From the IMG/VR virus record IMGVR_UViG_3300005528_000063, positions 1,378-65,377 of that record: 64,000 nt of DNA. One strand, written 5' to 3'. The notes beneath the pieces were generated by a model. The model was given only the letters and a program-made list of their open reading frames with translations. It was not told the DNA's origin and ran no database searches. Below are positions 1 through 64,000 of this stretch, piece by piece (within the stretch, counting starts at the first letter, position 1; every line of letters begins with the position of its first letter). Origin of the DNA: a virus (Duplodnaviria > Caudoviricetes). The position numbers and the translations under genes are program-made.

Positions 1-834
1 CTTGACCTGCTCGATGGCAGCGGTCAGGTCGGGCATCGGCTTGCCAAGCACCTGCTCGTACACACGAACCTTCTCAAGGAACCGGTCGGCCCGGTTCAAC
101 CGGATGCTGATGGAGCGGTCGGCCATTCCGCCTGCCGCCTCCATCACCTCGTCCATGATCTCGGTCAGCCCGGCCTGCACCTCCGCACCGAGCCGGTCAA
201 GCACGTGCATGACGGTGTCGGGGTCGGATGCGATCTCGACTTGATGCACCGTGAAGCGGGGACCATCGGCAGCGGGGCCAAGCACGATCCCGGCGAACGT
301 GCGGAAGTCCTCAAGCGTCTGGCCAAGCAGGAACCACACGCCGCCGTCGTCCTTGAGCGGCGTGGCCCGCCAGTGCCGGAGCATCTTGACCACCACCTGC
401 CCGACCACGCTGGACGGGAGGTAGTCGCGCATGGCAATCACCTTCTGGGAGAGGTGGTGCTCCAGGCTGGCTGTGTTCGTTGTGCCGTTCGTCTTGAGGA
501 CGGACACGCCCCAGTTGACGTCGATGTTGGCGGAGAACAGGAACTGGTAGTCGTTCTCGGCGGCGCCCGGAATGGTGCGTCGCGCCTCGAACGACGAGGG
601 ATCGTCAAGCTGCCGGCTGACGATGGGTTGCTTGCGCCGCTTGACGCAGAGCACATCGGCCACCCGCTTGACTGCCTCCCGCAGGACAGTGGTGCGGGCA
701 GGCATGGCCGGGACGAATCGCCCGCAGCCGACAGCTTCGGCCGCATCGTACAGCCTCGCCCGCTCCACCTTGCGGGTGTTGAGGATGCAGATGCCGCCGA
801 GTCCGGCGCCGATGGTGAGGGTTGTCGGTGTCAT
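1..834 (-). CDS. Conserved early phage protein, possibly DUF3150/DUF6744-like; 3' end cut by the window edge
   Basis: Not in the ORF track. Open frame from ATG 834 (RBS TAAGGAG): MTPTTLTIGAGLGGICILN...KDDGGVWFL...AAIEQVK. The GGVWF motif and linkage to AAA/vWA genes suggest the family. Confidence 0.75.
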   Translation of the reverse strand, partial: MTPTTLTIGAGLGGICILNTRKVERARLYDAAEAVGCGRFVPAMPARTTVLREAVKRVADVLCVKRRKQPIVSRQLDDPSSFEARRTIPGAAENDYQFLFSANIDVNWGVSVLKTNGTTNTASLEHHLSQKVIAMRDYLPSSVVGQVVVKMLRHWRATPLKDDGGVWFLLGQTLEDFRTFAGIVLGPAADGPRFTVHQVEIASDPDTVMHVLDRLGAEVQAGLTEIMDEVMEAAGGMADRSISIRLNRADRFLEKVRVYEQVLGKPMPDLTAAIEQVK

Positions 835-843
835 GGTCGCTCC

Positions 844-1020
844 TTAGTGGGTGATGAGAGACTTCTGCGCTGCCGTGAACCGTCGGTGCAGCACGGCGAA
901 CGCCGCCGCCTGCTCGTGTTCATCGAACTGCTCTCGATCCTCTGCCGATTCGTGCAGCGCAGTGAGGATGAGGTCGATCTCGTGTGGCGTGAGGGTCACG
1001 GTAGTAGTCGGGTATGGCAT
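844..1020 (-). CDS. Hypothetical protein (58 aa)
   Basis: AGGAGG RBS before ATG 1020; MPYPTTTVTLTPHEIDLIL. Confidence 0.7.
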   Translation of the reverse strand: MPYPTTTVTLTPHEIDLILTALHESAEDREQFDEHEQAAAFAVLHRRFTAAQKSLITH

Positions 1021-1037
1021 GGCCCGCCTCCTGTGTG

Positions 1038-1065
1038 AGTGTACATAATTACACGTAATGTTCAA
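1038..1065 (-). promoter_or_regulatory. Candidate sigma70-type promoter with overlapping dyad (possible operator)
   Basis: Minus strand TTGAAC-N16-TACACT in an AT-rich patch; dyad GTGTA-CATAAT-TACAC at 1039-1054. Confidence 0.45.
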
Positions 1066-1228
1066 TGGGTACGACGGCTGCGGACGGGTTGTCTAGCTCG
1101 CCGTTCTCGGCTGCGAGTCCCGTCCACACGACGATCTCGCCGCCCATTGACTCGTCCACGATTGCCTTTGGAAACGTGGCGACGATGAGTTCCATCAGCT
1201 CGGCCACCGTCTTGCTTCTGGTCTTCAT
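1049..1228 (-). CDS. Hypothetical protein (59 aa, below ORF-track cutoff)
   Basis: AAGGAGG RBS; MKTRSKTVAELMELIVATFPKAIVDESMGGEIVVWTG...HYV*. Confidence 0.6.
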   Translation of the reverse strand: MKTRSKTVAELMELIVATFPKAIVDESMGGEIVVWTGLAAENGELDNPSAAVVPIEHYV

Positions 1229-1463
1229 GCTCTTCCTCCTTGAGGGTCAGGTAGTTCTTCCAGTCGAACGCAATCGCGCGGGAGCCGGCGCGCACGACGA
1301 CTCCCTTCTTCTGCAACGAATGCACAACCACCGTCACGTACCCGGCGCTGGCCCAGCCGAAGTAGCTGGCGATCTCCCGGTAGGACGGCTGGCATCCAGT
1401 GAAGAGCACCGCTCTTGCGACAAGGTGCAGTAGCTCCCGCTCTCGTGATGTCAGGTCAGGCAT
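1062..1463 (-). CDS. LexA-type N-terminal winged-helix DNA-binding protein without the autopeptidase domain
   Basis: LTSRERELL...GCQPSYREIASYFGWAS...VHSLQKKGVV matches the LexA DNA-binding pattern (LTxRQ..PSxREIA..FG.xS....HL..L.KKG). Confidence 0.75.
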   Translation of the reverse strand: MPDLTSRERELLHLVARAVLFTGCQPSYREIASYFGWASAGYVTVVVHSLQKKGVVVRAGSRAIAFDWKNYLTLKEEEHEDQKQDGGRADGTHRRHVSKGNRGRVNGRRDRRVDGTRSRERRARQPVRSRRTH

Positions 1464-1683
1464 GCGGCTCCTCCTCGATGTACGCCGTGTCACCAGCGAG
1501 GCGAACGCTGCCTCTGCCAGCCATCACGACATGGGGTTGCTTGCTCCGCTCCCTGCTACGCACAGGGACAGAGCACACGATGTTGCGAACCAAGAGACAC
1601 GCACCCTTGTGGTGTACCGTCATGACCGGACGGCCCGCCTTCTGAGAGGCGGGCTTGTTGTAGTGAAAGAAGAACGCTGGCAT
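1456..1683 (-). CDS. Hypothetical phage protein
   Basis: MPAFFFHYNKPASQKAGRPVMTVH; tightly packed in the leftward operon. Confidence 0.7.
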   Translation of the reverse strand: MPAFFFHYNKPASQKAGRPVMTVHHKGACLLVRNIVCSVPVRSRERSKQPHVVMAGRGSVRLAGDTAYIEEEPHA

Positions 1684-1685
1684 GT

Positions 1686-2105
1686 TCACCCTCCGATGGT
1701 GATGGTGATGGAGTTCGCACGCTCCTCGATCGTGAAGCGCGGGCCGGAAGAAACAGTGATGCTCGCCTGCCGTGCCGCCGGCGGGGCAGTCACGACCTCG
1801 CCTGACAGAGGAGCCAGAAGCTTGGACTTCTTGCGCCGCTTCCGCAGCACGCCCGAAGTCCAGCCGTTGTGGCCGGCGGCGTTGTGCTTGTTGCCTGCGT
1901 TGCCGTGCTTGAGCTGAGGCAGCTCGATGCCTCGCTTCCGAAGCTGATTGAACCGCTGGGTCACGAGTCCATAAGGGATGCCCGTGAGTTCCGCAAACTC
2001 AGTGCGGGTCAGGCCGGCGGCGGCGGCCTCGTTCCAGCGGGCTACGAACTCGGCGGTCCAGTTGCCGAGCCGACGGGCCTTGCGGGTGGTGGTGGCGTGG
2101 GGCAT
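1686..2105 (-). CDS. Basic protein with a putative HTH
   Basis: AAGGAG RBS; TRTEFAELTGIPYGLVTQRFNQLRKRGIELP resembles an HTH. Confidence 0.6.
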   Translation of the reverse strand: MPHATTTRKARRLGNWTAEFVARWNEAAAAGLTRTEFAELTGIPYGLVTQRFNQLRKRGIELPQLKHGNAGNKHNAAGHNGWTSGVLRKRRKKSKLLAPLSGEVVTAPPAARQASITVSSGPRFTIEERANSITITIGG

Positions 2106-2121
2106 ATCACTCTCCTTGTGA

Positions 2122-2199
2122 TTAGGAACGGAGACTGCGGAACAGTTCCGCAATCAGATGAAGCACGATCAGAACTAGGCGCATCTCGTCGTCGGACAT
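2122..2199 (-). CDS. 25-aa small protein
   Basis: AAGGAGG-N5-ATG; MSDDEMRLVLIVLHLIAELFRSLRS*; fills the gap between neighbours. Confidence 0.55.
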   Translation of the reverse strand: MSDDEMRLVLIVLHLIAELFRSLRS

Positions 2200-2244
2200 G
2201 GGTGCCTCCTTGCGTGTGGCCGCAGCGTCCATGCTGCGGCATGG

Positions 2245-2457
2245 TCAGTCGCCTCGCACCATGCAGGCGACCTGTTCAGCGGACATGAACTCAGGCGGGA
2301 GCGGAGGGCGTGCGCCGTCCGCTCGCTCGACGGCCTCGAGCAGATCGAGCAGGCACTCGACCGGCACAAGAACCCTGCCTCCCTCGTAGTACCTTGCTCG
2401 TGCGAGCAGGACTTTGGAGCAGGTCAGGACGTCGGCCTCCGGTTCTTCGGGCCTCAT
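2245..2457 (-). CDS. Hypothetical protein
   Basis: AAGGAGG RBS; MRPEEPEADVL. Confidence 0.65.
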   Translation of the reverse strand: MRPEEPEADVLTCSKVLLARARYYEGGRVLVPVECLLDLLEAVERADGARPPLPPEFMSAEQVACMVRGD

Positions 2458-2486
2458 GGGGAACCTCCTTGTTGGTGGATGGAACA

Positions 2487-2500
2487 CAGACTCCGCAGCG
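2487..2500 (-). repeat. Intergenic 14-bp box, copy 1
   Basis: cagactccgcagcg on +; 5 nt after the stop of 2506..2931. Confidence 0.9.
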
Positions 2501-2505
2501 AGAAC

Positions 2506-2931
2506 TCACAGGTCTTCCCACTGCTTCTCGATGAGGTCGGCAAGCTGATCGAACGGCATGGCGCAGTCATCGTTCAGGTACGTGATGCCGTGATCGCCGG
2601 CATACGGTTCGTCGCTGTCAACGTGGATGCTGGGGTCAGCCTCACTAATCCCGGCCCACTGTCGCACTGAATGCGGCAGGTTGTCGGTGTGGTTGGCGTA
2701 CGCACCGACGTGCCTGTGGCTGCCGCACAGCCTGCTTGGCAGCGACTCCCACTGGTAGTGGTAATCGGAGCCGTCGGCGTTGTGCTCCTTGCGGTGCAGT
2801 TCACAGAGCACGCCCAAGCAGCAGTAGCTGAGCGAGCCGTCTTCGTTAGCAAGCCGAAGCTCGCCGGTGGTCTGCGCGTACTGGCCGGAGCGCAACGCGG
2901 CCACCCACTTCTCCATCACTTCGCGGTTCAT
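2506..2931 (-). CDS. Conserved phage protein (WVxALRSG...CCLGVLC type)
   Basis: MNREVMEKWVAALRSGQYAQTTGEL...YCCLGVLCEL...LNDD...FDQLADLIE; AGGAG RBS. Confidence 0.8.
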   Translation of the reverse strand: MNREVMEKWVAALRSGQYAQTTGELRLANEDGSLSYCCLGVLCELHRKEHNADGSDYHYQWESLPSRLCGSHRHVGAYANHTDNLPHSVRQWAGISEADPSIHVDSDEPYAGDHGITYLNDDCAMPFDQLADLIEKQWEDL

Positions 2932-2952
2932 CGAATCGTCTCCTGTCTTGGA

Positions 2953-2990
2953 AGGGAAAGCGGGGCCGCCGCACAGTGCGGCAGCCCCGC
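2953..2990 (-). terminator. Terminator-like GC hairpin
   Basis: GCGGGGCTGCCGCAC-T-GTGCGGCGGCCCCGC followed by TTTCCCTT. Confidence 0.55.
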
Positions 2991-2996
2991 AGAACA

Positions 2997-3010
2997 CAGA
3001 CTCCGCAGCG
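2997..3010 (-). repeat. Intergenic 14-bp box, copy 2
   Basis: cagactccgcagcg exact. Confidence 0.9.
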
Positions 3011-3022
3011 GGAAAGCTGCGA

Positions 3023-3889
3023 TCACATGAGGTCGTGCAGCGCCTCGATGCCGGCGTGCCCGTACATCTCGAACACATCGTGCAGCGTCTCCTTGCGGAA
3101 GCCGAACGCACGCAGGTCGTCGAACCGCATGTCGGTGTAGAACTGCGCCTCGTCCTCGAGCGTCTCGATCTCGTCCTCGTCGTAGCCCATCGGGTCACGC
3201 AGTAGGGTGGACTGCCGCTCGCACAGGAGCAGGTCGTCGTTGTCACGCTCGGTGTCGAGAGCCTGCTCCTTGCTGCTGCTGTACGTCAGCCGGCTAGTGG
3301 ACGGACCCATGTCACGCCAGTTGTAGTAGCCGATCGAGGTGTAGCGCGACGCCTTGTAGCCGTCGTTGCTGTACCAGTGACCGTCGCTGGCCCACGTGCC
3401 AGACTTGGCGTTCCAAATGCCGTGCTTGCCGTCCGCACGGAGGAAGCAGAACTTGCTGCCAGTGTGTGCCATCTCCTGCGTGTAGGTCATGTCTTGGTGC
3501 AGGAAGAAGTCAGGGTCACGACTGTGCATCGGCTTGAGAACCAGCTCGTTGAAGTGCCACGTGTCGGACATGGCCTGGTTCACGTTGCGTTCGATGCTGA
3601 CGATGCCGTTGTGGATCATGGCGAGGTCGCCACTCACCATGAACGGATGGCAGTTGAGCAAGTCGGTGTTGCCGTGCGTCGCCCACCGAAAGTGGATGAG
3701 TGCTTGGCAGTCGGAGTACGGCTCGAACGCAGCGCGGAACTCCGAGTAATCGCCGAGCCCATGCACGACAAGCAGATGGCCGTCGTGCAGGGCAGCGAAT
3801 CCCCACGAGTGCGGGTTGGAATCATGGCCGTTCTCGTAGGCAGTCCAGTCGGGCTTGGTTTCGGCGGGCTTGTAGATGGCGAGGCACAT
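3023..3889 (-). CDS. Class II (Ntn) glutamine amidotransferase
   Basis: N-terminal M-C (catalytic Cys1), HFRWATHG, NCHPF, HNG and SDT motifs. Confidence 0.9.
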   Translation of the reverse strand: MCLAIYKPAETKPDWTAYENGHDSNPHSWGFAALHDGHLLVVHGLGDYSEFRAAFEPYSDCQALIHFRWATHGNTDLLNCHPFMVSGDLAMIHNGIVSIERNVNQAMSDTWHFNELVLKPMHSRDPDFFLHQDMTYTQEMAHTGSKFCFLRADGKHGIWNAKSGTWASDGHWYSNDGYKASRYTSIGYYNWRDMGPSTSRLTYSSSKEQALDTERDNDDLLLCERQSTLLRDPMGYDEDEIETLEDEAQFYTDMRFDDLRAFGFRKETLHDVFEMYGHAGIEALHDLM

Positions 3890-3942
3890 AAGCAAATGCT
3901 CCGGGAAGGGATGATGGATGGATGAACACGACACGGGCAGGG

Positions 3943-5196
3943 CTAGGCGGCGGGCCTGTCCTTGCGTGGCTTGATCGACGGCTTGGCAACGGTCGCGTAC
4001 ATGCGGCCGAACGCCGAGTCGTGCGAGCGGAGCCACTGATCCAGCTCGATGTACTCGAAGCGTGCGTCAGTGGTGCCGAGCCACGTGAGGAACTCGGAAG
4101 GGCTGAGCTTGCGGCGATCCGCCGACGCCTGCCGGCAGAAGTCACGCACAGCCAGCACGTAGCACAGGTTCTTGAGGATGTTGCTCGTCCGTGCGGACGG
4201 GCGGAAGATGCGGAACTCCACCGTGCTACGCTTCACGTTGAGCGCCGAATACTTGTCGCTCTGGTCGGCCTTGTAGGGCAGGCCGGTCGAGACAAGCGAG
4301 CGGTGCGACGGGAAGGATGCGTAGTGCGTCTGCCGGCAGGCGATGTCGATGTGGAATCCGACGTTCGCCGGCAGGTGCATGAAGCACAGCATCTTGCCGA
4401 GCGTGAGCGGCGAGACACTGGATCGGGCGAGATGCACGTGCATCCCGCACTGCGTCCTCGACCACGCACTGACCGCACCGTTGCCGAGCCGCCCGTCGGG
4501 GAACGCAGCGGCGAGTACCTTGCGGTGCTCGTCGAGCGTCATCGGGACGGTGACGAACTCGAGGCCGGTGCGATCGGGCAGGCTGCCGTCACGCTTGGCA
4601 ATCGAGCCGTGACCGTACTCCGTACCGCCGATCAGCTCGCGGTACGCCCTGTTGTACGGGCCGCAGATCGCTGCGGCTCCGGTGTTGGCGTCCTCGTGGC
4701 CGATGCACTCGAACTCGAAGGCGACGGTCGGAGTCGTCCGCTTGTAGCGGTGCCGCTTCCAGCCCGTCTCCTCAAGCACGCACGTGTTGTATTCGAGCAG
4801 CTCGTCGCTGCCCTCCTCGCGGCACGAGCAGTCCTCGTCGTTGCAGTCACCGTTCTCGCAGCGAGAGCCGCCGTGACGGTGATACCCGTCCTCGTTGTAC
4901 CCGTCGCTGTCGTACCCGTCGCAGTCGAAGCCGTCCCGGTCGTAGCCCTCGCTGTCGTACCCCTCCTCGTTGTAGCCGGAGCGGTCGTAGCCATCGCAGT
5001 CGTAGCCGTATTCGTCAAAGCGGCCGCCGTCCCGCGTGCGTCCTTCGTCGTTGAACACCGTGCCGGTATCGCAGTGGATGCCGTGCTCGTCGAAGCCGCC
5101 CTCGTCGAAGGCGGTGCCGTTCAGGTGGACGCCGTCGCTGTCGAACCCGTACTCGTCACGCTCGACCTCGTTGGAGGCGGTGTTCTCGGTGGTCAT
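3943..5196 (-). CDS. Putative amidoligase (COOH-NH2 ligase, Amidoligase_2-like) with an acidic N-terminal repeat region
   Basis: FEFE, KRDGSL, GLEFVT, CGMHVH, KYSALN and TVEFRIF motifs; adjacent to the GATase. Confidence 0.85.
   Translation of the reverse strand: MTTENTASNEVERDEYGFDSDGVHLNGTAFDEGGFDEHGIHCDTGTVFNDEGRTRDGGRFDEYGYDCDGYDRSGYNEEGYDSEGYDRDGFDCDGYDSDGYNEDGYHRHGGSRCENGDCNDEDCSCREEGSDELLEYNTCVLEETGWKRHRYKRTTPTVAFEFECIGHEDANTGAAAICGPYNRAYRELIGGTEYGHGSIAKRDGSLPDRTGLEFVTVPMTLDEHRKVLAAAFPDGRLGNGAVSAWSRTQCGMHVHLARSSVSPLTLGKMLCFMHLPANVGFHIDIACRQTHYASFPSHRSLVSTGLPYKADQSDKYSALNVKRSTVEFRIFRPSARTSNILKNLCYVLAVRDFCRQASADRRKLSPSEFLTWLGTTDARFEYIELDQWLRSHDSAFGRMYATVAKPSIKPRKDRPAA
4880..5155 (-). 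repeat. Coding 5-aa (15-nt) G[YF][DN]xx tandem repeats
   Basis: YGYDCDGYDRSGYNEEGYDSEGYDRDGFDCDGYDSDGYNEDGY, with more degenerate units upstream. Confidence 0.85.
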
Positions 5197-5214
5197 GTCG
5201 AAACTCCTCAGGGG

Positions 5215-5248
5215 AAAAAGAAAAGGCCGCCCCACGTTGGGACGGCCT
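5215..5248 (-). terminator. Intrinsic terminator-like hairpin
   Basis: AGGCCGTCCCA-ACG-TGGGGCGGCCT followed by TTTCTTTTT. Confidence 0.7.
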
Positions 5249-5258
5249 GCCTCAGAAC

Positions 5259-5272
5259 CAGACTCCGCAGCG
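5259..5272 (-). repeat. Intergenic 14-bp box, copy 3
   Basis: Exact; 1 nt after a TGA. Confidence 0.9.
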
Positions 5273-5273
5273 G

Positions 5274-5552
5274 TCAATCGCGGCCGGCTTCGGTCGTGTC
5301 GGGGCAGGTGGCAAGCCGCATCGCCAGCTCTTCCTTGAACGTGTCCAGCGGAGTCGATGTAAAGCACGACACCTGCGTGAACGTCAGCGGGAAGGCTTTC
5401 TGAAACGCCCGAAGAAGCAGCAGGAAATCAACGGAAACCCCTTCTCCGAATCCGTTGTCGAAATAAACGCGACCGTCCTTGCTCAGTTCGAGTTCGCAAT
5501 ACTCATCTCCAACGTCTTCCGTCAGAACCAAATAGCCGCAGTCAACGTGCAT
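5274..5552 (-). CDS. Hypothetical protein, lower GC than neighbours
   Basis: MHVDCGYLVLTEDV; flanked by boxes; more A/T-ending codons. Confidence 0.65.
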   Translation of the reverse strand: MHVDCGYLVLTEDVGDEYCELELSKDGRVYFDNGFGEGVSVDFLLLLRAFQKAFPLTFTQVSCFTSTPLDTFKEELAMRLATCPDTTEAGRD

Positions 5553-5627
5553 GGCGTTGCCTTTCTGTGGCATGAAAACGCGAAGGGGCCAGCCGCCACC
5601 GTGACGACTGGCCCCTGCCGCAAGGAT

Positions 5628-5641
5628 CAGACTCCGCATCG
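5628..5641 (-). repeat. Intergenic 14-bp box, copy 4 (1 mismatch)
   Basis: cagactccgcatcg; followed on - by a long AGGGGCCAG...CTGGCCCCT hairpin. Confidence 0.85.
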
Positions 5642-5645
5642 GGGA

Positions 5646-5882
5646 TCACCGCAGGTTGCGGCGACGGCCCACCATCGGCGTGAGCAGCCGGTCGATCTCG
5701 CGGTCGATCTCGACGGTGTTGTCGGCGGATTCCTCCGCACGCTCACGGGTACGGAAGGGGCCGACGGGCTCGGCTGCACTCCGCAGGTCGAGGAAGTAGA
5801 AGCCGCCCGTGCCAGGAAACACGACGGCTTGGGCCTTGTTCTCGCTGTTGCGAACGACGGACAGGGTGGGATCGAGAGGCAT
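5646..5882 (-). CDS. Hypothetical protein
   Basis: TAAGGAG RBS; contains a GPFRTRERAEE motif common in small phage proteins. Confidence 0.7.
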   Translation of the reverse strand: MPLDPTLSVVRNSENKAQAVVFPGTGGFYFLDLRSAAEPVGPFRTRERAEESADNTVEIDREIDRLLTPMVGRRRNLR

Positions 5883-5906
5883 GGTGATGCTCCTTATGGA
5901 ACGTGG

Positions 5907-5940
5907 AAACAAAAACGCCCACCGCGAAGTGCGATGGGCG
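5907..5940 (-). terminator. Intrinsic terminator-like hairpin
   Basis: CGCCCATCGC-ACTTC-GCGGTGGGCG followed by TTTTTGTTT. Confidence 0.7.
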
Positions 5941-5990
5941 AACCTGCGAGTGCAGGATTGGGGGCTGGCTGGCAGCACAGCCCCGTATCC

Positions 5991-6004
5991 CAGACTCCGC
6001 AGCG
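5991..6004 (-). repeat. Intergenic 14-bp box, copy 5
   Basis: Exact. Confidence 0.9.
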
Positions 6005-6007
6005 GGA

Positions 6008-6397
6008 TCACTCGCACGCCAGCTCGATGGCATCGACGGCATCGGCGTGCTTCAGCCCCTTGATGGCGGCCTTGAGCAGGTTGCCGTCATCCACGCGGAG
6101 CGAGCCGGCGAAGGCACCGTTCACGTAGAGCAACACGTACTCGCGGCCCTGCTTCGTGGTGGAACCCTTGCGGAACTCGACGCCGCCGCACTCGACGCCC
6201 TCGACCTCCTCCGCCTCGACCTTCGGCTTGGCCTTCGCCTTCGCCGGAGCGGCTTTCTTGCCCTTCTGCGACTCACGCCACTTGCGGAGAGCCTCAGGGT
6301 TGCCCTTCTTCTTGCCCTTCGCCTTGCTCTTGGCAGGGGCGGCGGCAGCGTCAGCGATCAGCGAGAACAGCATCTTCTTCATCATGTCAGCGTTCAT
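6008..6397 (-). CDS. Lys/Ala-rich basic protein, possibly DNA-binding
   Basis: AAAAPAKSKAKGKKKG...KKAAPAKAKAKPK; GAGGAG RBS. Confidence 0.75.
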   Translation of the reverse strand: MNADMMKKMLFSLIADAAAAPAKSKAKGKKKGNPEALRKWRESQKGKKAAPAKAKAKPKVEAEEVEGVECGGVEFRKGSTTKQGREYVLLYVNGAFAGSLRVDDGNLLKAAIKGLKHADAVDAIELACE

Positions 6398-6485
6398 AGG
6401 AAACTCCTCAGTGAAAGAACCAATCGAACCTTCCCGCGAAGTGCGGGTGGAGGCGGGGTGACGAAGTGCCAGCCCCGCTACCATC

Positions 6486-6499
6486 CAGACTCCGCAGCG
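6486..6499 (-). repeat. Intergenic 14-bp box, copy 6
   Basis: Exact. Confidence 0.9.
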
Positions 6500-6504
6500 G
6501 CAAA

Positions 6505-6684
6505 TCACGCCACCAACAGCACGGGATACCGACTCTCGACCACGACCTCGCCGGACGGGTCGTAGAGCACGAACAGACGCACGCCATCGGCGTTGTCGTT
6601 GATGTACCAGCGGGCCTTGCGTTCATTGGGGAACACGTAGGAACGACGCTCGCCGGACGACGCGATGGAAACGACGCAGAACAT
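6505..6684 (-). CDS. Hypothetical protein (59 aa)
   Basis: CAGGAG RBS; MFCVVSIASSGERRSY. Confidence 0.65.
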   Translation of the reverse strand: MFCVVSIASSGERRSYVFPNERKARWYINDNADGVRLFVLYDPSGEVVVESRYPVLLVA

Positions 6685-6742
6685 GGGACGCTCCTGTGGA
6701 ACGTGGGAGGGACGCGGCAGCCGAACGTCGGCCACCGAAAGA

Positions 6743-6756
6743 CAGACTCCGCAGCG
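6743..6756 (-). repeat. Intergenic 14-bp box, copy 7
   Basis: Exact. Confidence 0.9.
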
Positions 6757-6761
6757 GCGAA

Positions 6762-6959
6762 TCACGCGGCCGGAGGGACGAACGCCACCTTGCTCGTGTC
6801 AGCGAGAGCCGACTCGATCGAGTGGTGGAAGGAGATGCTCTCGTACTCGTAGTCGAGGCTCACGAACTCCGACGCAGTGATGAAGGAGTTGAATGGCCCC
6901 GCTACGACGTTGGGTTGATCTGCGGGGGTGTGAACGACGATCCAGATTGGCTCACGCAT
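6762..6959 (-). CDS. Hypothetical protein, first gene of the leftward arm
   Basis: GGAGGA RBS; MREPIWIVVH...VAGPFNS. Confidence 0.65.
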   Translation of the reverse strand: MREPIWIVVHTPADQPNVVAGPFNSFITASEFVSLDYEYESISFHHSIESALADTSKVAFVPPAA

Positions 6960-7019
6960 GGTGCAGTCCTCCGGTCGGTCACAACGACGGTCACTCGCCG
7001 TCGTCGTGCCGACACAACA

Positions 7020-7033
7020 CAGACTCCGCAGCG
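7020..7033 (-). repeat. Intergenic 14-bp box, copy 8
   Basis: Exact; followed by hairpin CACGACGACGG...CCGTCGTTGTG. Confidence 0.9.
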
Positions 7034-7303
7034 GGGATGGACGCCGTTTCTTGTGGCGTTTCGGGGGTCGGTTCCGCCTCTCCGTCGAGAGCGTGAAGCG
7101 GAAGTCCTTGTGCCTGCACGGGTTGCGGGGGGCGTAAGAAAGGAAGGGCGGAGCCCCCCCAGCCGCCGCACGTATCAGTTACGTTCCCCTCCTGGATTTT
7201 TTCCCAGTTTCATTGCGGCCCCTCTTGTGCGGGGGTAGCTGTTCGCCCGTCCACCGCTATACTGGGCGCCTGTATAGTCCCCCCTTGTACAGAAAGGGTT
7301 CCG

Positions 7304-7678
7304 ATGATCGAGGCAACCGTGACGGGCAACGTGGGTCGTGCCCCAGAGATGAAGACGACCCGCAGTGGCAAGCAGATGGCTGGGTTCTCGGTGGCGTCCA
7401 CCGAGAAGAAGGACGCCCCGACCACGTGGGTGGAGGTCGTGTGCTTTGACGAGCAGGCCGACATGGTCTGCCAGAGCCTCCAGAAGGGCGACAGAGTCGT
7501 CGTGACCGGCAGGATGGCTCTGGAGACGTTCCAGAAGAAAGACGGCTCTACGGGCTTCTCATTGCGTCTAATGGCAAATGAGGTGGGCCGTAGCCTCCGG
7601 TGGCCCCGCCGGTCGGCTGGCGCCATGCCGGAGGTGTCGGAGGTCGAGGAAGAGGCTGCCGAGCCGATCCCGTTCTGA
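7304..7678 (+). CDS. ssb: Single-stranded DNA-binding protein
   Basis: TGNVGRAPEMKTT...FSVA...TTWVEVVCF...LQKGDRVVVTGR; acidic tail ending IPF. Confidence 0.92.
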   Translation: MIEATVTGNVGRAPEMKTTRSGKQMAGFSVASTEKKDAPTTWVEVVCFDEQADMVCQSLQKGDRVVVTGRMALETFQKKDGSTGFSLRLMANEVGRSLRWPRRSAGAMPEVSEVEEEAAEPIPF

Positions 7679-7745
7679 ACACGTTGCCGGTCGCCGGGCG
7701 TGGCAGGGACGCTGCGCTCCGGCTGACTGGCTGAAGGGGTGACGC

Positions 7746-7961
7746 ATGGAAGCCACGCTTCGCTTCGACCTGAGCGATCCCGACGACGCCATTGAGCACC
7801 GCTACGCCCTTGCGGGCCGGGATGCCCTCATCGCCCTAGAGGTGATCGACAACCGCTGCCGGTCGATCCTGAAGCACGGCGACCCGTCGCCTGAAACCGA
7901 GCGGGTTTTGGAAGAGCTTCGCAGCCTGATCCCGCATGAACTGGTGGGGTTGCTGGTATGA
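7746..7961 (+). CDS. Conserved small phage protein
   Basis: MEATLRFDLSDPDDAIEHRYAL...RSILKH. Confidence 0.75.
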   Translation: MEATLRFDLSDPDDAIEHRYALAGRDALIALEVIDNRCRSILKHGDPSPETERVLEELRSLIPHELVGLLV

Positions 7962-8245
7962 CTTCCCGAGCGGGACAATCCGGCCGCCAGGGCGAGAATC
8001 TGCCCGAGCGGGACAGCAACGCCGAGCCGGCGGCGATAGCCTGCGACAGCGACCGGCCCGATAATCCGGCACCGCGACCCGCAGGCACCGGCGATACACC
8101 CACGCTCACGGCAGAGGAGCGGCTCGCCATTCGCGAGGCGGCAGACGCCTACGAGGAAAACAACGAAGACGCGGACTGTGAGCGGATCGCCCACACGCTG
8201 CGAGGGCTTCTGGACCGCACATCAGATGGCGGTAATCGCCAATAG
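7958..8245 (+). CDS. Hypothetical protein with LTxxERxAI...LRGLL module
   Basis: ATGA overlap with upstream gene; C-terminal module shared with 9374..9691. Confidence 0.6.
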   Translation: MTSRAGQSGRQGENLPERDSNAEPAAIACDSDRPDNPAPRPAGTGDTPTLTAEERLAIREAADAYEENNEDADCERIAHTLRGLLDRTSDGGNRQ

Positions 8246-8404
8246 ATGCGCAGTCGGTAAGAGAAACGCATCATTAATGCTTACAGAATCTCGTTTGTGA
8301 AACATATCTGATTCGATATGTTACGCCCGCAACATATTGGAAACTCAACGAATCGCGTCGGATTGCCAATATGATCCGGCACTACACGCCGCAGAGGGGG
8401 ACGT

Positions 8405-8665
8405 ATGAATGATACGAATGAGCGGTCTGATTCTGTGGCCAACTATCCGGCGAAACCGGATAGTTGGCTTTTGCTTTCCATATGCCCACCACGCGATAGT
8501 GAACGACTGCTGTGGTGTCTGCGCGGTTATGGATGTTTCAATCCAATAATCACGATCGGATACCTAGAGGACGGCTTTGTGTACGGCGAAAATGGATTCG
8601 CGTACCACTTGACCAAAGAAACTTGCTGGATGCCACTTCCGGCCCCTCCGGCAGGATGGAAGTAG
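8405..8665 (+). CDS. DUF551-like protein
   Basis: Ends TCWMPLPAPP (THWMPLPEPP-like); N-terminal NYPAKPDSW linker. Confidence 0.65.
   Translation: MNDTNERSDSVANYPAKPDSWLLLSICPPRDSERLLWCLRGYGCFNPIITIGYLEDGFVYGENGFAYHLTKETCWMPLPAPPAGWK
8438..8472 (+). repeat. Perfect 13-bp inverted repeat inside a CDS
   Basis: GCCAACTATCCGG-CGAAA-CCGGATAGTTGGC-TTTT. Confidence 0.85.
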
Positions 8666-8681
8666 CTGTAGATTGGCTGCA

Positions 8682-8909
8682 ATGACAACAATACTGATTG
8701 TCGCCGCTGTTCTTGGCCTCTGGCAAGGCGAGCCGCGCGGGCAGGAGTATGCATTGCAGCATGGCGAACTGGTTCTGTTTTGGATTCCAGATGAGCGTCG
8801 ACCTGCGTTTGGCACGGCCTTCTATCTGTGGGGGTACGTTCCGGTGATCGTGAGCGACGGGCGGTCGTTCCGATTCCGTGACGTTGAATGGACGCGAGGC
8901 GAACTGTGA
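8682..8909 (+). CDS. Hypothetical protein with hydrophobic N-terminus
   Basis: MTTILIVAAVLGLW. Confidence 0.5.
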   Translation: MTTILIVAAVLGLWQGEPRGQEYALQHGELVLFWIPDERRPAFGTAFYLWGYVPVIVSDGRSFRFRDVEWTRGEL

Positions 8910-9094
8910 AGTCGTCGATTGCGACGGACGAGTGGGGGCGATACGTCCGAGTAATTGGCCTCCGAAGCGGCTACCTCCTCTGCGAACGGATCGACAAGTG
9001 CGGCAAGCGCACTGGCGGCATGGCGATGTATTGGGACTGTGAGCTGAAGCCCGCGCGGCTCTGCAAGCGAGATGCAAAGAAAACCAAGCGGTAG
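8906..9094 (+). CDS. Hypothetical protein
   Basis: GTG start overlapping the upstream stop. Confidence 0.45.
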   Translation: MKSSIATDEWGRYVRVIGLRSGYLLCERIDKCGKRTGGMAMYWDCELKPARLCKRDAKKTKR

Positions 9095-9121
9095 GCGCGC
9101 TCTTTGAGCGAAAGTGTTGCC

Positions 9122-9322
9122 ATGAAATGCGAATGGATTGAAGTGAGCGATCGACTGCCGGAGCTTGGCGAGTACGTCATTGTCGGCCACAGCAAACACA
9201 AGACTGTTTCCTTTGCCAAGCTCGTTGACGACGACGACACAGAAGACGAGTTCACGGTTTCGTGGATGACTGACTGCGGCGATAGCGTCTCGCTGCGGTA
9301 CTTCACCCAGGTAAGGACATGA
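9122..9322 (+). CDS. DUF551-like N-terminal fragment
   Basis: CEWIEVSDRLPELGEYVIV; lacks the C-terminal HWMPLP motif. Confidence 0.55.
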   Translation: MKCEWIEVSDRLPELGEYVIVGHSKHKTVSFAKLVDDDDTEDEFTVSWMTDCGDSVSLRYFTQVRT

Positions 9323-9324
9323 CT

Positions 9325-9417
9325 GACAACGATCCGGCTGCATTGAGCAGCACCGAAGGGAGGATTCGCAACCATGAAAGACGAGGCTGAGGTGTCTGCT
9401 CCAATGCTTGGTTCTGC
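9325..9417 (-). other. Integron attC-like imperfect palindrome with a degenerate R' end
   Basis: Minus strand GCAGAAC-CAAGC-ATTGGAGC-AGACACC-loop-GGTGCTGCTCAAT-GCAGCC-GGATCGTT; two bulged bases at attC-typical positions. Confidence 0.5.
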
Positions 9418-9691
9418 TGCAAAGCCAGAAGCGTGGTTAGTTGAGTCTTTGGAAGGCATGACGTTTTGCTACCAAGACTACCGCTTTGCAGACCTTTGCG
9501 CCGCTGATTTTGGTGGCGAGATCATTCCGCTTTACCGCTCGCCCTCGCTCACCGACGCGGAACGGGAGGCAATTTGTGACGCAGCATTAGAGCTGGACGA
9601 AATCACCGGAGAATCCATTCCAGAGACAGTTCTGCGGCGGCTGATGCGACAGGCGGCCATTCTGCGAGGCTTGTTAGAACGGACGAAGTGA
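9374..9691 (+). CDS. Hypothetical protein (PxAW...IPLYR...LTDAEREAI...LRGLLERT)
   Basis: GGGAGG RBS and ATG lie inside the attC-like loop. Confidence 0.65.
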   Translation: MKDEAEVSAPMLGSAAKPEAWLVESLEGMTFCYQDYRFADLCAADFGGEIIPLYRSPSLTDAEREAICDAALELDEITGESIPETVLRRLMRQAAILRGLLERTK

Positions 9692-10117
9692 CGGCAATGA
9701 CAAATCAACACACCGGGCGTGCCTCTCGCCGACGGGCTGACGCACATCAAGGCCCGGTTTGCGAGAGGCGACGTGTGGCCTAGCCGATGTCTCGGTCGGC
9801 GAAGCGAACCGGCGGGAGCCAAATACCCGCCGCCGGAATCTGGTAACCGGCAATACAAACGAAATCGAAGTGACGCTACTGAAATCAGAGACAGACATCA
9901 CCGCGTCCAGCGTTCGACCTCGCCAGTCGAAGGAGCCGGATGGCAAACACCGGATAGTCCGCTAAGTGACCATCGAATACTGGGTTAGTGGTCAGCCCTA
10001 TGTCGGCTCTTGCAGTCTGGGTGCGGACAACAGTGGACGCGGTGATGTTTTGACGCTACAGAGCGAATGCAGCGCAGCCCGACCAGGGGGCGCGACCATA
10101 CAGCGGCGAGGAAGCGC

Positions 10118-10237
10118 ATGAGCGACGAACTGCCAGACAGCAAGATTCCCTGGTGGGACAACGAATACGAGGGCGTGTATTCGGACGATCCCGAAGACGG
10201 CTATCCGTACGACATGGGGGCGAAGGTTCAGGAGTGA
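10118..10237 (+). CDS. 39-aa acidic protein
   Basis: GAGG RBS; MSDELPDSKIPWWDNEYEGVYSDDPEDGYPYDMGAKVQE*. Confidence 0.5.
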   Translation: MSDELPDSKIPWWDNEYEGVYSDDPEDGYPYDMGAKVQE

Positions 10238-10261
10238 CGCTCGCTGGAGGGCGGCAAAAGC

Positions 10262-10405
10262 ATGAGTGCATGGCTCATCATCGTGACCGGCTGCATCTAC
10301 GCCTACGTGGCTGGTGAGCAGTTCTCTCGGGGGAACGTGGGCATGGGGATCGCCTACGCCGGGTACGCCTTCTCCAACATCGGGCTGTATCTGCTGGCCC
10401 GGTAG
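10262..10405 (+). CDS. 47-aa small membrane protein of a type common in aquatic phages
   Basis: MSAWLIIVTGCIYAYVAGEQFSRGNVGMGIAYAGYAFSNIGLYLLAR*; GGAGG RBS. Confidence 0.75.
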   Translation: MSAWLIIVTGCIYAYVAGEQFSRGNVGMGIAYAGYAFSNIGLYLLAR

Positions 10406-10442
10406 CGCCTCTCGCAGGCCATAAACCCCGTGAGGGAGTTTT

Positions 10443-11402
10443 ATGGCCGTACCGGGTATCAAGAGCGTCGCTGGGGCCGCGTCTGCGGCTGGCGAGAAGG
10501 TCAAGAAGCTAAAGGCAGAGCTTGCCGGCATGCTCGGAGTCTCGCCGCCGAAGGCTCCCGATCCGCCCGAGACGATGATTCCTGCCGGCGGCGTCCCGCA
10601 GCCGAAGAGCGCTGAGGGCTTTACGCTGGCGCCGCTTGAGGAAGGCGACCCAAGCGACGTCGATCAGCAGCTTGAGGACTGGGGGTCGCAGTGGGAGAAG
10701 AGCAACGCCTACCAGCGCGTTGCAGGCGAAGGCGTACGGGATTACGTGGCTCGCCTCCGCAGCATGGCGGCCGACGACAAGCACAAGCCCGGAGTAGCGC
10801 GTGCGATTGGCGAGCTTGAGTCACGGTTTGCAAGACTTCTGGGCGAAGGCAAGGTCGGCCCGATCGAGGCCGGACCTGAGGACGTGCCGGCCGAAACGAC
10901 ACTGAAAGGCAAGGTTGATGCCGCAAAGCGGTACACAAGGAACCAGATCACCAGGGACTACACCGACTACCTTGCGGCGAATGGCGTAGATCAGCGCACG
11001 ATCGACGCCATTCTGTCCGGCGAACTCCCGATGAACCCCACCGCGCGTGCGGAGCGCGCCTCGATGATGGGGCTCGATCCGAATGCGGTCTGGCACCGCT
11101 GGGACTACCCACTCAAGACTCAATTCAAGGGCTATACAGGCGCCGCACTGTCGAAGCCCGAATACACGCGCTCCAAAAAGGGGGCTCTGTCGTTCGTCGA
11201 CTTGGCGCCGTCCAAGGAGGGTCTGGTTTACGCCTCCCACAGCCCCGAATACGCAAAGCTTGGGGTGCAGGTGCCGAAGGATCAGATCGTCCAGTACCAG
11301 CTTCTCGCGCCACGCGAGGGAATCGCAGGGCTCGATCGGCTTCCGCCTGAGGCGTACGACGCATTCCGGGAGCGGCAGGTGGCGGCGGCGAAGGGGCCAT
11401 GA
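10443..11402 (+). CDS. Hypothetical protein, possibly a degenerate ADP-ribosyltransferase (polyvalent-protein type)
   Basis: 319 aa; LPMNPTARAERASMMGLD...VWH...GLVYASHSPEYA. Confidence 0.6.
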   Translation: MAVPGIKSVAGAASAAGEKVKKLKAELAGMLGVSPPKAPDPPETMIPAGGVPQPKSAEGFTLAPLEEGDPSDVDQQLEDWGSQWEKSNAYQRVAGEGVRDYVARLRSMAADDKHKPGVARAIGELESRFARLLGEGKVGPIEAGPEDVPAETTLKGKVDAAKRYTRNQITRDYTDYLAANGVDQRTIDAILSGELPMNPTARAERASMMGLDPNAVWHRWDYPLKTQFKGYTGAALSKPEYTRSKKGALSFVDLAPSKEGLVYASHSPEYAKLGVQVPKDQIVQYQLLAPREGIAGLDRLPPEAYDAFRERQVAAAKGP

Positions 11403-11448
11403 ATAGCGATAGCGGCTCGCTGCTCGATGGATTGAAGGGGCGCTGACA

Positions 11449-12813
11449 ATGGCCGAAGGTCTTACCGACGACGAAGTGCTAGCCTACACGGCGATCCTGC
11501 CAGCCACCGCCCCTGAGCGCGATCCGCAGAAGCTCCGCGCGGGCGCGATCCAGAAAGACATCTACAACCGTCACGGCCTCACTCCGGACATGCCAGCCGA
11601 CGAAGCGGCCGCAAGGATTCTGGCAAAAGCCATGCTCGCCGGGCAGATTGACGATAACCGCCAGCCCGCATCCGGCTGGGCCAACCCAGAAGAAAGGGCC
11701 GCAGCCCGCGAGGCGTACGCGCGGAAGGGCAAGACGCCGGCCGAAGTGAAGGATCGGTGGGACAAGTCCGTCTACCTCATGGACCCCGCCACCTCCGACT
11801 ACTACCAAAACCACCAGCGTGACGCTGACTTCCTGACGCACGTGGCGTCGGTTCCGAAAGACGCCCCATTCCCGTACCACTACGGCATGGGCGCCTCTGG
11901 CCCACAAACGCCTCCCAAGCTGGCCGACGCTCTCGAGTATTGGGATCGCAGCAACATGAACCCGCTGTGGCGGGATTCGTGGTTGCAGGCGAACTACCAG
12001 AATCAGTCCGGTGCGGGGAATGCCGCGCTAAACGCCGCATCGAACCCAGACGTTCCAGCCGGAAACTACCTGAACTTCTCGGAGGTGGTGCCGGATTTCC
12101 TCCGCATGCAGGCCAGCGGCGAGACTGACTCCGCAGGGCAATCGTGGGAGGCGGCTGCCGGCAAGCGGACTGCGCTGAACAGGTACAGGCCGCTGTCTCC
12201 GTCGATGATTCTCGACCTTCCTGGCGGCGCCTCGCCCAGTGACGTGCGCCAGCGCGTGCTTGCGTTGCGCGACGAGCTGCGGCAGGCCGAGCTTCCCAAC
12301 CCCGACCAGCGCTGGAAGCAGTGGTCGAAGCAGAACTTTGGAACGGAGTGGGCGCCGCCGAAGTGGGTGTCGACCGGCCTGGACATGGTCTTCAGTCAAG
12401 CCGATCCGAGCGCCTTGATTCCTGGCATGGGGCCGGCGTGGAAGGCGGCTGGCGCAGGAGCCAGCGCCACGAAGGCCGCCATGACTGGGGCCAAGATCGC
12501 CGGCAAGGGATGGGTGGCGCCTGTCGTGAAGAACGCCGTCGTGCCGGTTGCGAAGGACGCGGCTTGGGACCAGGGCGCCGAGCAGGTCGTCGGGCAGACG
12601 CTCGTGCATACGGCTGGCGGGCCACAGGACGGCGAGGCGAAGTCGCCTGACGAGATTGCGGCCGCCAACAGGGCGCGATCCGCCATCTACGACAGAACCG
12701 TGAATGACGGGGCTATCAAGAGCGCCGACGACGACGCATTCTTGCGGTTGCAGAAGGACGGGCTTCTGGGTGCCCACGACCAAGTGCGCGCGATGAACGC
12801 ATTCGGTCGCTGA
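11449..12813 (+). CDS. Hypothetical protein, possibly virion-associated
   Basis: 454-aa ORF with genome-typical codon usage, upstream of the head genes. Confidence 0.75.
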   Translation: MAEGLTDDEVLAYTAILPATAPERDPQKLRAGAIQKDIYNRHGLTPDMPADEAAARILAKAMLAGQIDDNRQPASGWANPEERAAAREAYARKGKTPAEVKDRWDKSVYLMDPATSDYYQNHQRDADFLTHVASVPKDAPFPYHYGMGASGPQTPPKLADALEYWDRSNMNPLWRDSWLQANYQNQSGAGNAALNAASNPDVPAGNYLNFSEVVPDFLRMQASGETDSAGQSWEAAAGKRTALNRYRPLSPSMILDLPGGASPSDVRQRVLALRDELRQAELPNPDQRWKQWSKQNFGTEWAPPKWVSTGLDMVFSQADPSALIPGMGPAWKAAGAGASATKAAMTGAKIAGKGWVAPVVKNAVVPVAKDAAWDQGAEQVVGQTLVHTAGGPQDGEAKSPDEIAAANRARSAIYDRTVNDGAIKSADDDAFLRLQKDGLLGAHDQVRAMNAFGR

Positions 12814-12861
12814 CGCTCTGCCTGTGTCCCGCTAGGCCAAGAACCCATAGGGAATGAACCC

Positions 12862-13989
12862 ATGTCGGAAGATTCCGCCGTTATTGAGAGCGATGCAATC
12901 GTAGACAGCGCTCCCGAGTCCACCTCCACGCCGGAAGCGAGTGCCCCCAGTGCCCCTTCGACGCCGGAAGCTGCACCTGCGGCGACTCCTGCACCGGCTC
13001 AGCAGACGGTGTGGGACGCCTTCCGCTCTCTCCCTGACTTCAAAGGGCAGGACGACGTGGCGATTGCACGTCGCCTCTACTCCTCGATGGAGCGTGAGAA
13101 AGCAGCAACTGAAGCTCTTGCCCAATACCAGCAGTACATCCCCTACGCCCAACAGTACCTCCAAAACCGAGAACCCTTCGAGCGATGGCTCTCCTCCCAG
13201 CGAGAGCAGCCCGCCGCCCAGCAGCAGGTCGAGAAGACCACCGCAGCGGAGGCGGTGCGCAAGTGGTGGAACCCGCCGGAAGTCCGCGAGTCGTACAAGC
13301 AGTATCTCGTGAGGGACGAGAACGGCCGGGAAGTCATCTCGCCCGACGCTCCGCTCGACGCCAAGCACTCCCTGTACGAGTACCAGAAGTACAAGGCCGA
13401 CTTCGCCCAGAAGTTCCTCACCAATCCTGAGGAAGCGCTGGGGCCGATGATTCAGGAGATTGCCCAGCAGCAGGCCCAGCAGATCGTGCAGACGCAGTTC
13501 CAGCAGGTGCAGGAACAGCAGTTCGTCTCGTCGCTCGAGGAGCAGAACCGCGATTGGCTGTACGAGGCCGATGGCAAGACGCCCACTGAGGAGGGCAAGG
13601 CCATCGAGTCGTACATCAACGAGGCCGCCAGCTTGGGCATTCAGAGCCCTGAGGCGCGATGGGAATACGCCACGATGAAAGTGGAATTGGAGCTGCACAA
13701 CAAGGTGCGTGCGATGAACGCACAGAAGGCCCAGCGCAGTGCGTTTGAGGCTGGATTACCGCAGCAAAACGCACCTGCGCCTGTCGCTCCTGCTGCGCCT
13801 TCTGCGCCTCCTGCTGCATCTCCGGATGCACCAAGTCAGGCTCAGAAAGACATAGAGTTTCTTAGAAGGGAAGCCTCTCGCAATCCGAGCAGGAGCGCGG
13901 GAACCAGCGACCCTCGAACACCACAGGCACCGATGACTTTTGAGCAGCGTCTCGCGAAGCAGCTTCAGCGAGACGGCATCTCTTCCTGA
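12862..13989 (+). CDS. Putative capsid scaffolding protein
   Basis: Pro/Ala/acidic ends, Gln-rich helical core, immediately upstream of the capsid gene. Confidence 0.7.
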   Translation: MSEDSAVIESDAIVDSAPESTSTPEASAPSAPSTPEAAPAATPAPAQQTVWDAFRSLPDFKGQDDVAIARRLYSSMEREKAATEALAQYQQYIPYAQQYLQNREPFERWLSSQREQPAAQQQVEKTTAAEAVRKWWNPPEVRESYKQYLVRDENGREVISPDAPLDAKHSLYEYQKYKADFAQKFLTNPEEALGPMIQEIAQQQAQQIVQTQFQQVQEQQFVSSLEEQNRDWLYEADGKTPTEEGKAIESYINEAASLGIQSPEARWEYATMKVELELHNKVRAMNAQKAQRSAFEAGLPQQNAPAPVAPAAPSAPPAASPDAPSQAQKDIEFLRREASRNPSRSAGTSDPRTPQAPMTFEQRLAKQLQRDGISS

Positions 13990-14003
13990 AAGGGTAAAGC
14001 GAC

Positions 14004-15122
14004 ATGGCTTCGAGCGTTGACTGGGCGCGTTCTATTGGCACGACCCTGACCCTGCATCTGAAGGAAGAGGAACAAACCACCTTCCGGAAGTACAAGGTGT
14101 TCGCGGCCCTCCAGGCGAACGGCAACGTCGCCATGAATCAAGGAGGTAGGGGCTTCGACTGGCAGGTGCGCTATCGCGACATCCCTGTGTCCTCGTACAC
14201 GGGTGAGTCGCCTCGAGTCTTCGCTCGGCATGCCCTCTGGCAGAGAGCCTACCTGCCCTATCGTGGCTACAGCGTGACGGATCAGATCACAAAGCGTGAG
14301 ATGCTCGAGAATCGCGGTCAGGCGCAGCTCATCGACGTCGCCGGGAAGATGGCGAACCGGCTCCGCGAGTCGATGGAGTCGCACCTCAGCAAGGAAGTGT
14401 TCATCGACGGCTATGCCAGCGGCAACGACAACCGCTGGATGGGCCTGGAGTCGATGTTCGCCGTGAACGGCACGGTCAACGTCGCCAACGGCTCGCAGCG
14501 TGCGGCCAATGCGGCTGACCCGTTCGGCTTCCCCGCCGACGAGTACGCCGGCCTGAAGACCGGGCTCGGCCAGTACGCTGGCTCGCAGCTGTCTGCGGGC
14601 TCGTGGCCCCGAGTGCCGGCCGATCCGGAGTACGACTTTTGGTCGCCCCTGGTCTGCAATTACACCAGCACCTACTTCGGCGGCGCTACGGCGACGTGGA
14701 AGGATCAGTGCATCGAGGCGATCCGCGAGTCGGTCAACCACGCGAAGCGGAACGACACTCGCGAGAACCAGATCGACATGATCCTTCTGGATCGGTCGAT
14801 GTACATCCAGTTCCTCAACCGGCTGGATGCTCGTGAGCGTGCCATCGTGTCGAAGACCAACGGCCTGAAGTCCTACGGCTTCGGGGACGTGGTCGAAATC
14901 GACGGCATCGAAACCGCGAGCGACTATGCCGTGCCGGCCGGTGTGGGGTACGCCCTGTCCATCGGCAACATGGAGATGAAGGTGATGACCGGGCAGCTGA
15001 TGGAAGCGGAGGGTCCGTTCTACAACGAGGAGCTATCCGCGTACCGCTACGCCGTGTCGGTCCTTGCCAACATCAAGATGAAGTCGCCTCGCAACTTCGT
15101 GAAGTTCGCCGCCCTCGCCTGA
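14004..15122 (+). CDS. Major capsid protein
   Basis: 372 aa, strong codon bias, follows the scaffold; HK97-fold-like ending (NIKMKSPRNF). Confidence 0.8.
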   Translation: MASSVDWARSIGTTLTLHLKEEEQTTFRKYKVFAALQANGNVAMNQGGRGFDWQVRYRDIPVSSYTGESPRVFARHALWQRAYLPYRGYSVTDQITKREMLENRGQAQLIDVAGKMANRLRESMESHLSKEVFIDGYASGNDNRWMGLESMFAVNGTVNVANGSQRAANAADPFGFPADEYAGLKTGLGQYAGSQLSAGSWPRVPADPEYDFWSPLVCNYTSTYFGGATATWKDQCIEAIRESVNHAKRNDTRENQIDMILLDRSMYIQFLNRLDARERAIVSKTNGLKSYGFGDVVEIDGIETASDYAVPAGVGYALSIGNMEMKVMTGQLMEAEGPFYNEELSAYRYAVSVLANIKMKSPRNFVKFAALA

Positions 15123-15144
15123 CCCAGAAGGAGTTTCCTAGCAG

Positions 15145-15681
15145 ATGAGTACGTTGACTGCTGATCCCGGTTTCGCTCGCGGCCAGACGCTCGGCATTAC
15201 GATGCCGGCGTATGAGGCCGACGTCGGTGACGGCTCGAACGTCGTGGGCACCCGCAAGGTGTTTCGTGACGAAGACCCGAAGACCGGCGCCCTCAAGAGC
15301 AATCGGACGGTCGAGTGCATCGCCGTGAAGAACACGAGCGGCTCTGCCCTCCTTCCCGGTGCGGTTGCCAAGTTCAAGGACTCGGCGATCCTGTCGGAGG
15401 TGGACGGTCTGGCGGTGGCGGCTACTACGCTCATGGGCGTGGTGGACGAGTACCTCCCGGCTGCGGGCGTGCCGAACGGCGAAGTGTTCTGGCTCGTGGT
15501 GCGTGGTCCCTCGACGGTGACGAAGACTGCCACCAGCGTTGCTGCCGGTGCGGCCTACGGCCCGTCGGCTACGGCTGGCTCGGCTGCTGCGCAGGGCGCC
15601 AACGCCCAGCTCGGCTTCGCCATCGAGACGAGCGCCACGACCTCCGGCCGGATTCTCGTCCGCACGAACGCTGGCTTCTGA
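15145..15681 (+). CDS. Capsid decoration/cement protein
   Basis: Gly/Ala-rich; GVVDEYLPAAGV..GEVFWLVVRGP; follows the capsid gene. Confidence 0.65.
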   Translation: MSTLTADPGFARGQTLGITMPAYEADVGDGSNVVGTRKVFRDEDPKTGALKSNRTVECIAVKNTSGSALLPGAVAKFKDSAILSEVDGLAVAATTLMGVVDEYLPAAGVPNGEVFWLVVRGPSTVTKTATSVAAGAAYGPSATAGSAAAQGANAQLGFAIETSATTSGRILVRTNAGF

Positions 15682-15707
15682 TTCTCGTCATCAACGTCGC
15701 GACGTTT

Positions 15708-15750
15708 GGCCGCAGGAGGGATGGGACGCCCCCCTGCGGCCTTTCTTTTG
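15708..15750 (+). terminator. Intrinsic terminator after the capsid genes
   Basis: GGCCGCAGG...CCTGCGGCC followed by TTTCTTTT. Confidence 0.75.
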
Positions 15751-15768
15751 GACTCGGGGCTTTCTTCT

Positions 15769-15978
15769 ATGCCGCTCCCAAACCAACCTAGCCCGATGAG
15801 CCAGTTCGATCAGCCTGACCGGCAGGCGATCATGGCGCAGCTCCACAAGGCCGGCCTGCTCGACTTCCCGGAGCTTGAGGACTTGAAGGTGAAGCGGGAG
15901 GTCGGCGCCGGCAGCGTACCAACCTCGAAGGACGGCATGGCTCCGATGATTACCTCTGTACCGCAGGCAGATCGATGA
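15769..15978 (+). CDS. Hypothetical protein
   Basis: Short ORF coupled to the next gene. Confidence 0.55.
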   Translation: MPLPNQPSPMSQFDQPDRQAIMAQLHKAGLLDFPELEDLKVKREVGAGSVPTSKDGMAPMITSVPQADR

Positions 15979-16292
15979 GCGAAAGAATTAGGCTTCTACA
16001 GTCATTGCTCAACAGGCCGGATTTTGACCGCGAGCGATTCTATCGCGGCCTTCACGCCGAACCGCCAGCGGGCGAGCCGGCCATGCCGCCAGCGTCCGAC
16101 TACGACGCCATGCGGCAGATGCACGAGCTGCAACAGTTCTATGCACGACATGGCATGCGTGGCCTGTATCACCGTGATCAAGACGGCGGGGATCACGTCG
16201 GCAAAAAGCCGCACGTAATGCCAACGCTCATCCTGAGAAAACTGCAAAGCGAAGGCGACCCTTACATCCCCGAGACTCCGGCAGACAGGTGA
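15975..16292 (+). CDS. Hypothetical protein
   Basis: ATGA overlap; 105 aa. Confidence 0.55.
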   Translation: MSERIRLLQSLLNRPDFDRERFYRGLHAEPPAGEPAMPPASDYDAMRQMHELQQFYARHGMRGLYHRDQDGGDHVGKKPHVMPTLILRKLQSEGDPYIPETPADR

Positions 16293-16396
16293 CGCATGGC
16301 AGTGCCAGGACGATCCGCCCTTGCTGTGCCCGGCGGCCCGGCCGCTGCGATTGCGGCTCGTGCCGCGCCCCTCTAGACGCAGATGTGTGGTGAGCC

Positions 16397-17074
16397 ATGA
16401 GCGACAAGACCTGCACCGACTGCGGCGAAGACTTCCCCCTCACTCGGGACCACTTCCGGGTCAAGAAGGACGGGTCGTTCGACGCTCGGTGCGTGGTCTG
16501 TCGCGCAAAGGTGAACAGGGGCAAGAAGCGCAAGCAGAAGGCCACTGACATGAAGGCCATCGAAGAGGGCGCCCTCAGTGCCTTCACGAAGGCTGCTGGT
16601 CGTGGAGGGGAGAACATCCCGCACTCCAGCGAACTGCTTGAGCGGCTGATGGAATACTTCGGCGGGTCCAGCGGGTTCGCCGCGATGATGGTGAAGCAGT
16701 ACTTCGACGCACCTCCAGGCGGCTCGCACCGCACCAAGCTACTGGAGGGCATCGTGCGGCTCGTCACGAAGAACACTGAGCTTGGCGGCGCCAAGAAGCC
16801 ACTCACCCAGTGGTCGGACGAAGAGCTTGAGAGCGAACTCGATCAGCGGCTGGGCCGCATTGCCATGAGCATTCAGGGAGGATTCCTCAATGTCCAAGTC
16901 GCGCCGGAAACCCCCGCAGATTTCGCCGCTGCCGTCCGTCAAGCGATTGGGGGCGTTCCAGCAGAGCGAGCTGAAGGAGATGCAGGCGGAGCTGGCGAGC
17001 CGCCGGATCGAAGCCTTGAAGCTCTACCGGCCGACTCCGCAGCAGGAGGAGATTCACAAGTGCAAGGCGAGTGA
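16397..17074 (+). CDS. Zn-finger protein, candidate small terminase
   Basis: CTDC...CVVC at the N-terminus; WSDEELESEL motif; directly upstream of and overlapping TerL. Confidence 0.55.
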   Translation: MSDKTCTDCGEDFPLTRDHFRVKKDGSFDARCVVCRAKVNRGKKRKQKATDMKAIEEGALSAFTKAAGRGGENIPHSSELLERLMEYFGGSSGFAAMMVKQYFDAPPGGSHRTKLLEGIVRLVTKNTELGGAKKPLTQWSDEELESELDQRLGRIAMSIQGGFLNVQVAPETPADFAAAVRQAIGGVPAERAEGDAGGAGEPPDRSLEALPADSAAGGDSQVQGE

Positions 17075-18596
17075 GATTCTCGTACTGGGCGGCAACCGCT
17101 CAGGCAAGTCGCTCTGCACGTTCGTCGAGGATGCCCGTGCCGTCTGCGGGAAAGACCCGTACGGCAAGTACCCAGAGAAGGACGGCATCCTGGCGATTGT
17201 CGGCAAGGACTGGAAGCACATCGGCCTTGTCGTCTACCCCATGCTGTTCATGGCGGGTGCGTTCAAGATCATCAAGGACGAGCAGACCGGCGAGTGGCGG
17301 GCCTACAACCCGCTGACTGATTCGGCGCGAGAGAAGGAGGCCAAGCCAGCGCCTCCGCTGATTCCGCCTCGCATGGTGGCGAAGAAGTCGTGGATTTTGA
17401 AATCAGCGCGGTACATCCAGTCCTGCACGCTGACGAACGGCTGGCAGATTTACTTCTTCTCGTCTGAGGGAGAGCCTCCGCAGGGCTGGCAGGCGAACAG
17501 GGTCCACATCGACGAGGACGTAAACAACGGCGATGCGTGGGTTCCTGAGATGCAGGCTCGTCTCTCCGACCGTCGCGGTGTGCTGTCTTGGTCGGCTATG
17601 CCGCACTCCCGGAATGACTCGCTTCAGTCGCTGGCAGAGCGGGCCGACAAGCTTGTCGAGCAAGGGGTCGAGAACCCGGCCATCGTCAAGTTCCAGCTGC
17701 GCTTTCTCGACAACCCCCATATCCCGTCCGATGAGAAGACCAAGCGCATCGAGGCGTGGGCTGCGCTGGGCGAGGACGTCTTGCGGATGCGCAGCGAGGG
17801 CGAGTTCATCAGCGACTCGATCCTCTGCTACCCCACGTTCGCCATGCACATTCATGGCTACGAGCGCACGGAGCTAGAGAACCTCACCGTGCCGCCCGAC
17901 TGGTGCCGGTACGCGGCCATCGACCCTGGACACGCCGTGACGTCGGTGCTGTTTGCTGCCGTTCCGCCAGACGAGTCGATGCTCTTGATCTACGACCAGC
18001 TCTATATCCGCAACTGCAACGCCATCATCTTCGGGGAGAAGATGCGCGAGAAGTGCATGGGGCAGAACTTCCACGCCTTCCTCATCGACATGCACGGCGG
18101 CCGCCTCCGGGAAATCGGGTCAGGCCGCCTGCCGGTCGAGCTGTACACGGAGGAGCTGAAGAAGCAGGGCGTGTCGAGCCAGACCACCGGGCACAGTTTT
18201 ATTGCTGGCTGTGATGACATTCAGGCCCGCATGTCGGCCGTCCGCAACTACCTGCACATTCGCCCTGAGGGCAAGCCGACGCTGCGGGTGCTGCGGAGCG
18301 CCTGCCCCGACCTCGAGCGGGAAATGAAGCGCTACAAGCACAAGACCCAGCTGGTTGCCGGAACCTACGTGGTGACGGACCAGCCGAACACTCGGGGCGA
18401 AGTCCACGCCTGCCAGTGTCTTGAGTATTTGTGTGCCTATCGACCTCGATACCACAAGCCTAAGGTGGATGCCGGTCCCGAACCCTGGTACGTCGACTGG
18501 ATGCGGAAGCGCAAGAAGCGCATGGCCGCAGAGGCCGACGACTTCATCTTCTTAGGCCCACAGTCAGGAGCAAAATATGGAAGCCGAATCCTTTAG
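16890..18596 (+). CDS. terL: Terminase large subunit
   Basis: Walker A GGNRSGKS, Walker B VHIDED, nuclease AIDPG. Confidence 0.92.
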   Translation: MSKSRRKPPQISPLPSVKRLGAFQQSELKEMQAELASRRIEALKLYRPTPQQEEIHKCKASEILVLGGNRSGKSLCTFVEDARAVCGKDPYGKYPEKDGILAIVGKDWKHIGLVVYPMLFMAGAFKIIKDEQTGEWRAYNPLTDSAREKEAKPAPPLIPPRMVAKKSWILKSARYIQSCTLTNGWQIYFFSSEGEPPQGWQANRVHIDEDVNNGDAWVPEMQARLSDRRGVLSWSAMPHSRNDSLQSLAERADKLVEQGVENPAIVKFQLRFLDNPHIPSDEKTKRIEAWAALGEDVLRMRSEGEFISDSILCYPTFAMHIHGYERTELENLTVPPDWCRYAAIDPGHAVTSVLFAAVPPDESMLLIYDQLYIRNCNAIIFGEKMREKCMGQNFHAFLIDMHGGRLREIGSGRLPVELYTEELKKQGVSSQTTGHSFIAGCDDIQARMSAVRNYLHIRPEGKPTLRVLRSACPDLEREMKRYKHKTQLVAGTYVVTDQPNTRGEVHACQCLEYLCAYRPRYHKPKVDAGPEPWYVDWMRKRKKRMAAEADDFIFLGPQSGAKYGSRIL

Positions 18597-18936
18597 CCCG
18601 CCGACGGTCAGGATTGGCGACAGCGTGTACTGGTATCACGACCCGCTCACCTGCGCCGAGCCGGTGCTTGGGTGGATCGTGCAGCGGCCGGGCATCAACA
18701 CGGTCTGCGTGCTGACGTTCAGTCCGCTCTCCGGCTTTCAGGAGAAGCCCTCCGTCCGGCACCGCGACGATCCCGGTCTTCAGGAAAACCCCGACTGGCG
18801 GCAGTGGGGATGCTGGGAGTTCTCTCCGCAGACCGCACAGCTCAAGAAGCTCGACGGCTTGATGTCTCAGATCGCCAACCTGACGGAACAGGTTGCCCTT
18901 GCAAGGAAGCAAAACGGTGGAACCAAGAACGGGTGA
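18577..18936 (+). CDS. Hypothetical protein
   Basis: AGGAG RBS; PTVRIGDSVYWY...GCWEF. Confidence 0.7.
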   Translation: MEAESFSPPTVRIGDSVYWYHDPLTCAEPVLGWIVQRPGINTVCVLTFSPLSGFQEKPSVRHRDDPGLQENPDWRQWGCWEFSPQTAQLKKLDGLMSQIANLTEQVALARKQNGGTKNG

Positions 18937-20941
18937 GGATGCCCTGCGCTCGATTGCGCAAGGGTGGATCAAGAAGATCGAGCTGTCGCTGAAGCACAAG
19001 CGCCCCTTCACGGAAGACGCGAAGGAGGCGATGTGCTTCTTCGACGGTCCTCACAACTGGTTCTGGCGTGACACGTACGCCCGGCACGAGTACGGCTACA
19101 ACCGCACGATTGCGCCCCCCGCCTTTCGTATGCAGTGCAACCGTGTTTTCGAGGCCGTGAAGCTGTTCGGCAGCGTCATCTACCACCGCAATCCGGTGCG
19201 TACGGTCACGCCGGCCCGCTACCCGTTCGTCACGCCAGAGGTGGTTGGCGCCATGGACGACGCCAGCATGATGGCGTACCAGCAGGCTGCCCAAGAGACG
19301 ATGCGCCTGTCGGAGGTGCGCAAGGTGGCGGCCCTGCTGATGGAGCGATACTTGAACTACACCCCCAACGAGCTTGACCTCAAGACGCACAGTCGCCGCG
19401 TCGTGGACGAGGCCATCATCAAGGGGATGGGCGTGTGGTGGACGGAGCTTGTCCAGCTTCCCGGCACCAACATGGCGCTCGTGGGGTCGTTCGCGGACAG
19501 CGTCGACAACTTTACGATGGACCCGGACGCCACCGAGATCGAGGACATTACGTGGTGCGCCCGCCGCTGCACGCACCCGATCGACGTCGTGGCTCGTCAG
19601 TACGGCCTCGACCGGGAGCAGCTCAAGGGCCACCTCGAAGGCGTCAAGCCGATTGACGGCGATGCCGAGTCGCAGATTTTCAGCGACGACGACGCTCCCT
19701 ACAAGGGGCGCCGTGTCGGCAAGAGTAATGAGCTGGTGACCTACTGGAAGATTTGGAGCAAGACGGGGCTGGGCGACCGACTCAAGGACATGCCCAAAGA
19801 CCTCGTCGGCGCCTTCGACGGGCTGGGCGACAACTGCTACGTCGTGGTGTGCGAGGGCGTGAATTTCCCCCTCAACATGCCGCCGTCGATGCTGGAGGCT
19901 CCCGTCGAGGAGTCGGCTGGCGTGCCGCCGGACCTGTTCCGTGCGGTGCAGTGGCCGATCCCGTTCTGGGCAGAGGCGAATGGCTGGCCGTTCGTGCCGC
20001 TCGACTTCCACCGGAAGCCCGGCTACATCTGGCCCATCTCGCACATCAAGCCCGGCATTGGCGAGCTTCGGTTCATCAACTTCGCGCTGTCGTTCATCGC
20101 CCAGCGCGTTGCCGTCAGCTGCGAGACGCTGCTTGGCGTCAGCAAGGCTGCGGACCAAGACATCAAGGATCAAATCCTTGCTGGCTCGGAAAAGGGATTC
20201 AAGGTCGTCGAGATCAGCGAAACGCTCGGCCGCAGCGTGAACGACCTCATCTCGGTCTTCCAGATGCCGGAGGTTTCTCCGGAGTTGTGGAAGATTTTGG
20301 AGGCCGTGACGGCGATGTTCGACAAGCGGGTCGGCCTGACCGAACTCGCCTACGCTATGACCTCCAGCCAGATACGGAGTGCCACAGAGGCGACCGTGAA
20401 GGCGGAGCAGCTGTCGGTGCGCCCAGACGACATGGCGAACCGGCTAGAAGACTCTATGAGTCTGCTGGCTCGCAGGGAGGCGTTTGCGGCCCGGTGGCTC
20501 TTGGAGCCGCAGGATGTCGAGCCGGTCATCGGGCCGCTTGGTGCCGCCGCATGGGCGCAGCACGTCAAGCCGCTGGACCCGGCGGTCCTGGCTCGGGAGT
20601 TCGAGTACCGCATCGAGGCCGGCTCGGCCCGCAAGCCGAACAAGGCGACCCGTGTCGAGCAGATGCAGGCCGCCCTCCAGACGCTTGGGCCGATCCTGCA
20701 AGGGCTGGTGCCGATGGGAGTCGTAGACCCGCTGAACGCCCTCATCACCGACTGGGCCGACAGCCTCGACATCGACGCCAAGCCGTACCTCATTCCACCC
20801 CCTCCGGCGCCGCCTGCGCCTGACCCATCCCAGCAGCCGCCCGCAGGCCCGGAGGGGGTGGGTGGGGGTTCTGAGGCTCCGCTGCCTCCAGAAGCCCCGC
20901 CGGCCGACATTCCGCAGGTGCCGCCAGAAATGCAGCCGTGA
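18917..20941 (+). CDS. Portal protein
   Basis: About 674 aa after TerL; SATEA motif, IEAGSARKPN, Pro-rich tail typical of podovirus portals. Confidence 0.8.
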   Translation: MEPRTGEDALRSIAQGWIKKIELSLKHKRPFTEDAKEAMCFFDGPHNWFWRDTYARHEYGYNRTIAPPAFRMQCNRVFEAVKLFGSVIYHRNPVRTVTPARYPFVTPEVVGAMDDASMMAYQQAAQETMRLSEVRKVAALLMERYLNYTPNELDLKTHSRRVVDEAIIKGMGVWWTELVQLPGTNMALVGSFADSVDNFTMDPDATEIEDITWCARRCTHPIDVVARQYGLDREQLKGHLEGVKPIDGDAESQIFSDDDAPYKGRRVGKSNELVTYWKIWSKTGLGDRLKDMPKDLVGAFDGLGDNCYVVVCEGVNFPLNMPPSMLEAPVEESAGVPPDLFRAVQWPIPFWAEANGWPFVPLDFHRKPGYIWPISHIKPGIGELRFINFALSFIAQRVAVSCETLLGVSKAADQDIKDQILAGSEKGFKVVEISETLGRSVNDLISVFQMPEVSPELWKILEAVTAMFDKRVGLTELAYAMTSSQIRSATEATVKAEQLSVRPDDMANRLEDSMSLLARREAFAARWLLEPQDVEPVIGPLGAAAWAQHVKPLDPAVLAREFEYRIEAGSARKPNKATRVEQMQAALQTLGPILQGLVPMGVVDPLNALITDWADSLDIDAKPYLIPPPPAPPAPDPSQQPPAGPEGVGGGSEAPLPPEAPPADIPQVPPEMQP

Positions 20942-20964
20942 CGGGACACAAACCTATGGGTGCC

Positions 20965-21516
20965 ATGAGCGACGCTATCGACCTGCCGCCGGACATTGCC
21001 AACGCCTCGCACGAGGTGCGGTCGCACTACGTCCGCATGGTGCAGGACGGCCAGAGCCCCCGCTTTGCCGAGATGTGCGCTCTCCAGGCTCCTCCCGGCA
21101 CGCGAGGCACAGATCGGGCCTTCATGCAGGGCCGCATGGCTGGCGAGTGGCTAAACGCTCTGCCAAAGAAGCAGGCGGCTTGGCTTATCAAGCAGGCGGA
21201 AGCAGCCGGGATCAGCACGACCGGCAAGTTCTACATGGGCGGAATCGCGGACAAGCGGGGCCACCTCGACCCAGAGGCGTGGGTGGATTCGACCGCCGAC
21301 ATTCTCAAGGTGGCGAAGAAGCGCGACCTCGAAGTTCACGGAATCGTGGACTACGTGCCGCCCGAGAAAGGCCCACCGAAAGAGGTCGACATCAACCCCC
21401 GCATCCTTCGTGAGCATGTCCGCAAGGAGATGAAAGCCAACCCGAAGCTCAAGCGCGGAGAGGCGATCGAGAAGGTGAAGGACCGCATTGTGCCCCACTG
21501 GAAAAGGAAGAAGTGA
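20965..21516 (+). CDS. Hypothetical protein
   Basis: Long ORF in the structural operon. Confidence 0.7.
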   Translation: MSDAIDLPPDIANASHEVRSHYVRMVQDGQSPRFAEMCALQAPPGTRGTDRAFMQGRMAGEWLNALPKKQAAWLIKQAEAAGISTTGKFYMGGIADKRGHLDPEAWVDSTADILKVAKKRDLEVHGIVDYVPPEKGPPKEVDINPRILREHVRKEMKANPKLKRGEAIEKVKDRIVPHWKRKK

Positions 21517-21848
21517 TGCCGAACAAGATCGAACGCCTGAACTCGATTGCCGGGCCAATCACGGTCACGGCCTCTGCTGCAACTAGCCCCAAGATTCCGT
21601 TCGGCCCTGCCGGCGGTGGCGTCATCATCGTGGACTCGCTGGCTGGGGGCGCAACCACGCTGGCGTGGCACGTCGCCTTCGGTCCCGACCTTGAGGCTCG
21701 CCCGCTCTTCGACGGCACGACCGCTGTCACGACCAGCGTGACGGCTGGCCGAGCCTACGCCATTCCGGATGCGGCCTTTGCGGCTCCGTACATCGTGGCC
21801 GTTGCCAATGCCGGCACTGCTTCCATTCGCATCAGCGTGAAGGGCTAG
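21516..21848 (+). CDS. Small beta-rich structural protein
   Basis: TGATG coupling; Ala/Thr/Val-rich. Confidence 0.65.
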   Translation: MPNKIERLNSIAGPITVTASAATSPKIPFGPAGGGVIIVDSLAGGATTLAWHVAFGPDLEARPLFDGTTAVTTSVTAGRAYAIPDAAFAAPYIVAVANAGTASIRISVKG

Positions 21849-21855
21849 ATCACAC

Positions 21856-24800
21856 ATGGCGCTCGTCAGGATTCAGGTTCGTCGCGATCCGGCCGCCACA
21901 TGGGCGGCAGCCAACCCGGTCCTCGCAGCTGGCGAGCCGGGCCTCGAGACGGATACTGGCAAGATCAAGTACGGCGACGGCGTTCGCGCCTGGAACTCGC
22001 TGCCGTACTCGTCGGGCGTCAGCTTGGGCAGCAGCGTTCCGCCGGCGGCAGGGACGGCTGCGGCTGGGACGAGCCAGGACGCTGCGCGAGCGGATCACTC
22101 GCATGCCCTGCCGACGAACCTTCAGGCCCAGACGATCCAGGCTTCCGGCAGTGCCTCTGTCGGCGGCACGCTGACCGTCACCGGGCAGCTTATTGGTGGC
22201 ACGCACCGGCACAACGCTGCCGACATCAACGACCTTACGGCCGCCGTTTTCTCTCGCATCGTCTCGTCCATCAAGGCCGGAGCGAACATCCAGGCGGAGG
22301 TCGACAGTGCAGCGCAGACGATCACGCTCAGCAGCACGTCCGCAGGCTCTGCACCACTGGTAATCACGCAGAATCCGATCGACTACGCAGCGACGAGCGG
22401 AACGGCCACCTTCTCTGCCACAGCCATCGGAGGCCGAGACACGCTTACCTACGAGTGGCAGGTATCCACAGACGGCGGCAACACGTGGGCCGCAGTTCCT
22501 GGCGCCAGCGGCTCTACACTCGTGCTTTCTGGCGTCACCGGCGCGATGAGCGGCAATCGCTATCGCCTTCAAGTGTCGTCGGGCACTGAGGTGGTGGTTT
22601 CAGCGCATGCCGTCCTGACTGCCGGCGGAGTGACCATTACCGCGCAGCCCCCCGACTCGACGGTCGACGTTGGCGGCACTGTCCGGTTGGCGGTGGCCGC
22701 ATCGGCAGGGTCGACGGCCATCTCCTACCAGTGGCAGCAGTACAACGCGACATCCGACTCGTGGGCCGACGTCCCAGAGGCCGACCTGCCCGTGTATTCG
22801 TTCATTGCCGCCGCCGCTACAGGCTCCTCTGGTAATCAGTATCGCGCCGTCGTGAGGGCGGCGGGCCAGACGGTCGAGTCTCGCACTGCCGTCGTTGTGG
22901 TTCGCCCGGCGGCCGTATCGTTTCCGGTGCAGCCAGAGAGCACCACAGACGTTGCCGGCGCCGCCACGTTTGCCGCCGACGTTGTGGGTGGCACTGATCC
23001 GCTGGTACTGCGGTGGCAGAGGCTCGGTGGCGGCTCGTCTGCGTGGAGCAGCTCCAGTGTGTTTGAGGACATACCGGACGGGGCGTCTGGCGTGAGCGGC
23101 CAGGCCGCAGAGACGTTGTTGCTGACAAGCCAGACTGCGTCGCAGCATCTGCGCCGCTATCGCCTAAAGGTGACGGACGCAGACTCCCGCGTCGCCTACA
23201 GCGCAGAGGCCACGCTTCGCACGCTGTCTTTGGAGATAACCGCACACCCGGAGGACGTTTCAGCAACTTCTGGCGACACGCTGTCGGCATCCGCCTTCTC
23301 CGTGACAGCATCGGCCGACGGGGGCGTCACGTACCAGTGGCAGAAGTCAGTCAATAACGGCACGACTTGGTCGAACATCGCCGGAGCCACGTCTGCGACA
23401 TACGGCGGATTTGCCGTCACGTTCCTCGACGACGGCGCGTTGTTTCGGTGCGCCGTGACTGGCGACGGCCAGACGCTGAACAGCGAGTCGGCCTCGCTGG
23501 CTGTAGCCGCGCCTGCGCTTACGATCACCACGCAACCCCAGAACGTCACCGCCACAGGATCGACCGCCACCTTCTCCTTCGGCCACTCCGGCGGCCCGTC
23601 AGTTACGCCTCAGGTGTACTGGGAGTCGCGAACGGCCTCTACCGGGTGGGTGCGCATCCCTGGAGCCACCACCACAACGCTCGCCGTTTCCGGCATCACG
23701 CCAGAAAACAACGGAACCGCATATCGTGGCGTCGTGCAGCGAGGCTCCGCCACCGCGTTCACCGACGCGGTCACGCTGACCGCTCCAGGCGCAATCATTT
23801 TCTTGCAGCCGCAAGACGCGACGGCAGCGTCCGGTAACGCCAGCTTCAGCGTGGACTTTACGTCCGTCGCTTGCTCTGCGCCGACAATTACGTGGCAGCT
23901 GCGCACCTCGCCAAGCGGCTCATGGTCTGCCGTTGCCGGCGCCGGGAGCGTCAAGACGCTTGAGATCGGAGGGCTGACGACATCGTTCAGCGGCTACCAA
24001 TACCGCGCACTCGTGGCGTGCGGCGGAAGAGAGGTTGCGTCGAATCCAGCCACGCTCACGGTCCCAGTGCCTCCGGTCGTTATCACAACTCAGCCAAGCG
24101 ACGCCACTGCCGCTCTGGCGCAGGCGACGTTTACGTTTGCCTTCTCCGGCGGCGACGGCTCTGCGCCCAGCATCGTGTGGGAGCGGGCGCTTCCAGGCGG
24201 CGCGTTTGCCGTCGTGCCCGGCGCCACTACGAACACGCTGGCGGTCAACGGCATAACGACATCCATGTCTGGCGCACAGTATCGTGCGACCGTGACTATC
24301 GGCTCTCAGTCCGCCACGACCCGCTCCGCAGTGCTGACCGTCGGCGGCGCCACGATCACGCTTCACCCCGTAGACGCCATTGCGGTCGATAGGGCCGCGA
24401 CGTTCACCTTCGACTTCTCGTCGTCGTGCTCGTCGCCCTCAATTCAGTGGGAGAGCAAGCCGCCGACGTTCACCGTGTGGTCGCCGGTGCTCGGGGCCAC
24501 TTCGCGCACCCTGTCTCTTACTAACCTGCTGCCGTCCGATTCCAACCGCCAATATCGTGCCGCCGTTGAGTGCGGCGGATCGGTTTCGTACTCCAGCGCT
24601 GCCACGCTGACCGTTCCGTCCTACGAGTTTTTTATCACCCAGCCCGGCTCTCAGAGCGTCAATGCCGGCGACACCGTGACGTTCTCGTACCAGGGCATGT
24701 TCAATGTCCCGGATTACCAAGCGCGCTGGCAGATGCGGCGGATCGGCGGCGGCTGGTCTAATGTGGCTCGCGGTCAGTCCTACACCTTCAAAGCCAACGC

Positions 24801-26838
24801 TCGCGCGCACCACAACACCGAGTGGCGAGTGCAGGTTGCCACTCCTGGCGGCGTGCTGTTTAGTGCTGTAGCGAGGCTGACCGTTGGTAAGCTGACTTCG
24901 ACCAAGCCAGTGGCGCTCGCCGGAACATCCGATCTCGTCGGCATCGCCTATGCGAAGGGTGCGTTCGTGGCGTTAGCATCTGACCAGACGGCCATCATTC
25001 GCCGATCCACAGACGGTGGCGACACGTGGCAGACGCACTGGCTTCCCGAGTCTCGCTACTGGGACGGCGTTACTGCCAGCCAGAACGGAGCGCTGTTCGC
25101 GTACGGCAGCGGCGAGAGCGGAACCGTCAACGCCGACTTTTCTCCACAAACCAACCCCAACACGCCGTTCAACTGGACGCCGACGTGGAGGGACGATCCC
25201 GACTCCCGCGTTGGCCCGAAGCGGACGGCCACTGTGGCGCGGAGCCTGGACGGCGGTAGGACGTGGGCAAAGCTCCAGCTTCCATTCTTCGCAGGCAACT
25301 GCCTGCGGATGTGGGGAACGAATTACAACAACGCGGTCGTGGCGTTCTTTTTCTCCGAGAGCCTGACGGGACGGCGCAGCCGAGAGCACTGGTGGTTTGG
25401 GTCGCGCGCCGGAGCCGGCGGTGGGCGGCGTCGCAACGGACGGCTGAAGATGGCCGTGACGCTCAATGATGGCGCCTCGTGGAGCGTCTTTGATTGGCCG
25501 CTGCCCCCGCAGGGTGGCGCCGTGTATCCACCTCCGCGCGCCCTTGTTCCAAAGCAGGTCGCCATCAGCCCGTCTGGGGTCATGGTGGTCGCCACTCGCG
25601 TGACAGACTTTGGCGCAGACAAGGAATACCCTGGCCTGCTGTTGACGAGAAACATAGCGGCAAGCGGCTGGGGCACGCCCACGACCGCATCGACGGCCAC
25701 TATTAGGATTGCCACTAGTAACGGCAACTCAGCGCGCACCATCGCGACTGGCCTCCTTCGCACCGGCGGCGTGGTGGGCGACCTGACATACAGCCGCTCT
25801 CCGTCGCTGGCGGAAGGATTCAATGTGGGCCGCGCAATCACCAACCACGACGCCAATTCGGTCGAGTGGGTTCCCGGCGCCGGATTCATTGCTGCGCATG
25901 ACAGGTATCGCGTGGCAATGATTTCTCAGGACGGAAACCTGTGGGGGGCCGTGCCGACCGAGCGCATCTTAGGCGAAGTGCCGCTGCACGTCGTGGGCAA
26001 CGCGCTGTACGGCATCGACACGACGCTTCCCAATTACGAATGGGTGACGACAGCCACGTCTGAGTCGTATCCCGACTTCGTCAACATGAATCTTGGCATC
26101 ACGACCATCACGGACACGGTGAACTGCTGGGCGCACAGCCCGTCCGAGATCATGCTTCTTGAGACTGGTGGGTCGATTACGTGGATTCCTCGCGACGACG
26201 CTCCGAGCGCCAATCCCGGCGAGCTGGCCGACCCTGACTCGCCAGACGACCTCACCGTCGAATCTCGCTCACAGTCCGCAGTCCTCTCTTGGACGCCGTC
26301 GCCGAGCGCGACCGCAAACCCACCGCAGCGATACGACGTGGAGTACACATCCGACGATGGCAGGACGTGGACGACGCACACCGCTCCGGCCAGCACAGCT
26401 ACTTCGCGCACGGTGTCGGGCTTGACGCGCGGCACGACGTACTACTTCAGGGTGGCGGCAGTGTTTTCGTCTGGGACAAAGGCGTACTCCGCGTGGAGCC
26501 CACCAGTCACGCCTGCCGCCTCGCCGCCTGGAGCGCCGGCGTGGGTTCGCGCCATGTGGAGCCAAGTGGCGCTGCCGGGCAATCCGCGAAGGATACTTGT
26601 CTCGTGGGGAGCGCCTACGGACGACGGAGGCGCTCCCATCACCTCGTACATCGTCCAGACGTCGGACGGCTTGGCCACCCTCGCCAACCATATTAACTTG
26701 ACGCGGCTCACGGCGTTTATCGACCCCGCGCTTCTGCGCAGCCGTCCCGGCGGAGCCAACGCGGCGACGTTCCGCGTGCTCGCGGTCAATTCGGCAGGCA
26801 TTAGCGCTGCAAGCCCCACGTCCGGTGTAGCCAGCTAG
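21856..26838 (+). CDS. Large fibre/adhesin: Mtd_N-like N-terminus, about 9-10 Ig-like repeats, BNR/Asp-box region, two FN3 domains
   Basis: WAAANPVLAAGEPGLETDTGKIKYGDG; repeated ITxQP..ATF..YQW..YR units; STDGGDTW and SLDGGRTW Asp-boxes; GLTRGTTYYFRVAA. Confidence 0.85.
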   Translation: MALVRIQVRRDPAATWAAANPVLAAGEPGLETDTGKIKYGDGVRAWNSLPYSSGVSLGSSVPPAAGTAAAGTSQDAARADHSHALPTNLQAQTIQASGSASVGGTLTVTGQLIGGTHRHNAADINDLTAAVFSRIVSSIKAGANIQAEVDSAAQTITLSSTSAGSAPLVITQNPIDYAATSGTATFSATAIGGRDTLTYEWQVSTDGGNTWAAVPGASGSTLVLSGVTGAMSGNRYRLQVSSGTEVVVSAHAVLTAGGVTITAQPPDSTVDVGGTVRLAVAASAGSTAISYQWQQYNATSDSWADVPEADLPVYSFIAAAATGSSGNQYRAVVRAAGQTVESRTAVVVVRPAAVSFPVQPESTTDVAGAATFAADVVGGTDPLVLRWQRLGGGSSAWSSSSVFEDIPDGASGVSGQAAETLLLTSQTASQHLRRYRLKVTDADSRVAYSAEATLRTLSLEITAHPEDVSATSGDTLSASAFSVTASADGGVTYQWQKSVNNGTTWSNIAGATSATYGGFAVTFLDDGALFRCAVTGDGQTLNSESASLAVAAPALTITTQPQNVTATGSTATFSFGHSGGPSVTPQVYWESRTASTGWVRIPGATTTTLAVSGITPENNGTAYRGVVQRGSATAFTDAVTLTAPGAIIFLQPQDATAASGNASFSVDFTSVACSAPTITWQLRTSPSGSWSAVAGAGSVKTLEIGGLTTSFSGYQYRALVACGGREVASNPATLTVPVPPVVITTQPSDATAALAQATFTFAFSGGDGSAPSIVWERALPGGAFAVVPGATTNTLAVNGITTSMSGAQYRATVTIGSQSATTRSAVLTVGGATITLHPVDAIAVDRAATFTFDFSSSCSSPSIQWESKPPTFTVWSPVLGATSRTLSLTNLLPSDSNRQYRAAVECGGSVSYSSAATLTVPSYEFFITQPGSQSVNAGDTVTFSYQGMFNVPDYQARWQMRRIGGGWSNVARGQSYTFKANARAHHNTEWRVQVATPGGVLFSAVARLTVGKLTSTKPVALAGTSDLVGIAYAKGAFVALASDQTAIIRRSTDGGDTWQTHWLPESRYWDGVTASQNGALFAYGSGESGTVNADFSPQTNPNTPFNWTPTWRDDPDSRVGPKRTATVARSLDGGRTWAKLQLPFFAGNCLRMWGTNYNNAVVAFFFSESLTGRRSREHWWFGSRAGAGGGRRRNGRLKMAVTLNDGASWSVFDWPLPPQGGAVYPPPRALVPKQVAISPSGVMVVATRVTDFGADKEYPGLLLTRNIAASGWGTPTTASTATIRIATSNGNSARTIATGLLRTGGVVGDLTYSRSPSLAEGFNVGRAITNHDANSVEWVPGAGFIAAHDRYRVAMISQDGNLWGAVPTERILGEVPLHVVGNALYGIDTTLPNYEWVTTATSESYPDFVNMNLGITTITDTVNCWAHSPSEIMLLETGGSITWIPRDDAPSANPGELADPDSPDDLTVESRSQSAVLSWTPSPSATANPPQRYDVEYTSDDGRTWTTHTAPASTATSRTVSGLTRGTTYYFRVAAVFSSGTKAYSAWSPPVTPAASPPGAPAWVRAMWSQVALPGNPRRILVSWGAPTDDGGAPITSYIVQTSDGLATLANHINLTRLTAFIDPALLRSRPGGANAATFRVLAVNSAGISAASPTSGVAS

Positions 26839-26850
26839 GCATGGAGGCGG

Positions 26851-27774
26851 TTGGTGTACTACGCAGCTCAAGACATCGTCGAGTACCTCATGAACTCCGT
26901 AGGCGGAGGCTCGCAGGACAGCGAGCATCGCCTGCTGCGTTCGGCGGCGCACCATGCGTACCGCGACTTGATGCACTGCCGTGAGTGGCACTGGCTCTCG
27001 TCGGAGGCTCCGCTTCCGGCGGCCGTCTCCGGCACCAACGGCAAGGAGTACGTACTTCCTGCGAACGTGAAGACTGTGGACGGGCTCATCACGCCCGACC
27101 GCACGACGGCCGTGTCGTACATCACGCCGCGAGAATGGCGCATCCTCGAGTCCGAGAGCCTCGCCCCTGGCTCCGCCGTCTACTGGACTGTCGTACCGGA
27201 CCCAACCAAGCCCGACAGGTGGAGGCTCAAGATCGCCGGCAATCCAACTCCGATTGAGAGCGGCAAGACGTACTACATCACCTTCCGGCGCAAGCCGCTG
27301 CCCCTGAAGTACATGGGGTTCGAGGAAATCTGTCGCAACGGAACTCTGGACGCCACTTCAGCGCCTGGCGCCGTCAAGCGGTATGGCACAGCTACGCATC
27401 ATCCTGAGGGGCCGTCTGGAATCTACCCGTACACGGCCGAAGAGGTGCTCGGCGTAGCCGGAAGCTTGATCGGCACGCCGCCGGCTGGCGCACGCACCGT
27501 CGTCAGCGATCGACTCGACGTCTCGGAGAGCATGTTCACGGCACTGCTTTCTGGGGCGGAGGTGTGGCTGGCAAAGATGCTCGGCAAGAACGTGGAGGGC
27601 GCATTGGCGGTCTACAATCGCGACCTGCGCATGGCATTCGAGGCCGACTCCCCCGCCCCGATCGCCGGCCGCCGAGAAGGCATTGGGCGTTATCCGGAGG
27701 TGGATGCTGTCTCGTGGGGAACGCCGCGAGCAATGGGGTACTACTCGCCCAGCCAGCCCGACACGGGGGTCTAA
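26851..27774 (+). CDS. Putative head-tail adaptor / tail tubular protein A-like
   Basis: Position plus AYRDL...EWHWL...EYVLPA pattern. Confidence 0.55.
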   Translation: MVYYAAQDIVEYLMNSVGGGSQDSEHRLLRSAAHHAYRDLMHCREWHWLSSEAPLPAAVSGTNGKEYVLPANVKTVDGLITPDRTTAVSYITPREWRILESESLAPGSAVYWTVVPDPTKPDRWRLKIAGNPTPIESGKTYYITFRRKPLPLKYMGFEEICRNGTLDATSAPGAVKRYGTATHHPEGPSGIYPYTAEEVLGVAGSLIGTPPAGARTVVSDRLDVSESMFTALLSGAEVWLAKMLGKNVEGALAVYNRDLRMAFEADSPAPIAGRREGIGRYPEVDAVSWGTPRAMGYYSPSQPDTGV

Positions 27775-27777
27775 GCG

Positions 27778-28347
27778 ATGCGCGCAGACTCGTGGGCTGG
27801 GCTTGTCACCAACGCAAGTCCGTTTGCACTGCCTCCCGGCGCTGCTGTCGAGCAGGTCAACCTGAACTGCTCCATTCCGGGACAGCTTCAGTCTCGCGGA
27901 GGCATGCGGCCGCTTGCTGTCTCGCCAGAGGACAGGTCGTCCATCGTCCACTGCCACGCCGTGCAGCTTCCTTCAGGAACAGCTGTCATAGCGCAGCGGG
28001 TAGACGGAACGGTGATTGTGCTCGGTGGCATTGCGCCGGCCGCAGCTCCTTCCGTCGGATTTGAGCCGCAGCTGTCCGTCGCGTCAGGGCAGATTGCCAC
28101 CTCGTACACGCACCGCTACGCCGACGGGAGGTACGGAGCCGCCCAAGACGCGCCAGAGCCGCAGCCCCGAAACCCGCTTGTCGAGGCGCTGGATGGCGGC
28201 GAGTCCGACACTGCTGAGTGGCCGTTCGTCGTCGATTCGGTTGCCGGGTGCCCGGTCAGCGGCAAGCTGTCTGTTGTTGATGGCGGTGTGGCTCGTGACG
28301 ACGAGCTGCCACCCGACGTTCGCGAGTCGGAGCTGTGCGAAACATGA
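27778..28347 (+). CDS. Putative N-terminal part of the tail nozzle (tubular B / stabilisation) protein
   Basis: WAGLVTNASPFALPPGAA..QVNL...GQLQSRGG is typical of nozzle N-termini. Confidence 0.5.
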   Translation: MRADSWAGLVTNASPFALPPGAAVEQVNLNCSIPGQLQSRGGMRPLAVSPEDRSSIVHCHAVQLPSGTAVIAQRVDGTVIVLGGIAPAAAPSVGFEPQLSVASGQIATSYTHRYADGRYGAAQDAPEPQPRNPLVEALDGGESDTAEWPFVVDSVAGCPVSGKLSVVDGGVARDDELPPDVRESELCET

Positions 28348-31343
28348 GCGTAGGTTCCTTCTCTCCGGATCGGCCCATCTCGTGCGCTCAGGGGCGCTAC
28401 GGAGAAGTCATTGTCGTTCAGGGCGGAGGCAAGAAGCCGATCCGCATTGACGGCACGACGTCCAGGCTGGCGGGGCTTATCGCTCCGGAGGCAGCCCCTG
28501 AGATTTCCACCATCTCGCCGGTGGCGTACTACATCGCCCGCGTGGACGTGACGCGGCCTGGAGCCGTGTACTACTCAGCCCCCACCGTGACGTTCGAGCA
28601 GGCGTCCAGCGGGTTCAACGACCTAGTTCTCTTGCCGCCAGGAGCAACGCCTCCCGAGTTTCGCGCCGCAAAGGCGGCCGCGTACCTCAACCAGTCTGGC
28701 GTTTCCGAGATCGTCGTCAGCGATGGCGGCAAGGGATACGCCGCTCCGCCCAACGGGGTGCTCGGTGACTCGCACGGCAAGGGGGCCGTCCTAACTCCGA
28801 TCACGACCGGGCCGTCCGTCACCGACCCAGCCAACAACCCATACACCGGCATCACGCAGTGGGAGGTCGTGTCGCAGCCAGCTGACACGAGCAGCGCCGC
28901 AGCGTGCGGTGGCGGAAACGAGCCGCGATTTGCAGCCACGAACTGCGTTGGCGTCGACTTGCCGATCACGGGCGACGGCACGTTCACTGTGCATTCCACG
29001 TACGGGTACGTGAGGACGCGGATAGGAAACGGGGCTGTGTGCTGCGGGTTTTGCCCGCCCCCTCGCGAGCCGGACTACACGCGGACCATCACGTATCGTG
29101 TTACTGGGGCGTCCGGCGGGGCTGGTGCTGTACTGCGACTCGTGTGGAATGGGTCGACGTGGGTGCAGTCGTGTAGTGGCGGCGGCGAGACGCCCCCCTG
29201 GAGTCGCTGGGAGGGAGCCACTCAGGTCGAGGCCGCAAGCCCTCACAAGATCGGGGCCGGATACTCCGACGCACGCACAGTGCGCGTCGAGATCGACTCC
29301 ATTGCTGGCGAGCAGGCCACCATCGTCATTGAAGGGTACACGGCCGGCAATCCAGCAAACACCGAGTCTCGAGGCTACAGCCTCACCGGCATCCGCATCG
29401 ACAATGCCGGCTCTGGCTATGTCGTCGCGCCGCAAATCAAGATCACGAGCGCATCCGGCTTCGGAGCATACGCCACGTGCCGCGTTGCCGGCGGCCGCAT
29501 CGTGGAGGTCACGCTAGAGAACGGAGGCGGTGGATACAAGACGCCCCCCAAGATCGAGGCAGTTGCCGGCGGTGCGGAGGCGTTCGCTGTTGCGCGACCG
29601 CACCTGCGCGGAAAGTATCAGTGCTACTACAGATACATCGACGACACGCCGGAATCCGCTGGCGGGCCTATTCCAAGCAGCCTTTCGCCAGTGCGTGAGG
29701 TGGATGCCGGCGAAGGAGTCGCTGGACTAGCATGGACCGTGCCGTCATTGACGCCCGGCGGACGAGCGACATCCGTCGAGCTGTGGCGAACGACCGGCAA
29801 TCAAGCCACGACGCTCTACCGAGTGGCGACTCTCGCCGGCGGCCTGCACAGCGACACGTTGACAGACGATGAGCTGCGCGACCCGGATAGGGCTGGCTAT
29901 GCCGCCATGCCCATCGTGCTGCCGAACGGCGGCATCAACGCCAACCGATTCACGCCGCCTCCCAGCGACAAGGCTGTGGTCGTGCGGTTTCAGGACCGCT
30001 TTTGGTACGGCGTGGACACGGGAGGAAAGCAGCCAAACACCGTCCTGTTTTCTGGCGTCGACGAGCCGGAGAGCGTGCCGGACATCAACGAGATCATCCT
30101 GCAACAAAACACAGTCGATGCGGATGCCATCTCGGCGCTCATTCCCTTTGGCCCCACCCTGCTTATCATGCAGGCCCGCCACGCCTATTCACTGTCGTTC
30201 TCGAAGCAGCCGGTGCTGGACGCTCAGGTGGTGCCAATCGCCCACAGAGGCGCCCTGAACCAGCGCTGCTGGGGCATCCACGACGGCGTGTGCTACGTGC
30301 TCGACCAGTACGGCATCTACGCCATCTCGCCGGGAGGCCGCGTCGAAGGGCTGTCGGAAGCAATCGAGGATATGTTCCGCAGCCGCATCGACTTTGGCAA
30401 GCGGACGTGGCCGTTCCTGACAATCGACCCAACGACCAATACGCTGCGGGCGTTTGTCGCATTGCGTGGCGATGGCTCGGACGGGTTCCCGACGGCGGCG
30501 CTCTGCTATTCGCTGGCGTCGAAGGCGTGGTGGATCGAGACTTACCCTTCCCGCATCCAGTGCGCAACGCAAGCGCTCCTGACGACTGGAGACTACAGGT
30601 GCGTCTTCGGCACGCCTGGAGGACTGTACACGCTCGACGACGGCCACCTTGACATGGCTCGCGGAGCCGTCGTGTCCGTCAAGATTACGAATCCCGGCTC
30701 TGGCTACACGTCGCCCCCAACCGTGACGGCACGAGGCGGGTCGTGCGCCAAATTCCAGGCCGTGTTGGATGGCGACGGGAAGATAAGGGCCATCTGGATT
30801 CTGTCTCCGGGATACGGATACGCAAGCGGCTCTCTCGTCGTCTCCGATCCGGAGTCTGATGGTGGCGTCACCGCTGTGGCGGAATACACGGCCACGACGA
30901 ACTCCGCAGACACCCCGCTGCATCCGACCTACCGCTACAAGACGGGCTGCGCCGAGTACCCGTCTGACGCGCAGAACCCGAAGGCAGCGTCCGTGTCGTC
31001 GCGGAACATCAGCCTGCTTTACGCCCCGCAACGTCGGTCGTGCCCACTGTCGATGCGGCTCTACTACAACAACTCGCCCGCTCCGCGCCGGAACGTCGCA
31101 GCCCGAAACAGAGGCGTCGGCTTCACGGCCGATGTTGTGGATAGCGCAGCCCGCCTCGACATGGCGGCCAATACGCTCAAGCACGGCGAGGACACCGGCG
31201 TGGCGAGTGCCATGTTCGCCGGCCGCACTATCGACGACGTGGCCTCTGCCGACCGATACGTCGCCGTCGAGCTGGTTGGGGCACGCCGGAACACAGACCC
31301 GGTTGTGTTCTACAAACTTGACGTCATGGGGACCGCCGAATGA
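28344..31343 (+). CDS. Tail nozzle / tubular B-like protein with GxGY...P repeat inserts
   Basis: 999 aa; repeated (N)xGSGYxxPP units; FQDRFWYG...LFS..DEPES propeller-like region. Confidence 0.65.
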   Translation: MSVGSFSPDRPISCAQGRYGEVIVVQGGGKKPIRIDGTTSRLAGLIAPEAAPEISTISPVAYYIARVDVTRPGAVYYSAPTVTFEQASSGFNDLVLLPPGATPPEFRAAKAAAYLNQSGVSEIVVSDGGKGYAAPPNGVLGDSHGKGAVLTPITTGPSVTDPANNPYTGITQWEVVSQPADTSSAAACGGGNEPRFAATNCVGVDLPITGDGTFTVHSTYGYVRTRIGNGAVCCGFCPPPREPDYTRTITYRVTGASGGAGAVLRLVWNGSTWVQSCSGGGETPPWSRWEGATQVEAASPHKIGAGYSDARTVRVEIDSIAGEQATIVIEGYTAGNPANTESRGYSLTGIRIDNAGSGYVVAPQIKITSASGFGAYATCRVAGGRIVEVTLENGGGGYKTPPKIEAVAGGAEAFAVARPHLRGKYQCYYRYIDDTPESAGGPIPSSLSPVREVDAGEGVAGLAWTVPSLTPGGRATSVELWRTTGNQATTLYRVATLAGGLHSDTLTDDELRDPDRAGYAAMPIVLPNGGINANRFTPPPSDKAVVVRFQDRFWYGVDTGGKQPNTVLFSGVDEPESVPDINEIILQQNTVDADAISALIPFGPTLLIMQARHAYSLSFSKQPVLDAQVVPIAHRGALNQRCWGIHDGVCYVLDQYGIYAISPGGRVEGLSEAIEDMFRSRIDFGKRTWPFLTIDPTTNTLRAFVALRGDGSDGFPTAALCYSLASKAWWIETYPSRIQCATQALLTTGDYRCVFGTPGGLYTLDDGHLDMARGAVVSVKITNPGSGYTSPPTVTARGGSCAKFQAVLDGDGKIRAIWILSPGYGYASGSLVVSDPESDGGVTAVAEYTATTNSADTPLHPTYRYKTGCAEYPSDAQNPKAASVSSRNISLLYAPQRRSCPLSMRLYYNNSPAPRRNVAARNRGVGFTADVVDSAARLDMAANTLKHGEDTGVASAMFAGRTIDDVASADRYVAVELVGARRNTDPVVFYKLDVMGTAE

Positions 31344-32164
31344 GCTTCAGCCTACAGGGCAGCCAGATTCGTGCGTCTCTCGTGGGGGCTGGCCTTCCGG
31401 CCGACGCGGCCACCACGATCGCCAACGTGCTCAGCAATGCCGTGCAGACGCTGCGTCACGCCGGCGACGTGGAGGTTGATCGCACGCCAAGCAACCTGCG
31501 GCTCGTCACGCCGGACGACCGCAAGCACTCACTGAAGAATCTCGACTTCCGGGCTGGCGACCCAGACCATCGCCAGACTCAGGCCAATGTGGCCGGCAGC
31601 GAGGGGAGGCGCGAGCCGGAGCCAGAGCCTGCCGTCCTTGTCGAGCGTTCGCCGCAACGCGACCAAGCGCCATTCCGCGTAGCTGGCGGTGCCTACACGG
31701 ACACCAATGCGCAGGGCGACGCAGTGCGAGTGGACTTGCGCCTGCGTGGCAACGGCGACTGCGCCTTCATCGAGCCTCGCGCCAACACGCTGATCGGCAA
31801 AAGCCTTCGAGCAGAGGCAGGCGGTGGCGATGACGGCCGGCTCCGGTTCTTTATCGAGCAGACCGAGCGCGAGGCCATCTGGAAGCTCCAGCTCATCAAC
31901 GTGCAGAAAGTGCGGGTCGTGAGCGACATCCAATACCAGCAGGGGCGCGGCCTTGTCGTGAGCTATCGAGACATCGAGACGTGGTCATACTCGAAGCCGT
32001 CCATCGAGGTGATCCCTGTGGTTAGCCAGCAGGTCATTTCCGGCGTCGTGCTCGGCGAGGACGGCATTGCCATCTCCAGCGCAGTAGTGGACGTGCTAGG
32101 GGCTGTCGCCGGGCCGGCCGGTCTAATCGAGACGGACGACTGCCCTGAGGAGCCACCAGCGTGA
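31340..32164 (+). CDS. Hypothetical tail-region protein
   Basis: ATGA coupling. Confidence 0.7.
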   Translation: MSFSLQGSQIRASLVGAGLPADAATTIANVLSNAVQTLRHAGDVEVDRTPSNLRLVTPDDRKHSLKNLDFRAGDPDHRQTQANVAGSEGRREPEPEPAVLVERSPQRDQAPFRVAGGAYTDTNAQGDAVRVDLRLRGNGDCAFIEPRANTLIGKSLRAEAGGGDDGRLRFFIEQTEREAIWKLQLINVQKVRVVSDIQYQQGRGLVVSYRDIETWSYSKPSIEVIPVVSQQVISGVVLGEDGIAISSAVVDVLGAVAGPAGLIETDDCPEEPPA

Positions 32165-33165
32165 AGCTGGCAACGATAGGCGGAAAGCTGCTTAGGACGG
32201 CTGCGGGAGCGCTTGCAACCGCCTGCCGGTGCTGCGTACCGCCGCCGCCGCCGAAGTATTGGTGCTTCCCGGCCGGCCTTGATCCGTGCGGCAACCCGCT
32301 CTACGAGTGCCGCCAAGACGAGACAGGCGAAGGCGCGCATTCAGGGCCGTTCGAGTCATGCGAGGGGGCGTGCCCGCCTCCGCAGCCGTGCGAGTTTCCG
32401 TACTGGTGCTTCACGAACGGAACCGATCCGTGTGGGAATCCAACCTACGAGTGCCGCCAAGACGAGACAGGCGAAGGCGCGCACTCTGGCCCATTCGAGT
32501 CGTGCGAAGGAGCGTGCCCAACACCTCCGCCATGCCAGTATTACTGCTGCTACGACTCGGAGCCGAGCCTCGACCCGAACGCTCCGCTGCCAAGCAAGTC
32601 CTGCCAGCAAGGCCCGTGCTCGTCGCCGTCGCTGACGGCGGGAGGCCCATTCGCAACGGCGGCAGCGTGCGAGGAGCAGTGCGTGCCGCCGCCATGCTCA
32701 GGCCCGTGCCCCTGCCCGCCTGGGTGCGAGTGCGTGACAGAGTGGTATCTACACCAGGCAACTTGCGAATACATCGCGCTTCCGCCTTTTGACCCGCCGG
32801 AATGCAACGACCTCATCGGCAACGGCATAAACCTTGCGATTTCTGGACTCTACAATGTCGGCGGGGAAGTTGGGCCGTTTGAAACCTACGAGGAGGCAAG
32901 AAGCGCGGCGTTGGCAACTGGGTATGTGTCGTGGGAATCTCTTTACGGCGGCGAGAATCCAGATTCAACCGACGCCCCTTGGGTGGCCCCCGATGACGAG
33001 CCCGGCCTGTGCGTGCCGCCCCAGCACGGGCTAAGTATGAGCAACGATGGACGCCCGCAATTCCAAGGCTGCACTTGGGTTGGCGAACTATCCATGACCC
33101 TGCCGCCCCCGCTTATATGGGCCTTTACCAAGTCTCGGTGCGACAGCAGCAACCCGCTCCCATGA
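32161..33165 (+). CDS. Cys/Pro-rich protein with an internal 48-aa tandem repeat
   Basis: Two copies of YWCF..G.DPCGNP.YECRQDETGEGAHSGPFESCEGACP. Confidence 0.7.
   Translation: MKLATIGGKLLRTAAGALATACRCCVPPPPPKYWCFPAGLDPCGNPLYECRQDETGEGAHSGPFESCEGACPPPQPCEFPYWCFTNGTDPCGNPTYECRQDETGEGAHSGPFESCEGACPTPPPCQYYCCYDSEPSLDPNAPLPSKSCQQGPCSSPSLTAGGPFATAAACEEQCVPPPCSGPCPCPPGCECVTEWYLHQATCEYIALPPFDPPECNDLIGNGINLAISGLYNVGGEVGPFETYEEARSAALATGYVSWESLYGGENPDSTDAPWVAPDDEPGLCVPPQHGLSMSNDGRPQFQGCTWVGELSMTLPPPLIWAFTKSRCDSSNPLP
32257..32540 (+). repeat. 144-bp tandem direct repeat, 2 copies
   Basis: Units start at 32257 and 32401 and share tacgagtgccgccaagacgagacaggcgaaggcgcgca. Confidence 0.9.
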
Positions 33166-33641
33166 TCTCCTGCGAACTCAAACACCTTGCCGCCCGCTGC
33201 CGCCAACGCGGCTACACGCTAGACGAAGTGCGGCCGTGCATCGTCAGCGAAGACGGCGATCAGATCACCGTAGACGTTGACCATCCGGCGTACCCGCGTG
33301 CGCCGAAGCCGGGATTCGTGCCATCGCAGCCGAAGCCCCTCGAACCCGCCCCCGACCTCACCCGCACCGACGCCCCTTCGTTCCTGACGAAGGTGAAGAA
33401 CTTCGCCGTCGCCACAGCTGGGCATGTTGCCGCAGGGATGCCGATGGCGAGTGACGAGGAAATCCTGCGTCGGCACGACATCTGCCGGGCCTGCGAGTTC
33501 CTGAAAGACAACGCCTGCACCAAATGCGGCTGCCCAATCGTCAGGGAGCGGCAGTACGTCTCCAAGCTCTCGTGGGCCGACCAAGAGTGCCCCATTGGAA
33601 AATGGGGGAAAGCGACCCCTTCTGGGCCGAGCAGGCCGTAA
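33162..33641 (+). CDS. Cys-rich small protein (DUF6171-like C-terminus)
   Basis: RHDICRACE...CTKCGC...K...ECPIGKW. Confidence 0.7.
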   Translation: MISCELKHLAARCRQRGYTLDEVRPCIVSEDGDQITVDVDHPAYPRAPKPGFVPSQPKPLEPAPDLTRTDAPSFLTKVKNFAVATAGHVAAGMPMASDEEILRRHDICRACEFLKDNACTKCGCPIVRERQYVSKLSWADQECPIGKWGKATPSGPSRP

Positions 33642-33692
33642 ATCGCCGGTCGGGAGCCCCCTCGCGGACATAAATCCAGCGAGAGGGCACCG

Positions 33693-34235
33693 ATGATCTT
33701 TCCGTCGCATATCACCAGCTACAAGGCTCCCGGCTCCAGCTCCAGCGGCAGCGAGAGCTACAGCCTGGACTACAGCGGACTCGACGAAATCCGCAAGCGC
33801 CAGAACGAGGCGTCTGCAACGAACGCAGGCCGGTACAAGGCGCTCTACGACGGCAATCCTGGCGATGCCATCGCGGCGGGGCAGCGCATCCGCGACCTGC
33901 TTGGCTCGCTCAACAGCATCGAGCCGGTGCGCATGTCGAGCTACAGCTCGAACTCCTCGTCGAACGCTGACGGCCCGGTGATTGGCGGAGAGCACGCCGA
34001 CCTCAAGTACCTCGAGGCTGCGACCAAGATGCAGCCGGCTGGTGGCAACGCCGGAGGCGGAGGCATGCCAGTGGCCCGGCCGATCGCCGGCGGTGCTCCG
34101 CAGAACCCAAATGCGGTGAAGCCAGACGTGCAGCTCCCGTCCGCTCCGGCTGCACGCAAGCAATCCAAAGACGGCAAGCGTCCGGGCGCCCACGTGATTA
34201 CCGGCGACCCGATGCGGGCTGATTACTTCGCGTAG
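33693..34235 (+). CDS. Hypothetical protein, candidate internal virion protein
   Basis: First gene of the ejection-type cluster. Confidence 0.65.
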   Translation: MIFPSHITSYKAPGSSSSGSESYSLDYSGLDEIRKRQNEASATNAGRYKALYDGNPGDAIAAGQRIRDLLGSLNSIEPVRMSSYSSNSSSNADGPVIGGEHADLKYLEAATKMQPAGGNAGGGGMPVARPIAGGAPQNPNAVKPDVQLPSAPAARKQSKDGKRPGAHVITGDPMRADYFA

Positions 34236-34245
34236 GAGATGAGAG

Positions 34246-34488
34246 ATGAAGCAGTTTGGCTACACGCCGTATGGCAACGTCGCCCGAATGTTGCAGTCCA
34301 ACAATCCGGACCTTATCGCGCAGGGCGAGAACATCGCTGGCGCCTACGGGCGTGACCTGCAGCGCGAGAACAACGAGATGGGGCTGCTCCAGCAAGAGCA
34401 GAAGCGCCGTCAGTACGACTCCGAAACTCAGCGCCAGAAGCTTGGCATTCTCGGCGGTCTTCTTGGTGCCCCCAGAAGGATCGGCTGA
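34246..34488 (+). CDS. Hypothetical protein
   Basis: AGGAG RBS; Gln-rich. Confidence 0.65.
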   Translation: MKQFGYTPYGNVARMLQSNNPDLIAQGENIAGAYGRDLQRENNEMGLLQQEQKRRQYDSETQRQKLGILGGLLGAPRRIG

Positions 34489-34862
34489 TGTACCAGCAGG
34501 CAGTCGGTTTCAATCCGAGCGGTCGCCTTCTCTCCGGCCTGAGCCGGAAGGGAGATGCAGGGGCGTTTGGGTACGGCCAAGCAATGTCGGCGGCGGCCAA
34601 CCTGAACCTCGACAAGGAGAAGCAGAATCAAGAGATGGGCGTGCAGCAGATGCAGGCCGACAGCCAGTTCCGCCAGCGGGACGCCCAGAACAAGGCCAGC
34701 CGGCTCCAGAGCGACGCCCAGATTCGCACCCGGCAGGGCGACATGCAGTCGCGGAAGAACGTGTTCGACACGTCGATGGCCTTTGACTATGCCGCCCTCA
34801 ACAAGCGCCGGCAGACGTCGCTGCAACAGGCGCTTCTGAACAACATGGCGAGGGACTTCTAG
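34488..34862 (+). CDS. Gln/Ala-rich helical protein, candidate ejection protein
   Basis: TGATG coupling; composition. Confidence 0.65.
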   Translation: MYQQAVGFNPSGRLLSGLSRKGDAGAFGYGQAMSAAANLNLDKEKQNQEMGVQQMQADSQFRQRDAQNKASRLQSDAQIRTRQGDMQSRKNVFDTSMAFDYAALNKRRQTSLQQALLNNMARDF

Positions 34863-35398
34863 TGGCTATTGGAGCCGACCTCTCGCTGCCGAAGTCGCAG
34901 CCGTCTCCGCTGCGTGGGCTGACTGCACGGCCGACTCGCCAGCAGTCTTCGCCATCGTACGGCTATCGCCCGCCGATGCTGAACGATGGAAAGGTGCAAG
35001 ACGTCGCGAGCAATCAGCTCGCCTCGTCGGCCGGCGCCGGAAAGATGGCGATGCAGGACATGGATCGCGCGGGCGTATCGAGAGGCAAGGGCCAGCAATA
35101 CCGTGCTGATATGGCGCAGGCAGGCGCTGACGTCCAGGCGCGCATGCAGGCTGCCCAAACGGAGATGGGCGCCTCCGCCGCCAACGCCAACGCACAGATG
35201 GCATACGACACAGCAATGCGAAACGAGCAGCTCAGCAACGCCGGCCTGCTCGACAACCTGCGCAACAGCGACGCAATGGAGCGGCTGGCTCGACAGGGAT
35301 GGCGACAAGACCTGAATGAGGCCCGCCGTCGCGGCCAGTTCGGACTCGACCAGATTCAGTTGGACTACACCCCGCTTCTCGGCGGCTTGTTTCAGTAA
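34862..35398 (+). CDS. Gln/Ala-rich helical protein, candidate ejection protein
   Basis: TAGTG coupling; composition. Confidence 0.65.
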   Translation: MAIGADLSLPKSQPSPLRGLTARPTRQQSSPSYGYRPPMLNDGKVQDVASNQLASSAGAGKMAMQDMDRAGVSRGKGQQYRADMAQAGADVQARMQAAQTEMGASAANANAQMAYDTAMRNEQLSNAGLLDNLRNSDAMERLARQGWRQDLNEARRRGQFGLDQIQLDYTPLLGGLFQ

Positions 35399-35409
35399 GG
35401 AGATTCGCA

Positions 35410-35727
35410 GTGGCAGACAGCAAGGACTCGAACGACCTCGACGAGAAGGTGCTCAGCAGCATGAACGCGCCGGCACTGCGGGAGTACATCCGCAGCTTGC
35501 TGTCTAAGCGCGGCAAGCCATCCGGCGACAAGGAAGCCGAGAAGGCCGACAAGGAGCGCGAGGCGCTGGCCGACCTGCACGAGGAGCACACCGGCAAGGC
35601 GAAGGGCGTGCCCGTCGAGAAGGACGACATCTCGTTCGATCTTGGCGAGGACGACGGAGAAGGCGAGGAGGACTCGCAGGTCAGCGAGGACGCTAGCGAG
35701 CCGGCCAAGAAGAAGCGGGGTGAGTGA
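35410..35727 (+). CDS. Highly charged small protein
   Basis: AAGGAG RBS, GTG start. Confidence 0.7.
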   Translation: MADSKDSNDLDEKVLSSMNAPALREYIRSLLSKRGKPSGDKEAEKADKEREALADLHEEHTGKAKGVPVEKDDISFDLGEDDGEGEEDSQVSEDASEPAKKKRGE

Positions 35728-38700
35728 TGGCAGTCCCTGGCCGCTCAGTCGTTGGCGCTGCATTTCCGGCCGCTGGCCGGCTCGATCGCATCAAGCAGAT
35801 GCAGCGAGAGCTGACCCGCGCAGCTGCGGAGGGCGGCATGGTCGCTCGGCCGACGTCTGCGGCCCCTGCCCCGCCCACGCCTTCCTATGGCGTCGTGCTC
35901 GATCCCGATCCGGTGGAGATTCCTGCCGATGTGCCGGCCGCTGCGCCCGCACTTGCTCCGGCCCCAGAGGGCATGCCGCAGCGCCCGCCACTTCAGGTTG
36001 GCGCCGGCCGATTTGCTGACGCCGAAGGGCGCCCTGCTGTTCGCCGTGACGGCCAGACGTTCGTCTACGAGGACGGCACCGTCGTGGACGTTGAAGGCAA
36101 CGTCGTCGGCGTGGTTACTCCCGGCGACCTGACGGACACCTCTGCCGCACCAGCCGACAACCTCGCCGCCTCTGCGGTCGAGATCGAAGACGGCACCCCC
36201 AATCTCAAGCCGAACACAAAGAAGATCGACCCGCTGGAGAAGCTGGCTGGCGACATCTTCCAGGCAACGACTGAGGCTCCGGGCGAGTCGCTCAGCCAGG
36301 GCACCGTTCGCCGCCTGTACCGCCAGTTCTCCAAGCTCTCCCCAGAAGAGCAGGCGATGGTTTCTGAGATCATGCCTGCCCTTACCATTCCAGACCCCGA
36401 TACTGGAAAAACGCGGCTATCCCGCTTGGCCGAGATTGCCGGCGAAGACCCGCAGTTCCGTGCCGCCCAGCAGATCGACAATGCGGCGCAGGCGGTCGAG
36501 GCATCGCAGGCGCCGGGCCGACGAACAGCTGATCCTGCCCTCGCAGCAGAGAACGTAGCCGTCGCTCGCTCGCTCATTGAGGGGCAGCTACCCGAAGGCG
36601 ACTGGAATGCGCTGTCGCGTGTGTTTGGCGAGCTGCCTCCGGAGCAACGTGCCGCCGTGCTTCAGCGGCTCTCTGGGCAAGGCGCCGACGACCCCACTTC
36701 GGCGCGTGGATTCGTGTCACGAATGCTCGATGGCAACCAGGCCGAGCCGGTGTTTGTGCCGAATCAGATGGCGCGCGCGCTCGCTCCTGCCAATGACGTC
36801 GATGCGATGCTGATGGACATTGACGCCGCCAAGCGCGTCGGAGACTCGGAGCGACAGGCCGCCCTGAGCGAGCAGCTGCGGCAGGGCATTTCCAGCGGGC
36901 AGTTTACGTCCGAGCAAGTCAACGACGCCCGCTCGCGATTCCTGCTGCGACGGCAGGTCGAGCAGGAGCTTCGCAGGGCAATCATTGGCACTGACGAAAC
37001 GTACAGCGCCGAGCAGGCTCAACTGCTTGAGGCTGGCCGTCCGGCCCCGCAGGCGCCGACTATTCCGCAGGGGGCTCGCACGCCTGAAATCTCGCCCGTC
37101 GTGCGCGACGAGTTTGACATGCCGAAGGCTCCGGACGGAGCCGACGCGACGGCCCTGCTTCGCGAGCGACAAGAGCAGGCCGATGCCCGCGCTCCCGGCG
37201 CATTTCTGACTCGCGACCAACGCCTTGTAGCTGCTGGCCTCGACCCGGCCGACGAGCAGGCCGCACGCCGGCTTCCTCTCTGGATGAAGGGCAACAGCAG
37301 CAAGCCTGGAACGCCATTCGAGAGCCGCACTGCCGGCGATCGAGGCACGTCAACCCGCGACGATGCCGCCGTGCTTCAGGCCCAAGAGCTGAAGGCGGCG
37401 ATGGACGAGGCGCAGGGCGAGCTGAGACAGGCCGTGTACGAGCTGCGTCTCGCCCAGATTGGACGCACGTCTGGCACGGCGCAAACCACTGCCGACGACG
37501 TCGCTGCGGCTGCGGCGCAGGTCGAGTCTGCGCGAAGTGTCATCCGGCGACTGGGGGAAATGGAAGACGAGCTGTTCCCGCCCCGAGTCATCAACGCCAG
37601 CACTGGCGCACTTGTCATCAACCCGTCCACCGGCCAGCCCGCCCGCGTGCCTAAGGAGTGGCTGCGCAACCCCGACGCCGTGCCTGAGCAGTACAGCATT
37701 GAGCGCGGTTATCGCGGGCTCAGCGACTCGCAGCTAAATCGAGGAGGCCAGAGAGAGACGTACAACCAGCTGCTCGCCACCATCGCCGGCTTCCGGCCGA
37801 AGGCAGCCGACAATGTCGGGCGGGCAAACGCCGCGATGAACCCACTGGATGCCGCCGCTATCCGCGACGAAGCCATCGAGATGTTTGGCGACGACGCTGC
37901 GGAGCTGCTGGACGAAGACTTCCGGCCGAACTGGGCGGCTGATCCCGACGACTTGCGCCAGCCCGGCGCGCCGCTCCGTGACGGCCGACTTGGCGGCAAT
38001 CCGCAGGACAGCCGCGTTCGGTCTGCCGTTCTGTCGCTGTTCAACGGCCCCAATCCGCTGACGCTCATCAACCCAGCTACCGGCCGTCGATTCACGGCGG
38101 CGGAGGCTGTGGACGAGGCGATGAACAAGGGCGACATCTTTGGCCCTGACCCCACGAGTGCCGCCTACCAAGCCGCCAGAGAGCGCATCATCACGCAGGT
38201 TGAGCGCGAATTCGGGGACGCCGCGCGATCCGCACCCACCGTGCGTCTGGTGGAGACTGATGACGGCGTGCAAGTCCAGCCAGTGACCGGAGCCGATGCG
38301 GCCCCTGCCGCCGACCCTGCCGCAGAAGGCGTTGCCACTTCGCAAGACCCAAGCGCCATTCCGCGACAGGAAGGTGCATGGCCTGAGGGCACCATGAACC
38401 AAAAGGCCGTAGCTGGCCCCGACCCGCGCGACAACGTGCGTGGCGCTCAGCCGGCAACTACGTCGACCAAAGACTTCTCTGCCCCCGAGACGGTGCTGTC
38501 TCCTGAAGACGAAGCCCTGCTGGCGTCCAACATGCCGATTGAAGACCCCGACGTCATCGACGCCCCCGACCGCACGCCTGCTGCCGCACGCAGTCAGGGG
38601 GGCGACTCTACGGCGGAAGTCGTGGACGCCCCCAACGACGCCGATGCGTACACGCCCCAGCAGCTTGAGTCTCTCTGGCGGGCGTGGTTTGCCAAGCAAA

Positions 38701-39446
38701 AGCCGCAGCGCATCCCGCACAACGATCGGGACGTCTGGATCATGGGCGTCCGTCCTGGCATGACGTTCGAGGAGTGGGCCGCCGAGACGCTCGATGGCAA
38801 GGGGCTGAGAAATTACGCTCCCGCCGAGATCGACGACGCCGGCCGCGTGGTGCGACCGCAGCGCAAGGTCAAGATCATTGGGGTCGATGGCGGCGAGGTG
38901 GTGGATGCGGCCGATGATGCGGCTGCCGCAACGCCTGCACCAGACGCGACCTCCCCTCGCTCGCTTGGGGCCGACGACGCAGAGGTCATTGACGCCCCTG
39001 ACGACCCGCCGGCTGCGGCCAGACAAGCGGCCGACGATGCAGCGGAAACAGCCGATTCTGCCGATACCGCCACTCCAGACGGTGCGGCCAAGAAAGCGGA
39101 CGCGCAGAAGGACGGAACCGACGCCAGAAAGAAGGACAAGTGGCGATTCCCATTGGGGCGTGTCGGGCTTGGTGCTGGGGCCGTCATTGGTGGTGCCACT
39201 CTGATTTCCAACCTGTCGAAGCCTGACCTCACTGGCCCAATCGACATTCCCGGAGGCGGGGGTCCAGGCGACGGCGGTGGAGTGCCATATATCCCTGTAG
39301 GGGCGCAGGCCGGCGCTCTTGCGCCTGCGTCGGCCGTGTCGCCTGAGGACGCGATTGAGCGGGCTCTGGAGCGGATTCGCGGAGCGCGGGCTTCGCGAGG
39401 GGCTCCGGCCTACAACACGATGTTCAACTACACGTACCGGAGCTGA
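35727..39446 (+). CDS. Large putative internal virion / ejection protein
   Basis: About 1240 aa, Ala/Asp-rich; C-terminal hydrophobic GLGAGAVIGGATLI segment. Confidence 0.7.
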   Translation: MAVPGRSVVGAAFPAAGRLDRIKQMQRELTRAAAEGGMVARPTSAAPAPPTPSYGVVLDPDPVEIPADVPAAAPALAPAPEGMPQRPPLQVGAGRFADAEGRPAVRRDGQTFVYEDGTVVDVEGNVVGVVTPGDLTDTSAAPADNLAASAVEIEDGTPNLKPNTKKIDPLEKLAGDIFQATTEAPGESLSQGTVRRLYRQFSKLSPEEQAMVSEIMPALTIPDPDTGKTRLSRLAEIAGEDPQFRAAQQIDNAAQAVEASQAPGRRTADPALAAENVAVARSLIEGQLPEGDWNALSRVFGELPPEQRAAVLQRLSGQGADDPTSARGFVSRMLDGNQAEPVFVPNQMARALAPANDVDAMLMDIDAAKRVGDSERQAALSEQLRQGISSGQFTSEQVNDARSRFLLRRQVEQELRRAIIGTDETYSAEQAQLLEAGRPAPQAPTIPQGARTPEISPVVRDEFDMPKAPDGADATALLRERQEQADARAPGAFLTRDQRLVAAGLDPADEQAARRLPLWMKGNSSKPGTPFESRTAGDRGTSTRDDAAVLQAQELKAAMDEAQGELRQAVYELRLAQIGRTSGTAQTTADDVAAAAAQVESARSVIRRLGEMEDELFPPRVINASTGALVINPSTGQPARVPKEWLRNPDAVPEQYSIERGYRGLSDSQLNRGGQRETYNQLLATIAGFRPKAADNVGRANAAMNPLDAAAIRDEAIEMFGDDAAELLDEDFRPNWAADPDDLRQPGAPLRDGRLGGNPQDSRVRSAVLSLFNGPNPLTLINPATGRRFTAAEAVDEAMNKGDIFGPDPTSAAYQAARERIITQVEREFGDAARSAPTVRLVETDDGVQVQPVTGADAAPAADPAAEGVATSQDPSAIPRQEGAWPEGTMNQKAVAGPDPRDNVRGAQPATTSTKDFSAPETVLSPEDEALLASNMPIEDPDVIDAPDRTPAAARSQGGDSTAEVVDAPNDADAYTPQQLESLWRAWFAKQKPQRIPHNDRDVWIMGVRPGMTFEEWAAETLDGKGLRNYAPAEIDDAGRVVRPQRKVKIIGVDGGEVVDAADDAAAATPAPDATSPRSLGADDAEVIDAPDDPPAAARQAADDAAETADSADTATPDGAAKKADAQKDGTDARKKDKWRFPLGRVGLGAGAVIGGATLISNLSKPDLTGPIDIPGGGGPGDGGGVPYIPVGAQAGALAPASAVSPEDAIERALERIRGARASRGAPAYNTMFNYTYRS

Positions 39447-39449
39447 GCG

Positions 39450-41180
39450 ATGGCGATCATGTCTGACTTGCGAGCCGGCCAGAGGCGGGGTGGCGTTGTG
39501 GCCCGACGGCCCGAGACGCTGCCTGAGGACGCCGGCCAGCCGGTTGCCGCCGCTCCGGTGGTTCCTGCCGCCATGCCGCCCGCACCGTCTGGCGTCCTGC
39601 CCGGAGAGGAGCAGGTCACGACGCAGGACACGTTCCGCCAGCTTGCCCCTGAGGAGCAGGCTGCGCTTCGCCAGAAGTACGAGGGTGGCGGCCACTCCAG
39701 CACCATGTCGTACGACGACTGGCTGAGCGAGAACTTCGGGGAGCTTCCTCCGCAGGACCGGGCTGCGACCATGCGTGCGTCCGCGAAGTCCACGCCGCGC
39801 ATGCAGATCGGCCGCGACCCATCTCTTCCGCCGGAGACGAATAGCCCTCTTGCCCAGAACAGGCAGGCCGCTGGCAAGCCACTGCCCGAAGGGCGTGCCG
39901 CACGCCAGTACACGCCCGAGCAGCGGGCCACGATGCAGCAGAACGCCGAAAGCCCGGAAGTGCCGATGGGCCAGTTCGGCGGCAGCTTCTCGATGAGCGC
40001 TGATGGCTCGCAGGCCAGACGCGCCCCGAACCCAACGCTCGTTGCAGAGGCCGACAAGATCGCCGCCGACCAGGGGCCGGGCTCGCCTTCGCACGTCGTG
40101 GCATTGGCTCAGGCGTACGGCATCGACGCCACCCAGTACGGCGACGACATGGACTTGCTCCGTGCAGATGTCATGCGCGAGAAGGCCAAGCACGACAAGC
40201 TGGGCCAGTATCTCGGCGTCCGCGACAATGGCATGGGCGGGTTCGTCTACGTTGAAGACGCCGCTCAGCGGCAGCGCGGGAGGGACCAGTTCGACGCCAC
40301 GCTGACGCCACAGCAGCTGAACAACCAAGCGATCAGCATGCGCCGTGCATACGCGGGCGTGATTACGCCCGAAGAAGAGGCAGCCCTTTCCGCTGCTGTG
40401 CGCACTCCCGGCGGCATGGCGCATATTCGCGACCTCCGCATGGAGCTTCAGGCACGCCAGAAGCAGCAGTCGTGGAAGAACCATCTCGACCGAGTCGCCG
40501 GACAGGCGCTTGGGCGAGACATGGCGAACCCGGAGCGTGCTCGTGGTTTCATGATCCGCTCGCTGGCAGAGGCCGTCCGCAGCGGCGACCCGATGGCACA
40601 GGCCGCTGCCTACAGCATGATGGGCCAGCCGATGCTTGCCATGCGGGCCATTGACGCCGGCATGTCCGACCGTCGCAGCGCCGCAGAGCTTGCTGGCATC
40701 CAGGCCCAGATGGCTGGGCAGGCTGGGAATGATCCGCAGACGCTGGCTGCGCAGATGAACAAGGAGATCGAGTCTGCGCTGGCGCTTGGCAAGCCGTCGC
40801 AGCAGGCGCAGCAGCTGACGCTCATCTTCCAGAAGGCTGGCTATCCTCCGGAGCAGATTCCGCAGGCCGTGAACGACGTGCTGGTTGAGCGGTTTGCGAC
40901 AACCGACCCGAATCATCCTGCGGTAGCGACGGTCATGCGGGCGAAGCTGAAGGAGGGTCGCGGCGCTTGGTTGCAGTGGGCGCAGTCCGTGATGGGACTG
41001 ACGGAAGATCAAGCGAATGCCGTGTACGACAAAGAGGTCGGCACGCCACAGGATGCCGGCCGTCGTTCCGCAGAGAACGCACAGCGGAATGTGGCCGGGT
41101 GGCTTGGGTGGGCTCAGGGGGTCGTTCAGGGGCTGACTGGCGGTGGCGTTCCTCCGCAGGCGTATGGCACTGGCAAGTGA
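39450..41180 (+). CDS. Putative internal virion protein
   Basis: 576 aa, Ala/Gln/Met-rich helical. Confidence 0.7.
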   Translation: MAIMSDLRAGQRRGGVVARRPETLPEDAGQPVAAAPVVPAAMPPAPSGVLPGEEQVTTQDTFRQLAPEEQAALRQKYEGGGHSSTMSYDDWLSENFGELPPQDRAATMRASAKSTPRMQIGRDPSLPPETNSPLAQNRQAAGKPLPEGRAARQYTPEQRATMQQNAESPEVPMGQFGGSFSMSADGSQARRAPNPTLVAEADKIAADQGPGSPSHVVALAQAYGIDATQYGDDMDLLRADVMREKAKHDKLGQYLGVRDNGMGGFVYVEDAAQRQRGRDQFDATLTPQQLNNQAISMRRAYAGVITPEEEAALSAAVRTPGGMAHIRDLRMELQARQKQQSWKNHLDRVAGQALGRDMANPERARGFMIRSLAEAVRSGDPMAQAAAYSMMGQPMLAMRAIDAGMSDRRSAAELAGIQAQMAGQAGNDPQTLAAQMNKEIESALALGKPSQQAQQLTLIFQKAGYPPEQIPQAVNDVLVERFATTDPNHPAVATVMRAKLKEGRGAWLQWAQSVMGLTEDQANAVYDKEVGTPQDAGRRSAENAQRNVAGWLGWAQGVVQGLTGGGVPPQAYGTGK

Positions 41181-41191
41181 GGTAGCGGTGC

Positions 41192-44100
41192 ATGGACTTG
41201 TTCGACCAGCCGCCCTCGCGAAGGCGTCCCGCCGGCTACATCCCGCTGTTCGATGAGGCTGCGCTGGCCGACCAGCCGGCGAGCCAGATCGACGTCACGC
41301 CAGAGATGCGTGACTCCGTCCTGCGCGAGATCGGCGCCGTCACTGGCGGCACCCTATCCCGGATCGGAGATGCCCTCTCCGCTCCTGGCGACTACTTTCG
41401 CGGCCTGCTGACCGGCAAGGCGGGAGAGCGAGTCACTGGCCGCGAGATGTTGCGAGACGCCGGGCTGATTTCCCAGCAGGACAACTGGGGCAACTTCGCA
41501 GCGGGCCTCGCCACCGACATCGTCACCGACCCGCTCTCGATGGTGACTGGGCCGACGAAGGCCGTGACCGCTGCCGGTCAGGCTCTCAAGAAGGCTGGCC
41601 TCGCAGATGCGCTCCCAGCCGCCATGACTCGCAAGGCTATCTCGACAGGTGCCGTGCGGTCTGGCGACATTCCTGGCGTTGCCAAGCGGACGCTGAAGGC
41701 GCTGGAAGACTCTGGCCGCACGATCAGCACGATGGACCCGGCAGTGGTCGGCAGGCCGCTGTACGGTACTCGCACGTCGATGCGGGCTGGCACGCTTGAC
41801 GATGCCATCCGTTACGCCGGAGACGACGCTGCGCAAAAAGCGGCAGAGGATGCACTGCTCGGCGTGCTTGGGCCTGACGAGCTGGCGCGGCTGCGTAACG
41901 AGCCGCTCGCCAAGACGGTCGGTTTCGGCCTGCCGCTCAGCCAGCCAAGCATCACAGCCGACATCTTTGGCAAGGGTTTCGGGGACCAGTACGCCAACGT
42001 CCTCGACACGATCGGGCAGGCCTACCGCTGGAGCCCGGTCGGCAGAGGCATGGCGGCGGCGTTCGACCAGCGGGTGTGGGGCAAGCTCGATGCCGAAGAG
42101 CAGCTGACGAACATCGCCAACTTCGAGGCTCGCCAGAAGGCCGGCGGCATTGCTACTGCGGCCCACACGTATCACCTCGCCAAGCTCTACAAAGAGAATC
42201 CGGAGGTCTTCAGCGAGGACGGGAACCGGGCGCTTGGGAGATACCTCGAAGGCAGCGCCGCACGCACTGCTGATGACGTGGCATACGTCGAGAGCCGTCC
42301 GGCGCTCAAGGAGTACGCCGACTGGTGGGTGAACAACCGACAGGACTACCTTGCCGAGTCTCGTCGCATGGGCCTGTCGGCCGCAGAGCTGACCGACAAG
42401 TACGGCATCGACTACCTGCCCCGCCGGGCAGAGGCCGTCCTCGAGATGGAAGCAAGGCGGAACCGGAAGCTCGGGGAGGTCTTGACGACCTTCACGGGCG
42501 ATATGCTGCGGCGTACGGACGCCATGCAACTGCCCGGCGGGCGGGACACGATCATCGACCTGTCTCGGGACGCCAACGTAGCCGGCGCCAAACGGGCGCT
42601 GACAACCGACGAGGATGCAGCGCAGTATCTCCTCAACAAGCTCTCTCCGCTGGTGCAGCCCGGCCAGCCGCCGCTTGAGCTTGACCAGATGAAGCGTCTC
42701 GCCCGCGTGCTGAACAGACTTCCGGACGAGGTGACGCAGAAGTCTCCGCTGTTCGGCCAGCATCCGACGGAGATGATTGGGTCGTACATGCGTGGCAGGA
42801 ACGAGAGCATGGCGACGGCCGGCGTCATGTACGACTCGCTGGCGTCCTTCGCTAAGGATGGGGCGTACGACACGATCGAGGGCGGCCGGCACATCTCGAT
42901 GCAGGAAGCGCTGAATCGTCTTGGCGTCAAGAGCTACGACGACGACGCCGTTGGCGCGGCTCGCCAGATGCGAGAGCGAATCGCCGGGCTTCGTGGTGTT
43001 GACCCAGACCAGATCAAGCTCTCCGAGATCAGCGTTCCAGAAGAGCACATCAATCGGCTCATGCGTGCCCGCGATGCGTTCGAGACTGGCGAGGCATCCC
43101 AATCGCTGCTCAACTGGCTCGATCACTACACGCAAGCTTGGAAGGGTGCAATTCTCACATGGCCCGCACGAGCAACACGCGATCTCTATTCAGGAGCCAT
43201 CAGCAACTGGCTTGAGGGTGCGCTCGACTCCGACGCCGTGCTTGCCACTCGCGCTCTCATGCAGGAGGGGCCGCAGAGCCAACGCTTTCTGCGAACTCTG
43301 CAAGGCATTCCTCGCTACGCCGGCGACGACGGGCTGGAGCAGTTCTATGCAGACATCGCCGGCAACGGACTGGTGGGCGCCCAGAACGGATTCGAGATCG
43401 GCGGCAGCGTCGTGGGGCGTGGTGCTCTTGGGCAGCTGCCGGGAACCACTCCGATCACGTTCGGCACCATCACTGGCGAACTCACGAAGGGCTGGGGCTG
43501 GAACAACTTCCGGCAGTGGCGCTCCAATCTGCGCCCGTTGGCCGAAACGAAGAACCCAATCTTGCGTGCAGGCGAGCAACTCAACTCACTCTCGGATGGC
43601 ATCAACCGCATCAGCGGGTTCCTTGCTCTCATGAAGCAGGGCTACGATCCGTCCGCTGCGGCAAAGGCGATGAAGCGCGCCCACGTGGACCCATCAAGCC
43701 TTTCGCAGCTAGAGAAGACCGTGCTGCGGCGGATTTTTCCCTGGTACAGTTTCCAGAGCCGCATGTTCCGTGAGGTGCTGCGGCAACTGGTGGAGCAGCC
43801 CGGTGGTCGGTACGCCCAGCTGATCCGCACGACCGAGTCATTGCAGGACGAAGGCGACGACGCCTACATCCCCAGCGGATTGCGCTCGCGGTTTGCCTTC
43901 CCGCTGCCTGAGGAGTGGGGCGGCGTTCCGGCTCCCGGAACGCAGCGATACCTGACCGGCCTTCAGGTGCCTGGATTCACAGAGCTTGGGATGATCGAGA
44001 CACCCGGCACGGTCGCCGGGACAGTGACTGGAACGGGGCGTCAGATCGGCATGCAGCTGCACCCCGCCTTGCGCACTGGCGTCGAACTGATGGCCGGAAA

Positions 44101-44596
44101 AGACCTTTTTACCAATAGGCCGATTGGAGAGTCCACGTCCACGCTCGACGCCATTGCGCGCTCCGTGACAGGCAACCCCAATGCGGACGTACCTGCGCTT
44201 GCTGAGAAGCTCGTCGAAATCCTTCCGTTCGCAGGTCGCCCGCTGTATGCGCTGCGCTCGTTGCTCGACAACAGGGACGGGCAGCCGATTGCGTCTCGCG
44301 GCATCCGGACTGTATTCAATAGCACGACCGGAATGGCATTGCGTGATGCCACGAAGCGAGACGTCCTCTCCGACGCAGTGCGCCAGATCGAGGAGAGCAT
44401 CGACCCGTACACCCGCGAGTTTACGCAGACCTACATCCCCGAAGAACTTATGCCGATGGTTCCGCAGTGGGCGCAGGAACGGCAAGCCGTGTCGCGTGCG
44501 CTTGTCCGCGAGAAGCGAGAGGACGACAAGCCCCAGAAGACCTCTCGCAAGAAGAAGCGCACGTCGGACACTGGCTTCCCTCAGCTATTCGAGTAG
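41192..44596 (+). CDS. Large DNA-transfer / ejection protein
   Basis: 1134 aa; GLATDIVTDPL near the N-terminus; LSQLEKTVLRRIFPWYSF...GKDLFTNRPI near the C-terminus, typical of podovirus internal proteins. Confidence 0.75.
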   Translation: MDLFDQPPSRRRPAGYIPLFDEAALADQPASQIDVTPEMRDSVLREIGAVTGGTLSRIGDALSAPGDYFRGLLTGKAGERVTGREMLRDAGLISQQDNWGNFAAGLATDIVTDPLSMVTGPTKAVTAAGQALKKAGLADALPAAMTRKAISTGAVRSGDIPGVAKRTLKALEDSGRTISTMDPAVVGRPLYGTRTSMRAGTLDDAIRYAGDDAAQKAAEDALLGVLGPDELARLRNEPLAKTVGFGLPLSQPSITADIFGKGFGDQYANVLDTIGQAYRWSPVGRGMAAAFDQRVWGKLDAEEQLTNIANFEARQKAGGIATAAHTYHLAKLYKENPEVFSEDGNRALGRYLEGSAARTADDVAYVESRPALKEYADWWVNNRQDYLAESRRMGLSAAELTDKYGIDYLPRRAEAVLEMEARRNRKLGEVLTTFTGDMLRRTDAMQLPGGRDTIIDLSRDANVAGAKRALTTDEDAAQYLLNKLSPLVQPGQPPLELDQMKRLARVLNRLPDEVTQKSPLFGQHPTEMIGSYMRGRNESMATAGVMYDSLASFAKDGAYDTIEGGRHISMQEALNRLGVKSYDDDAVGAARQMRERIAGLRGVDPDQIKLSEISVPEEHINRLMRARDAFETGEASQSLLNWLDHYTQAWKGAILTWPARATRDLYSGAISNWLEGALDSDAVLATRALMQEGPQSQRFLRTLQGIPRYAGDDGLEQFYADIAGNGLVGAQNGFEIGGSVVGRGALGQLPGTTPITFGTITGELTKGWGWNNFRQWRSNLRPLAETKNPILRAGEQLNSLSDGINRISGFLALMKQGYDPSAAAKAMKRAHVDPSSLSQLEKTVLRRIFPWYSFQSRMFREVLRQLVEQPGGRYAQLIRTTESLQDEGDDAYIPSGLRSRFAFPLPEEWGGVPAPGTQRYLTGLQVPGFTELGMIETPGTVAGTVTGTGRQIGMQLHPALRTGVELMAGKDLFTNRPIGESTSTLDAIARSVTGNPNADVPALAEKLVEILPFAGRPLYALRSLLDNRDGQPIASRGIRTVFNSTTGMALRDATKRDVLSDAVRQIEESIDPYTREFTQTYIPEELMPMVPQWAQERQAVSRALVREKREDDKPQKTSRKKKRTSDTGFPQLFE

Positions 44597-45400
44597 CGAC
44601 GGTGTGCAGGGAATGTCCCTCCTGACCTGCGACCAGTCGATGTAGAACCGCTCGGCCATGCCGGGCGTCTTGTGGCCGAGATGCACTCGGGCCTTTCCGG
44701 GCTGACGCATCTCGATGTGGGTGGCGCCCGACCGGCGGAGCCACTTGCCAGAGCCACGCATGCCAAGCGACTTCAGGTACTTCTTCATTCGCTTGCAGCC
44801 GCCCACCATGCCGATGGCCCAGCTAAGGACTGTCCCGTCCGGAGACAGGGCCAGCATTTGCGTCACTGCCTCCCAGCAGGCAGGAGACAGCACCTTCGAG
44901 ACGGGCTCTCCGGTCTTGTGCTGGGACCACTGAACCGCCCCATCCGTAAAGTCCTCCTCCCGCAAGGCCCAAATGTCAGCGTGCCTTGCCCCAGTTTCGT
45001 ACCCCAACAGCATCCAGCACCGCAGGAACAGGCCAAGCGGGGCACCTGAACGGAGCTTCTTTCGCCCCATCTGGAACGTACCCTTGACAGCCGTACAGCA
45101 CTGTTCTAAAGTCCATGCCCGAGTTGGTTTGCGGGCAACTTTGATCTTGACCAATCCACGCGGCATGCGTTTCACTAGGCCGCGATCAAGAGCAAAAAGC
45201 CACAAGGACACGATGATGGATCGCTGCGGAGCAACGGTAACGGGAGCGGCTTGCGACAGCCTTCGCCGTAAAAACTCGTTGCACGACGCTACGTCCAGTT
45301 CCCGACACCCGTCCGCAACGGCACGCACCCGCTTGGCATAGGCGTCACACACGACACGTTCGCGAAGATAGTCCTCCGCAATGGCAGGAAGCCCCCCCAT
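44585..45400 (-). CDS. Tyrosine recombinase / integrase
   Basis: YETGARHADI (R), HKTG (K), KWLRRSGAT (HxxR with H->K), LGH, RFY (Y). Confidence 0.85.
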   Translation of the reverse strand: MGGLPAIAEDYLRERVVCDAYAKRVRAVADGCRELDVASCNEFLRRRLSQAAPVTVAPQRSIIVSLWLFALDRGLVKRMPRGLVKIKVARKPTRAWTLEQCCTAVKGTFQMGRKKLRSGAPLGLFLRCWMLLGYETGARHADIWALREEDFTDGAVQWSQHKTGEPVSKVLSPACWEAVTQMLALSPDGTVLSWAIGMVGGCKRMKKYLKSLGMRGSGKWLRRSGATHIEMRQPGKARVHLGHKTPGMAERFYIDWSQVRRDIPCTPSLLE

Positions 45401-45509
45401 GATTGCTAGCTCCAACGTTGAAGCGCAAAAAACTGGGGGCCAGCTCGGCATGGTTGGTCATGGCGATAGCATCGCTACAGCCCTTGCAACCGGACCCGAC
45501 GGATCGGAC

Positions 45510-46379
45510 ATGACGAATGTCCGGTCCATCAGCACTCCCAGTGTTTTGCATGCGGACATACGTCGTGGAGAGGCAAACGACGCATATCACGCCAACGAAA
45601 CGCACAGGTCATGCAGCCGAGCCAAAACACTCCTTGACTCGCCCGTCCTGTACTACCAGCGGTACATCGCCAAAACCCTTCCGCCATTCAGCAGCAGCGC
45701 CACCGATCACGGGACGCTGATGCACCTGTGGATGGAGTTTGGAGACGACTTCCTTGAAAGGCTGGTCGTCCCTCCATCTGAAACCCTAACTGCCACAGGG
45801 CTCGTAGGCAAAGAGGCGCAGAAATGGGCGGAAAACGAGGCACCCGCAGACGCCATCATCGTGTCGCCAAAGGAGCGGGCGCAGCTCCTGGCTGAAATCC
45901 GCGCCATCAAGGCGAATCCGGCCGCAGCCGAGCACATCGCCCGCATCGCTGAACATGAGATCAGCGTCTACTGGACGGACGCGGACGGCAACAACCTCAA
46001 GTGCCGCTTCGACGCAGTGACGTCGGACGGTCTGGTGCTCGACCTCAAGACGACCCGCGAGGCTGACATCCTCTCCGGGTTTTGGAAGTCGGTGATCGAC
46101 TTCAAGTACCACCTGCAAGATGCGTGGTATCGCAGGGGCATGGAGGCGTGCGGCATGGACCCCGCCCCGCTCCGCTTCATCGTCATCAGCACTTCGCTGC
46201 CGCACGACTGTCAGGTCGTGACGCTGCCAGACGCCGTCGTTGCCGAAGGGCAGCGGCTCATGGACAAGGCGCTGGCTGATCTTCGTCTTCGTGAATCCCT
46301 CGACTGGTGGTTGCCGGACACGCACGGCGAGGTGGTTGAGCTTTCGTTTCCGGCGCATGTTCTGGGGAGGATGAGATGA
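45510..46379 (+). CDS. RecE / exonuclease VIII-like PD-(D/E)XK nuclease (start uncertain)
   Basis: YHA, GTLMH, HEISVYW, LKCRFD, DLKTT, YHLQDAWY. Confidence 0.88.
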   Translation: MTNVRSISTPSVLHADIRRGEANDAYHANETHRSCSRAKTLLDSPVLYYQRYIAKTLPPFSSSATDHGTLMHLWMEFGDDFLERLVVPPSETLTATGLVGKEAQKWAENEAPADAIIVSPKERAQLLAEIRAIKANPAAAEHIARIAEHEISVYWTDADGNNLKCRFDAVTSDGLVLDLKTTREADILSGFWKSVIDFKYHLQDAWYRRGMEACGMDPAPLRFIVISTSLPHDCQVVTLPDAVVAEGQRLMDKALADLRLRESLDWWLPDTHGEVVELSFPAHVLGRMR

Positions 46380-47068
46380 GCAAGGTTATGGATATGTCGG
46401 TGTGGAACGCATGCAGCGACCACGTTGACGAGCTTTCGTCTGCAATGGCGAAGGCGTTCGGGCAGTTGCAGAACGTCGCGCGGAACAAGGTTTCGCACTT
46501 CGCCAAGAAGGGCAAGGACGGCAAGCCGAAACCGGACTACGCCGACCTCGCATCGTGCTTCGACTGCATCCGCACGGCGTACTCAGCCAACGGGCTGTCG
46601 GTCAGCCAGACGTTCCACCCGTACGGCGAGGACGGGACGATCCACCTCGTCACGACGGTGCGGCATTCCAGCGGCCAGTTTGAGCGGTCGTACCTGCCGA
46701 TGCCTGGACGCATCCCGCCGCAGGAGTTGGCGAAGACCGCCACCTACCTCAAGCGGATCGCCCTGTGCGCCATCGCAGGCATCGCTGCCGACGATGACGA
46801 CGACGGAGAGCAGGCCGAGAAGTCGGCTGCCAACGCTGCCGCAAACGACGAGGCCCGCATCGAGAAGGCTCTCGTGGCGAAGGTGCGTGCTTCACAGGAC
46901 GCAGAGGCGATTGCCGCCGTGATGGATCAGGTGGCTCGTGGCGTGTCGTCAGGCCAGCTTTCGGAGGCGGCTGCCAGCCGTGTTCGCCTGCTGGGCGCTG
47001 ACTGCGCCGCCAAGCTCGCGAAGAAGCAGACGAAGGAAGAGGCCAAGCAGCCCGCACTGGCGTCGTGA
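46376..47068 (+). CDS. ERF-family ssDNA annealing protein
   Basis: YADL, NGLSVSQ, TTVRHSSGQF, TYLKRIALCAIAGIAADDDDDG. Confidence 0.9.
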   Translation: MSKVMDMSVWNACSDHVDELSSAMAKAFGQLQNVARNKVSHFAKKGKDGKPKPDYADLASCFDCIRTAYSANGLSVSQTFHPYGEDGTIHLVTTVRHSSGQFERSYLPMPGRIPPQELAKTATYLKRIALCAIAGIAADDDDDGEQAEKSAANAAANDEARIEKALVAKVRASQDAEAIAAVMDQVARGVSSGQLSEAAASRVRLLGADCAAKLAKKQTKEEAKQPALAS

Positions 47069-47141
47069 ACTGAACACTCAGGTCGGGGAGTCCTCCTCAG
47101 CGGCACGCCGGATGCCGTCCCGCCCGTCCGGTAACTAAATC

Positions 47142-47414
47142 ATGGACGAGAAACTCATCGACTACACCCGCGTCGTCGCCCTCATGGCGCAGCAGGACTT
47201 GCTGGAAGAGAAGGCTGCCGTGCAGTTCTGCAAGGCCATCCTCCCCCAGCTGCTTGCCGAGCTTGAGGTGATGAGCCGCGTTGCCCAGAGCGCTCACTCC
47301 TTCCTTGCGTCCCTGCCTGCCCCGACGCAGCCAGAGCCGCCAGCCGCCAAGCCGTCGCAGCCGGCCAAGAAGGCCAAGCCAAAGCGGCGCAAGGCGAAGG
47401 GGGTGCGCAAATGA
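47142..47414 (+). CDS. Hypothetical protein with a basic tail
   Basis: Coupled to the helicase. Confidence 0.65.
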   Translation: MDEKLIDYTRVVALMAQQDLLEEKAAVQFCKAILPQLLAELEVMSRVAQSAHSFLASLPAPTQPEPPAAKPSQPAKKAKPKRRKAKGVRK

Positions 47415-48961
47415 GCCGCCAGCAGATTCGCTCTGCGGTACGTGCCGCACTCCGCGACTACCAGCGGAACGCCATCGAGGGCGTGTGCTCGTCAGCCAAG
47501 CGCGGCGACCGCAGGATCGTCGTGTGCCAGCCGGTCGGCAGCGGCAAGACGGAGGTTATGGCAGAGCTGTGCCGTATCGCACGGTATCCGCTCTCCATCG
47601 TGCCGCTCGTCGACCTCATGCGCCAGAACCGCGACCGGCTGGAGCTGCGTCTCGGCGAGTCCTGCGACATCGAGCAAGGCGGGAACTTCGCGGAATCCAT
47701 CGAGGGGCTTCGCAGCCGCGTCATCGTCGGCTCTCGCAACAGTCTTCTCAGCAGCGGCCGCTACAAGGCGAAGGCGTATGAGCGCGTGACGCTGGTGCTG
47801 GTTGACGAGTGCCACGTCGGCATGACGCCGCAGATGGAGGAGATGCTGCGGTGGTTCGAGGATCGCGGAGCCACAATCGTCGGCTTCTCCGCCACTCCGT
47901 ACAAGGGCAAGGGCAAGGCGCTCCGCTACTGGCCTCGCCCGCAGGTCGTGTACTCCCTCATGGAGGGAATCAACGACGGCTACCTCGTCGGCCCGACGTG
48001 CTACCTGTCGGAGGCTAAGTCCTTCGACCTGACGATGGTGGACGAGGTGTCTGGCGAGTGGAACAAGACGCAGCTCGCCGCCGTCCTGGCTGCCGAGCAC
48101 TTCGCTCAGGAGGTGTCGAGCCTCGTTCTCTCGACCCACAAGCAGATGCCGTCAGTCGTGTACGCCGCCAACGTGCGTCAGGCCAAGCTGCTGGTAGAGG
48201 TGCTTCAGCGGTACGGTGCGAAGGTCAGCCTTGTGTACGGCACGCAGAACCCGCTGGAGCGAAAGGCGAACATGGACGCCTTCGTGTCGGGCGAGGCGAA
48301 AATCATCGTCAACGTCGGCATTCTCGGCTACGGCTGGGACCACCCCGAGCTGATGAACATCTACATGGCGGCGCCGACGCGCTCGCTTTCACGCTACGAG
48401 CAGCGTCTCGGAAGAGGCACGCGGACGTGGCGTGGCATCATCCATCCTGACATGACCCGCGACGAGCGGCTGGATGCGATCCGCAATTCCCCGAAGCCGA
48501 CGTTCAACCTCTACGACATCACCGACTCGAGCCGCAGCCATCAACTGCTCTCGGCCCTCGACGTTCTCGACGCCAAGACCCGCAAGAGCGCAGCCCGCAA
48601 GGAGCGCATGCTCGGCCAGCTGTCGATGGACGGAACCAACGCCGTCGATGCAATCCGTCAAGCCGACGAGTTCGACCTTGCGGAGCTGGAGGCGAAGGCC
48701 GCAGAGATGATCGAGAAGCGGAAGCGCCTCGTCGTGGGCGTGACGTTCGATCACAGCACTCGCGACCTGTTCTCGGAGCCGGAAGGCCCGAAGCGTCGTG
48801 GCTGGCGGATGCTCTACGGCAAATACAAGGGGCAGCAGCTGGACTCGATCCCGGAGAGCTACCTGTCGTGGGTCATGGAATCCACCAAGAAGGAGTCTCC
48901 GTTCAAGCAGGCCGTGCGTCGTGAACTCGGAAGGCGGCACAAGGAGAAGGCCGCCGATTAG
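47411..48961 (+). CDS. SF2 DExH helicase with C-terminal DUF3820-like domain
   Basis: LRDYQ, PVGSGKT, DECH, SAT, QRLGRGTR; MLYGKYKGQQLDSIPESYLSW. Confidence 0.92.
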   Translation: MSRQQIRSAVRAALRDYQRNAIEGVCSSAKRGDRRIVVCQPVGSGKTEVMAELCRIARYPLSIVPLVDLMRQNRDRLELRLGESCDIEQGGNFAESIEGLRSRVIVGSRNSLLSSGRYKAKAYERVTLVLVDECHVGMTPQMEEMLRWFEDRGATIVGFSATPYKGKGKALRYWPRPQVVYSLMEGINDGYLVGPTCYLSEAKSFDLTMVDEVSGEWNKTQLAAVLAAEHFAQEVSSLVLSTHKQMPSVVYAANVRQAKLLVEVLQRYGAKVSLVYGTQNPLERKANMDAFVSGEAKIIVNVGILGYGWDHPELMNIYMAAPTRSLSRYEQRLGRGTRTWRGIIHPDMTRDERLDAIRNSPKPTFNLYDITDSSRSHQLLSALDVLDAKTRKSAARKERMLGQLSMDGTNAVDAIRQADEFDLAELEAKAAEMIEKRKRLVVGVTFDHSTRDLFSEPEGPKRRGWRMLYGKYKGQQLDSIPESYLSWVMESTKKESPFKQAVRRELGRRHKEKAAD

Positions 48962-48969
48962 GGGGCTGC

Positions 48970-49380
48970 ATGAGCAATGGAATGCTCGCTGGAAAAGTCA
49001 TCGCAGAGATCGGCGTGGCAATCGCTGTGGAGCGGCTCCTGCGGGCTGGCTTCGGCGTTGCCGTCCCGATCGTCGACGACGGATACGACCTCCTTGCGTT
49101 CGCTGGAAGGCGATACTGGCGCATTCAGGTCAAGGCAAGTGAGTGCCGCTCTCGCCGCAACGGCAGCCGCATACGAATCACGAGGGGCGGCCAGCGGAAG
49201 TGCCACCAGCGCTACTGCCCTGAGTCTGTCGACGCCTTCATCGCCGTCAACACACGAACACACGACGTCATGTGCGTGCCCGTCGCTGCCACAAACGGCC
49301 GGGCTTGGCTCACGTGGCGGGAGGGCAGCAGGTGGTCCGACATGGGCGTCCTGCACCGCATCAAAACACAACGCTGTTGA
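48970..49380 (+). CDS. PD-(D/E)XK endonuclease (group I intron-associated type)
   Basis: GxIAE...L.R.GF.V..P...YDLL....RIQVK...Y....VDAF. Confidence 0.8.
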   Translation: MSNGMLAGKVIAEIGVAIAVERLLRAGFGVAVPIVDDGYDLLAFAGRRYWRIQVKASECRSRRNGSRIRITRGGQRKCHQRYCPESVDAFIAVNTRTHDVMCVPVAATNGRAWLTWREGSRWSDMGVLHRIKTQRC

Positions 49381-49658
49381 TTTCCTCGTACCGACCAGCG
49401 TTTCAGAAATCAAAACGGTCGAGCCTAAACAAACCGCCCTGGACCGAATCGGGCGGCTGAGTGGTGTCAGCGCGAAATCCGGGCAACGGGCAGGTATTCG
49501 ATCCTGCTGCAAGCCAGTCATGGCCCAAGCCGCTACGTCCCGGTGGTTTGCTGAGGACAGGGCCGAATAAGGCTGAACAACGCTACCCCGAACGGGGTTG
49601 CTGACGCAGGGCTCCCGGCCCTTCTCAGCACGGAAGCGGTCTAGACAGAGACAACCAA

Positions 49659-49928
49659 ATGCCAAAAGACCTCGTACTCCTGCGCTACACCGACTCCACC
49701 GGCCGGCGTCTCGCCGCACTCTGCCGCCCAAGCGAGGGCGTCGAGACGCTGCGTCAGGTGGTGGGAGAGGAATCGGAAGAGGACCGGGAGTGGTACAGGA
49801 AGCCGCACAAGTCGGCCGTCGTCATCGACACGGATGGCACGCTGACGATCACGAAGGCCGACGACTTGATGCTGCTGTCGTTCTGGTTCACGGTCGCAGC
49901 CAACTGGCTGCGTGAGCACGGAGGGTGA
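49659..49928 (+). CDS. Hypothetical protein
   Basis: ORF following the noncoding gap. Confidence 0.65.
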   Translation: MPKDLVLLRYTDSTGRRLAALCRPSEGVETLRQVVGEESEEDREWYRKPHKSAVVIDTDGTLTITKADDLMLLSFWFTVAANWLREHGG

Positions 49929-49929
49929 G

Positions 49930-50205
49930 ATGAACGGATTCACGAAAGGAGCGATCGTCATGTCTGGGTTGCTATCGCAGGCGCTGGGCGCCCTGTTCAA
50001 GGAGAACGAGCAGATCGTGGCTCCGGCAAAGGCGCTGGCTGGCGTGGCGTCGTGCCGCATTTCATTCAAGGAGTCGGCCACAGACCTTGCTACTGGGGAG
50101 AAGAAGTACCGCTGGTGCATCGAGTTCCAGAACGGCGAGGACTGCATGGTGTTTGACGAGGCAGTGCGCCACATCATCGACGCCGTGACTGGAGAGGAGC
50201 AGTGA
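49930..50205 (+). CDS. Hypothetical protein
   Basis: GGAGG RBS; coupled. Confidence 0.65.
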   Translation: MNGFTKGAIVMSGLLSQALGALFKENEQIVAPAKALAGVASCRISFKESATDLATGEKKYRWCIEFQNGEDCMVFDEAVRHIIDAVTGEEQ

Positions 50206-50906
50206 GCAATGGGCGTGAGGAACTATCGGCCTTCGCGAACGAATACCATTTCTGTGCAGTGTGCTGGTCGCGCACGGAAGCGTTGCACATCCACCACCTG
50301 CAACAGGGGGCGGGGCGCGTGCATGACAGAAGGTGCCTGCTGCGGCTCTGTCACTACTGCCACGACGGCCTTCACTTCGGAGGCAAGCACGACCTCACGA
50401 AGGGCATGTGCCTCACTGCCAAGCGAGAAGTCGACGACGAGAACTACGACCCTGCGTTCCTGGCTGAGCTGCGCCACAAGCGCCATCTCGGCTACGGCCC
50501 GGAGCGTTACCCGTTTCGTGTGTTCATGTGGCGGCGGAAGAACGGAGTCCCGCAGGAGTTAGTACGCATGGCAATCAACAGCAGAAACAAGGGAAAGCGT
50601 GGCGAGCTGGAGGCTGCGGCCGAGTGGAACCGGCTGGTTCCCAATGCCCATGCCCGGCGCAGTCAGCAGCACAGCGGCACGGAGAGCGCCAGCGACCTCA
50701 TCAGTCCCGGCACCCCGCACCTCTGGCTGGAGGTGAAGCGCGTCGAGCGTGGGCTGAACCTCGAGGCCGTGATGGAGAAGTCACAGGAGCAGTGCGGGGA
50801 GCTTGCGCCCGTCGTCCTGCACCGCAAGAACGACAGCGACTGGCTGGTCACGTTCCGGCTGGAAGACATCCGGCGATTCGTGCAGCAGGTGCAGGGAGCC
50901 ATGTAA
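50202..50906 (+). CDS. HNH-like Zn domain fused to a Holliday-junction-resolvase-like PD-(D/E)XK domain
   Basis: CAVC..HIHH..LRLCHYCH, then INSRNKGKRGELE...SDL...LEVKR. Confidence 0.8.
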   Translation: MSNGREELSAFANEYHFCAVCWSRTEALHIHHLQQGAGRVHDRRCLLRLCHYCHDGLHFGGKHDLTKGMCLTAKREVDDENYDPAFLAELRHKRHLGYGPERYPFRVFMWRRKNGVPQELVRMAINSRNKGKRGELEAAAEWNRLVPNAHARRSQQHSGTESASDLISPGTPHLWLEVKRVERGLNLEAVMEKSQEQCGELAPVVLHRKNDSDWLVTFRLEDIRRFVQQVQGAM

Positions 50907-51196
50907 TGCCAGAGAACCACTCGTTCCTCATCAACGGCGTCCGCTGGCTGTGGAGATACACACGGCTCAAGGGGCAGGCGGTTGGCTGGGCGCAGTGGCC
51001 CGACCAGCGGAATCCGCACCTCGACAAGAAGGTGCTGATCGACGAGCGGCTCAAGGGGCGCGCTCGCCTGAACACGGAGATTCACGAGTACCTGCACGCG
51101 GCCAATCCGACCCTGAGCGAGGAGCACGTCTCGCAGCAGGGCGATGACCTGAGCCGAATCCTGTGGGCGCTGGGCTACCGGCGCATGGAGGGCTGA
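50906..51196 (+). CDS. Small HExxH metallopeptidase-like protein
   Basis: LNTEIHEYLHA...EEHV. Confidence 0.7.
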   Translation: MPENHSFLINGVRWLWRYTRLKGQAVGWAQWPDQRNPHLDKKVLIDERLKGRARLNTEIHEYLHAANPTLSEEHVSQQGDDLSRILWALGYRRMEG

Positions 51197-51669
51197 TGCA
51201 CGTCGCACTTGAGTGGTTCGAGGTGAGCCGGGCTGCGCTCGTAGGCGTGTCCCGCAACGTCGAGGCTCTTCGGAAGGGGTGTCAGAACCGCATGCCAATC
51301 AACGACGAGTGGAGCATCCACATACTCGGAGCGCTAGGCGAGTGTGCCTTCGCGAAGGCGACCAACCGCTACTGGAACGGAAGCGTCAATACCTTCAAGG
51401 CCGGTGGCGACGTCGGCGAGTCGATTCAGGTGCGCACGAGATCGAAGCACAGCTACGACCTCATCGTCAGGCGCGACGACCGAGACGCCGACGTGTTCGT
51501 GCTTGTTACGGGCGGGCCTCACGACTTCGAGGTGCGAGGCTGGATGCTCGGCAAGGACGCGAAGGCCGACAAGTACAAGGCGAACTATGGCAACTACGGC
51601 GAGGCGTACTTTGTTCCCAGTCGGGAGCTGCGCTCTGTCGCGGACTTGGTTCTCGGAGGTGGGCAATGA
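51196..51669 (+). CDS. Conserved phage protein, possible nuclease fold
   Basis: GALGECAFAK...DVG..IQVR...LVTG...RGW. Confidence 0.7.
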   Translation: MHVALEWFEVSRAALVGVSRNVEALRKGCQNRMPINDEWSIHILGALGECAFAKATNRYWNGSVNTFKAGGDVGESIQVRTRSKHSYDLIVRRDDRDADVFVLVTGGPHDFEVRGWMLGKDAKADKYKANYGNYGEAYFVPSRELRSVADLVLGGGQ

Positions 51670-52181
51670 ATGCCACGACGATGCAGACGTTCAGCGGCCG
51701 GCTCATAGACCTTTCTGCGTTCTCCGTCGAGGACGTGCGCATAGCCGACATTGCGCACGCCCTGTCGATCATCAACCGCTTCACCGGCCACAGCAAAGTC
51801 CCGTACTCGGTGGCGCAGCACAGCGTCATGGTGAGCCGTATATGCGAGCCGGAGCATGCGCTGTGGGGGCTGCTGCACGACGCCAGCGAAGCATATCTGG
51901 GCGACATGGCAACGCCGCTCAAGACCCTGCTGCCTCAGTACCGCGAGCTAGAGGAGCGCGTCCAGAGGACGATTGCCCTGGCGTTCGGATTGGCGTGGCC
52001 CATGCCGCCTGTCGTCAAGGTCGCCGACCTGCGCGCCTTGATGGGCGAGAAGCGCGACCTCGTTCCTGGCTCGGCCGACTGGGGGATCGACATTGAGCCG
52101 GCATGCGGGCCGATCAACCCGTACTGCTGGCGCGAAGCAAAGAAACTTTTTGAGGACCGTTACAAGGAGCTAGTTCCATGA
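51666..52181 (+). CDS. HD-domain phosphohydrolase (YfbR-like 5'-deoxynucleotidase)
   Basis: DIAHALS...RFTGH...YSVAQHS...LLHDASEAYLGD...VKVAD. Confidence 0.9.
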   Translation: MNATTMQTFSGRLIDLSAFSVEDVRIADIAHALSIINRFTGHSKVPYSVAQHSVMVSRICEPEHALWGLLHDASEAYLGDMATPLKTLLPQYRELEERVQRTIALAFGLAWPMPPVVKVADLRALMGEKRDLVPGSADWGIDIEPACGPINPYCWREAKKLFEDRYKELVP

Positions 52182-52540
52182 TGATGAAGGTATGCGAAGA
52201 GAAGGCGGTTCGGTATCAGAGCGGTGCGGTGCGGTCGAGCGACGCAGAGGCGACGCGCTACGACCTCATCACTCCGATTGGACTGGCGGCTGTAGCTGCC
52301 GCTTGCGCGGAGGGTGCCGCTAAGTACGGCGACTACAACTGGGAGAAGGGCATGCCGGCGAACGACATGCTGAATCACGCACTGCGCCATATCTATATGT
52401 TCCTCTCCGGAAACCGGGACGAGGATCATCTCGGACACGCAGCGTGGAACGTCATGGCGGCGATCCACTCCCTCGAGGTTTGGCCGGAACTGAACGAGGG
52501 AACACTTCGCAGCGGCTATTGTGAGGCACCGCGACACTAA
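52178..52540 (+). CDS. dATP/dGTP diphosphohydrolase-domain protein (DUF5664-like)
   Basis: RYDLI...EGAAKYGDYNWEKGM...HALRH...EDHLGHAAWN. Confidence 0.85.
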   Translation: MMMKVCEEKAVRYQSGAVRSSDAEATRYDLITPIGLAAVAAACAEGAAKYGDYNWEKGMPANDMLNHALRHIYMFLSGNRDEDHLGHAAWNVMAAIHSLEVWPELNEGTLRSGYCEAPRH

Positions 52541-53113
52541 ATGATTGCCGTCGCCGTAACGGAATACGACGACGAGAACATCGTTGAGGAATGCGAGAGC
52601 GGCTGGAGGAGGTTCTGTGCAGAGGTTCTCGTTAGGACGCACTACCACGTGCGGGAATTGTGTAATCGCCATCGTCGGCTGGGGTGCGCACGGATGCAGC
52701 CCTCCAGCCGGAAGGAGTGGGAAATCCTACGCCGGCAGGTAGCCGCCTACCGCTGGGTATTCGAGGGCACTGGGGAGGGCTTTACGTTTGCCCAGACGTG
52801 CCTGGATTTGGGCCTTTGCCCGGTGGTTGTGCGCCGGAAGCTGCTGTCTCTGTGCCGCCCAGAGCGGGACATAAACCTCTTAGTGGGCTGGGTCCGCAGG
52901 CAAGAGGAGAGGCAACGTGGCAACCATCGCGCAAAAGGTAAAGCAGCTCGTGGAATGGGCGCCAGCATTGTCGCTGCTGTCCGAGATTTCCGCAGCCGAC
53001 ACGGCGAAAGAGAGGGTCGACGGGGCGCTCAAACTCATGCGGTTTGTCGCTACCAAAACCCAGACGCCAATCGACGACGAGCTTCTGGAGAGGCTGGAGG
53101 CAGTGCTCCTTAG
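52541..53113 (+). CDS. Hypothetical protein; C-terminus overlaps the next gene
   Basis: AYRWVF...FTFAQTCLDLGL motif seen in phage regulator-like proteins. Confidence 0.55.
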   Translation: MIAVAVTEYDDENIVEECESGWRRFCAEVLVRTHYHVRELCNRHRRLGCARMQPSSRKEWEILRRQVAAYRWVFEGTGEGFTFAQTCLDLGLCPVVVRRKLLSLCRPERDINLLVGWVRRQEERQRGNHRAKGKAARGMGASIVAAVRDFRSRHGEREGRRGAQTHAVCRYQNPDANRRRASGEAGGSAP

Positions 53114-53189
53114 CTCGCAGGGCCAGGAGCTGTTCGAGTACATCGTCACCCTGGTCACGGCGGTGTCGTTCACGGAGATCGACGAATGA
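52917..53189 (+). CDS. Hypothetical protein (KTxTxIDD motif)
   Basis: GAGGAG RBS, GTG start. Confidence 0.7.
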   Translation: MATIAQKVKQLVEWAPALSLLSEISAADTAKERVDGALKLMRFVATKTQTPIDDELLERLEAVLLSSQGQELFEYIVTLVTAVSFTEIDE

Positions 53190-53431
53190 CCCCCGCGATG
53201 GTGGCGATCGTAGCTGCGCTCGTGGCTGGCGGGGCGTTTGCCCTGCCGTACATTCCTTTCCCGGCCCGGTCGGCCGGACTCTCGTCTTCCGACCGGGCCG
53301 GATGGGTGAACCGCCTGTTTGCGCTGGCCGCTGCGGCTGATGATGCCGGCGAGCCGCACGTGGCGGCGCAGGCCCGTGCGCTCATCGCCGCGCTTGTGAA
53401 TCAGCAGGAGCCCGCTAAGAGGGGGAAGTAG
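53186..53431 (+). CDS. Membrane-anchored small protein
   Basis: N-terminal hydrophobic helix. Confidence 0.7.
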   Translation: MTPAMVAIVAALVAGGAFALPYIPFPARSAGLSSSDRAGWVNRLFALAAAADDAGEPHVAAQARALIAALVNQQEPAKRGK

Positions 53432-53432
53432 C

Positions 53433-53861
53433 ATGGGCTGGGTTCGTGCCTCCGTCATCGCTGCGTGCCTGCTTGTGTGCGCTGGCGCAGCCGGCGTGAG
53501 CTGGGTGCAGTCTGTGCTGCGCCCTGTAGATACGCGCCCGGTTGTTGTTCCCGCCTCCGTCCTGGCTGGCGTGGGTTCGGCCGACGCCAAGCAGCTTCGC
53601 GACTTCTACGCCGCGATGGCCGACATCGTGGTGCGTGACGGGCAGGCGAAGGAGCCGGTGTGCAAGACGACGCTCGACCTCCGCAATCGGCACAAGGCTG
53701 CATTGCAGATGGCGTTCGCAATGACCGGCATGGTCGGCAAGTATCCGGGTCTTGGCGAGCGGCTCGACGCCTATCTGCTTGATGCCATTGGCGGCACGGA
53801 TGTTCCGCTGACTTCGGCTATTCGAGAGTCGGCCTCGAAGGCGTTCGCGGCGATCCGATAG
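53433..53861 (+). CDS. Membrane-anchored or secreted protein
   Basis: N-terminal hydrophobic helix. Confidence 0.7.
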   Translation: MGWVRASVIAACLLVCAGAAGVSWVQSVLRPVDTRPVVVPASVLAGVGSADAKQLRDFYAAMADIVVRDGQAKEPVCKTTLDLRNRHKAALQMAFAMTGMVGKYPGLGERLDAYLLDAIGGTDVPLTSAIRESASKAFAAIR

Positions 53862-53870
53862 GGAGAGGCG

Positions 53871-54806
53871 ATGGAAGACACCTACTCCCCAGAAGAGATC
53901 GTGCGGCTGTACGAGGATGGGCTTGTCGGGTCGGTCTGCGACCCAGAGGCGACCGCCCGTCTGGCCGCTACCCTGCCGATGCCGTTCTTTGGGTTCACGC
54001 TGCACGGCAGTGGAGCCGGCAAGTTGAGCCTGCCGTTCAAGGCCGTCGTCGAGTTCGAGAAAGCGACCGGCCGGAAGCCATACGACGAGGCGCAGACGAC
54101 TGGCGACTGCGTGTCCCATGCCGTCCGCAATGCCATCGACATTGCGAGAGCCAACGACCCTGACATCCACTCCACAGAAGACTGGGTGGACCGCACCGCA
54201 ACTGAGCCTCTCTACGGCGCTCGCGGCCATTCCGGGCAGGGCGCTATCTGCTCCGACATCGTGGGCTGGGCGCACCGCACCGGCGGCTGCATGCTCCGCA
54301 AGAAGTACGACGAGCTGGGGCTCGACCTGTCGCAGTACAACGCATCTGTCGGCATCCGGTGGGGCGGCAGGGGCGTGCCGGCGAATGTCACTTCCGCAGC
54401 GGCGAAGCATCGCGTCGGCACGATCAGCTTGATCCAGTCGTGGGAGCAAGCTCGTGATGCACTGGCCAATGGGTATGGCGTGCTGGCGTGCTCGAGCGTC
54501 GGCTTCCAGCACACCAGAAACTCGGAGGGCGTGGCCCGGCCTTCTGGGGTATGGCAGCACGCGATGGCCTGGACGGCGGCGGATGACACCCGTCCTGGCG
54601 ACTGCCGCTTTTGCGTGCAGAACAGCTGGGGCTATTCGTGGATCAAGGGAGATAGGGTTCACGGCCAGCCGGAGGGCTCGTTCTGGGTTACGCAGGACGT
54701 TGCCAAGCGGATCATAGATCACGGTGGCACGTGGGCCGTGAGCAACGTGGACGGCTTCCCGCGCCGCCAGCTCAAGGACTGGGGCGCGAAGGAGGTGCTC
54801 GGGTGA
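53871..54806 (+). CDS. Papain-like (C1) cysteine peptidase
   Basis: QTTGDCVSHA (Q, C), WQHAM (H), VQNSWG (N). Confidence 0.88.
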   Translation: MEDTYSPEEIVRLYEDGLVGSVCDPEATARLAATLPMPFFGFTLHGSGAGKLSLPFKAVVEFEKATGRKPYDEAQTTGDCVSHAVRNAIDIARANDPDIHSTEDWVDRTATEPLYGARGHSGQGAICSDIVGWAHRTGGCMLRKKYDELGLDLSQYNASVGIRWGGRGVPANVTSAAAKHRVGTISLIQSWEQARDALANGYGVLACSSVGFQHTRNSEGVARPSGVWQHAMAWTAADDTRPGDCRFCVQNSWGYSWIKGDRVHGQPEGSFWVTQDVAKRIIDHGGTWAVSNVDGFPRRQLKDWGAKEVLG

Positions 54807-55045
54807 AGATCAGCGTTGCGACTGTGGCGGTGTGGCTGGCGTTCGCGCCTGCTGCCGTGTCTCCCAAGCCAGAGCCAGCCCCGCAGAAGTGCTGCGGTGC
54901 GTGCAATGGAACGGGGATGGTGTGGACCGGCGATGGTCTGGCGCGGGTGCATTGCCCGTGCCCGTCTACCTGCCCGTGCGCTAAGAACCGCCCAAAGATG
55001 ACGCTCTCCGGGACGTGCGTCGGAGGCCAGTGCAATGTCCGCTGA
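54803..55045 (+). CDS. Small Cys-rich protein with signal peptide and CxxCxGxG motif
   Basis: MKISVATVAVWLAF...CCGACNGTG...CPCPSTCPC. Confidence 0.7.
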   Translation: MKISVATVAVWLAFAPAAVSPKPEPAPQKCCGACNGTGMVWTGDGLARVHCPCPSTCPCAKNRPKMTLSGTCVGGQCNVR

Positions 55046-55316
55046 CAACATCCGCAAGCTGAAGGAGGAGCTGGAGCCGAACTCCCCACGCCGCACGCCC
55101 AGTCATCCGACGAAGAGCCACGTCGTCCTGGCGAAGCGTGGCGGCGAGGAGCGACTCATTCGGTTCGGCCAGCAGGGCGTCGAGGGTGCTGGCTCCGACC
55201 CGAAGACCGAAGAGGAGAAGGCCCGGCGCCGCAGCTATTACGCACGACACAACGCCCAAGACTCTGATCCTGACATCTTCTCGGCGCGTTACTGGTCGCA
55301 CAAGGTGAAGTGGTAG
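55035..55316 (+). CDS. Conserved basic viral protein, possibly DUF5754-like
   Basis: KSHVVLA...LIRFGQQG...RRRSYYARH...SARYWSHKVKW. Confidence 0.75.
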   Translation: MSADNIRKLKEELEPNSPRRTPSHPTKSHVVLAKRGGEERLIRFGQQGVEGAGSDPKTEEEKARRRSYYARHNAQDSDPDIFSARYWSHKVKW

Positions 55317-55318
55317 GC

Positions 55319-55657
55319 ATGGAAGAACTAAAGGAATACGTCCGCTCTCGCGTGCCGGTGCGTGCTGCACTGGTCGGCCGGGCCGGCCTGGACGGGCTGG
55401 TCGAGGACGCCGTTGCGGAGTGGCCCATCTCGCCGCTCATGGAGTGTGCTCATGGAACTTCGATGGAGCGCAAGGTGCTCGACGGGCTGTCGGGGCGGGT
55501 TCGTCGTCGACGCCAGCGATACGGCTTTATCTGGTCGCTGCTGCTGGCATCTGCCCTGTCGGCGGTGATTCGCATCATTCTGGAATGGTGGCTATCCAGA
55601 CCGGCCAATCGGGTGAAGCTGGCTGGGTGGCAGTGTGCGTCGAGAGGTGAGTCGTGA
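55319..55657 (+). CDS. Membrane protein
   Basis: YGFIWSLLLASALSAVIRIILEWW hydrophobic helix. Confidence 0.65.
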   Translation: MEELKEYVRSRVPVRAALVGRAGLDGLVEDAVAEWPISPLMECAHGTSMERKVLDGLSGRVRRRRQRYGFIWSLLLASALSAVIRIILEWWLSRPANRVKLAGWQCASRGES

Positions 55658-55917
55658 GCAGCGTAGAGGTATACGAGACAGCGCTTCGCATGCTTGAGCG
55701 GTACGGGTTCGGAATCATCCTGGCCACCGCCGTGCTGTGGTTTGTGCGAACGGACCTTGTGCTGCCGATGGTCGAGGCACACAAGTCCTTCCTGCATGAG
55801 ATGGCTCAGACCCAGCGAGAGATTACCACTGCGATCCGCGAGCAGACCCAGTTGCTCTACGCCTTGCAGCCGAAGGTCAGTGCGACTGGCACCGATGCCG
55901 GGCGCGACCTGAACTGA
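55654..55917 (+). CDS. Holin-like single-TM protein
   Basis: ERYGFGIILATAVLWFV followed by a coiled-coil-like tail. Confidence 0.55.
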   Translation: MSSVEVYETALRMLERYGFGIILATAVLWFVRTDLVLPMVEAHKSFLHEMAQTQREITTAIREQTQLLYALQPKVSATGTDAGRDLN

Positions 55918-55945
55918 CCTTACATCCCTACAGTAACGCCGCGCT

Positions 55946-56053
55946 ATGTCCATGAATCCTCGCCTCCTTCGTCCTCTGGCTCGCCTTGCGGAAGAGGTTT
56001 CAGCATGGTTTGCGAGCCTGTTTGATCCGACTTTCTGGCACTGGAGTGAATGA
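55946..56053 (+). CDS. 35-aa peptide
   Basis: MSMNPRLLRPLARLAEEVSAWFASLFDPTFWHWSE*; fills the gap before the next gene. Confidence 0.4.
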   Translation: MSMNPRLLRPLARLAEEVSAWFASLFDPTFWHWSE

Positions 56054-56055
56054 CA

Positions 56056-56415
56056 ATGGCTGCACCGAACCTGTTCCGCCCCGCTTCTGTGACCGCGAAG
56101 AATGCCAAGGCGGCGATCACCACATCGTCCACTGCGATCATCAGCAACGCTGCCGAAAGCGGCAAGACGCTGCGCGTGACCTCGCTCTACATCTCCAACA
56201 TCGACGGCACCGATTCGGCTGCTGTTACCGTCGATATTTTTGATGGCACACACGCCCGCCATCTGGCAAAGACGGTTGCTGTCCCGGCCGACGCCACGCT
56301 GACGGTTATTACCCGAGAAGACGCCGTCTACCTGACGGAAGGCGACTCGCTGCGGTTGTCAGCCAGCGCGGAAAATGACCTTGAGGCAGTCGCCAGCTAC
56401 GAGGAGATCGCTTGA
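56056..56415 (+). CDS. Small virion structural protein
   Basis: MAAPNL...SLYISNIDG...TVAVPADATL...YLTEGDSL...SYEEI, a common phage family. Confidence 0.75.
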   Translation: MAAPNLFRPASVTAKNAKAAITTSSTAIISNAAESGKTLRVTSLYISNIDGTDSAAVTVDIFDGTHARHLAKTVAVPADATLTVITREDAVYLTEGDSLRLSASAENDLEAVASYEEIA

Positions 56416-57428
56416 TGACCCGCTGCAACGGCTCCATCATCGGCCCAGCCAACGAGCCAACGAACACCGTTGCCGGTGGCGTGTGGCGGCTGCGTGAGGC
56501 TGCCACCTACCTCCAAGCCGACGAGTGGCCGTCGCAGCCAGCGGTGCCGCCTGCGCCTACGGCAGTGGCAGGCAACGCGCGGGTGTCGCTGTCATGGACG
56601 GCACCTTCAGGTGGTTCTCCTATCACTGATTACGGCATTGAATACAGCAGCAACAGTGGATCAACATGGACTACTTTTGCGGATGGAGTTAGCACTTCCA
56701 CGTCGGCCGTCGTCACTGGGCTGACGAACGGCACGGCGTACATCTTTCGCTTGGTGACAATCAATCCGCTAGGAGAGGTGTACGGCAGCGCGAGTGCGAG
56801 CGTGACGCCCGAGCCGGCTGTTATCGCCTTGCTCCTGCACTTTGACGGCACCAATGGCGGAACGACCTTTACAGATTCCTCTCCGGCAGCGTTGACTGTG
56901 ACGCGAAACGGAGACGCAGTGATTAGCACGGCCCAGAGTAAGTTCGGCGGGGCGAGTGGCTATTTTGATGGCGCTGGCGATTACCTGACTGCTCCGTCGT
57001 CCGCGCTGAGCGGATTAGGCGACGGCGACTTTACGATTGAGGCATTTATTCGCGCGGACGCCGACAATCTGAACGCCATCTGCACCGTAGATTATGACGC
57101 CACTGGGTCGTTTTGGCTTGGGCTATATCAGGGTCAAGTGGCCTGCTTTGGCAACGGCTCGCAAGTCGCAGCCGGCGGCGACGTGCAAACTGGACAGTGG
57201 CATCACGTCGCTGTAACTAGACTCGGCGGCGCGGTAACGCTTTGGCTTGATGGCGCAAGCGTTGGCACAGGAAGTTTTGGCAGCGGCATAACCTTAGAGA
57301 ACGCCATTGGAATCGGCGGCGGCTACAGCGGGACGTATCCGTTCTCTGGCTACATTGACGAACTCCGCATCGTCAAAGGCAATGCCGTCTACACCGGCAA
57401 CTTCACGCCGCCGACTGCGCCGTTCTAG
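56415..57428 (+). CDS. FN3 plus LamG (concanavalin-like) fibre/receptor-binding protein
   Basis: GLTNGTAYIFR; LLLHFDG...ISTAQSKFGG...DFTIE...WHHVAV...GYIDELRI. Confidence 0.85.
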   Translation: MTRCNGSIIGPANEPTNTVAGGVWRLREAATYLQADEWPSQPAVPPAPTAVAGNARVSLSWTAPSGGSPITDYGIEYSSNSGSTWTTFADGVSTSTSAVVTGLTNGTAYIFRLVTINPLGEVYGSASASVTPEPAVIALLLHFDGTNGGTTFTDSSPAALTVTRNGDAVISTAQSKFGGASGYFDGAGDYLTAPSSALSGLGDGDFTIEAFIRADADNLNAICTVDYDATGSFWLGLYQGQVACFGNGSQVAAGGDVQTGQWHHVAVTRLGGAVTLWLDGASVGTGSFGSGITLENAIGIGGGYSGTYPFSGYIDELRIVKGNAVYTGNFTPPTAPF

Positions 57429-57489
57429 CGCTGCGCTACACCCACAGCCTAGCGCACTGAAGGCATTGAGTTGCGAAGGAGAGGATTTA

Positions 57490-57954
57490 ATGCTGACGAC
57501 TGAACAGAAGGCGACAAACAATGACACCTTTCGCCACATTGAGCGAGTTCGCAACCTGCTGAACGCATGCGCTATCGACCTGCTTAGAAGGGGCGAGCAG
57601 CACGACCAAACAAAACTGGAATCGCCAGAAGTTGAAGCATTCACGGAATACACGCCAAAACTGGCTGGCTGCACATACGGCAGCGACGAATACAAGGGCT
57701 ACTTGGAAGCCATCAAGCCAGCACTCAGCCACCATTACGCTCACAATCGGCACCATCCAGAGCATCACAAAAACGGCGTGAACGACATGGGCTTGCTTGA
57801 TCTTGTTGAAATGCTCTGCGACTGGAAGGCGGCGAGCGAACGGCACAACGACGGGGATATCCGCAGGTCGATTGAGATCAACACAAACCGTTTCGGACTG
57901 TCGCCGCAACTTGTGGCGATTCTAGAGAACACGGCGGACGTGCTGTTCAAGTGA
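57490..57954 (+). CDS. DUF5662-like HD-family protein, lower GC (moron-like)
   Basis: HD.TKL..PE...HHYAHNRHHPEH...DLVEMLCDW.AA; AGGAGAGG RBS. Confidence 0.8.
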   Translation: MLTTEQKATNNDTFRHIERVRNLLNACAIDLLRRGEQHDQTKLESPEVEAFTEYTPKLAGCTYGSDEYKGYLEAIKPALSHHYAHNRHHPEHHKNGVNDMGLLDLVEMLCDWKAASERHNDGDIRRSIEINTNRFGLSPQLVAILENTADVLFK

Positions 57955-57981
57955 CGCTCTTCACCGTAGGTGCGGCGGTCG

Positions 57982-58022
57982 AATTAGGTAGGATCGCCGG
58001 AACTAGGTAGTAAATTAGGTAG
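57982..58022 (+). repeat. Three direct repeats of AA(T/C)TAGGTAG
   Basis: At 57982, 58001 and 58013. Confidence 0.8.
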
Positions 58023-58222
58023 TACCGAACACTAAGCCCTCCGTCAGCCGACGCCGCGCCACACGGCGTCTATGGTGGCTGGCGGCGGGCAGGGGCGAGA
58101 CGTGCGCGGCCCGATACAAAGGGACAGGCGACGAGTGGGCCGCCCCAGCGGCTTTCCAGATTCGCGAATCGCGAACATGACCCTGCCTATCAGCACGGCA
58201 AGGCGCATCTCACAGTGATGGG

Positions 58223-58744
58223 ATGCGACTCACGGACGAGCAGCGGCAGCTTGCAGAGCAGGCGATGGAGATAGTGCCGAAGGCGATCATCGCCTTCCGG
58301 TGCCGGTATCCCACGCTCCGCAAGCAGGTGGCGAGCATCGACGCAGAGAGCGTGGCGTACCTTGCCATCTGCCGGGCGGCTACGACGTATGATCCTGCCC
58401 AGTCCAAGATCACCACGTACTTCTCGATGGCCGTGCGGAATGCTCTCCTCAAGGAGATAGACCGCAACCGCCGGGCGAGATACGACTCGCCGGATCGAGT
58501 GCCGCTGGAGCTGGCGGAGGCGCTGGCGATAGCCCCGTCCAGCATGTCCACCAAACTCCAGACGGCAATCGCCCGGCTGCCGGCAAAGGCCCGCAAGCTC
58601 ATCCACCTCAGGTTCTACAAGGGGCTGAGCATGCGAGAGATAGGCGAGCAATCGAGGTGCGACCCCCGCACTATACGGCGACGGCTTTCCGTCGCTTTGG
58701 AGATGCTACAAACTCTTTTGCAAAGCGAGCCTTTGCTGCCTTGA
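58223..58744 (+). CDS. Sigma-70 family RNA polymerase sigma factor (regions 2 and 4)
   Basis: AICRAATTYDP...ITTYF..AVRNAL; AIARLP...LIHLRFYKGLSMREIGE. Confidence 0.85.
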   Translation: MRLTDEQRQLAEQAMEIVPKAIIAFRCRYPTLRKQVASIDAESVAYLAICRAATTYDPAQSKITTYFSMAVRNALLKEIDRNRRARYDSPDRVPLELAEALAIAPSSMSTKLQTAIARLPAKARKLIHLRFYKGLSMREIGEQSRCDPRTIRRRLSVALEMLQTLLQSEPLLP

Positions 58745-59411
58745 GCGCACGCGAGATGGAGTTGATGTTCCACCGCTTGCCGTTGGGTCGAGTCACGCAG
58801 TACATGTGGTTCGTGATCCGCTCCAGGCTGGCGCCAGACTGACGCAGGGCCACCATCTCGGCCACCTGCCCACGCTCAAGAGGGTCGGGCAGGTAGTAGG
58901 AATCCTTGCCGCGACCGCACTTGCGCCACCCGATTGGTGCGTGCTTACTGTACGGCTTGCCCTCCGCCCGCTTGGCCCGCAGGCTGTCGGTTGTGCGCTG
59001 CCGGATGAACTCCAGTTCCAGCTCGGCAAACGCAGACAGGATGGTGAACACGCACCGTCCGATGGGCGTGCTGGTGTCGAGGCCCAAGTCCAGCGACGAG
59101 AACGTCACGTCCTTGCGTTGCAGCAAGGCCATCGTCTGCGCTGCGTCCACGACCGAGCGGAAGGCCCGGTCCAGCTTGGCCCACACGATCTTGTCTCCAG
59201 GCTGCACGAGCGCCCACAGCTTGCGGCCGTCGTCCCTCTCGAACATTGGCTTGCTGCCGCTGGTAGCTGAGTCGTAGAGCCACCCGCCATAGGTGAACCC
59301 GGCGCTCAGGAGCGTGCGGTTGATGAACTCCTCGCAAGTAGATCGCTGGTGCGATTCGGTGATGGTCTGGCGCCCAGTGCTGGCGCGCCCGTAGGCGTAC
59401 ACGGTAGGCAT
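58671..59411 (-). CDS. Serine recombinase (resolvase/invertase family)
   Basis: YAYGRAST, SGS, R, GDKIVWAKLDRAFRS, DTSTPIGR, AFAELE...IRQRT. Confidence 0.92.
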   Translation of the reverse strand: MPTVYAYGRASTGRQTITESHQRSTCEEFINRTLLSAGFTYGGWLYDSATSGSKPMFERDDGRKLWALVQPGDKIVWAKLDRAFRSVVDAAQTMALLQRKDVTFSSLDLGLDTSTPIGRCVFTILSAFAELELEFIRQRTTDSLRAKRAEGKPYSKHAPIGWRKCGRGKDSYYLPDPLERGQVAEMVALRQSGASLERITNHMYCVTRPNGKRWNINSISRALKAAKARFAKEFVASPKRRKAVAV

Positions 59412-59421
59412 GGCTGTCTCC

Positions 59422-59613
59422 TTAGGCGGGGTAGAAGTAGTAGAGCGCAACGCCGATCACCCACAGGTGCGGCGCGATGTAGTAGCTGGCCGATGGATCG
59501 CTTGCGGCGTAGCAGGCAGCCGCCAGCCAGCATGCTCGACAGACCCAGATGAAGGGAGTCGCTCCGGCGCCGAGCAGGATGTCGAGTCGTTTCTGAAATG
59601 AGTAGCCGTTCAC
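59422..59613 (-). CDS. Small membrane protein
   Basis: GTG start with AGGAG RBS; hydrophobic. Confidence 0.55.
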   Translation of the reverse strand: MNGYSFQKRLDILLGAGATPFIWVCRACWLAAACYAASDPSASYYIAPHLWVIGVALYYFYPA

Positions 59614-59624
59614 GGTCGTGTCTC

Positions 59625-60107
59625 CTAGAGGTAGGGGATATGAAGTCCAGCCATGACCCACTCCAGCACGGCACCCATCGCTTCGCCCGATCGCTTCCAG
59701 TGCTGGCATCTTGCGATGGGCATGGAGTGGTATAGGCCGTAGCGTGGTGGCGCGGGTGCGGTAACGAACTGGTTGTGGGACAGGGCGTATTCGCGGCTGA
59801 TGCCGAAGAACTTCTCCGAGTCCTCGCTGTGGGGGGCAGTCCACACGAACAGTCCGTTCCACGACGAGCCGGGCTTGGGTGGCATGAGCACGCACAGTCG
59901 CAGGGCGAACGAGTCGTACGGCGTCTGGCCGATGCGGTAGTCACGGTCGTATCGGATGCGTGTCTCCATCGGCAGGTCGTCGAGGCGCTGCTGTAGCCGG
60001 ATGGCAAACCGCCTCGCTCGCTTGGCGAAAGCGTCGTAGTTACGCACGGGGTCTTCGTCTCTCCACCGTCGATGCACCCACGCCTCAAGCGTTGCAACCT
60101 CACTCAT
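59625..60107 (-). CDS. Hypothetical protein
   Basis: ATGA coupling to the vWA gene; GGAGG RBS. Confidence 0.7.
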   Translation of the reverse strand: MSEVATLEAWVHRRWRDEDPVRNYDAFAKRARRFAIRLQQRLDDLPMETRIRYDRDYRIGQTPYDSFALRLCVLMPPKPGSSWNGLFVWTAPHSEDSEKFFGISREYALSHNQFVTAPAPPRYGLYHSMPIARCQHWKRSGEAMGAVLEWVMAGLHIPYL

Positions 60108-61561
60108 GCCGCACCTCCTCGCTCGAGCACTACCGTGCGATACCGCTTCGGAATGGAGCTGCACCAGCGCGATGACGGGTCGCCCGTGTAGGCCACGACG
60201 ATGCGTGCTCGTGGTTTGTAGGCAGTCCAGTACGTCTCGGCGTCGGTGACGAGGATGATGGAGTCGGGCTTGTCCCGCCGGTCCACTTCCTCGATAGCCT
60301 TCGCCATGTCGGTGCCGCCACCACCGACCCACTCGAACCGCTCGGTCGTGCCGACCAGCTTGTTGCTGCGGATGTGCGTGTCGGCGCAGTACACCTTCAC
60401 CCGGCCCAGCTTCCGCAGCCCCTGCCCGATGACGGACAGTGCCTTCGCTTTCGTCTCACGCCCCAGCATGGAGCCGGAGGTGTCCACGATTACGACGGCG
60501 TGCGGCTGCGTGCAGATGCGGCCGTGCAGCAGGGGCTGGTCGTCGCCCGGCGGTTGCTTCCGGGAGATGCGACGGTGCGAGAACTCCCGGCCGCCGACGG
60601 GAGAGGCCACGCTTGTGCAGACGGCAGACCGCAGCTGGTCGAACGGGTCGGGCTGCGGGCGTAGCTTCTGCTTGAGTACCTCCTTGAGGTTGTCGGGAAC
60701 CGTGCCGGGATGCGAGGACTCTATCTCTGCGATGGCTTCTTCGGCTTTGGCTGCGGCCATGTCTTCGCCGTAGGCTTCCCAAGACCCGTCGCTCTCCACT
60801 TCATAGGGCCGCCTCTGCCCGTCGGCGCACGACCCGCCGGAGCCCGGCGAGCATGGCGGTGGCGGTGCCTCGCCCTGCCCAGACGGAGGCGCTCCCGCTC
60901 CGCCGCTAGGCGCATCCGCCTCGCCGTCCTCCTGAGGGTCGCTGCCGTCGTTGCCGGCCTCGCCTCCACTGTCACCTGCTCCAGAATCCTGGCCGCTACC
61001 AGAGTCCTGTTGCTTGTCTCCATCATCTGCCTGTCCGTCGCCGCTGTCAGATGCACCGTCGCCATCCTCGTTCTCCTCAGGTGGGTTGCCTTGATTGCCC
61101 TTCAGCTTCTCGCAGATGAGCCGGTAGTATTCCTGCATCGACTTGTTCTCAGGGAAGTCGAGCTTGATCCCGAGCTTGGGAACCTTCGCCCCGAGATGCA
61201 CAGCACCGTCTGGTCGCAGGTGCCGCATCATGTGGAGCGTCTGCTCGATGACGAGGTCGGCGGCGATGTTGCAGATGTACCTCTCCGACTCCGACATATC
61301 CTCGCCCAGCATCTCGACCGCCCGCCTGTGGTGGTCGAAGATGAGGTGCAGCGCCTCGTGTGCGATCACGTAGGCGGCAGTCTCCTTGCCGATCGAGGTG
61401 ATGTACTCCGGGCACCAGTACAGGTTGCCGGCATCATCCACCGCAGCGGTGCCGATGCCGGGCGTCTCGTGTTCCCGCAGGCTGTAGATATATGAGGCAA
61501 GGTACGGGACATACTCGAAGGTATGCACCCGTGCCTGCCCCAGCAGTTGTCTTGGTGTCAT
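60104..61561 (-). CDS. DUF2201-type metallopeptidase plus vWA domain protein
   Basis: TAAVD, HEALH (HExxH), NIAADL, acidic Gly linker, MIDAS DTSGS, GGGGTDM, ILVTD. Confidence 0.9.
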   Translation of the reverse strand: MTPRQLLGQARVHTFEYVPYLASYIYSLREHETPGIGTAAVDDAGNLYWCPEYITSIGKETAAYVIAHEALHLIFDHHRRAVEMLGEDMSESERYICNIAADLVIEQTLHMMRHLRPDGAVHLGAKVPKLGIKLDFPENKSMQEYYRLICEKLKGNQGNPPEENEDGDGASDSGDGQADDGDKQQDSGSGQDSGAGDSGGEAGNDGSDPQEDGEADAPSGGAGAPPSGQGEAPPPPCSPGSGGSCADGQRRPYEVESDGSWEAYGEDMAAAKAEEAIAEIESSHPGTVPDNLKEVLKQKLRPQPDPFDQLRSAVCTSVASPVGGREFSHRRISRKQPPGDDQPLLHGRICTQPHAVVIVDTSGSMLGRETKAKALSVIGQGLRKLGRVKVYCADTHIRSNKLVGTTERFEWVGGGGTDMAKAIEEVDRRDKPDSIILVTDAETYWTAYKPRARIVVAYTGDPSSRWCSSIPKRYRTVVLERGGAA

Positions 61562-61869
61562 TCGGTCCTCCCTTCTGCCTTAGAGATTGCCCTGTCGCAT
61601 GCGCTGGCAATGGCGTAGCTGTCGGTGTCGCCAACCCGAAAGCGCGGGGCCATGTTCAGCGCGGTGACCGACTGCCGCAGCGCGGACAGCAACTCCGGTG
61701 CAGCTGCCACCAAGTCGATCATCGACTGCCAGTCGTCGCCGCCGAGCGGTGCCGCCGACTCGTACAGCTCACCGGGCAGTCGCTCCAGCACGGCAACGTC
61801 CTCTCCGGTATCGTCCGACAGAAACGCCACCGTCGGGGTGGCTTCCGTCACGCTCCATTTGCGAGCCAT
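61558..61869 (-). CDS. Small phage protein (LxAAAPELL motif)
   Basis: LVAAAPELLSALR...AISKAEG. Confidence 0.8.
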   Translation of the reverse strand: MARKWSVTEATPTVAFLSDDTGEDVAVLERLPGELYESAAPLGGDDWQSMIDLVAAAPELLSALRQSVTALNMAPRFRVGDTDSYAIASACDRAISKAEGRTE

Positions 61870-61893
61870 GTGTATGTCTCCTTGTGTGTTGGG

Positions 61894-62997
61894 TCAGGAC
61901 TGAACCATCGACATCAGCTTCGCCATCACGTCCTTCGGTGGCGACCAGCCGTCTGGGCGAACGCCACCCTTACTGACGGGCGTCCAGAAGGAACGGAACT
62001 GCATGAGGAACGACTCGATCTCGTGCTCGCCGATGGTGATGAACACCTTCGCCGCATTGAGCCAGCGGTCTGCGCTGGTGTTGTCACGCAGCCCCTTCAC
62101 CAGCCCAGTGAGCAGGCAGATGTTGGCATCCGGCCGCTTCTCGTACTCGTACTTCTCGTCGCCAGAGAGGAACGCCTCTGGGTTGGCGAGGTCGAGGTTG
62201 TGCCAGTACCGCAGGAACTCACCGCCGACCGCATCACCCACGCAGCCGGTCGCCAGCGGCCGGAACATCGGGTGCTTGCGGTCGTAGCCGCACGACTCGG
62301 CGGCGGCGAAGCACTTCACCAGATACGTCCACGTGCGTGGGTTCGGGAACGACATGGTTTCGTCGTCGGTCGGCAGCTTCTCCAGGCAGTCGGGTGCCGA
62401 CCGGAGGAACGCCTCGACCAGCGAGCCGAACTGCGGGAGCAGATCGACCCAGTGTTCCGGCACGACCGGGAACTCAGGCGCCGACCACTGGCAGCCAGCA
62501 CGCAGGCCGGAGAACCAGTGCTCGCGGTCGATCACCCAGTCAAAGTGGAAGAACCGAGCCCGCATCGCAGGCGACAGTGGCACGGCGTTGGGGCACAGCT
62601 CGGGCGGATTGCACGCACCCACGATGATCGTGGACTCGGGCATCACGTAGTCACCGACGATGCGCTCCGAGATGACGGAGAGCAGGCCGGCTTGGGTAGC
62701 GGGCGGCACGTTCGTCACCTCGTCCACGAGGACGAGAGCCTTGCCGTTCTTGGTCTTGCTCCACAGCGACGTCGGCATCATGCGCACGACGCCTGCCTTG
62801 TGGTCGGGGGTGGGGTAGCCCGAGAAATCTTCCGGAAGGTGGGTGGACCCGAGCAGGGGAACGAACGTGCGTTCAAGTGCGCCTGCCAGAGCCGCCCACG
62901 TGGAGGACTTGCCGACTCCGGTGCCACCACGCACGAGCGTGGGCACAACCTGAGCAGCGATGAAGGCCGGATCATTTCCGAGAGTGGTGCGAGCCAT
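61894..62997 (-). CDS. MoxR-like AAA+ ATPase
   Basis: GGTGVGKS, EDFSGYP, VLVDE, ACNPP, AMRARF, PNPRTW. Confidence 0.9.
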   Translation of the reverse strand: MARTTLGNDPAFIAAQVVPTLVRGGTGVGKSSTWAALAGALERTFVPLLGSTHLPEDFSGYPTPDHKAGVVRMMPTSLWSKTKNGKALVLVDEVTNVPPATQAGLLSVISERIVGDYVMPESTIIVGACNPPELCPNAVPLSPAMRARFFHFDWVIDREHWFSGLRAGCQWSAPEFPVVPEHWVDLLPQFGSLVEAFLRSAPDCLEKLPTDDETMSFPNPRTWTYLVKCFAAAESCGYDRKHPMFRPLATGCVGDAVGGEFLRYWHNLDLANPEAFLSGDEKYEYEKRPDANICLLTGLVKGLRDNTSADRWLNAAKVFITIGEHEIESFLMQFRSFWTPVSKGGVRPDGWSPPKDVMAKLMSMVQS

Positions 62998-63074
62998 GAG
63001 AGGGATACTCCTCAATAGGGAATGGACTGAACGGGTGAGGGGGCGGCACGATGCTACCCCCTCGCCCAGAGAAC

Positions 63075-63088
63075 CAGACGCCGCAGCG
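63075..63088 (-). repeat. Intergenic 14-bp box, copy 9 (1 mismatch)
   Basis: cagacgccgcagcg; followed on - by a GAGGGGG...CCCCCTC hairpin and GAGGAG RBS. Confidence 0.8.
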
Positions 63089-63108
63089 GAAAAGCTGCGG
63101 GAAAACTG

Positions 63109-63576
63109 CTAGTGCCAGACGACCCGGCCCTCCATCTGGCGCATGCTGCCATTGGAGAACTCGTAGCGGAAGTGCTCGCCGTCCTCGCCCTGCCAGTTGA
63201 TGTAAGAACCGTCACGAACGAACGGCGCCATCGTCTCAAGGAACAGCGCCTCCTGCCCGATCTTGCTGCTGTACGACAGGCCGATGATGTTGTCATCTGC
63301 GTCGTACTCAACATCAAACCCAAGCTCGTGCAGCACCTCGCCAAGCCCGCTGCACTTGCTTGGGTAGTTGGGCGACATCCAAGAGAACCACTTGGCCGGA
63401 TGATGATCCATCCCTGTCGGGCGTGGGCTGTCGGAGTTTACGCCGTCGCCGCCCCATGAGCCGCCACGCTTGAGGTCGTCTCGATCGTTGAGTGCGCACA
63501 GTGCCACGTATGCGGGGCGCTGCTTGCTCTTGGCGACATAGAAGTCACTGTCGGTCGTGTGAATGTAGTAACCCAT
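63109..63576 (-). CDS. Conserved phage protein
   Basis: MGYYI...KIGQE..FL..MAPFV.DGSYINWQGEDGEHFRY.F. Confidence 0.8.
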   Translation of the reverse strand: MGYYIHTTDSDFYVAKSKQRPAYVALCALNDRDDLKRGGSWGGDGVNSDSPRPTGMDHHPAKWFSWMSPNYPSKCSGLGEVLHELGFDVEYDADDNIIGLSYSSKIGQEALFLETMAPFVRDGSYINWQGEDGEHFRYEFSNGSMRQMEGRVVWH

Positions 63577-63604
63577 GATTGGAATCTCCTCGTGGCGTGG
63601 GGGT

Positions 63605-64000
63605 TCAGACTGATGCAGCCAGCAGCCGGTTGACTGCGACTGCCTGCTTGACCTGCTCGATGGCGGCGGTCAGGTCGGGCATTGGCCGGCCGAGTACCTG
63701 CTCGTACAGCCGTACCTTCTCGAGGAACTTGTCGGCCCTGCCCAGTCGCACGTTGATCGAGCGGTCTGCCATGCCGCCGGTCGCCTCCATCACATCGTTC
63801 ATGATGTCGGCCAGACCAGCCTGCACCTCAGTGCCGAGCCGGTCGAGCACGTGCATCACCGTGTCGGGATCGGATGCGATCTCGACTTGGTGCGTGGTGA
63901 AGCACGGCCCGTCGCCGTTGCCTCGCACCATGCTGGAGAACGTGCGGTAATCCTCAAGGTGCTGGCCCAGCAGGAACCACACGCCGCCGTCGTCCTTGAG
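63605..64000 (-). CDS. C-terminal part of a diverged allele of the gene at 1..834
   Basis: ...KDDGGVWFLLGQHLEDYRTF...AAIEQVKQAVAVNRLLAASV*. Confidence 0.85.
   Translation of the reverse strand, partial: LKDDGGVWFLLGQHLEDYRTFSSMVRGNGDGPCFTTHQVEIASDPDTVMHVLDRLGTEVQAGLADIMNDVMEATGGMADRSINVRLGRADKFLEKVRLYEQVLGRPMPDLTAAIEQVKQAVAVNRLLAASV

Follow-up and report, generated by a model that had tools for sequence, protein, structure and literature searches.

The leftward arm of this phage genome, analysed here within a window of 64,000 nt (bases 1378-65377 of the 65,377-bp virus record), is divided by a short box, CCGCTGCGGAGTCTG, that occurs in nine copies, all on the minus strand (Table 1). A motif scan reproduced the 14-bp box that the sequence-only reading had described in seven exact and two single-mismatch copies, the latter starting at 5628 and 63075, and the repetition lies far above shuffles, with 12 matches at up to two mismatches against 1.9 expected (sd 1.4, shuffle maximum 6; 0 of 100 shuffles reached 12). 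The conserved unit is 15 nt long, namely the 14-mer plus a C at its 5' end. As had been claimed, the box is absent from the rightward arm, where only two-mismatch matches at chance level are present (12125-, 17031-, 30845+). The copies all fall within roughly 10 kb of the leftward arm, with a tenth, degenerate copy, CCGCTGCGGAGTCCT, lying beyond the window at record positions 940-954, and a scan of the window for 11-mers revealed no other one repeated like the box.

The eight internal copies lie just past stop codons, with a gap of 0-19 nt between the stop codon and the 15-mer, while the copy at 7020 heads the arm. A GC-rich hairpin lies 3' of eight of the nine copies, the copy at 2487 having none, and three of the modules have a terminator-like hairpin. 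The junction of the amidoligase-like and GATase genes carries no box, and the single-gene unit following the box at 5628 has lower GC and GC3 than its neighbours (GC 0.60-0.67, GC3 0.75-0.90). In all these respects the earlier description was borne out. Its phrase "conserved sequence beside conserved structure" has to be qualified as regards the structure, since the hairpins 3' of the box are of mixed kinds and are missing from some modules.

Table 1. Features of the leftward arm discussed in the text (window coordinates)
Feature	Position	Strand	Remarks
Head-of-arm box CCGCTGCGGAGTCTG	7020..7034	-	no same-strand gene upstream; orthologous head copy in type A and type B relatives
Conserved 5'-leader hairpin	6974..7015	-	begins 4 nt past the head box and runs into the RBS of the first gene (6967-6973)
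Box	6743..6757	-	4 nt past the stop of a 65-aa gene
Box	6486..6500	-	4 nt past the stop of a 59-aa gene; followed by two hairpins
Box	5991..6005	-	2 nt past the stop of the gene for a 129-aa Lys/Ala-rich protein; followed by three hairpins, the last (5916-5940) terminator-like
Box variant CCGATGCGGAGTCTG	5628..5642	-	3 nt past a stop; followed by hairpin H1
Low-GC single-gene cassette between two boxes	5274..5552	-	GC 0.559, GC3 0.667
Box	5259..5273	-	immediately 3' of a stop codon; next comes terminator-like hairpin 5224-5248 (family H2)
Box, extended stem-loop form	2997..3011	-	upstream complementary arm TCGCAG at 3017-3022; followed by terminator-like hairpin 2960-2990
Box variant TCGCTGCGGAGTCTG	2487..2501	-	RBS directly next, no hairpin
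Box variant CCGCTGCGGCGTCTG, extended form	63075..63089	-	5' arm CCGCAG at 63095-63100; upstream of an AAA_5 ATPase gene
Hairpin GCCGCAGC-AUGGAC-GCUGCGGC	2219..2240	-	no AGUCUG tail; read from the sequence
Small winged-HTH protein with basic tail	1686..2105	-	candidate box-binding factor only

The box and its counterpart in related phages

The 37 related loci contain 225 co-oriented against 2 opposite copies of the box, in 187 unique contexts; the forward/reverse counts in four related records are 9/0, 11/1, 8/0 and 13/0, and an arm has about 9-13 copies. The information content drops to background outside the 15 nt, with the flanks at no more than 0.7 bit, and within the box positions 4 and 6 vary freely while the remaining positions are invariant. 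The box is a real, selected, lineage-wide element. Because the relatives have kept the motif, with strict co-orientation, neither of the observations that the sequence-only reading had named as speaking against it, i.e. absence from relatives and occurrence in either orientation, was made.

The placement of the box is as regular as its orientation. Of 177 modules, 90 have the box starting 3-5 nt past the stop codon, and the distances form another cluster at 16-19 nt; the next start codon follows at a distance of 27-120 nt, mostly 50-120 nt, with hairpins between. The hairpins and the RBS lie invariably downstream of the box, the first paired base being 0-12 nt 3' of it. One copy lies 4 nt ahead of a start codon, and there are also a few exact copies within ORFs, in the same reading frame each time. 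A terminator-like hairpin is present in 26 of the 123 unique UTRs of the group and lacking in the other 97. The terminator before the amidoligase-like gene (H2) is conserved and covarying, is linked in the relatives to that downstream gene, and is always preceded by the box.

In more distant relatives (type B), the equivalent positions are occupied by a stem-loop plus tail, CCCCUG-UUUU-CAGGGG-YY-GGCGAKU. At the arm head, the box of the present form (type A) aligns with the 3' arm and tail of the type B element, ahead of the orthologous leader hairpin, and this alignment shows the two elements to be homologous. The extended type A copies can form a 6-bp stem closing on box positions 4-9; CCGCAG/CUGCGG is found in 17 unique contexts, the compensatory CCGCAU/AUGCGG in one, and there are two variants with U.G. 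A complementary 5' arm is absent from 125 of 159 type A contexts, with a clear CCGCAG-type arm in only about 20, and thus the structure is not required for the box. At one pair of the type B stem the unique contexts hold 12 U.G, 9 C:G, 2 U:A and 0 C.A, the U.G copies being mutually non-independent; with U.G common and C.A absent, the pairing pattern points to the sense strand, that is, to the mRNA. The covariation analysis that had been suggested for the modules gave a divided outcome: the head leader hairpin has compensatory changes at six of its 13 predicted pairs (14 loci, both box types), while covariation in the type B stem is not significant, 121-191 of 500 shuffles reaching the observed values, because most of its pairs hardly vary.

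Mosaic junctions, hammerheads and proteins of the arm

The content of the cassettes between boxes varies greatly among relatives, and the ends of homology often fall exactly at box edges, where the sequence-only reading had advised looking for breakpoints. Homology stops 0-2 nt from the box in 65 of the 109 pairs that share the right flank only, and in 16 of the 37 pairs that share the left flank only. The box is a shared joint that marks many mosaic junctions between genomes, because it is the only sequence common to otherwise unrelated neighbouring segments. Some genome-to-genome junctions lie at the RBS instead of the box. Hairpin H1 stays with the upstream gene in 14 of 16 cases, before eight different downstream families, and the head hairpin H4 precedes eight different gene families. 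Because junctions occur also at the RBS and some hairpins move with the upstream gene, the pattern looks like exchange at any shared sequence, not like integron-like site-specific recombination. Hence the earlier suggestion of a recombination site is retained as far as the ends of homology are concerned, whereas the site-specific swapping of cassettes is disfavoured by the RBS junctions and the hairpin linkage.

In the same arm of type B relatives, type II hammerheads lie between stop codon and RBS, occupying four of five distinct box-less slots, with 17 predicted pairs, nine of them compensatory, and with invariant cores; none was found in type A loci. An Rfam covariance-model search of window positions 1-7400 gave no ribozyme family at E<=5, a search of positions 3700-10100 of a related locus (L162) matched only a separate hammerhead and not the box element, and the box itself matched no Rfam family. 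Self-cleavage would need more than the 15 nt of the box, and together with the absence of a ribozyme match and the hairpin-less module at 2487 this led us to reject the box as a hammerhead or other self-cleaving ribozyme. Perreault et al. (2011) proposed that, where hammerheads flank single genes of phages, they serve to divide long transcripts into mRNAs of the length of one gene (PMC3088659). As far as the phage and prophage operons are described there, the hammerheads, like the box, occupy the slot between stop codon and RBS in polycistronic transcripts and flank variable genes (PMC3088659); by contrast, the box modules have no hammerhead core or Rfam match, and some have no hairpin.

Among the proteins that might read the box, the winged-HTH family (Table 1) is present in most loci of both box types, some of its members having Arg-rich stretches, and no other conserved family that binds nucleic acids was seen in the arm. 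Its small protein is a candidate, and only a candidate, for the box-binding factor. Winged-HTH families are typically DNA-binding. The gene formerly called LexA-like belongs to this small winged-HTH family, and no S24 LexA-type domain was found. The sigma factor (ECF-like, 58223-58744) and the serine recombinase were confirmed, with a resolvase-type serine recombinase occurring in most loci of both box types; the tyrosine recombinase is sub-threshold here (11.3 bits) and above the cut-off in two relatives. A search for a nuclease that might cleave the box gave no candidate. A T7-like RNAP domain was not found in a search in which the control was silent too, and the DxDxD motif is absent from all 11 ORFs inspected. 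In bases 1-7700, zero sigma-70-like promoters were found against 0.7 expected. The 129-aa protein has a weak Cas6e-family match, below the cut-off and within its Lys/Ala-rich stretch.

Possible functions of the box and known systems

We tentatively propose that the box acts as a signal between cistrons in the mRNA, probably as a site of processing that a trans-acting factor reads, a reading that we hold to be possible rather than likely. RNA processing, one of the options raised in the sequence-only reading, fits the new evidence best because the ancestral form appears to be a sense-strand stem-loop plus tail and because hammerheads occupy the same slots in relatives, the hammerhead argument being by analogy, from relatives with the other box type. 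In the model, the box would be a cis-acting signal on the mRNA of the leftward operon that marks the cistron boundaries, and would have descended from the stem-loop-plus-tail element still intact in distant relatives, with most copies in this phage's group having lost the 5' arm and retained the loop part, the 3' arm and the tail (15 nt). A sequence-specific trans-acting factor, most likely an endoribonuclease encoded by the phage or the host, would recognise the box and cut the polycistronic early transcript just past each stop codon and in the leader, so that every downstream mRNA would open on a stable hairpin of its own, with the RBS next. We infer that the element is read as RNA and not as DNA, that cleavage results, and that a protein carries it out. 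In the early operon of T7, RNase III sites that are cut by the host enzyme, the conserved element being a long irregular hairpin, repeat in the leader and between the early cistrons, and the processed mRNAs therefore carry terminal hairpins. The box is likewise repeated in the leader and between the early cistrons of one operon, but here a single-stranded 15-mer, or a tail preceded by a 6-bp stem, is what is conserved beside unrelated hairpins. Against the processing site, the exact copies inside ORFs are awkward for a site of cleavage, and a contiguous invariant asymmetric 15-mer would equally fit a monomeric DNA-binding protein.

When a co-oriented motif is repeated between the early genes of a phage, it is in most cases a promoter, and the box could be a phage-specific promoter or start signal. 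It would be used by an unrecognised phage polymerase or by the host RNA polymerase once a phage factor (e.g. the ECF-like sigma) has redirected it, with each cassette having its own transcript that starts at the downstream hairpin. The order of box, 5' hairpin and RBS would be natural for this, the head-of-arm copy has no gene upstream, the short spacing to the first paired base would place the hairpin at the very 5' end of the transcript, and the phage encodes a sigma while no sigma-70-like promoter is seen in the arm. We consider it rather unlikely nonetheless: the box is a single contiguous GC-rich block with no conserved second element at -35 distance, whereas a sigma with regions 2 and 4 requires two elements; a phage RNA polymerase was not detected in the above searches; in the 26 UTRs with a terminator-like hairpin this would directly follow the supposed promoter; the U.G pairs of the ancestral stem-loop make sense only on the RNA strand; and one copy is only 4 nt ahead of a start codon. 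Unlikely, too, is a stoperator-like DNA site at which a phage protein, e.g. the winged-HTH protein, bound at the arm head and past each gene, blocks transcription of the arm in an orientation-dependent way. In favour are its asymmetry, its many copies in one orientation in short intergenic spaces beside stop codons and its length of about 15 bp; its free variation at positions 4 and 6 only would suit protein contacts, the in-ORF copies would be harmless, a conserved winged-HTH family is at hand, and a temperate life style is hinted at by the homologues of the tyrosine recombinase that relatives have. The Cluster A stoperators, as described, are similarly asymmetric, of similar length (13-14 bp) and multi-copy, with a transcription-tied orientation and short intergenic placement (PMC9283540, PMC6550527; PMC3203893); they are, however, genome-wide, in both arms, and bound as DNA by a known immunity repressor (PMC9283540, PMC6550527), while the box is limited to about 10 kb of one arm. 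Furthermore, the genome has no clear integrase and showed no sign of a prophage context, the type B element is a stem-loop with a sense-strand U.G bias, and a strict position upstream of hairpins and RBS is needless for a roadblock. Of similarly low probability is a nut-like RNA site, from which a phage or host factor loads onto the elongating polymerase or the RNA and suppresses termination at the following hairpins. Such a site would agree with a sense-strand RNA element in the leader and immediately 5' of hairpins, with the terminator-like hairpins in three of the nine window modules and in part of the group UTRs, with the covarying terminator before the amidoligase-like gene, and with the Arg-rich stretches in the winged-HTH family. 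In lambda-type systems a single nut site per operon lies just past the promoter, with a boxA-type sequence followed by the boxB hairpin; processive systems need one site per operon, not 9-13, and the full form here is a hairpin followed by a tail. The majority of modules (97 of 123) lack a terminator-like hairpin, some being without any hairpin, and the box does not overlap the hairpin, unlike the binding sites of non-processive antiterminators.

Far less probable is that the box is the crossover site of the conserved small serine recombinase, or of the tyrosine recombinase-like protein, that excises and inserts single-gene cassettes in an integron-like manner. The great differences in cassette content, the ends of homology at box edges and the widespread resolvase-type recombinase are in its favour, but wherever different genes adjoin the box, a breakpoint has to fall at its edge, since nothing else is conserved at that place; the RBS junctions and the linkage of H1 and H4 count against it, and in the alignments we could read no inverse-core partner beyond the hairpins and no 2-bp-centred dyad of resolvase-site length. 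An integron attC is an imperfect hairpin between inverse-core and core sites, with an adjacent IntI-type integrase and attI, and we rejected the box as an attC, as there is one conserved block per module, the hairpins are often tied to the upstream gene or the head region, and no IntI was seen beside the box array. It is least probable of all, and hardly to be expected, that the box mimics a host CRISPR repeat, its solitary units soaking up Cas6/Cascade or borrowing Cas6 for the cleavage of phage mRNA. Phages are described to have RNA anti-CRISPRs that consist of solitary repeats (PMC10651486), and the type B element resembles a class 1 repeat in outline: its stem has 6 bp and its loop 4 nt, beside a short flank and a tail of about 10 nt. 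No matching array was found, however, in 401 genomes of one candidate host order, that of a named MAG holding a relative, or in two MAGs: 57 of the 401 have only one or two matches, one alone (G006) has three, all on its phage-like contig, and the MAG holding the relative has matches only on the phage-like contig plus one elsewhere. In these genomes the box is not a host-wide repeat, and the weakness of the Cas6e-family match of the 129-aa protein also counts against such mimicry.

Returning to the intercistronic signal, two further phage motifs resemble the box in placement or form. The PeSL of T4-type phages is, as described, a composite intergenic motif flanking small, variable, mostly orphan early genes (PMC2839356, PMC4122927), located between the upstream stop and the downstream SD/ATG and acting like a linker to which genome differences map (PMC2839356); the box likewise delimits variable ORFan cassettes with the differences mapping to it. 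The PeSL itself is described as some 100 bp of conserved sequence in which a sigma-70 promoter is combined with a stem-loop terminator (PMC2839356), whereas the box is a 15-nt GC-rich block without promoter hexamers (-35, -10) or AT-rich UP region and with downstream hairpins that are variable and mostly non-terminator; having neither hexamers nor a second conserved block, it was rejected as a PeSL. The SAS/ESAS of Cluster K mycobacteriophages share with the box an asymmetric repeat of 13-15 nt in one orientation in the non-structural part of the genome (PMC3203893), beside genes of different families, and a subset is preceded by an inverted repeat, like the extended box copies; the SAS, whose function is given as unknown in that source, includes the SD and is found 3-7 bp ahead of start codons (PMC3203893), and the box instead is placed 3-5 nt past stops and was rejected as a SAS on that account. 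It is noted finally that the hairpin at 2219..2240 may, from its sequence, possibly be a decayed box module.

The repeated box in the window and in related loci

The nine copies of the 14-mer CGCTGCGGAGTCTG that the sequence-only reading had reported are all found on the minus strand, with seven being exact and two having one mismatch. When up to two mismatches are allowed, the window has 12 matches to the 14-mer against 1.9 expected, a number that was reached in 0 of 100 shuffles, and the three extra two-mismatch matches, all in the rightward arm, are at the chance level. The box is the sole strongly repeated 11-mer in the window. The virus record has 65,377 bp, the window being its bases 1378-65377, and one further degenerate copy lies just outside the window (table below); thus, should the record be circularly permuted, ten copies belong to the leftward arm. 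By strand reading and a simple gene call, the eight internal copies are placed 0-19 nt past a stop codon and the copy at 7020 is at the head of the arm. It is also noted that GC-rich hairpins and then the RBS follow eight of the nine copies, that three terminator-like hairpins are present among the window modules (a module consisting of the box, its downstream UTR and the RBS), that the amidoligase-like/GATase pair is without an internal box and that the unit 5274-5552 is lower in GC (GC 0.559, GC3 0.667), all in agreement with what had been described from the sequence alone.

Scanning viral contigs with the box, and then the whole records, gave co-oriented arrays in four records, with forward/reverse counts of 9/0, 11/1, 8/0 and 13/0, and two distant box matches in a fifth, which were taken as chance. 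Gathering the relatives by alignment of the ATPase gave 35 viral loci and two contigs (L170 and L171) binned into two MAGs, one of which is titled Pirellulales bacterium; this binning hints at a Planctomycetes host, or perhaps reflects mere co-binning. The loci with ATPase identity of at least 73% have 0-14 box copies each, almost all forward, with the low counts occurring where there is little upstream sequence. In 35 loci (the phage's own arm and L132-L165, related viral loci), there are 225 forward copies vs 2 reverse ones, with 187 unique forward contexts, so that the motif scan proposed earlier as a check finds the box kept and co-oriented in the relatives. High information content in these 35 loci is confined to the 15 nt of the box. 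At positions 4 and 6 there is free variation (CTG, ATG, CTC, ATC), even inside one genome, which leaves CCG-N-T-N-CGGAGTCTG as the recognised core. A scan with a 16-mer picks up multiple copies in about 20 viral contigs, and a scan for the element of the more distant (type B) relatives finds about 7-8. The box is a real, lineage-wide element.

The stop-to-box distance has its main peak at 3-5 nt (90 of 177 modules) and a second peak at 16-19 nt, the latter arising from extended copies that have an upstream arm. A few exact copies are inside ORFs, always in the frame reading PAAES. Since this frame is that of the commonest stop-to-box spacing, the in-ORF copies may have arisen by stop-codon loss.

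The type B element and the hammerhead ribozymes

The relatives at 53-61% ATPase identity (type B, those with the box being type A) are without the box. The corresponding sites, among them the head of the arm and the slot ahead of the ATPase gene, instead carry the stem-loop CCCYUG-WUUU-CAGGGG, followed by two pyrimidines and a tail that is GGCGAGUUCU, GGCGAKUAC or CUGGAGAACA by subgroup, and in many cases by GUAG plus a variable hairpin. In a MAFFT alignment the type A box falls on the 3' arm and tail of the type B element, and the leader hairpin behind the type A box is orthologous to that behind the type B element, with 13 pairs being kept, 6 of them via compensatory changes. In a minority of the type A copies an upstream arm pairs with box positions 4-9 to form a 6-bp stem, these extended arms giving 17 unique CCGCAG/CUGCGG contexts, one compensatory CCGCAU/AUGCGG context and two U.G variants; 125 of the 159 type A contexts have no complementary arm. 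Based on these comparisons, the 15-mer may be read as the remnant of an element that once had a stem-loop and a tail and that has lost its 5' arm.

At the variable pair of the type B stem, 12 unique contexts have U.G, 9 have C:G, 2 have U:A and 0 have C.A. The occurrence of U.G without C.A, in copies that are related to each other, is the pattern that would be expected of a hairpin in the sense-strand RNA. The covariation of the type B stem is not significant by the shuffle control. Because the stem is missing in most type A contexts, it is the sequence rather than the structure that is kept, and thus a reading at the DNA level stays alive.

In the leftward arm of the type B relatives, type II hammerhead ribozymes are present between the stop codon and the RBS. 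The copy in L162 has 30 bits, which is below the gathering score of 37 (E = 0.0047), and further copies were found by the core motif in L157, L160, L161, L164 and L165. RNAalifold folds them into three stems with 17 pairs, 9 of which are compensatory, and the cores are invariant. The ribozyme is the sole element of the gap in four of five distinct slots and stands ahead of the type B box in one; in the type A loci no hammerheads were found. According to a proposal of Perreault et al. (PMC3088659), hammerheads beside single phage genes cut long transcripts into gene-length mRNAs.

Three other features were seen in the type B loci: another conserved, structured intergenic element of the arms (GGCUCGCGAGGCCGCCCAGUGACUUCGG...), for which Rfam gives nothing at E<=5 in L162; an Rfam match in L157, to the CyVA-1 RNA (RF02965), whose 52.4 bits exceed the gathering score (41.4); and a 106-aa protein that looks GIY-YIG-like by eye, with its family in 8 of the 9 type B loci.

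Locations of the features (window positions unless a locus or the record is named)
Feature	Location	Strand	Remark
Further degenerate box copy	record 940-954		just outside the window
ECF-like sigma	58223-58744		rightward arm
Hammerhead	L162:4938-4998
Hammerhead	L157:4499-4559
Hammerhead	L160:238-298
Hammerheads	L161:4270-4330 and 4528-4588		258 nt apart
Hammerheads	L164:2336-2396 and 2714-2778		pair also in L165
GGCUCGCGAGGCCGCCCAGUGACUUCGG... element	L162:4174-4263; L157:3862-3976; L164:3366-3453
CyVA-1 RNA match	L157:1757-1836	-
106-aa protein	L162:7024-7341
TAGGTAG repeats	57980-58030	+	three closely spaced
YfbR-like/PF18909 pair	51666-52540	+
1660-aa protein	21856-26838	+	structural region
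1134-aa protein	41192-44596	+
AAA_5 ATPase paralogue	61894-62997	-
AAA_5 ATPase paralogue	record 3-863		outside the window
GGGAAAAAATCCAGGAGGGGAACGTAAC block	7170-7205	-	divergent control region between arms

Downstream hairpins, cassettes and readings of the box

Each of the 123 unique UTRs of type A forms between one and four hairpins when folded, and only 26 of the 123 are terminator-like by our criterion. Clustering of UTRs and genes gives that the terminator before the amidoligase-like gene travels with the downstream gene (14/14, with 5 different upstream families), as does the hairpin before the ATPase (14/14), while one hairpin travels with the upstream gene (14/16, ahead of 8 different downstream families) and the head hairpin is ahead of 8 different first genes. 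The earlier question of whether breakpoints fall at the box has a positive answer, identity ending 0-2 nt from the box in 65 of 109 right-flank-only pairs and 16 of 37 left-flank-only pairs, but this answer is weak, because a junction is forced at the box edge whenever the neighbouring genes differ. Mosaic junctions are also present at the RBS. The box is a frequent mosaic joint.

The box belongs to a known kind, the repeated regulatory boxes of phage early regions, and is outside every described family compared here; Rfam gives no family match for the leftward arm. Among antitermination, RNA processing, a stoperator and a recombination site, the sequence-only reading had made no choice. The best-supported reading, to be held tentatively, is that the box is an intercistronic signal at the mRNA level, most likely a processing site. 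It is a more speculative and rather doubtful idea that this uncultured phage lineage, possibly infecting Planctomycetes, would have a dedicated and sequence-specific mRNA-segmentation system, where a putative endoribonuclease would cut behind almost all early genes at a 'stop-associated' site of 15 nt, with the site being functionally interchangeable with the self-cleaving hammerheads of the sister phages and serving also as a portable joint by which single-gene cassettes could move between genomes. As readers of the box, a small winged-HTH family present in most loci of both box types and a Lys/Ala-rich 129-aa protein are weak candidates.

By contrast, if the box were a phage promoter, which we consider unlikely, a second block would be expected at the −35 distance, where none is conserved, and the arm has no sigma-70-like site; a phage RNA polymerase was not detected, although this blank is weak since the PF00940 control matched nowhere. 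We give a low probability to the box being a stoperator-like DNA site, and an equally low one to its being an antitermination site. The serine recombinase noticed earlier is indeed of resolvase type and encoded in the leftward arm. That the box is a target for site-specific recombination is nevertheless very improbable: the junction data favour a swapping of cassettes through shared sequence, the mechanism put forward for PeSLs (PMC2839356), over a dedicated recombination site. A mimic of a CRISPR repeat is given the lowest probability: in the genomes searched no arrays were found and the box is not a host repeat, which also stands against a host-repeat origin.

Other candidates were tried and rejected. 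An ECF-type promoter has no conserved −35 partner, simple GAAC/CGTC spacing scans are without a repeated pattern, and a GAAAC-N14-GTCC motif is present only before the head box. Three further ideas were weighed by eye and dropped: for a readthrough signal the distances and frames vary, for an SD or standby site the type B tails are not SD-like, and DNA uptake or restriction sites have no support. The Cas6-like reading of the 129-aa protein was dropped, the 17.8-bit Cas6e-family match being below the cut-off and in the Lys/Ala-rich linker.

Repeated intergenic boxes of phage early regions (PeSLs, SAS, stoperators, RNase III sites) offer a rare handle on how phages arrange and swap fast-evolving host-takeover genes. 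To these are added here a stop-codon-associated form of box, an evolutionary series that begins with a stem-loop plus tail and ends with the 15-mer alone, and the presence of hammerhead ribozymes in the corresponding slots of sister phages. Together they connect ribozyme-based with factor-based operon processing in phages in a concrete way that can be tested. Moreover, the 15-mer scan is a practical marker, finding an otherwise unannotated lineage and delimiting accessory-gene cassettes.

Genome context of the phage

The leftward arm has small ORFs without family match, an amidoligase-like gene, a weak GATase_6 match, two AAA_5 (MoxR-like) ATPases and a DUF2201 VWA/metallopeptidase protein. 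The rightward arm has SSB, terminase, portal and major head and tail proteins, and then a PD-(D/E)XK nuclease, ERF, a helicase and nucleotide-metabolism genes. No isolated phage relatives were found by DNA or by the portal protein, and tblastn with the amidoligase-like gene gave distant matches only. The conserved DUF6744-like protein has no informative PDB match.

In the rightward arm, the TAGGTAG repeats fall in a gap of higher AT content that lies upstream of the gene for the ECF-like sigma, and may serve as an operator or be iteron-like. A YfbR-like HD nucleotidase (weak match) adjoins a protein matching PF18909 (dATP/dGTP diphosphohydrolase N-terminal domain, E = 3e-20), which hints at nucleotide-pool manipulation or base modification; an adenylosuccinate-synthetase-like gene was not found in the record. 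The 1660-aa protein, with Mtd_N, Ig_3, BNR and fn3 domains, is a possible receptor-binding protein. The 1134-aa protein belongs to no family of Pfam or PHROG, and its atlas neighbours are viral hypothetical proteins, one neighbouring cluster carrying LPD38 (large polyvalent protein domain).

In the leftward arm, an extended box stands ahead of each AAA_5 paralogue, the hairpin being near-identical in both cases, with DUF6744-like fragments between the two paralogues, and the region looks like a tandem partial duplication. Note also that the GGGAAAAAATCCAGGAGGGGAACGTAAC block is kept in the same region of the related loci L132-L148, L157 and L164, which include both box types, and that the head box of the type A relatives is directly adjoined by a GAAAC-N14-GTCC(A/G)T motif.
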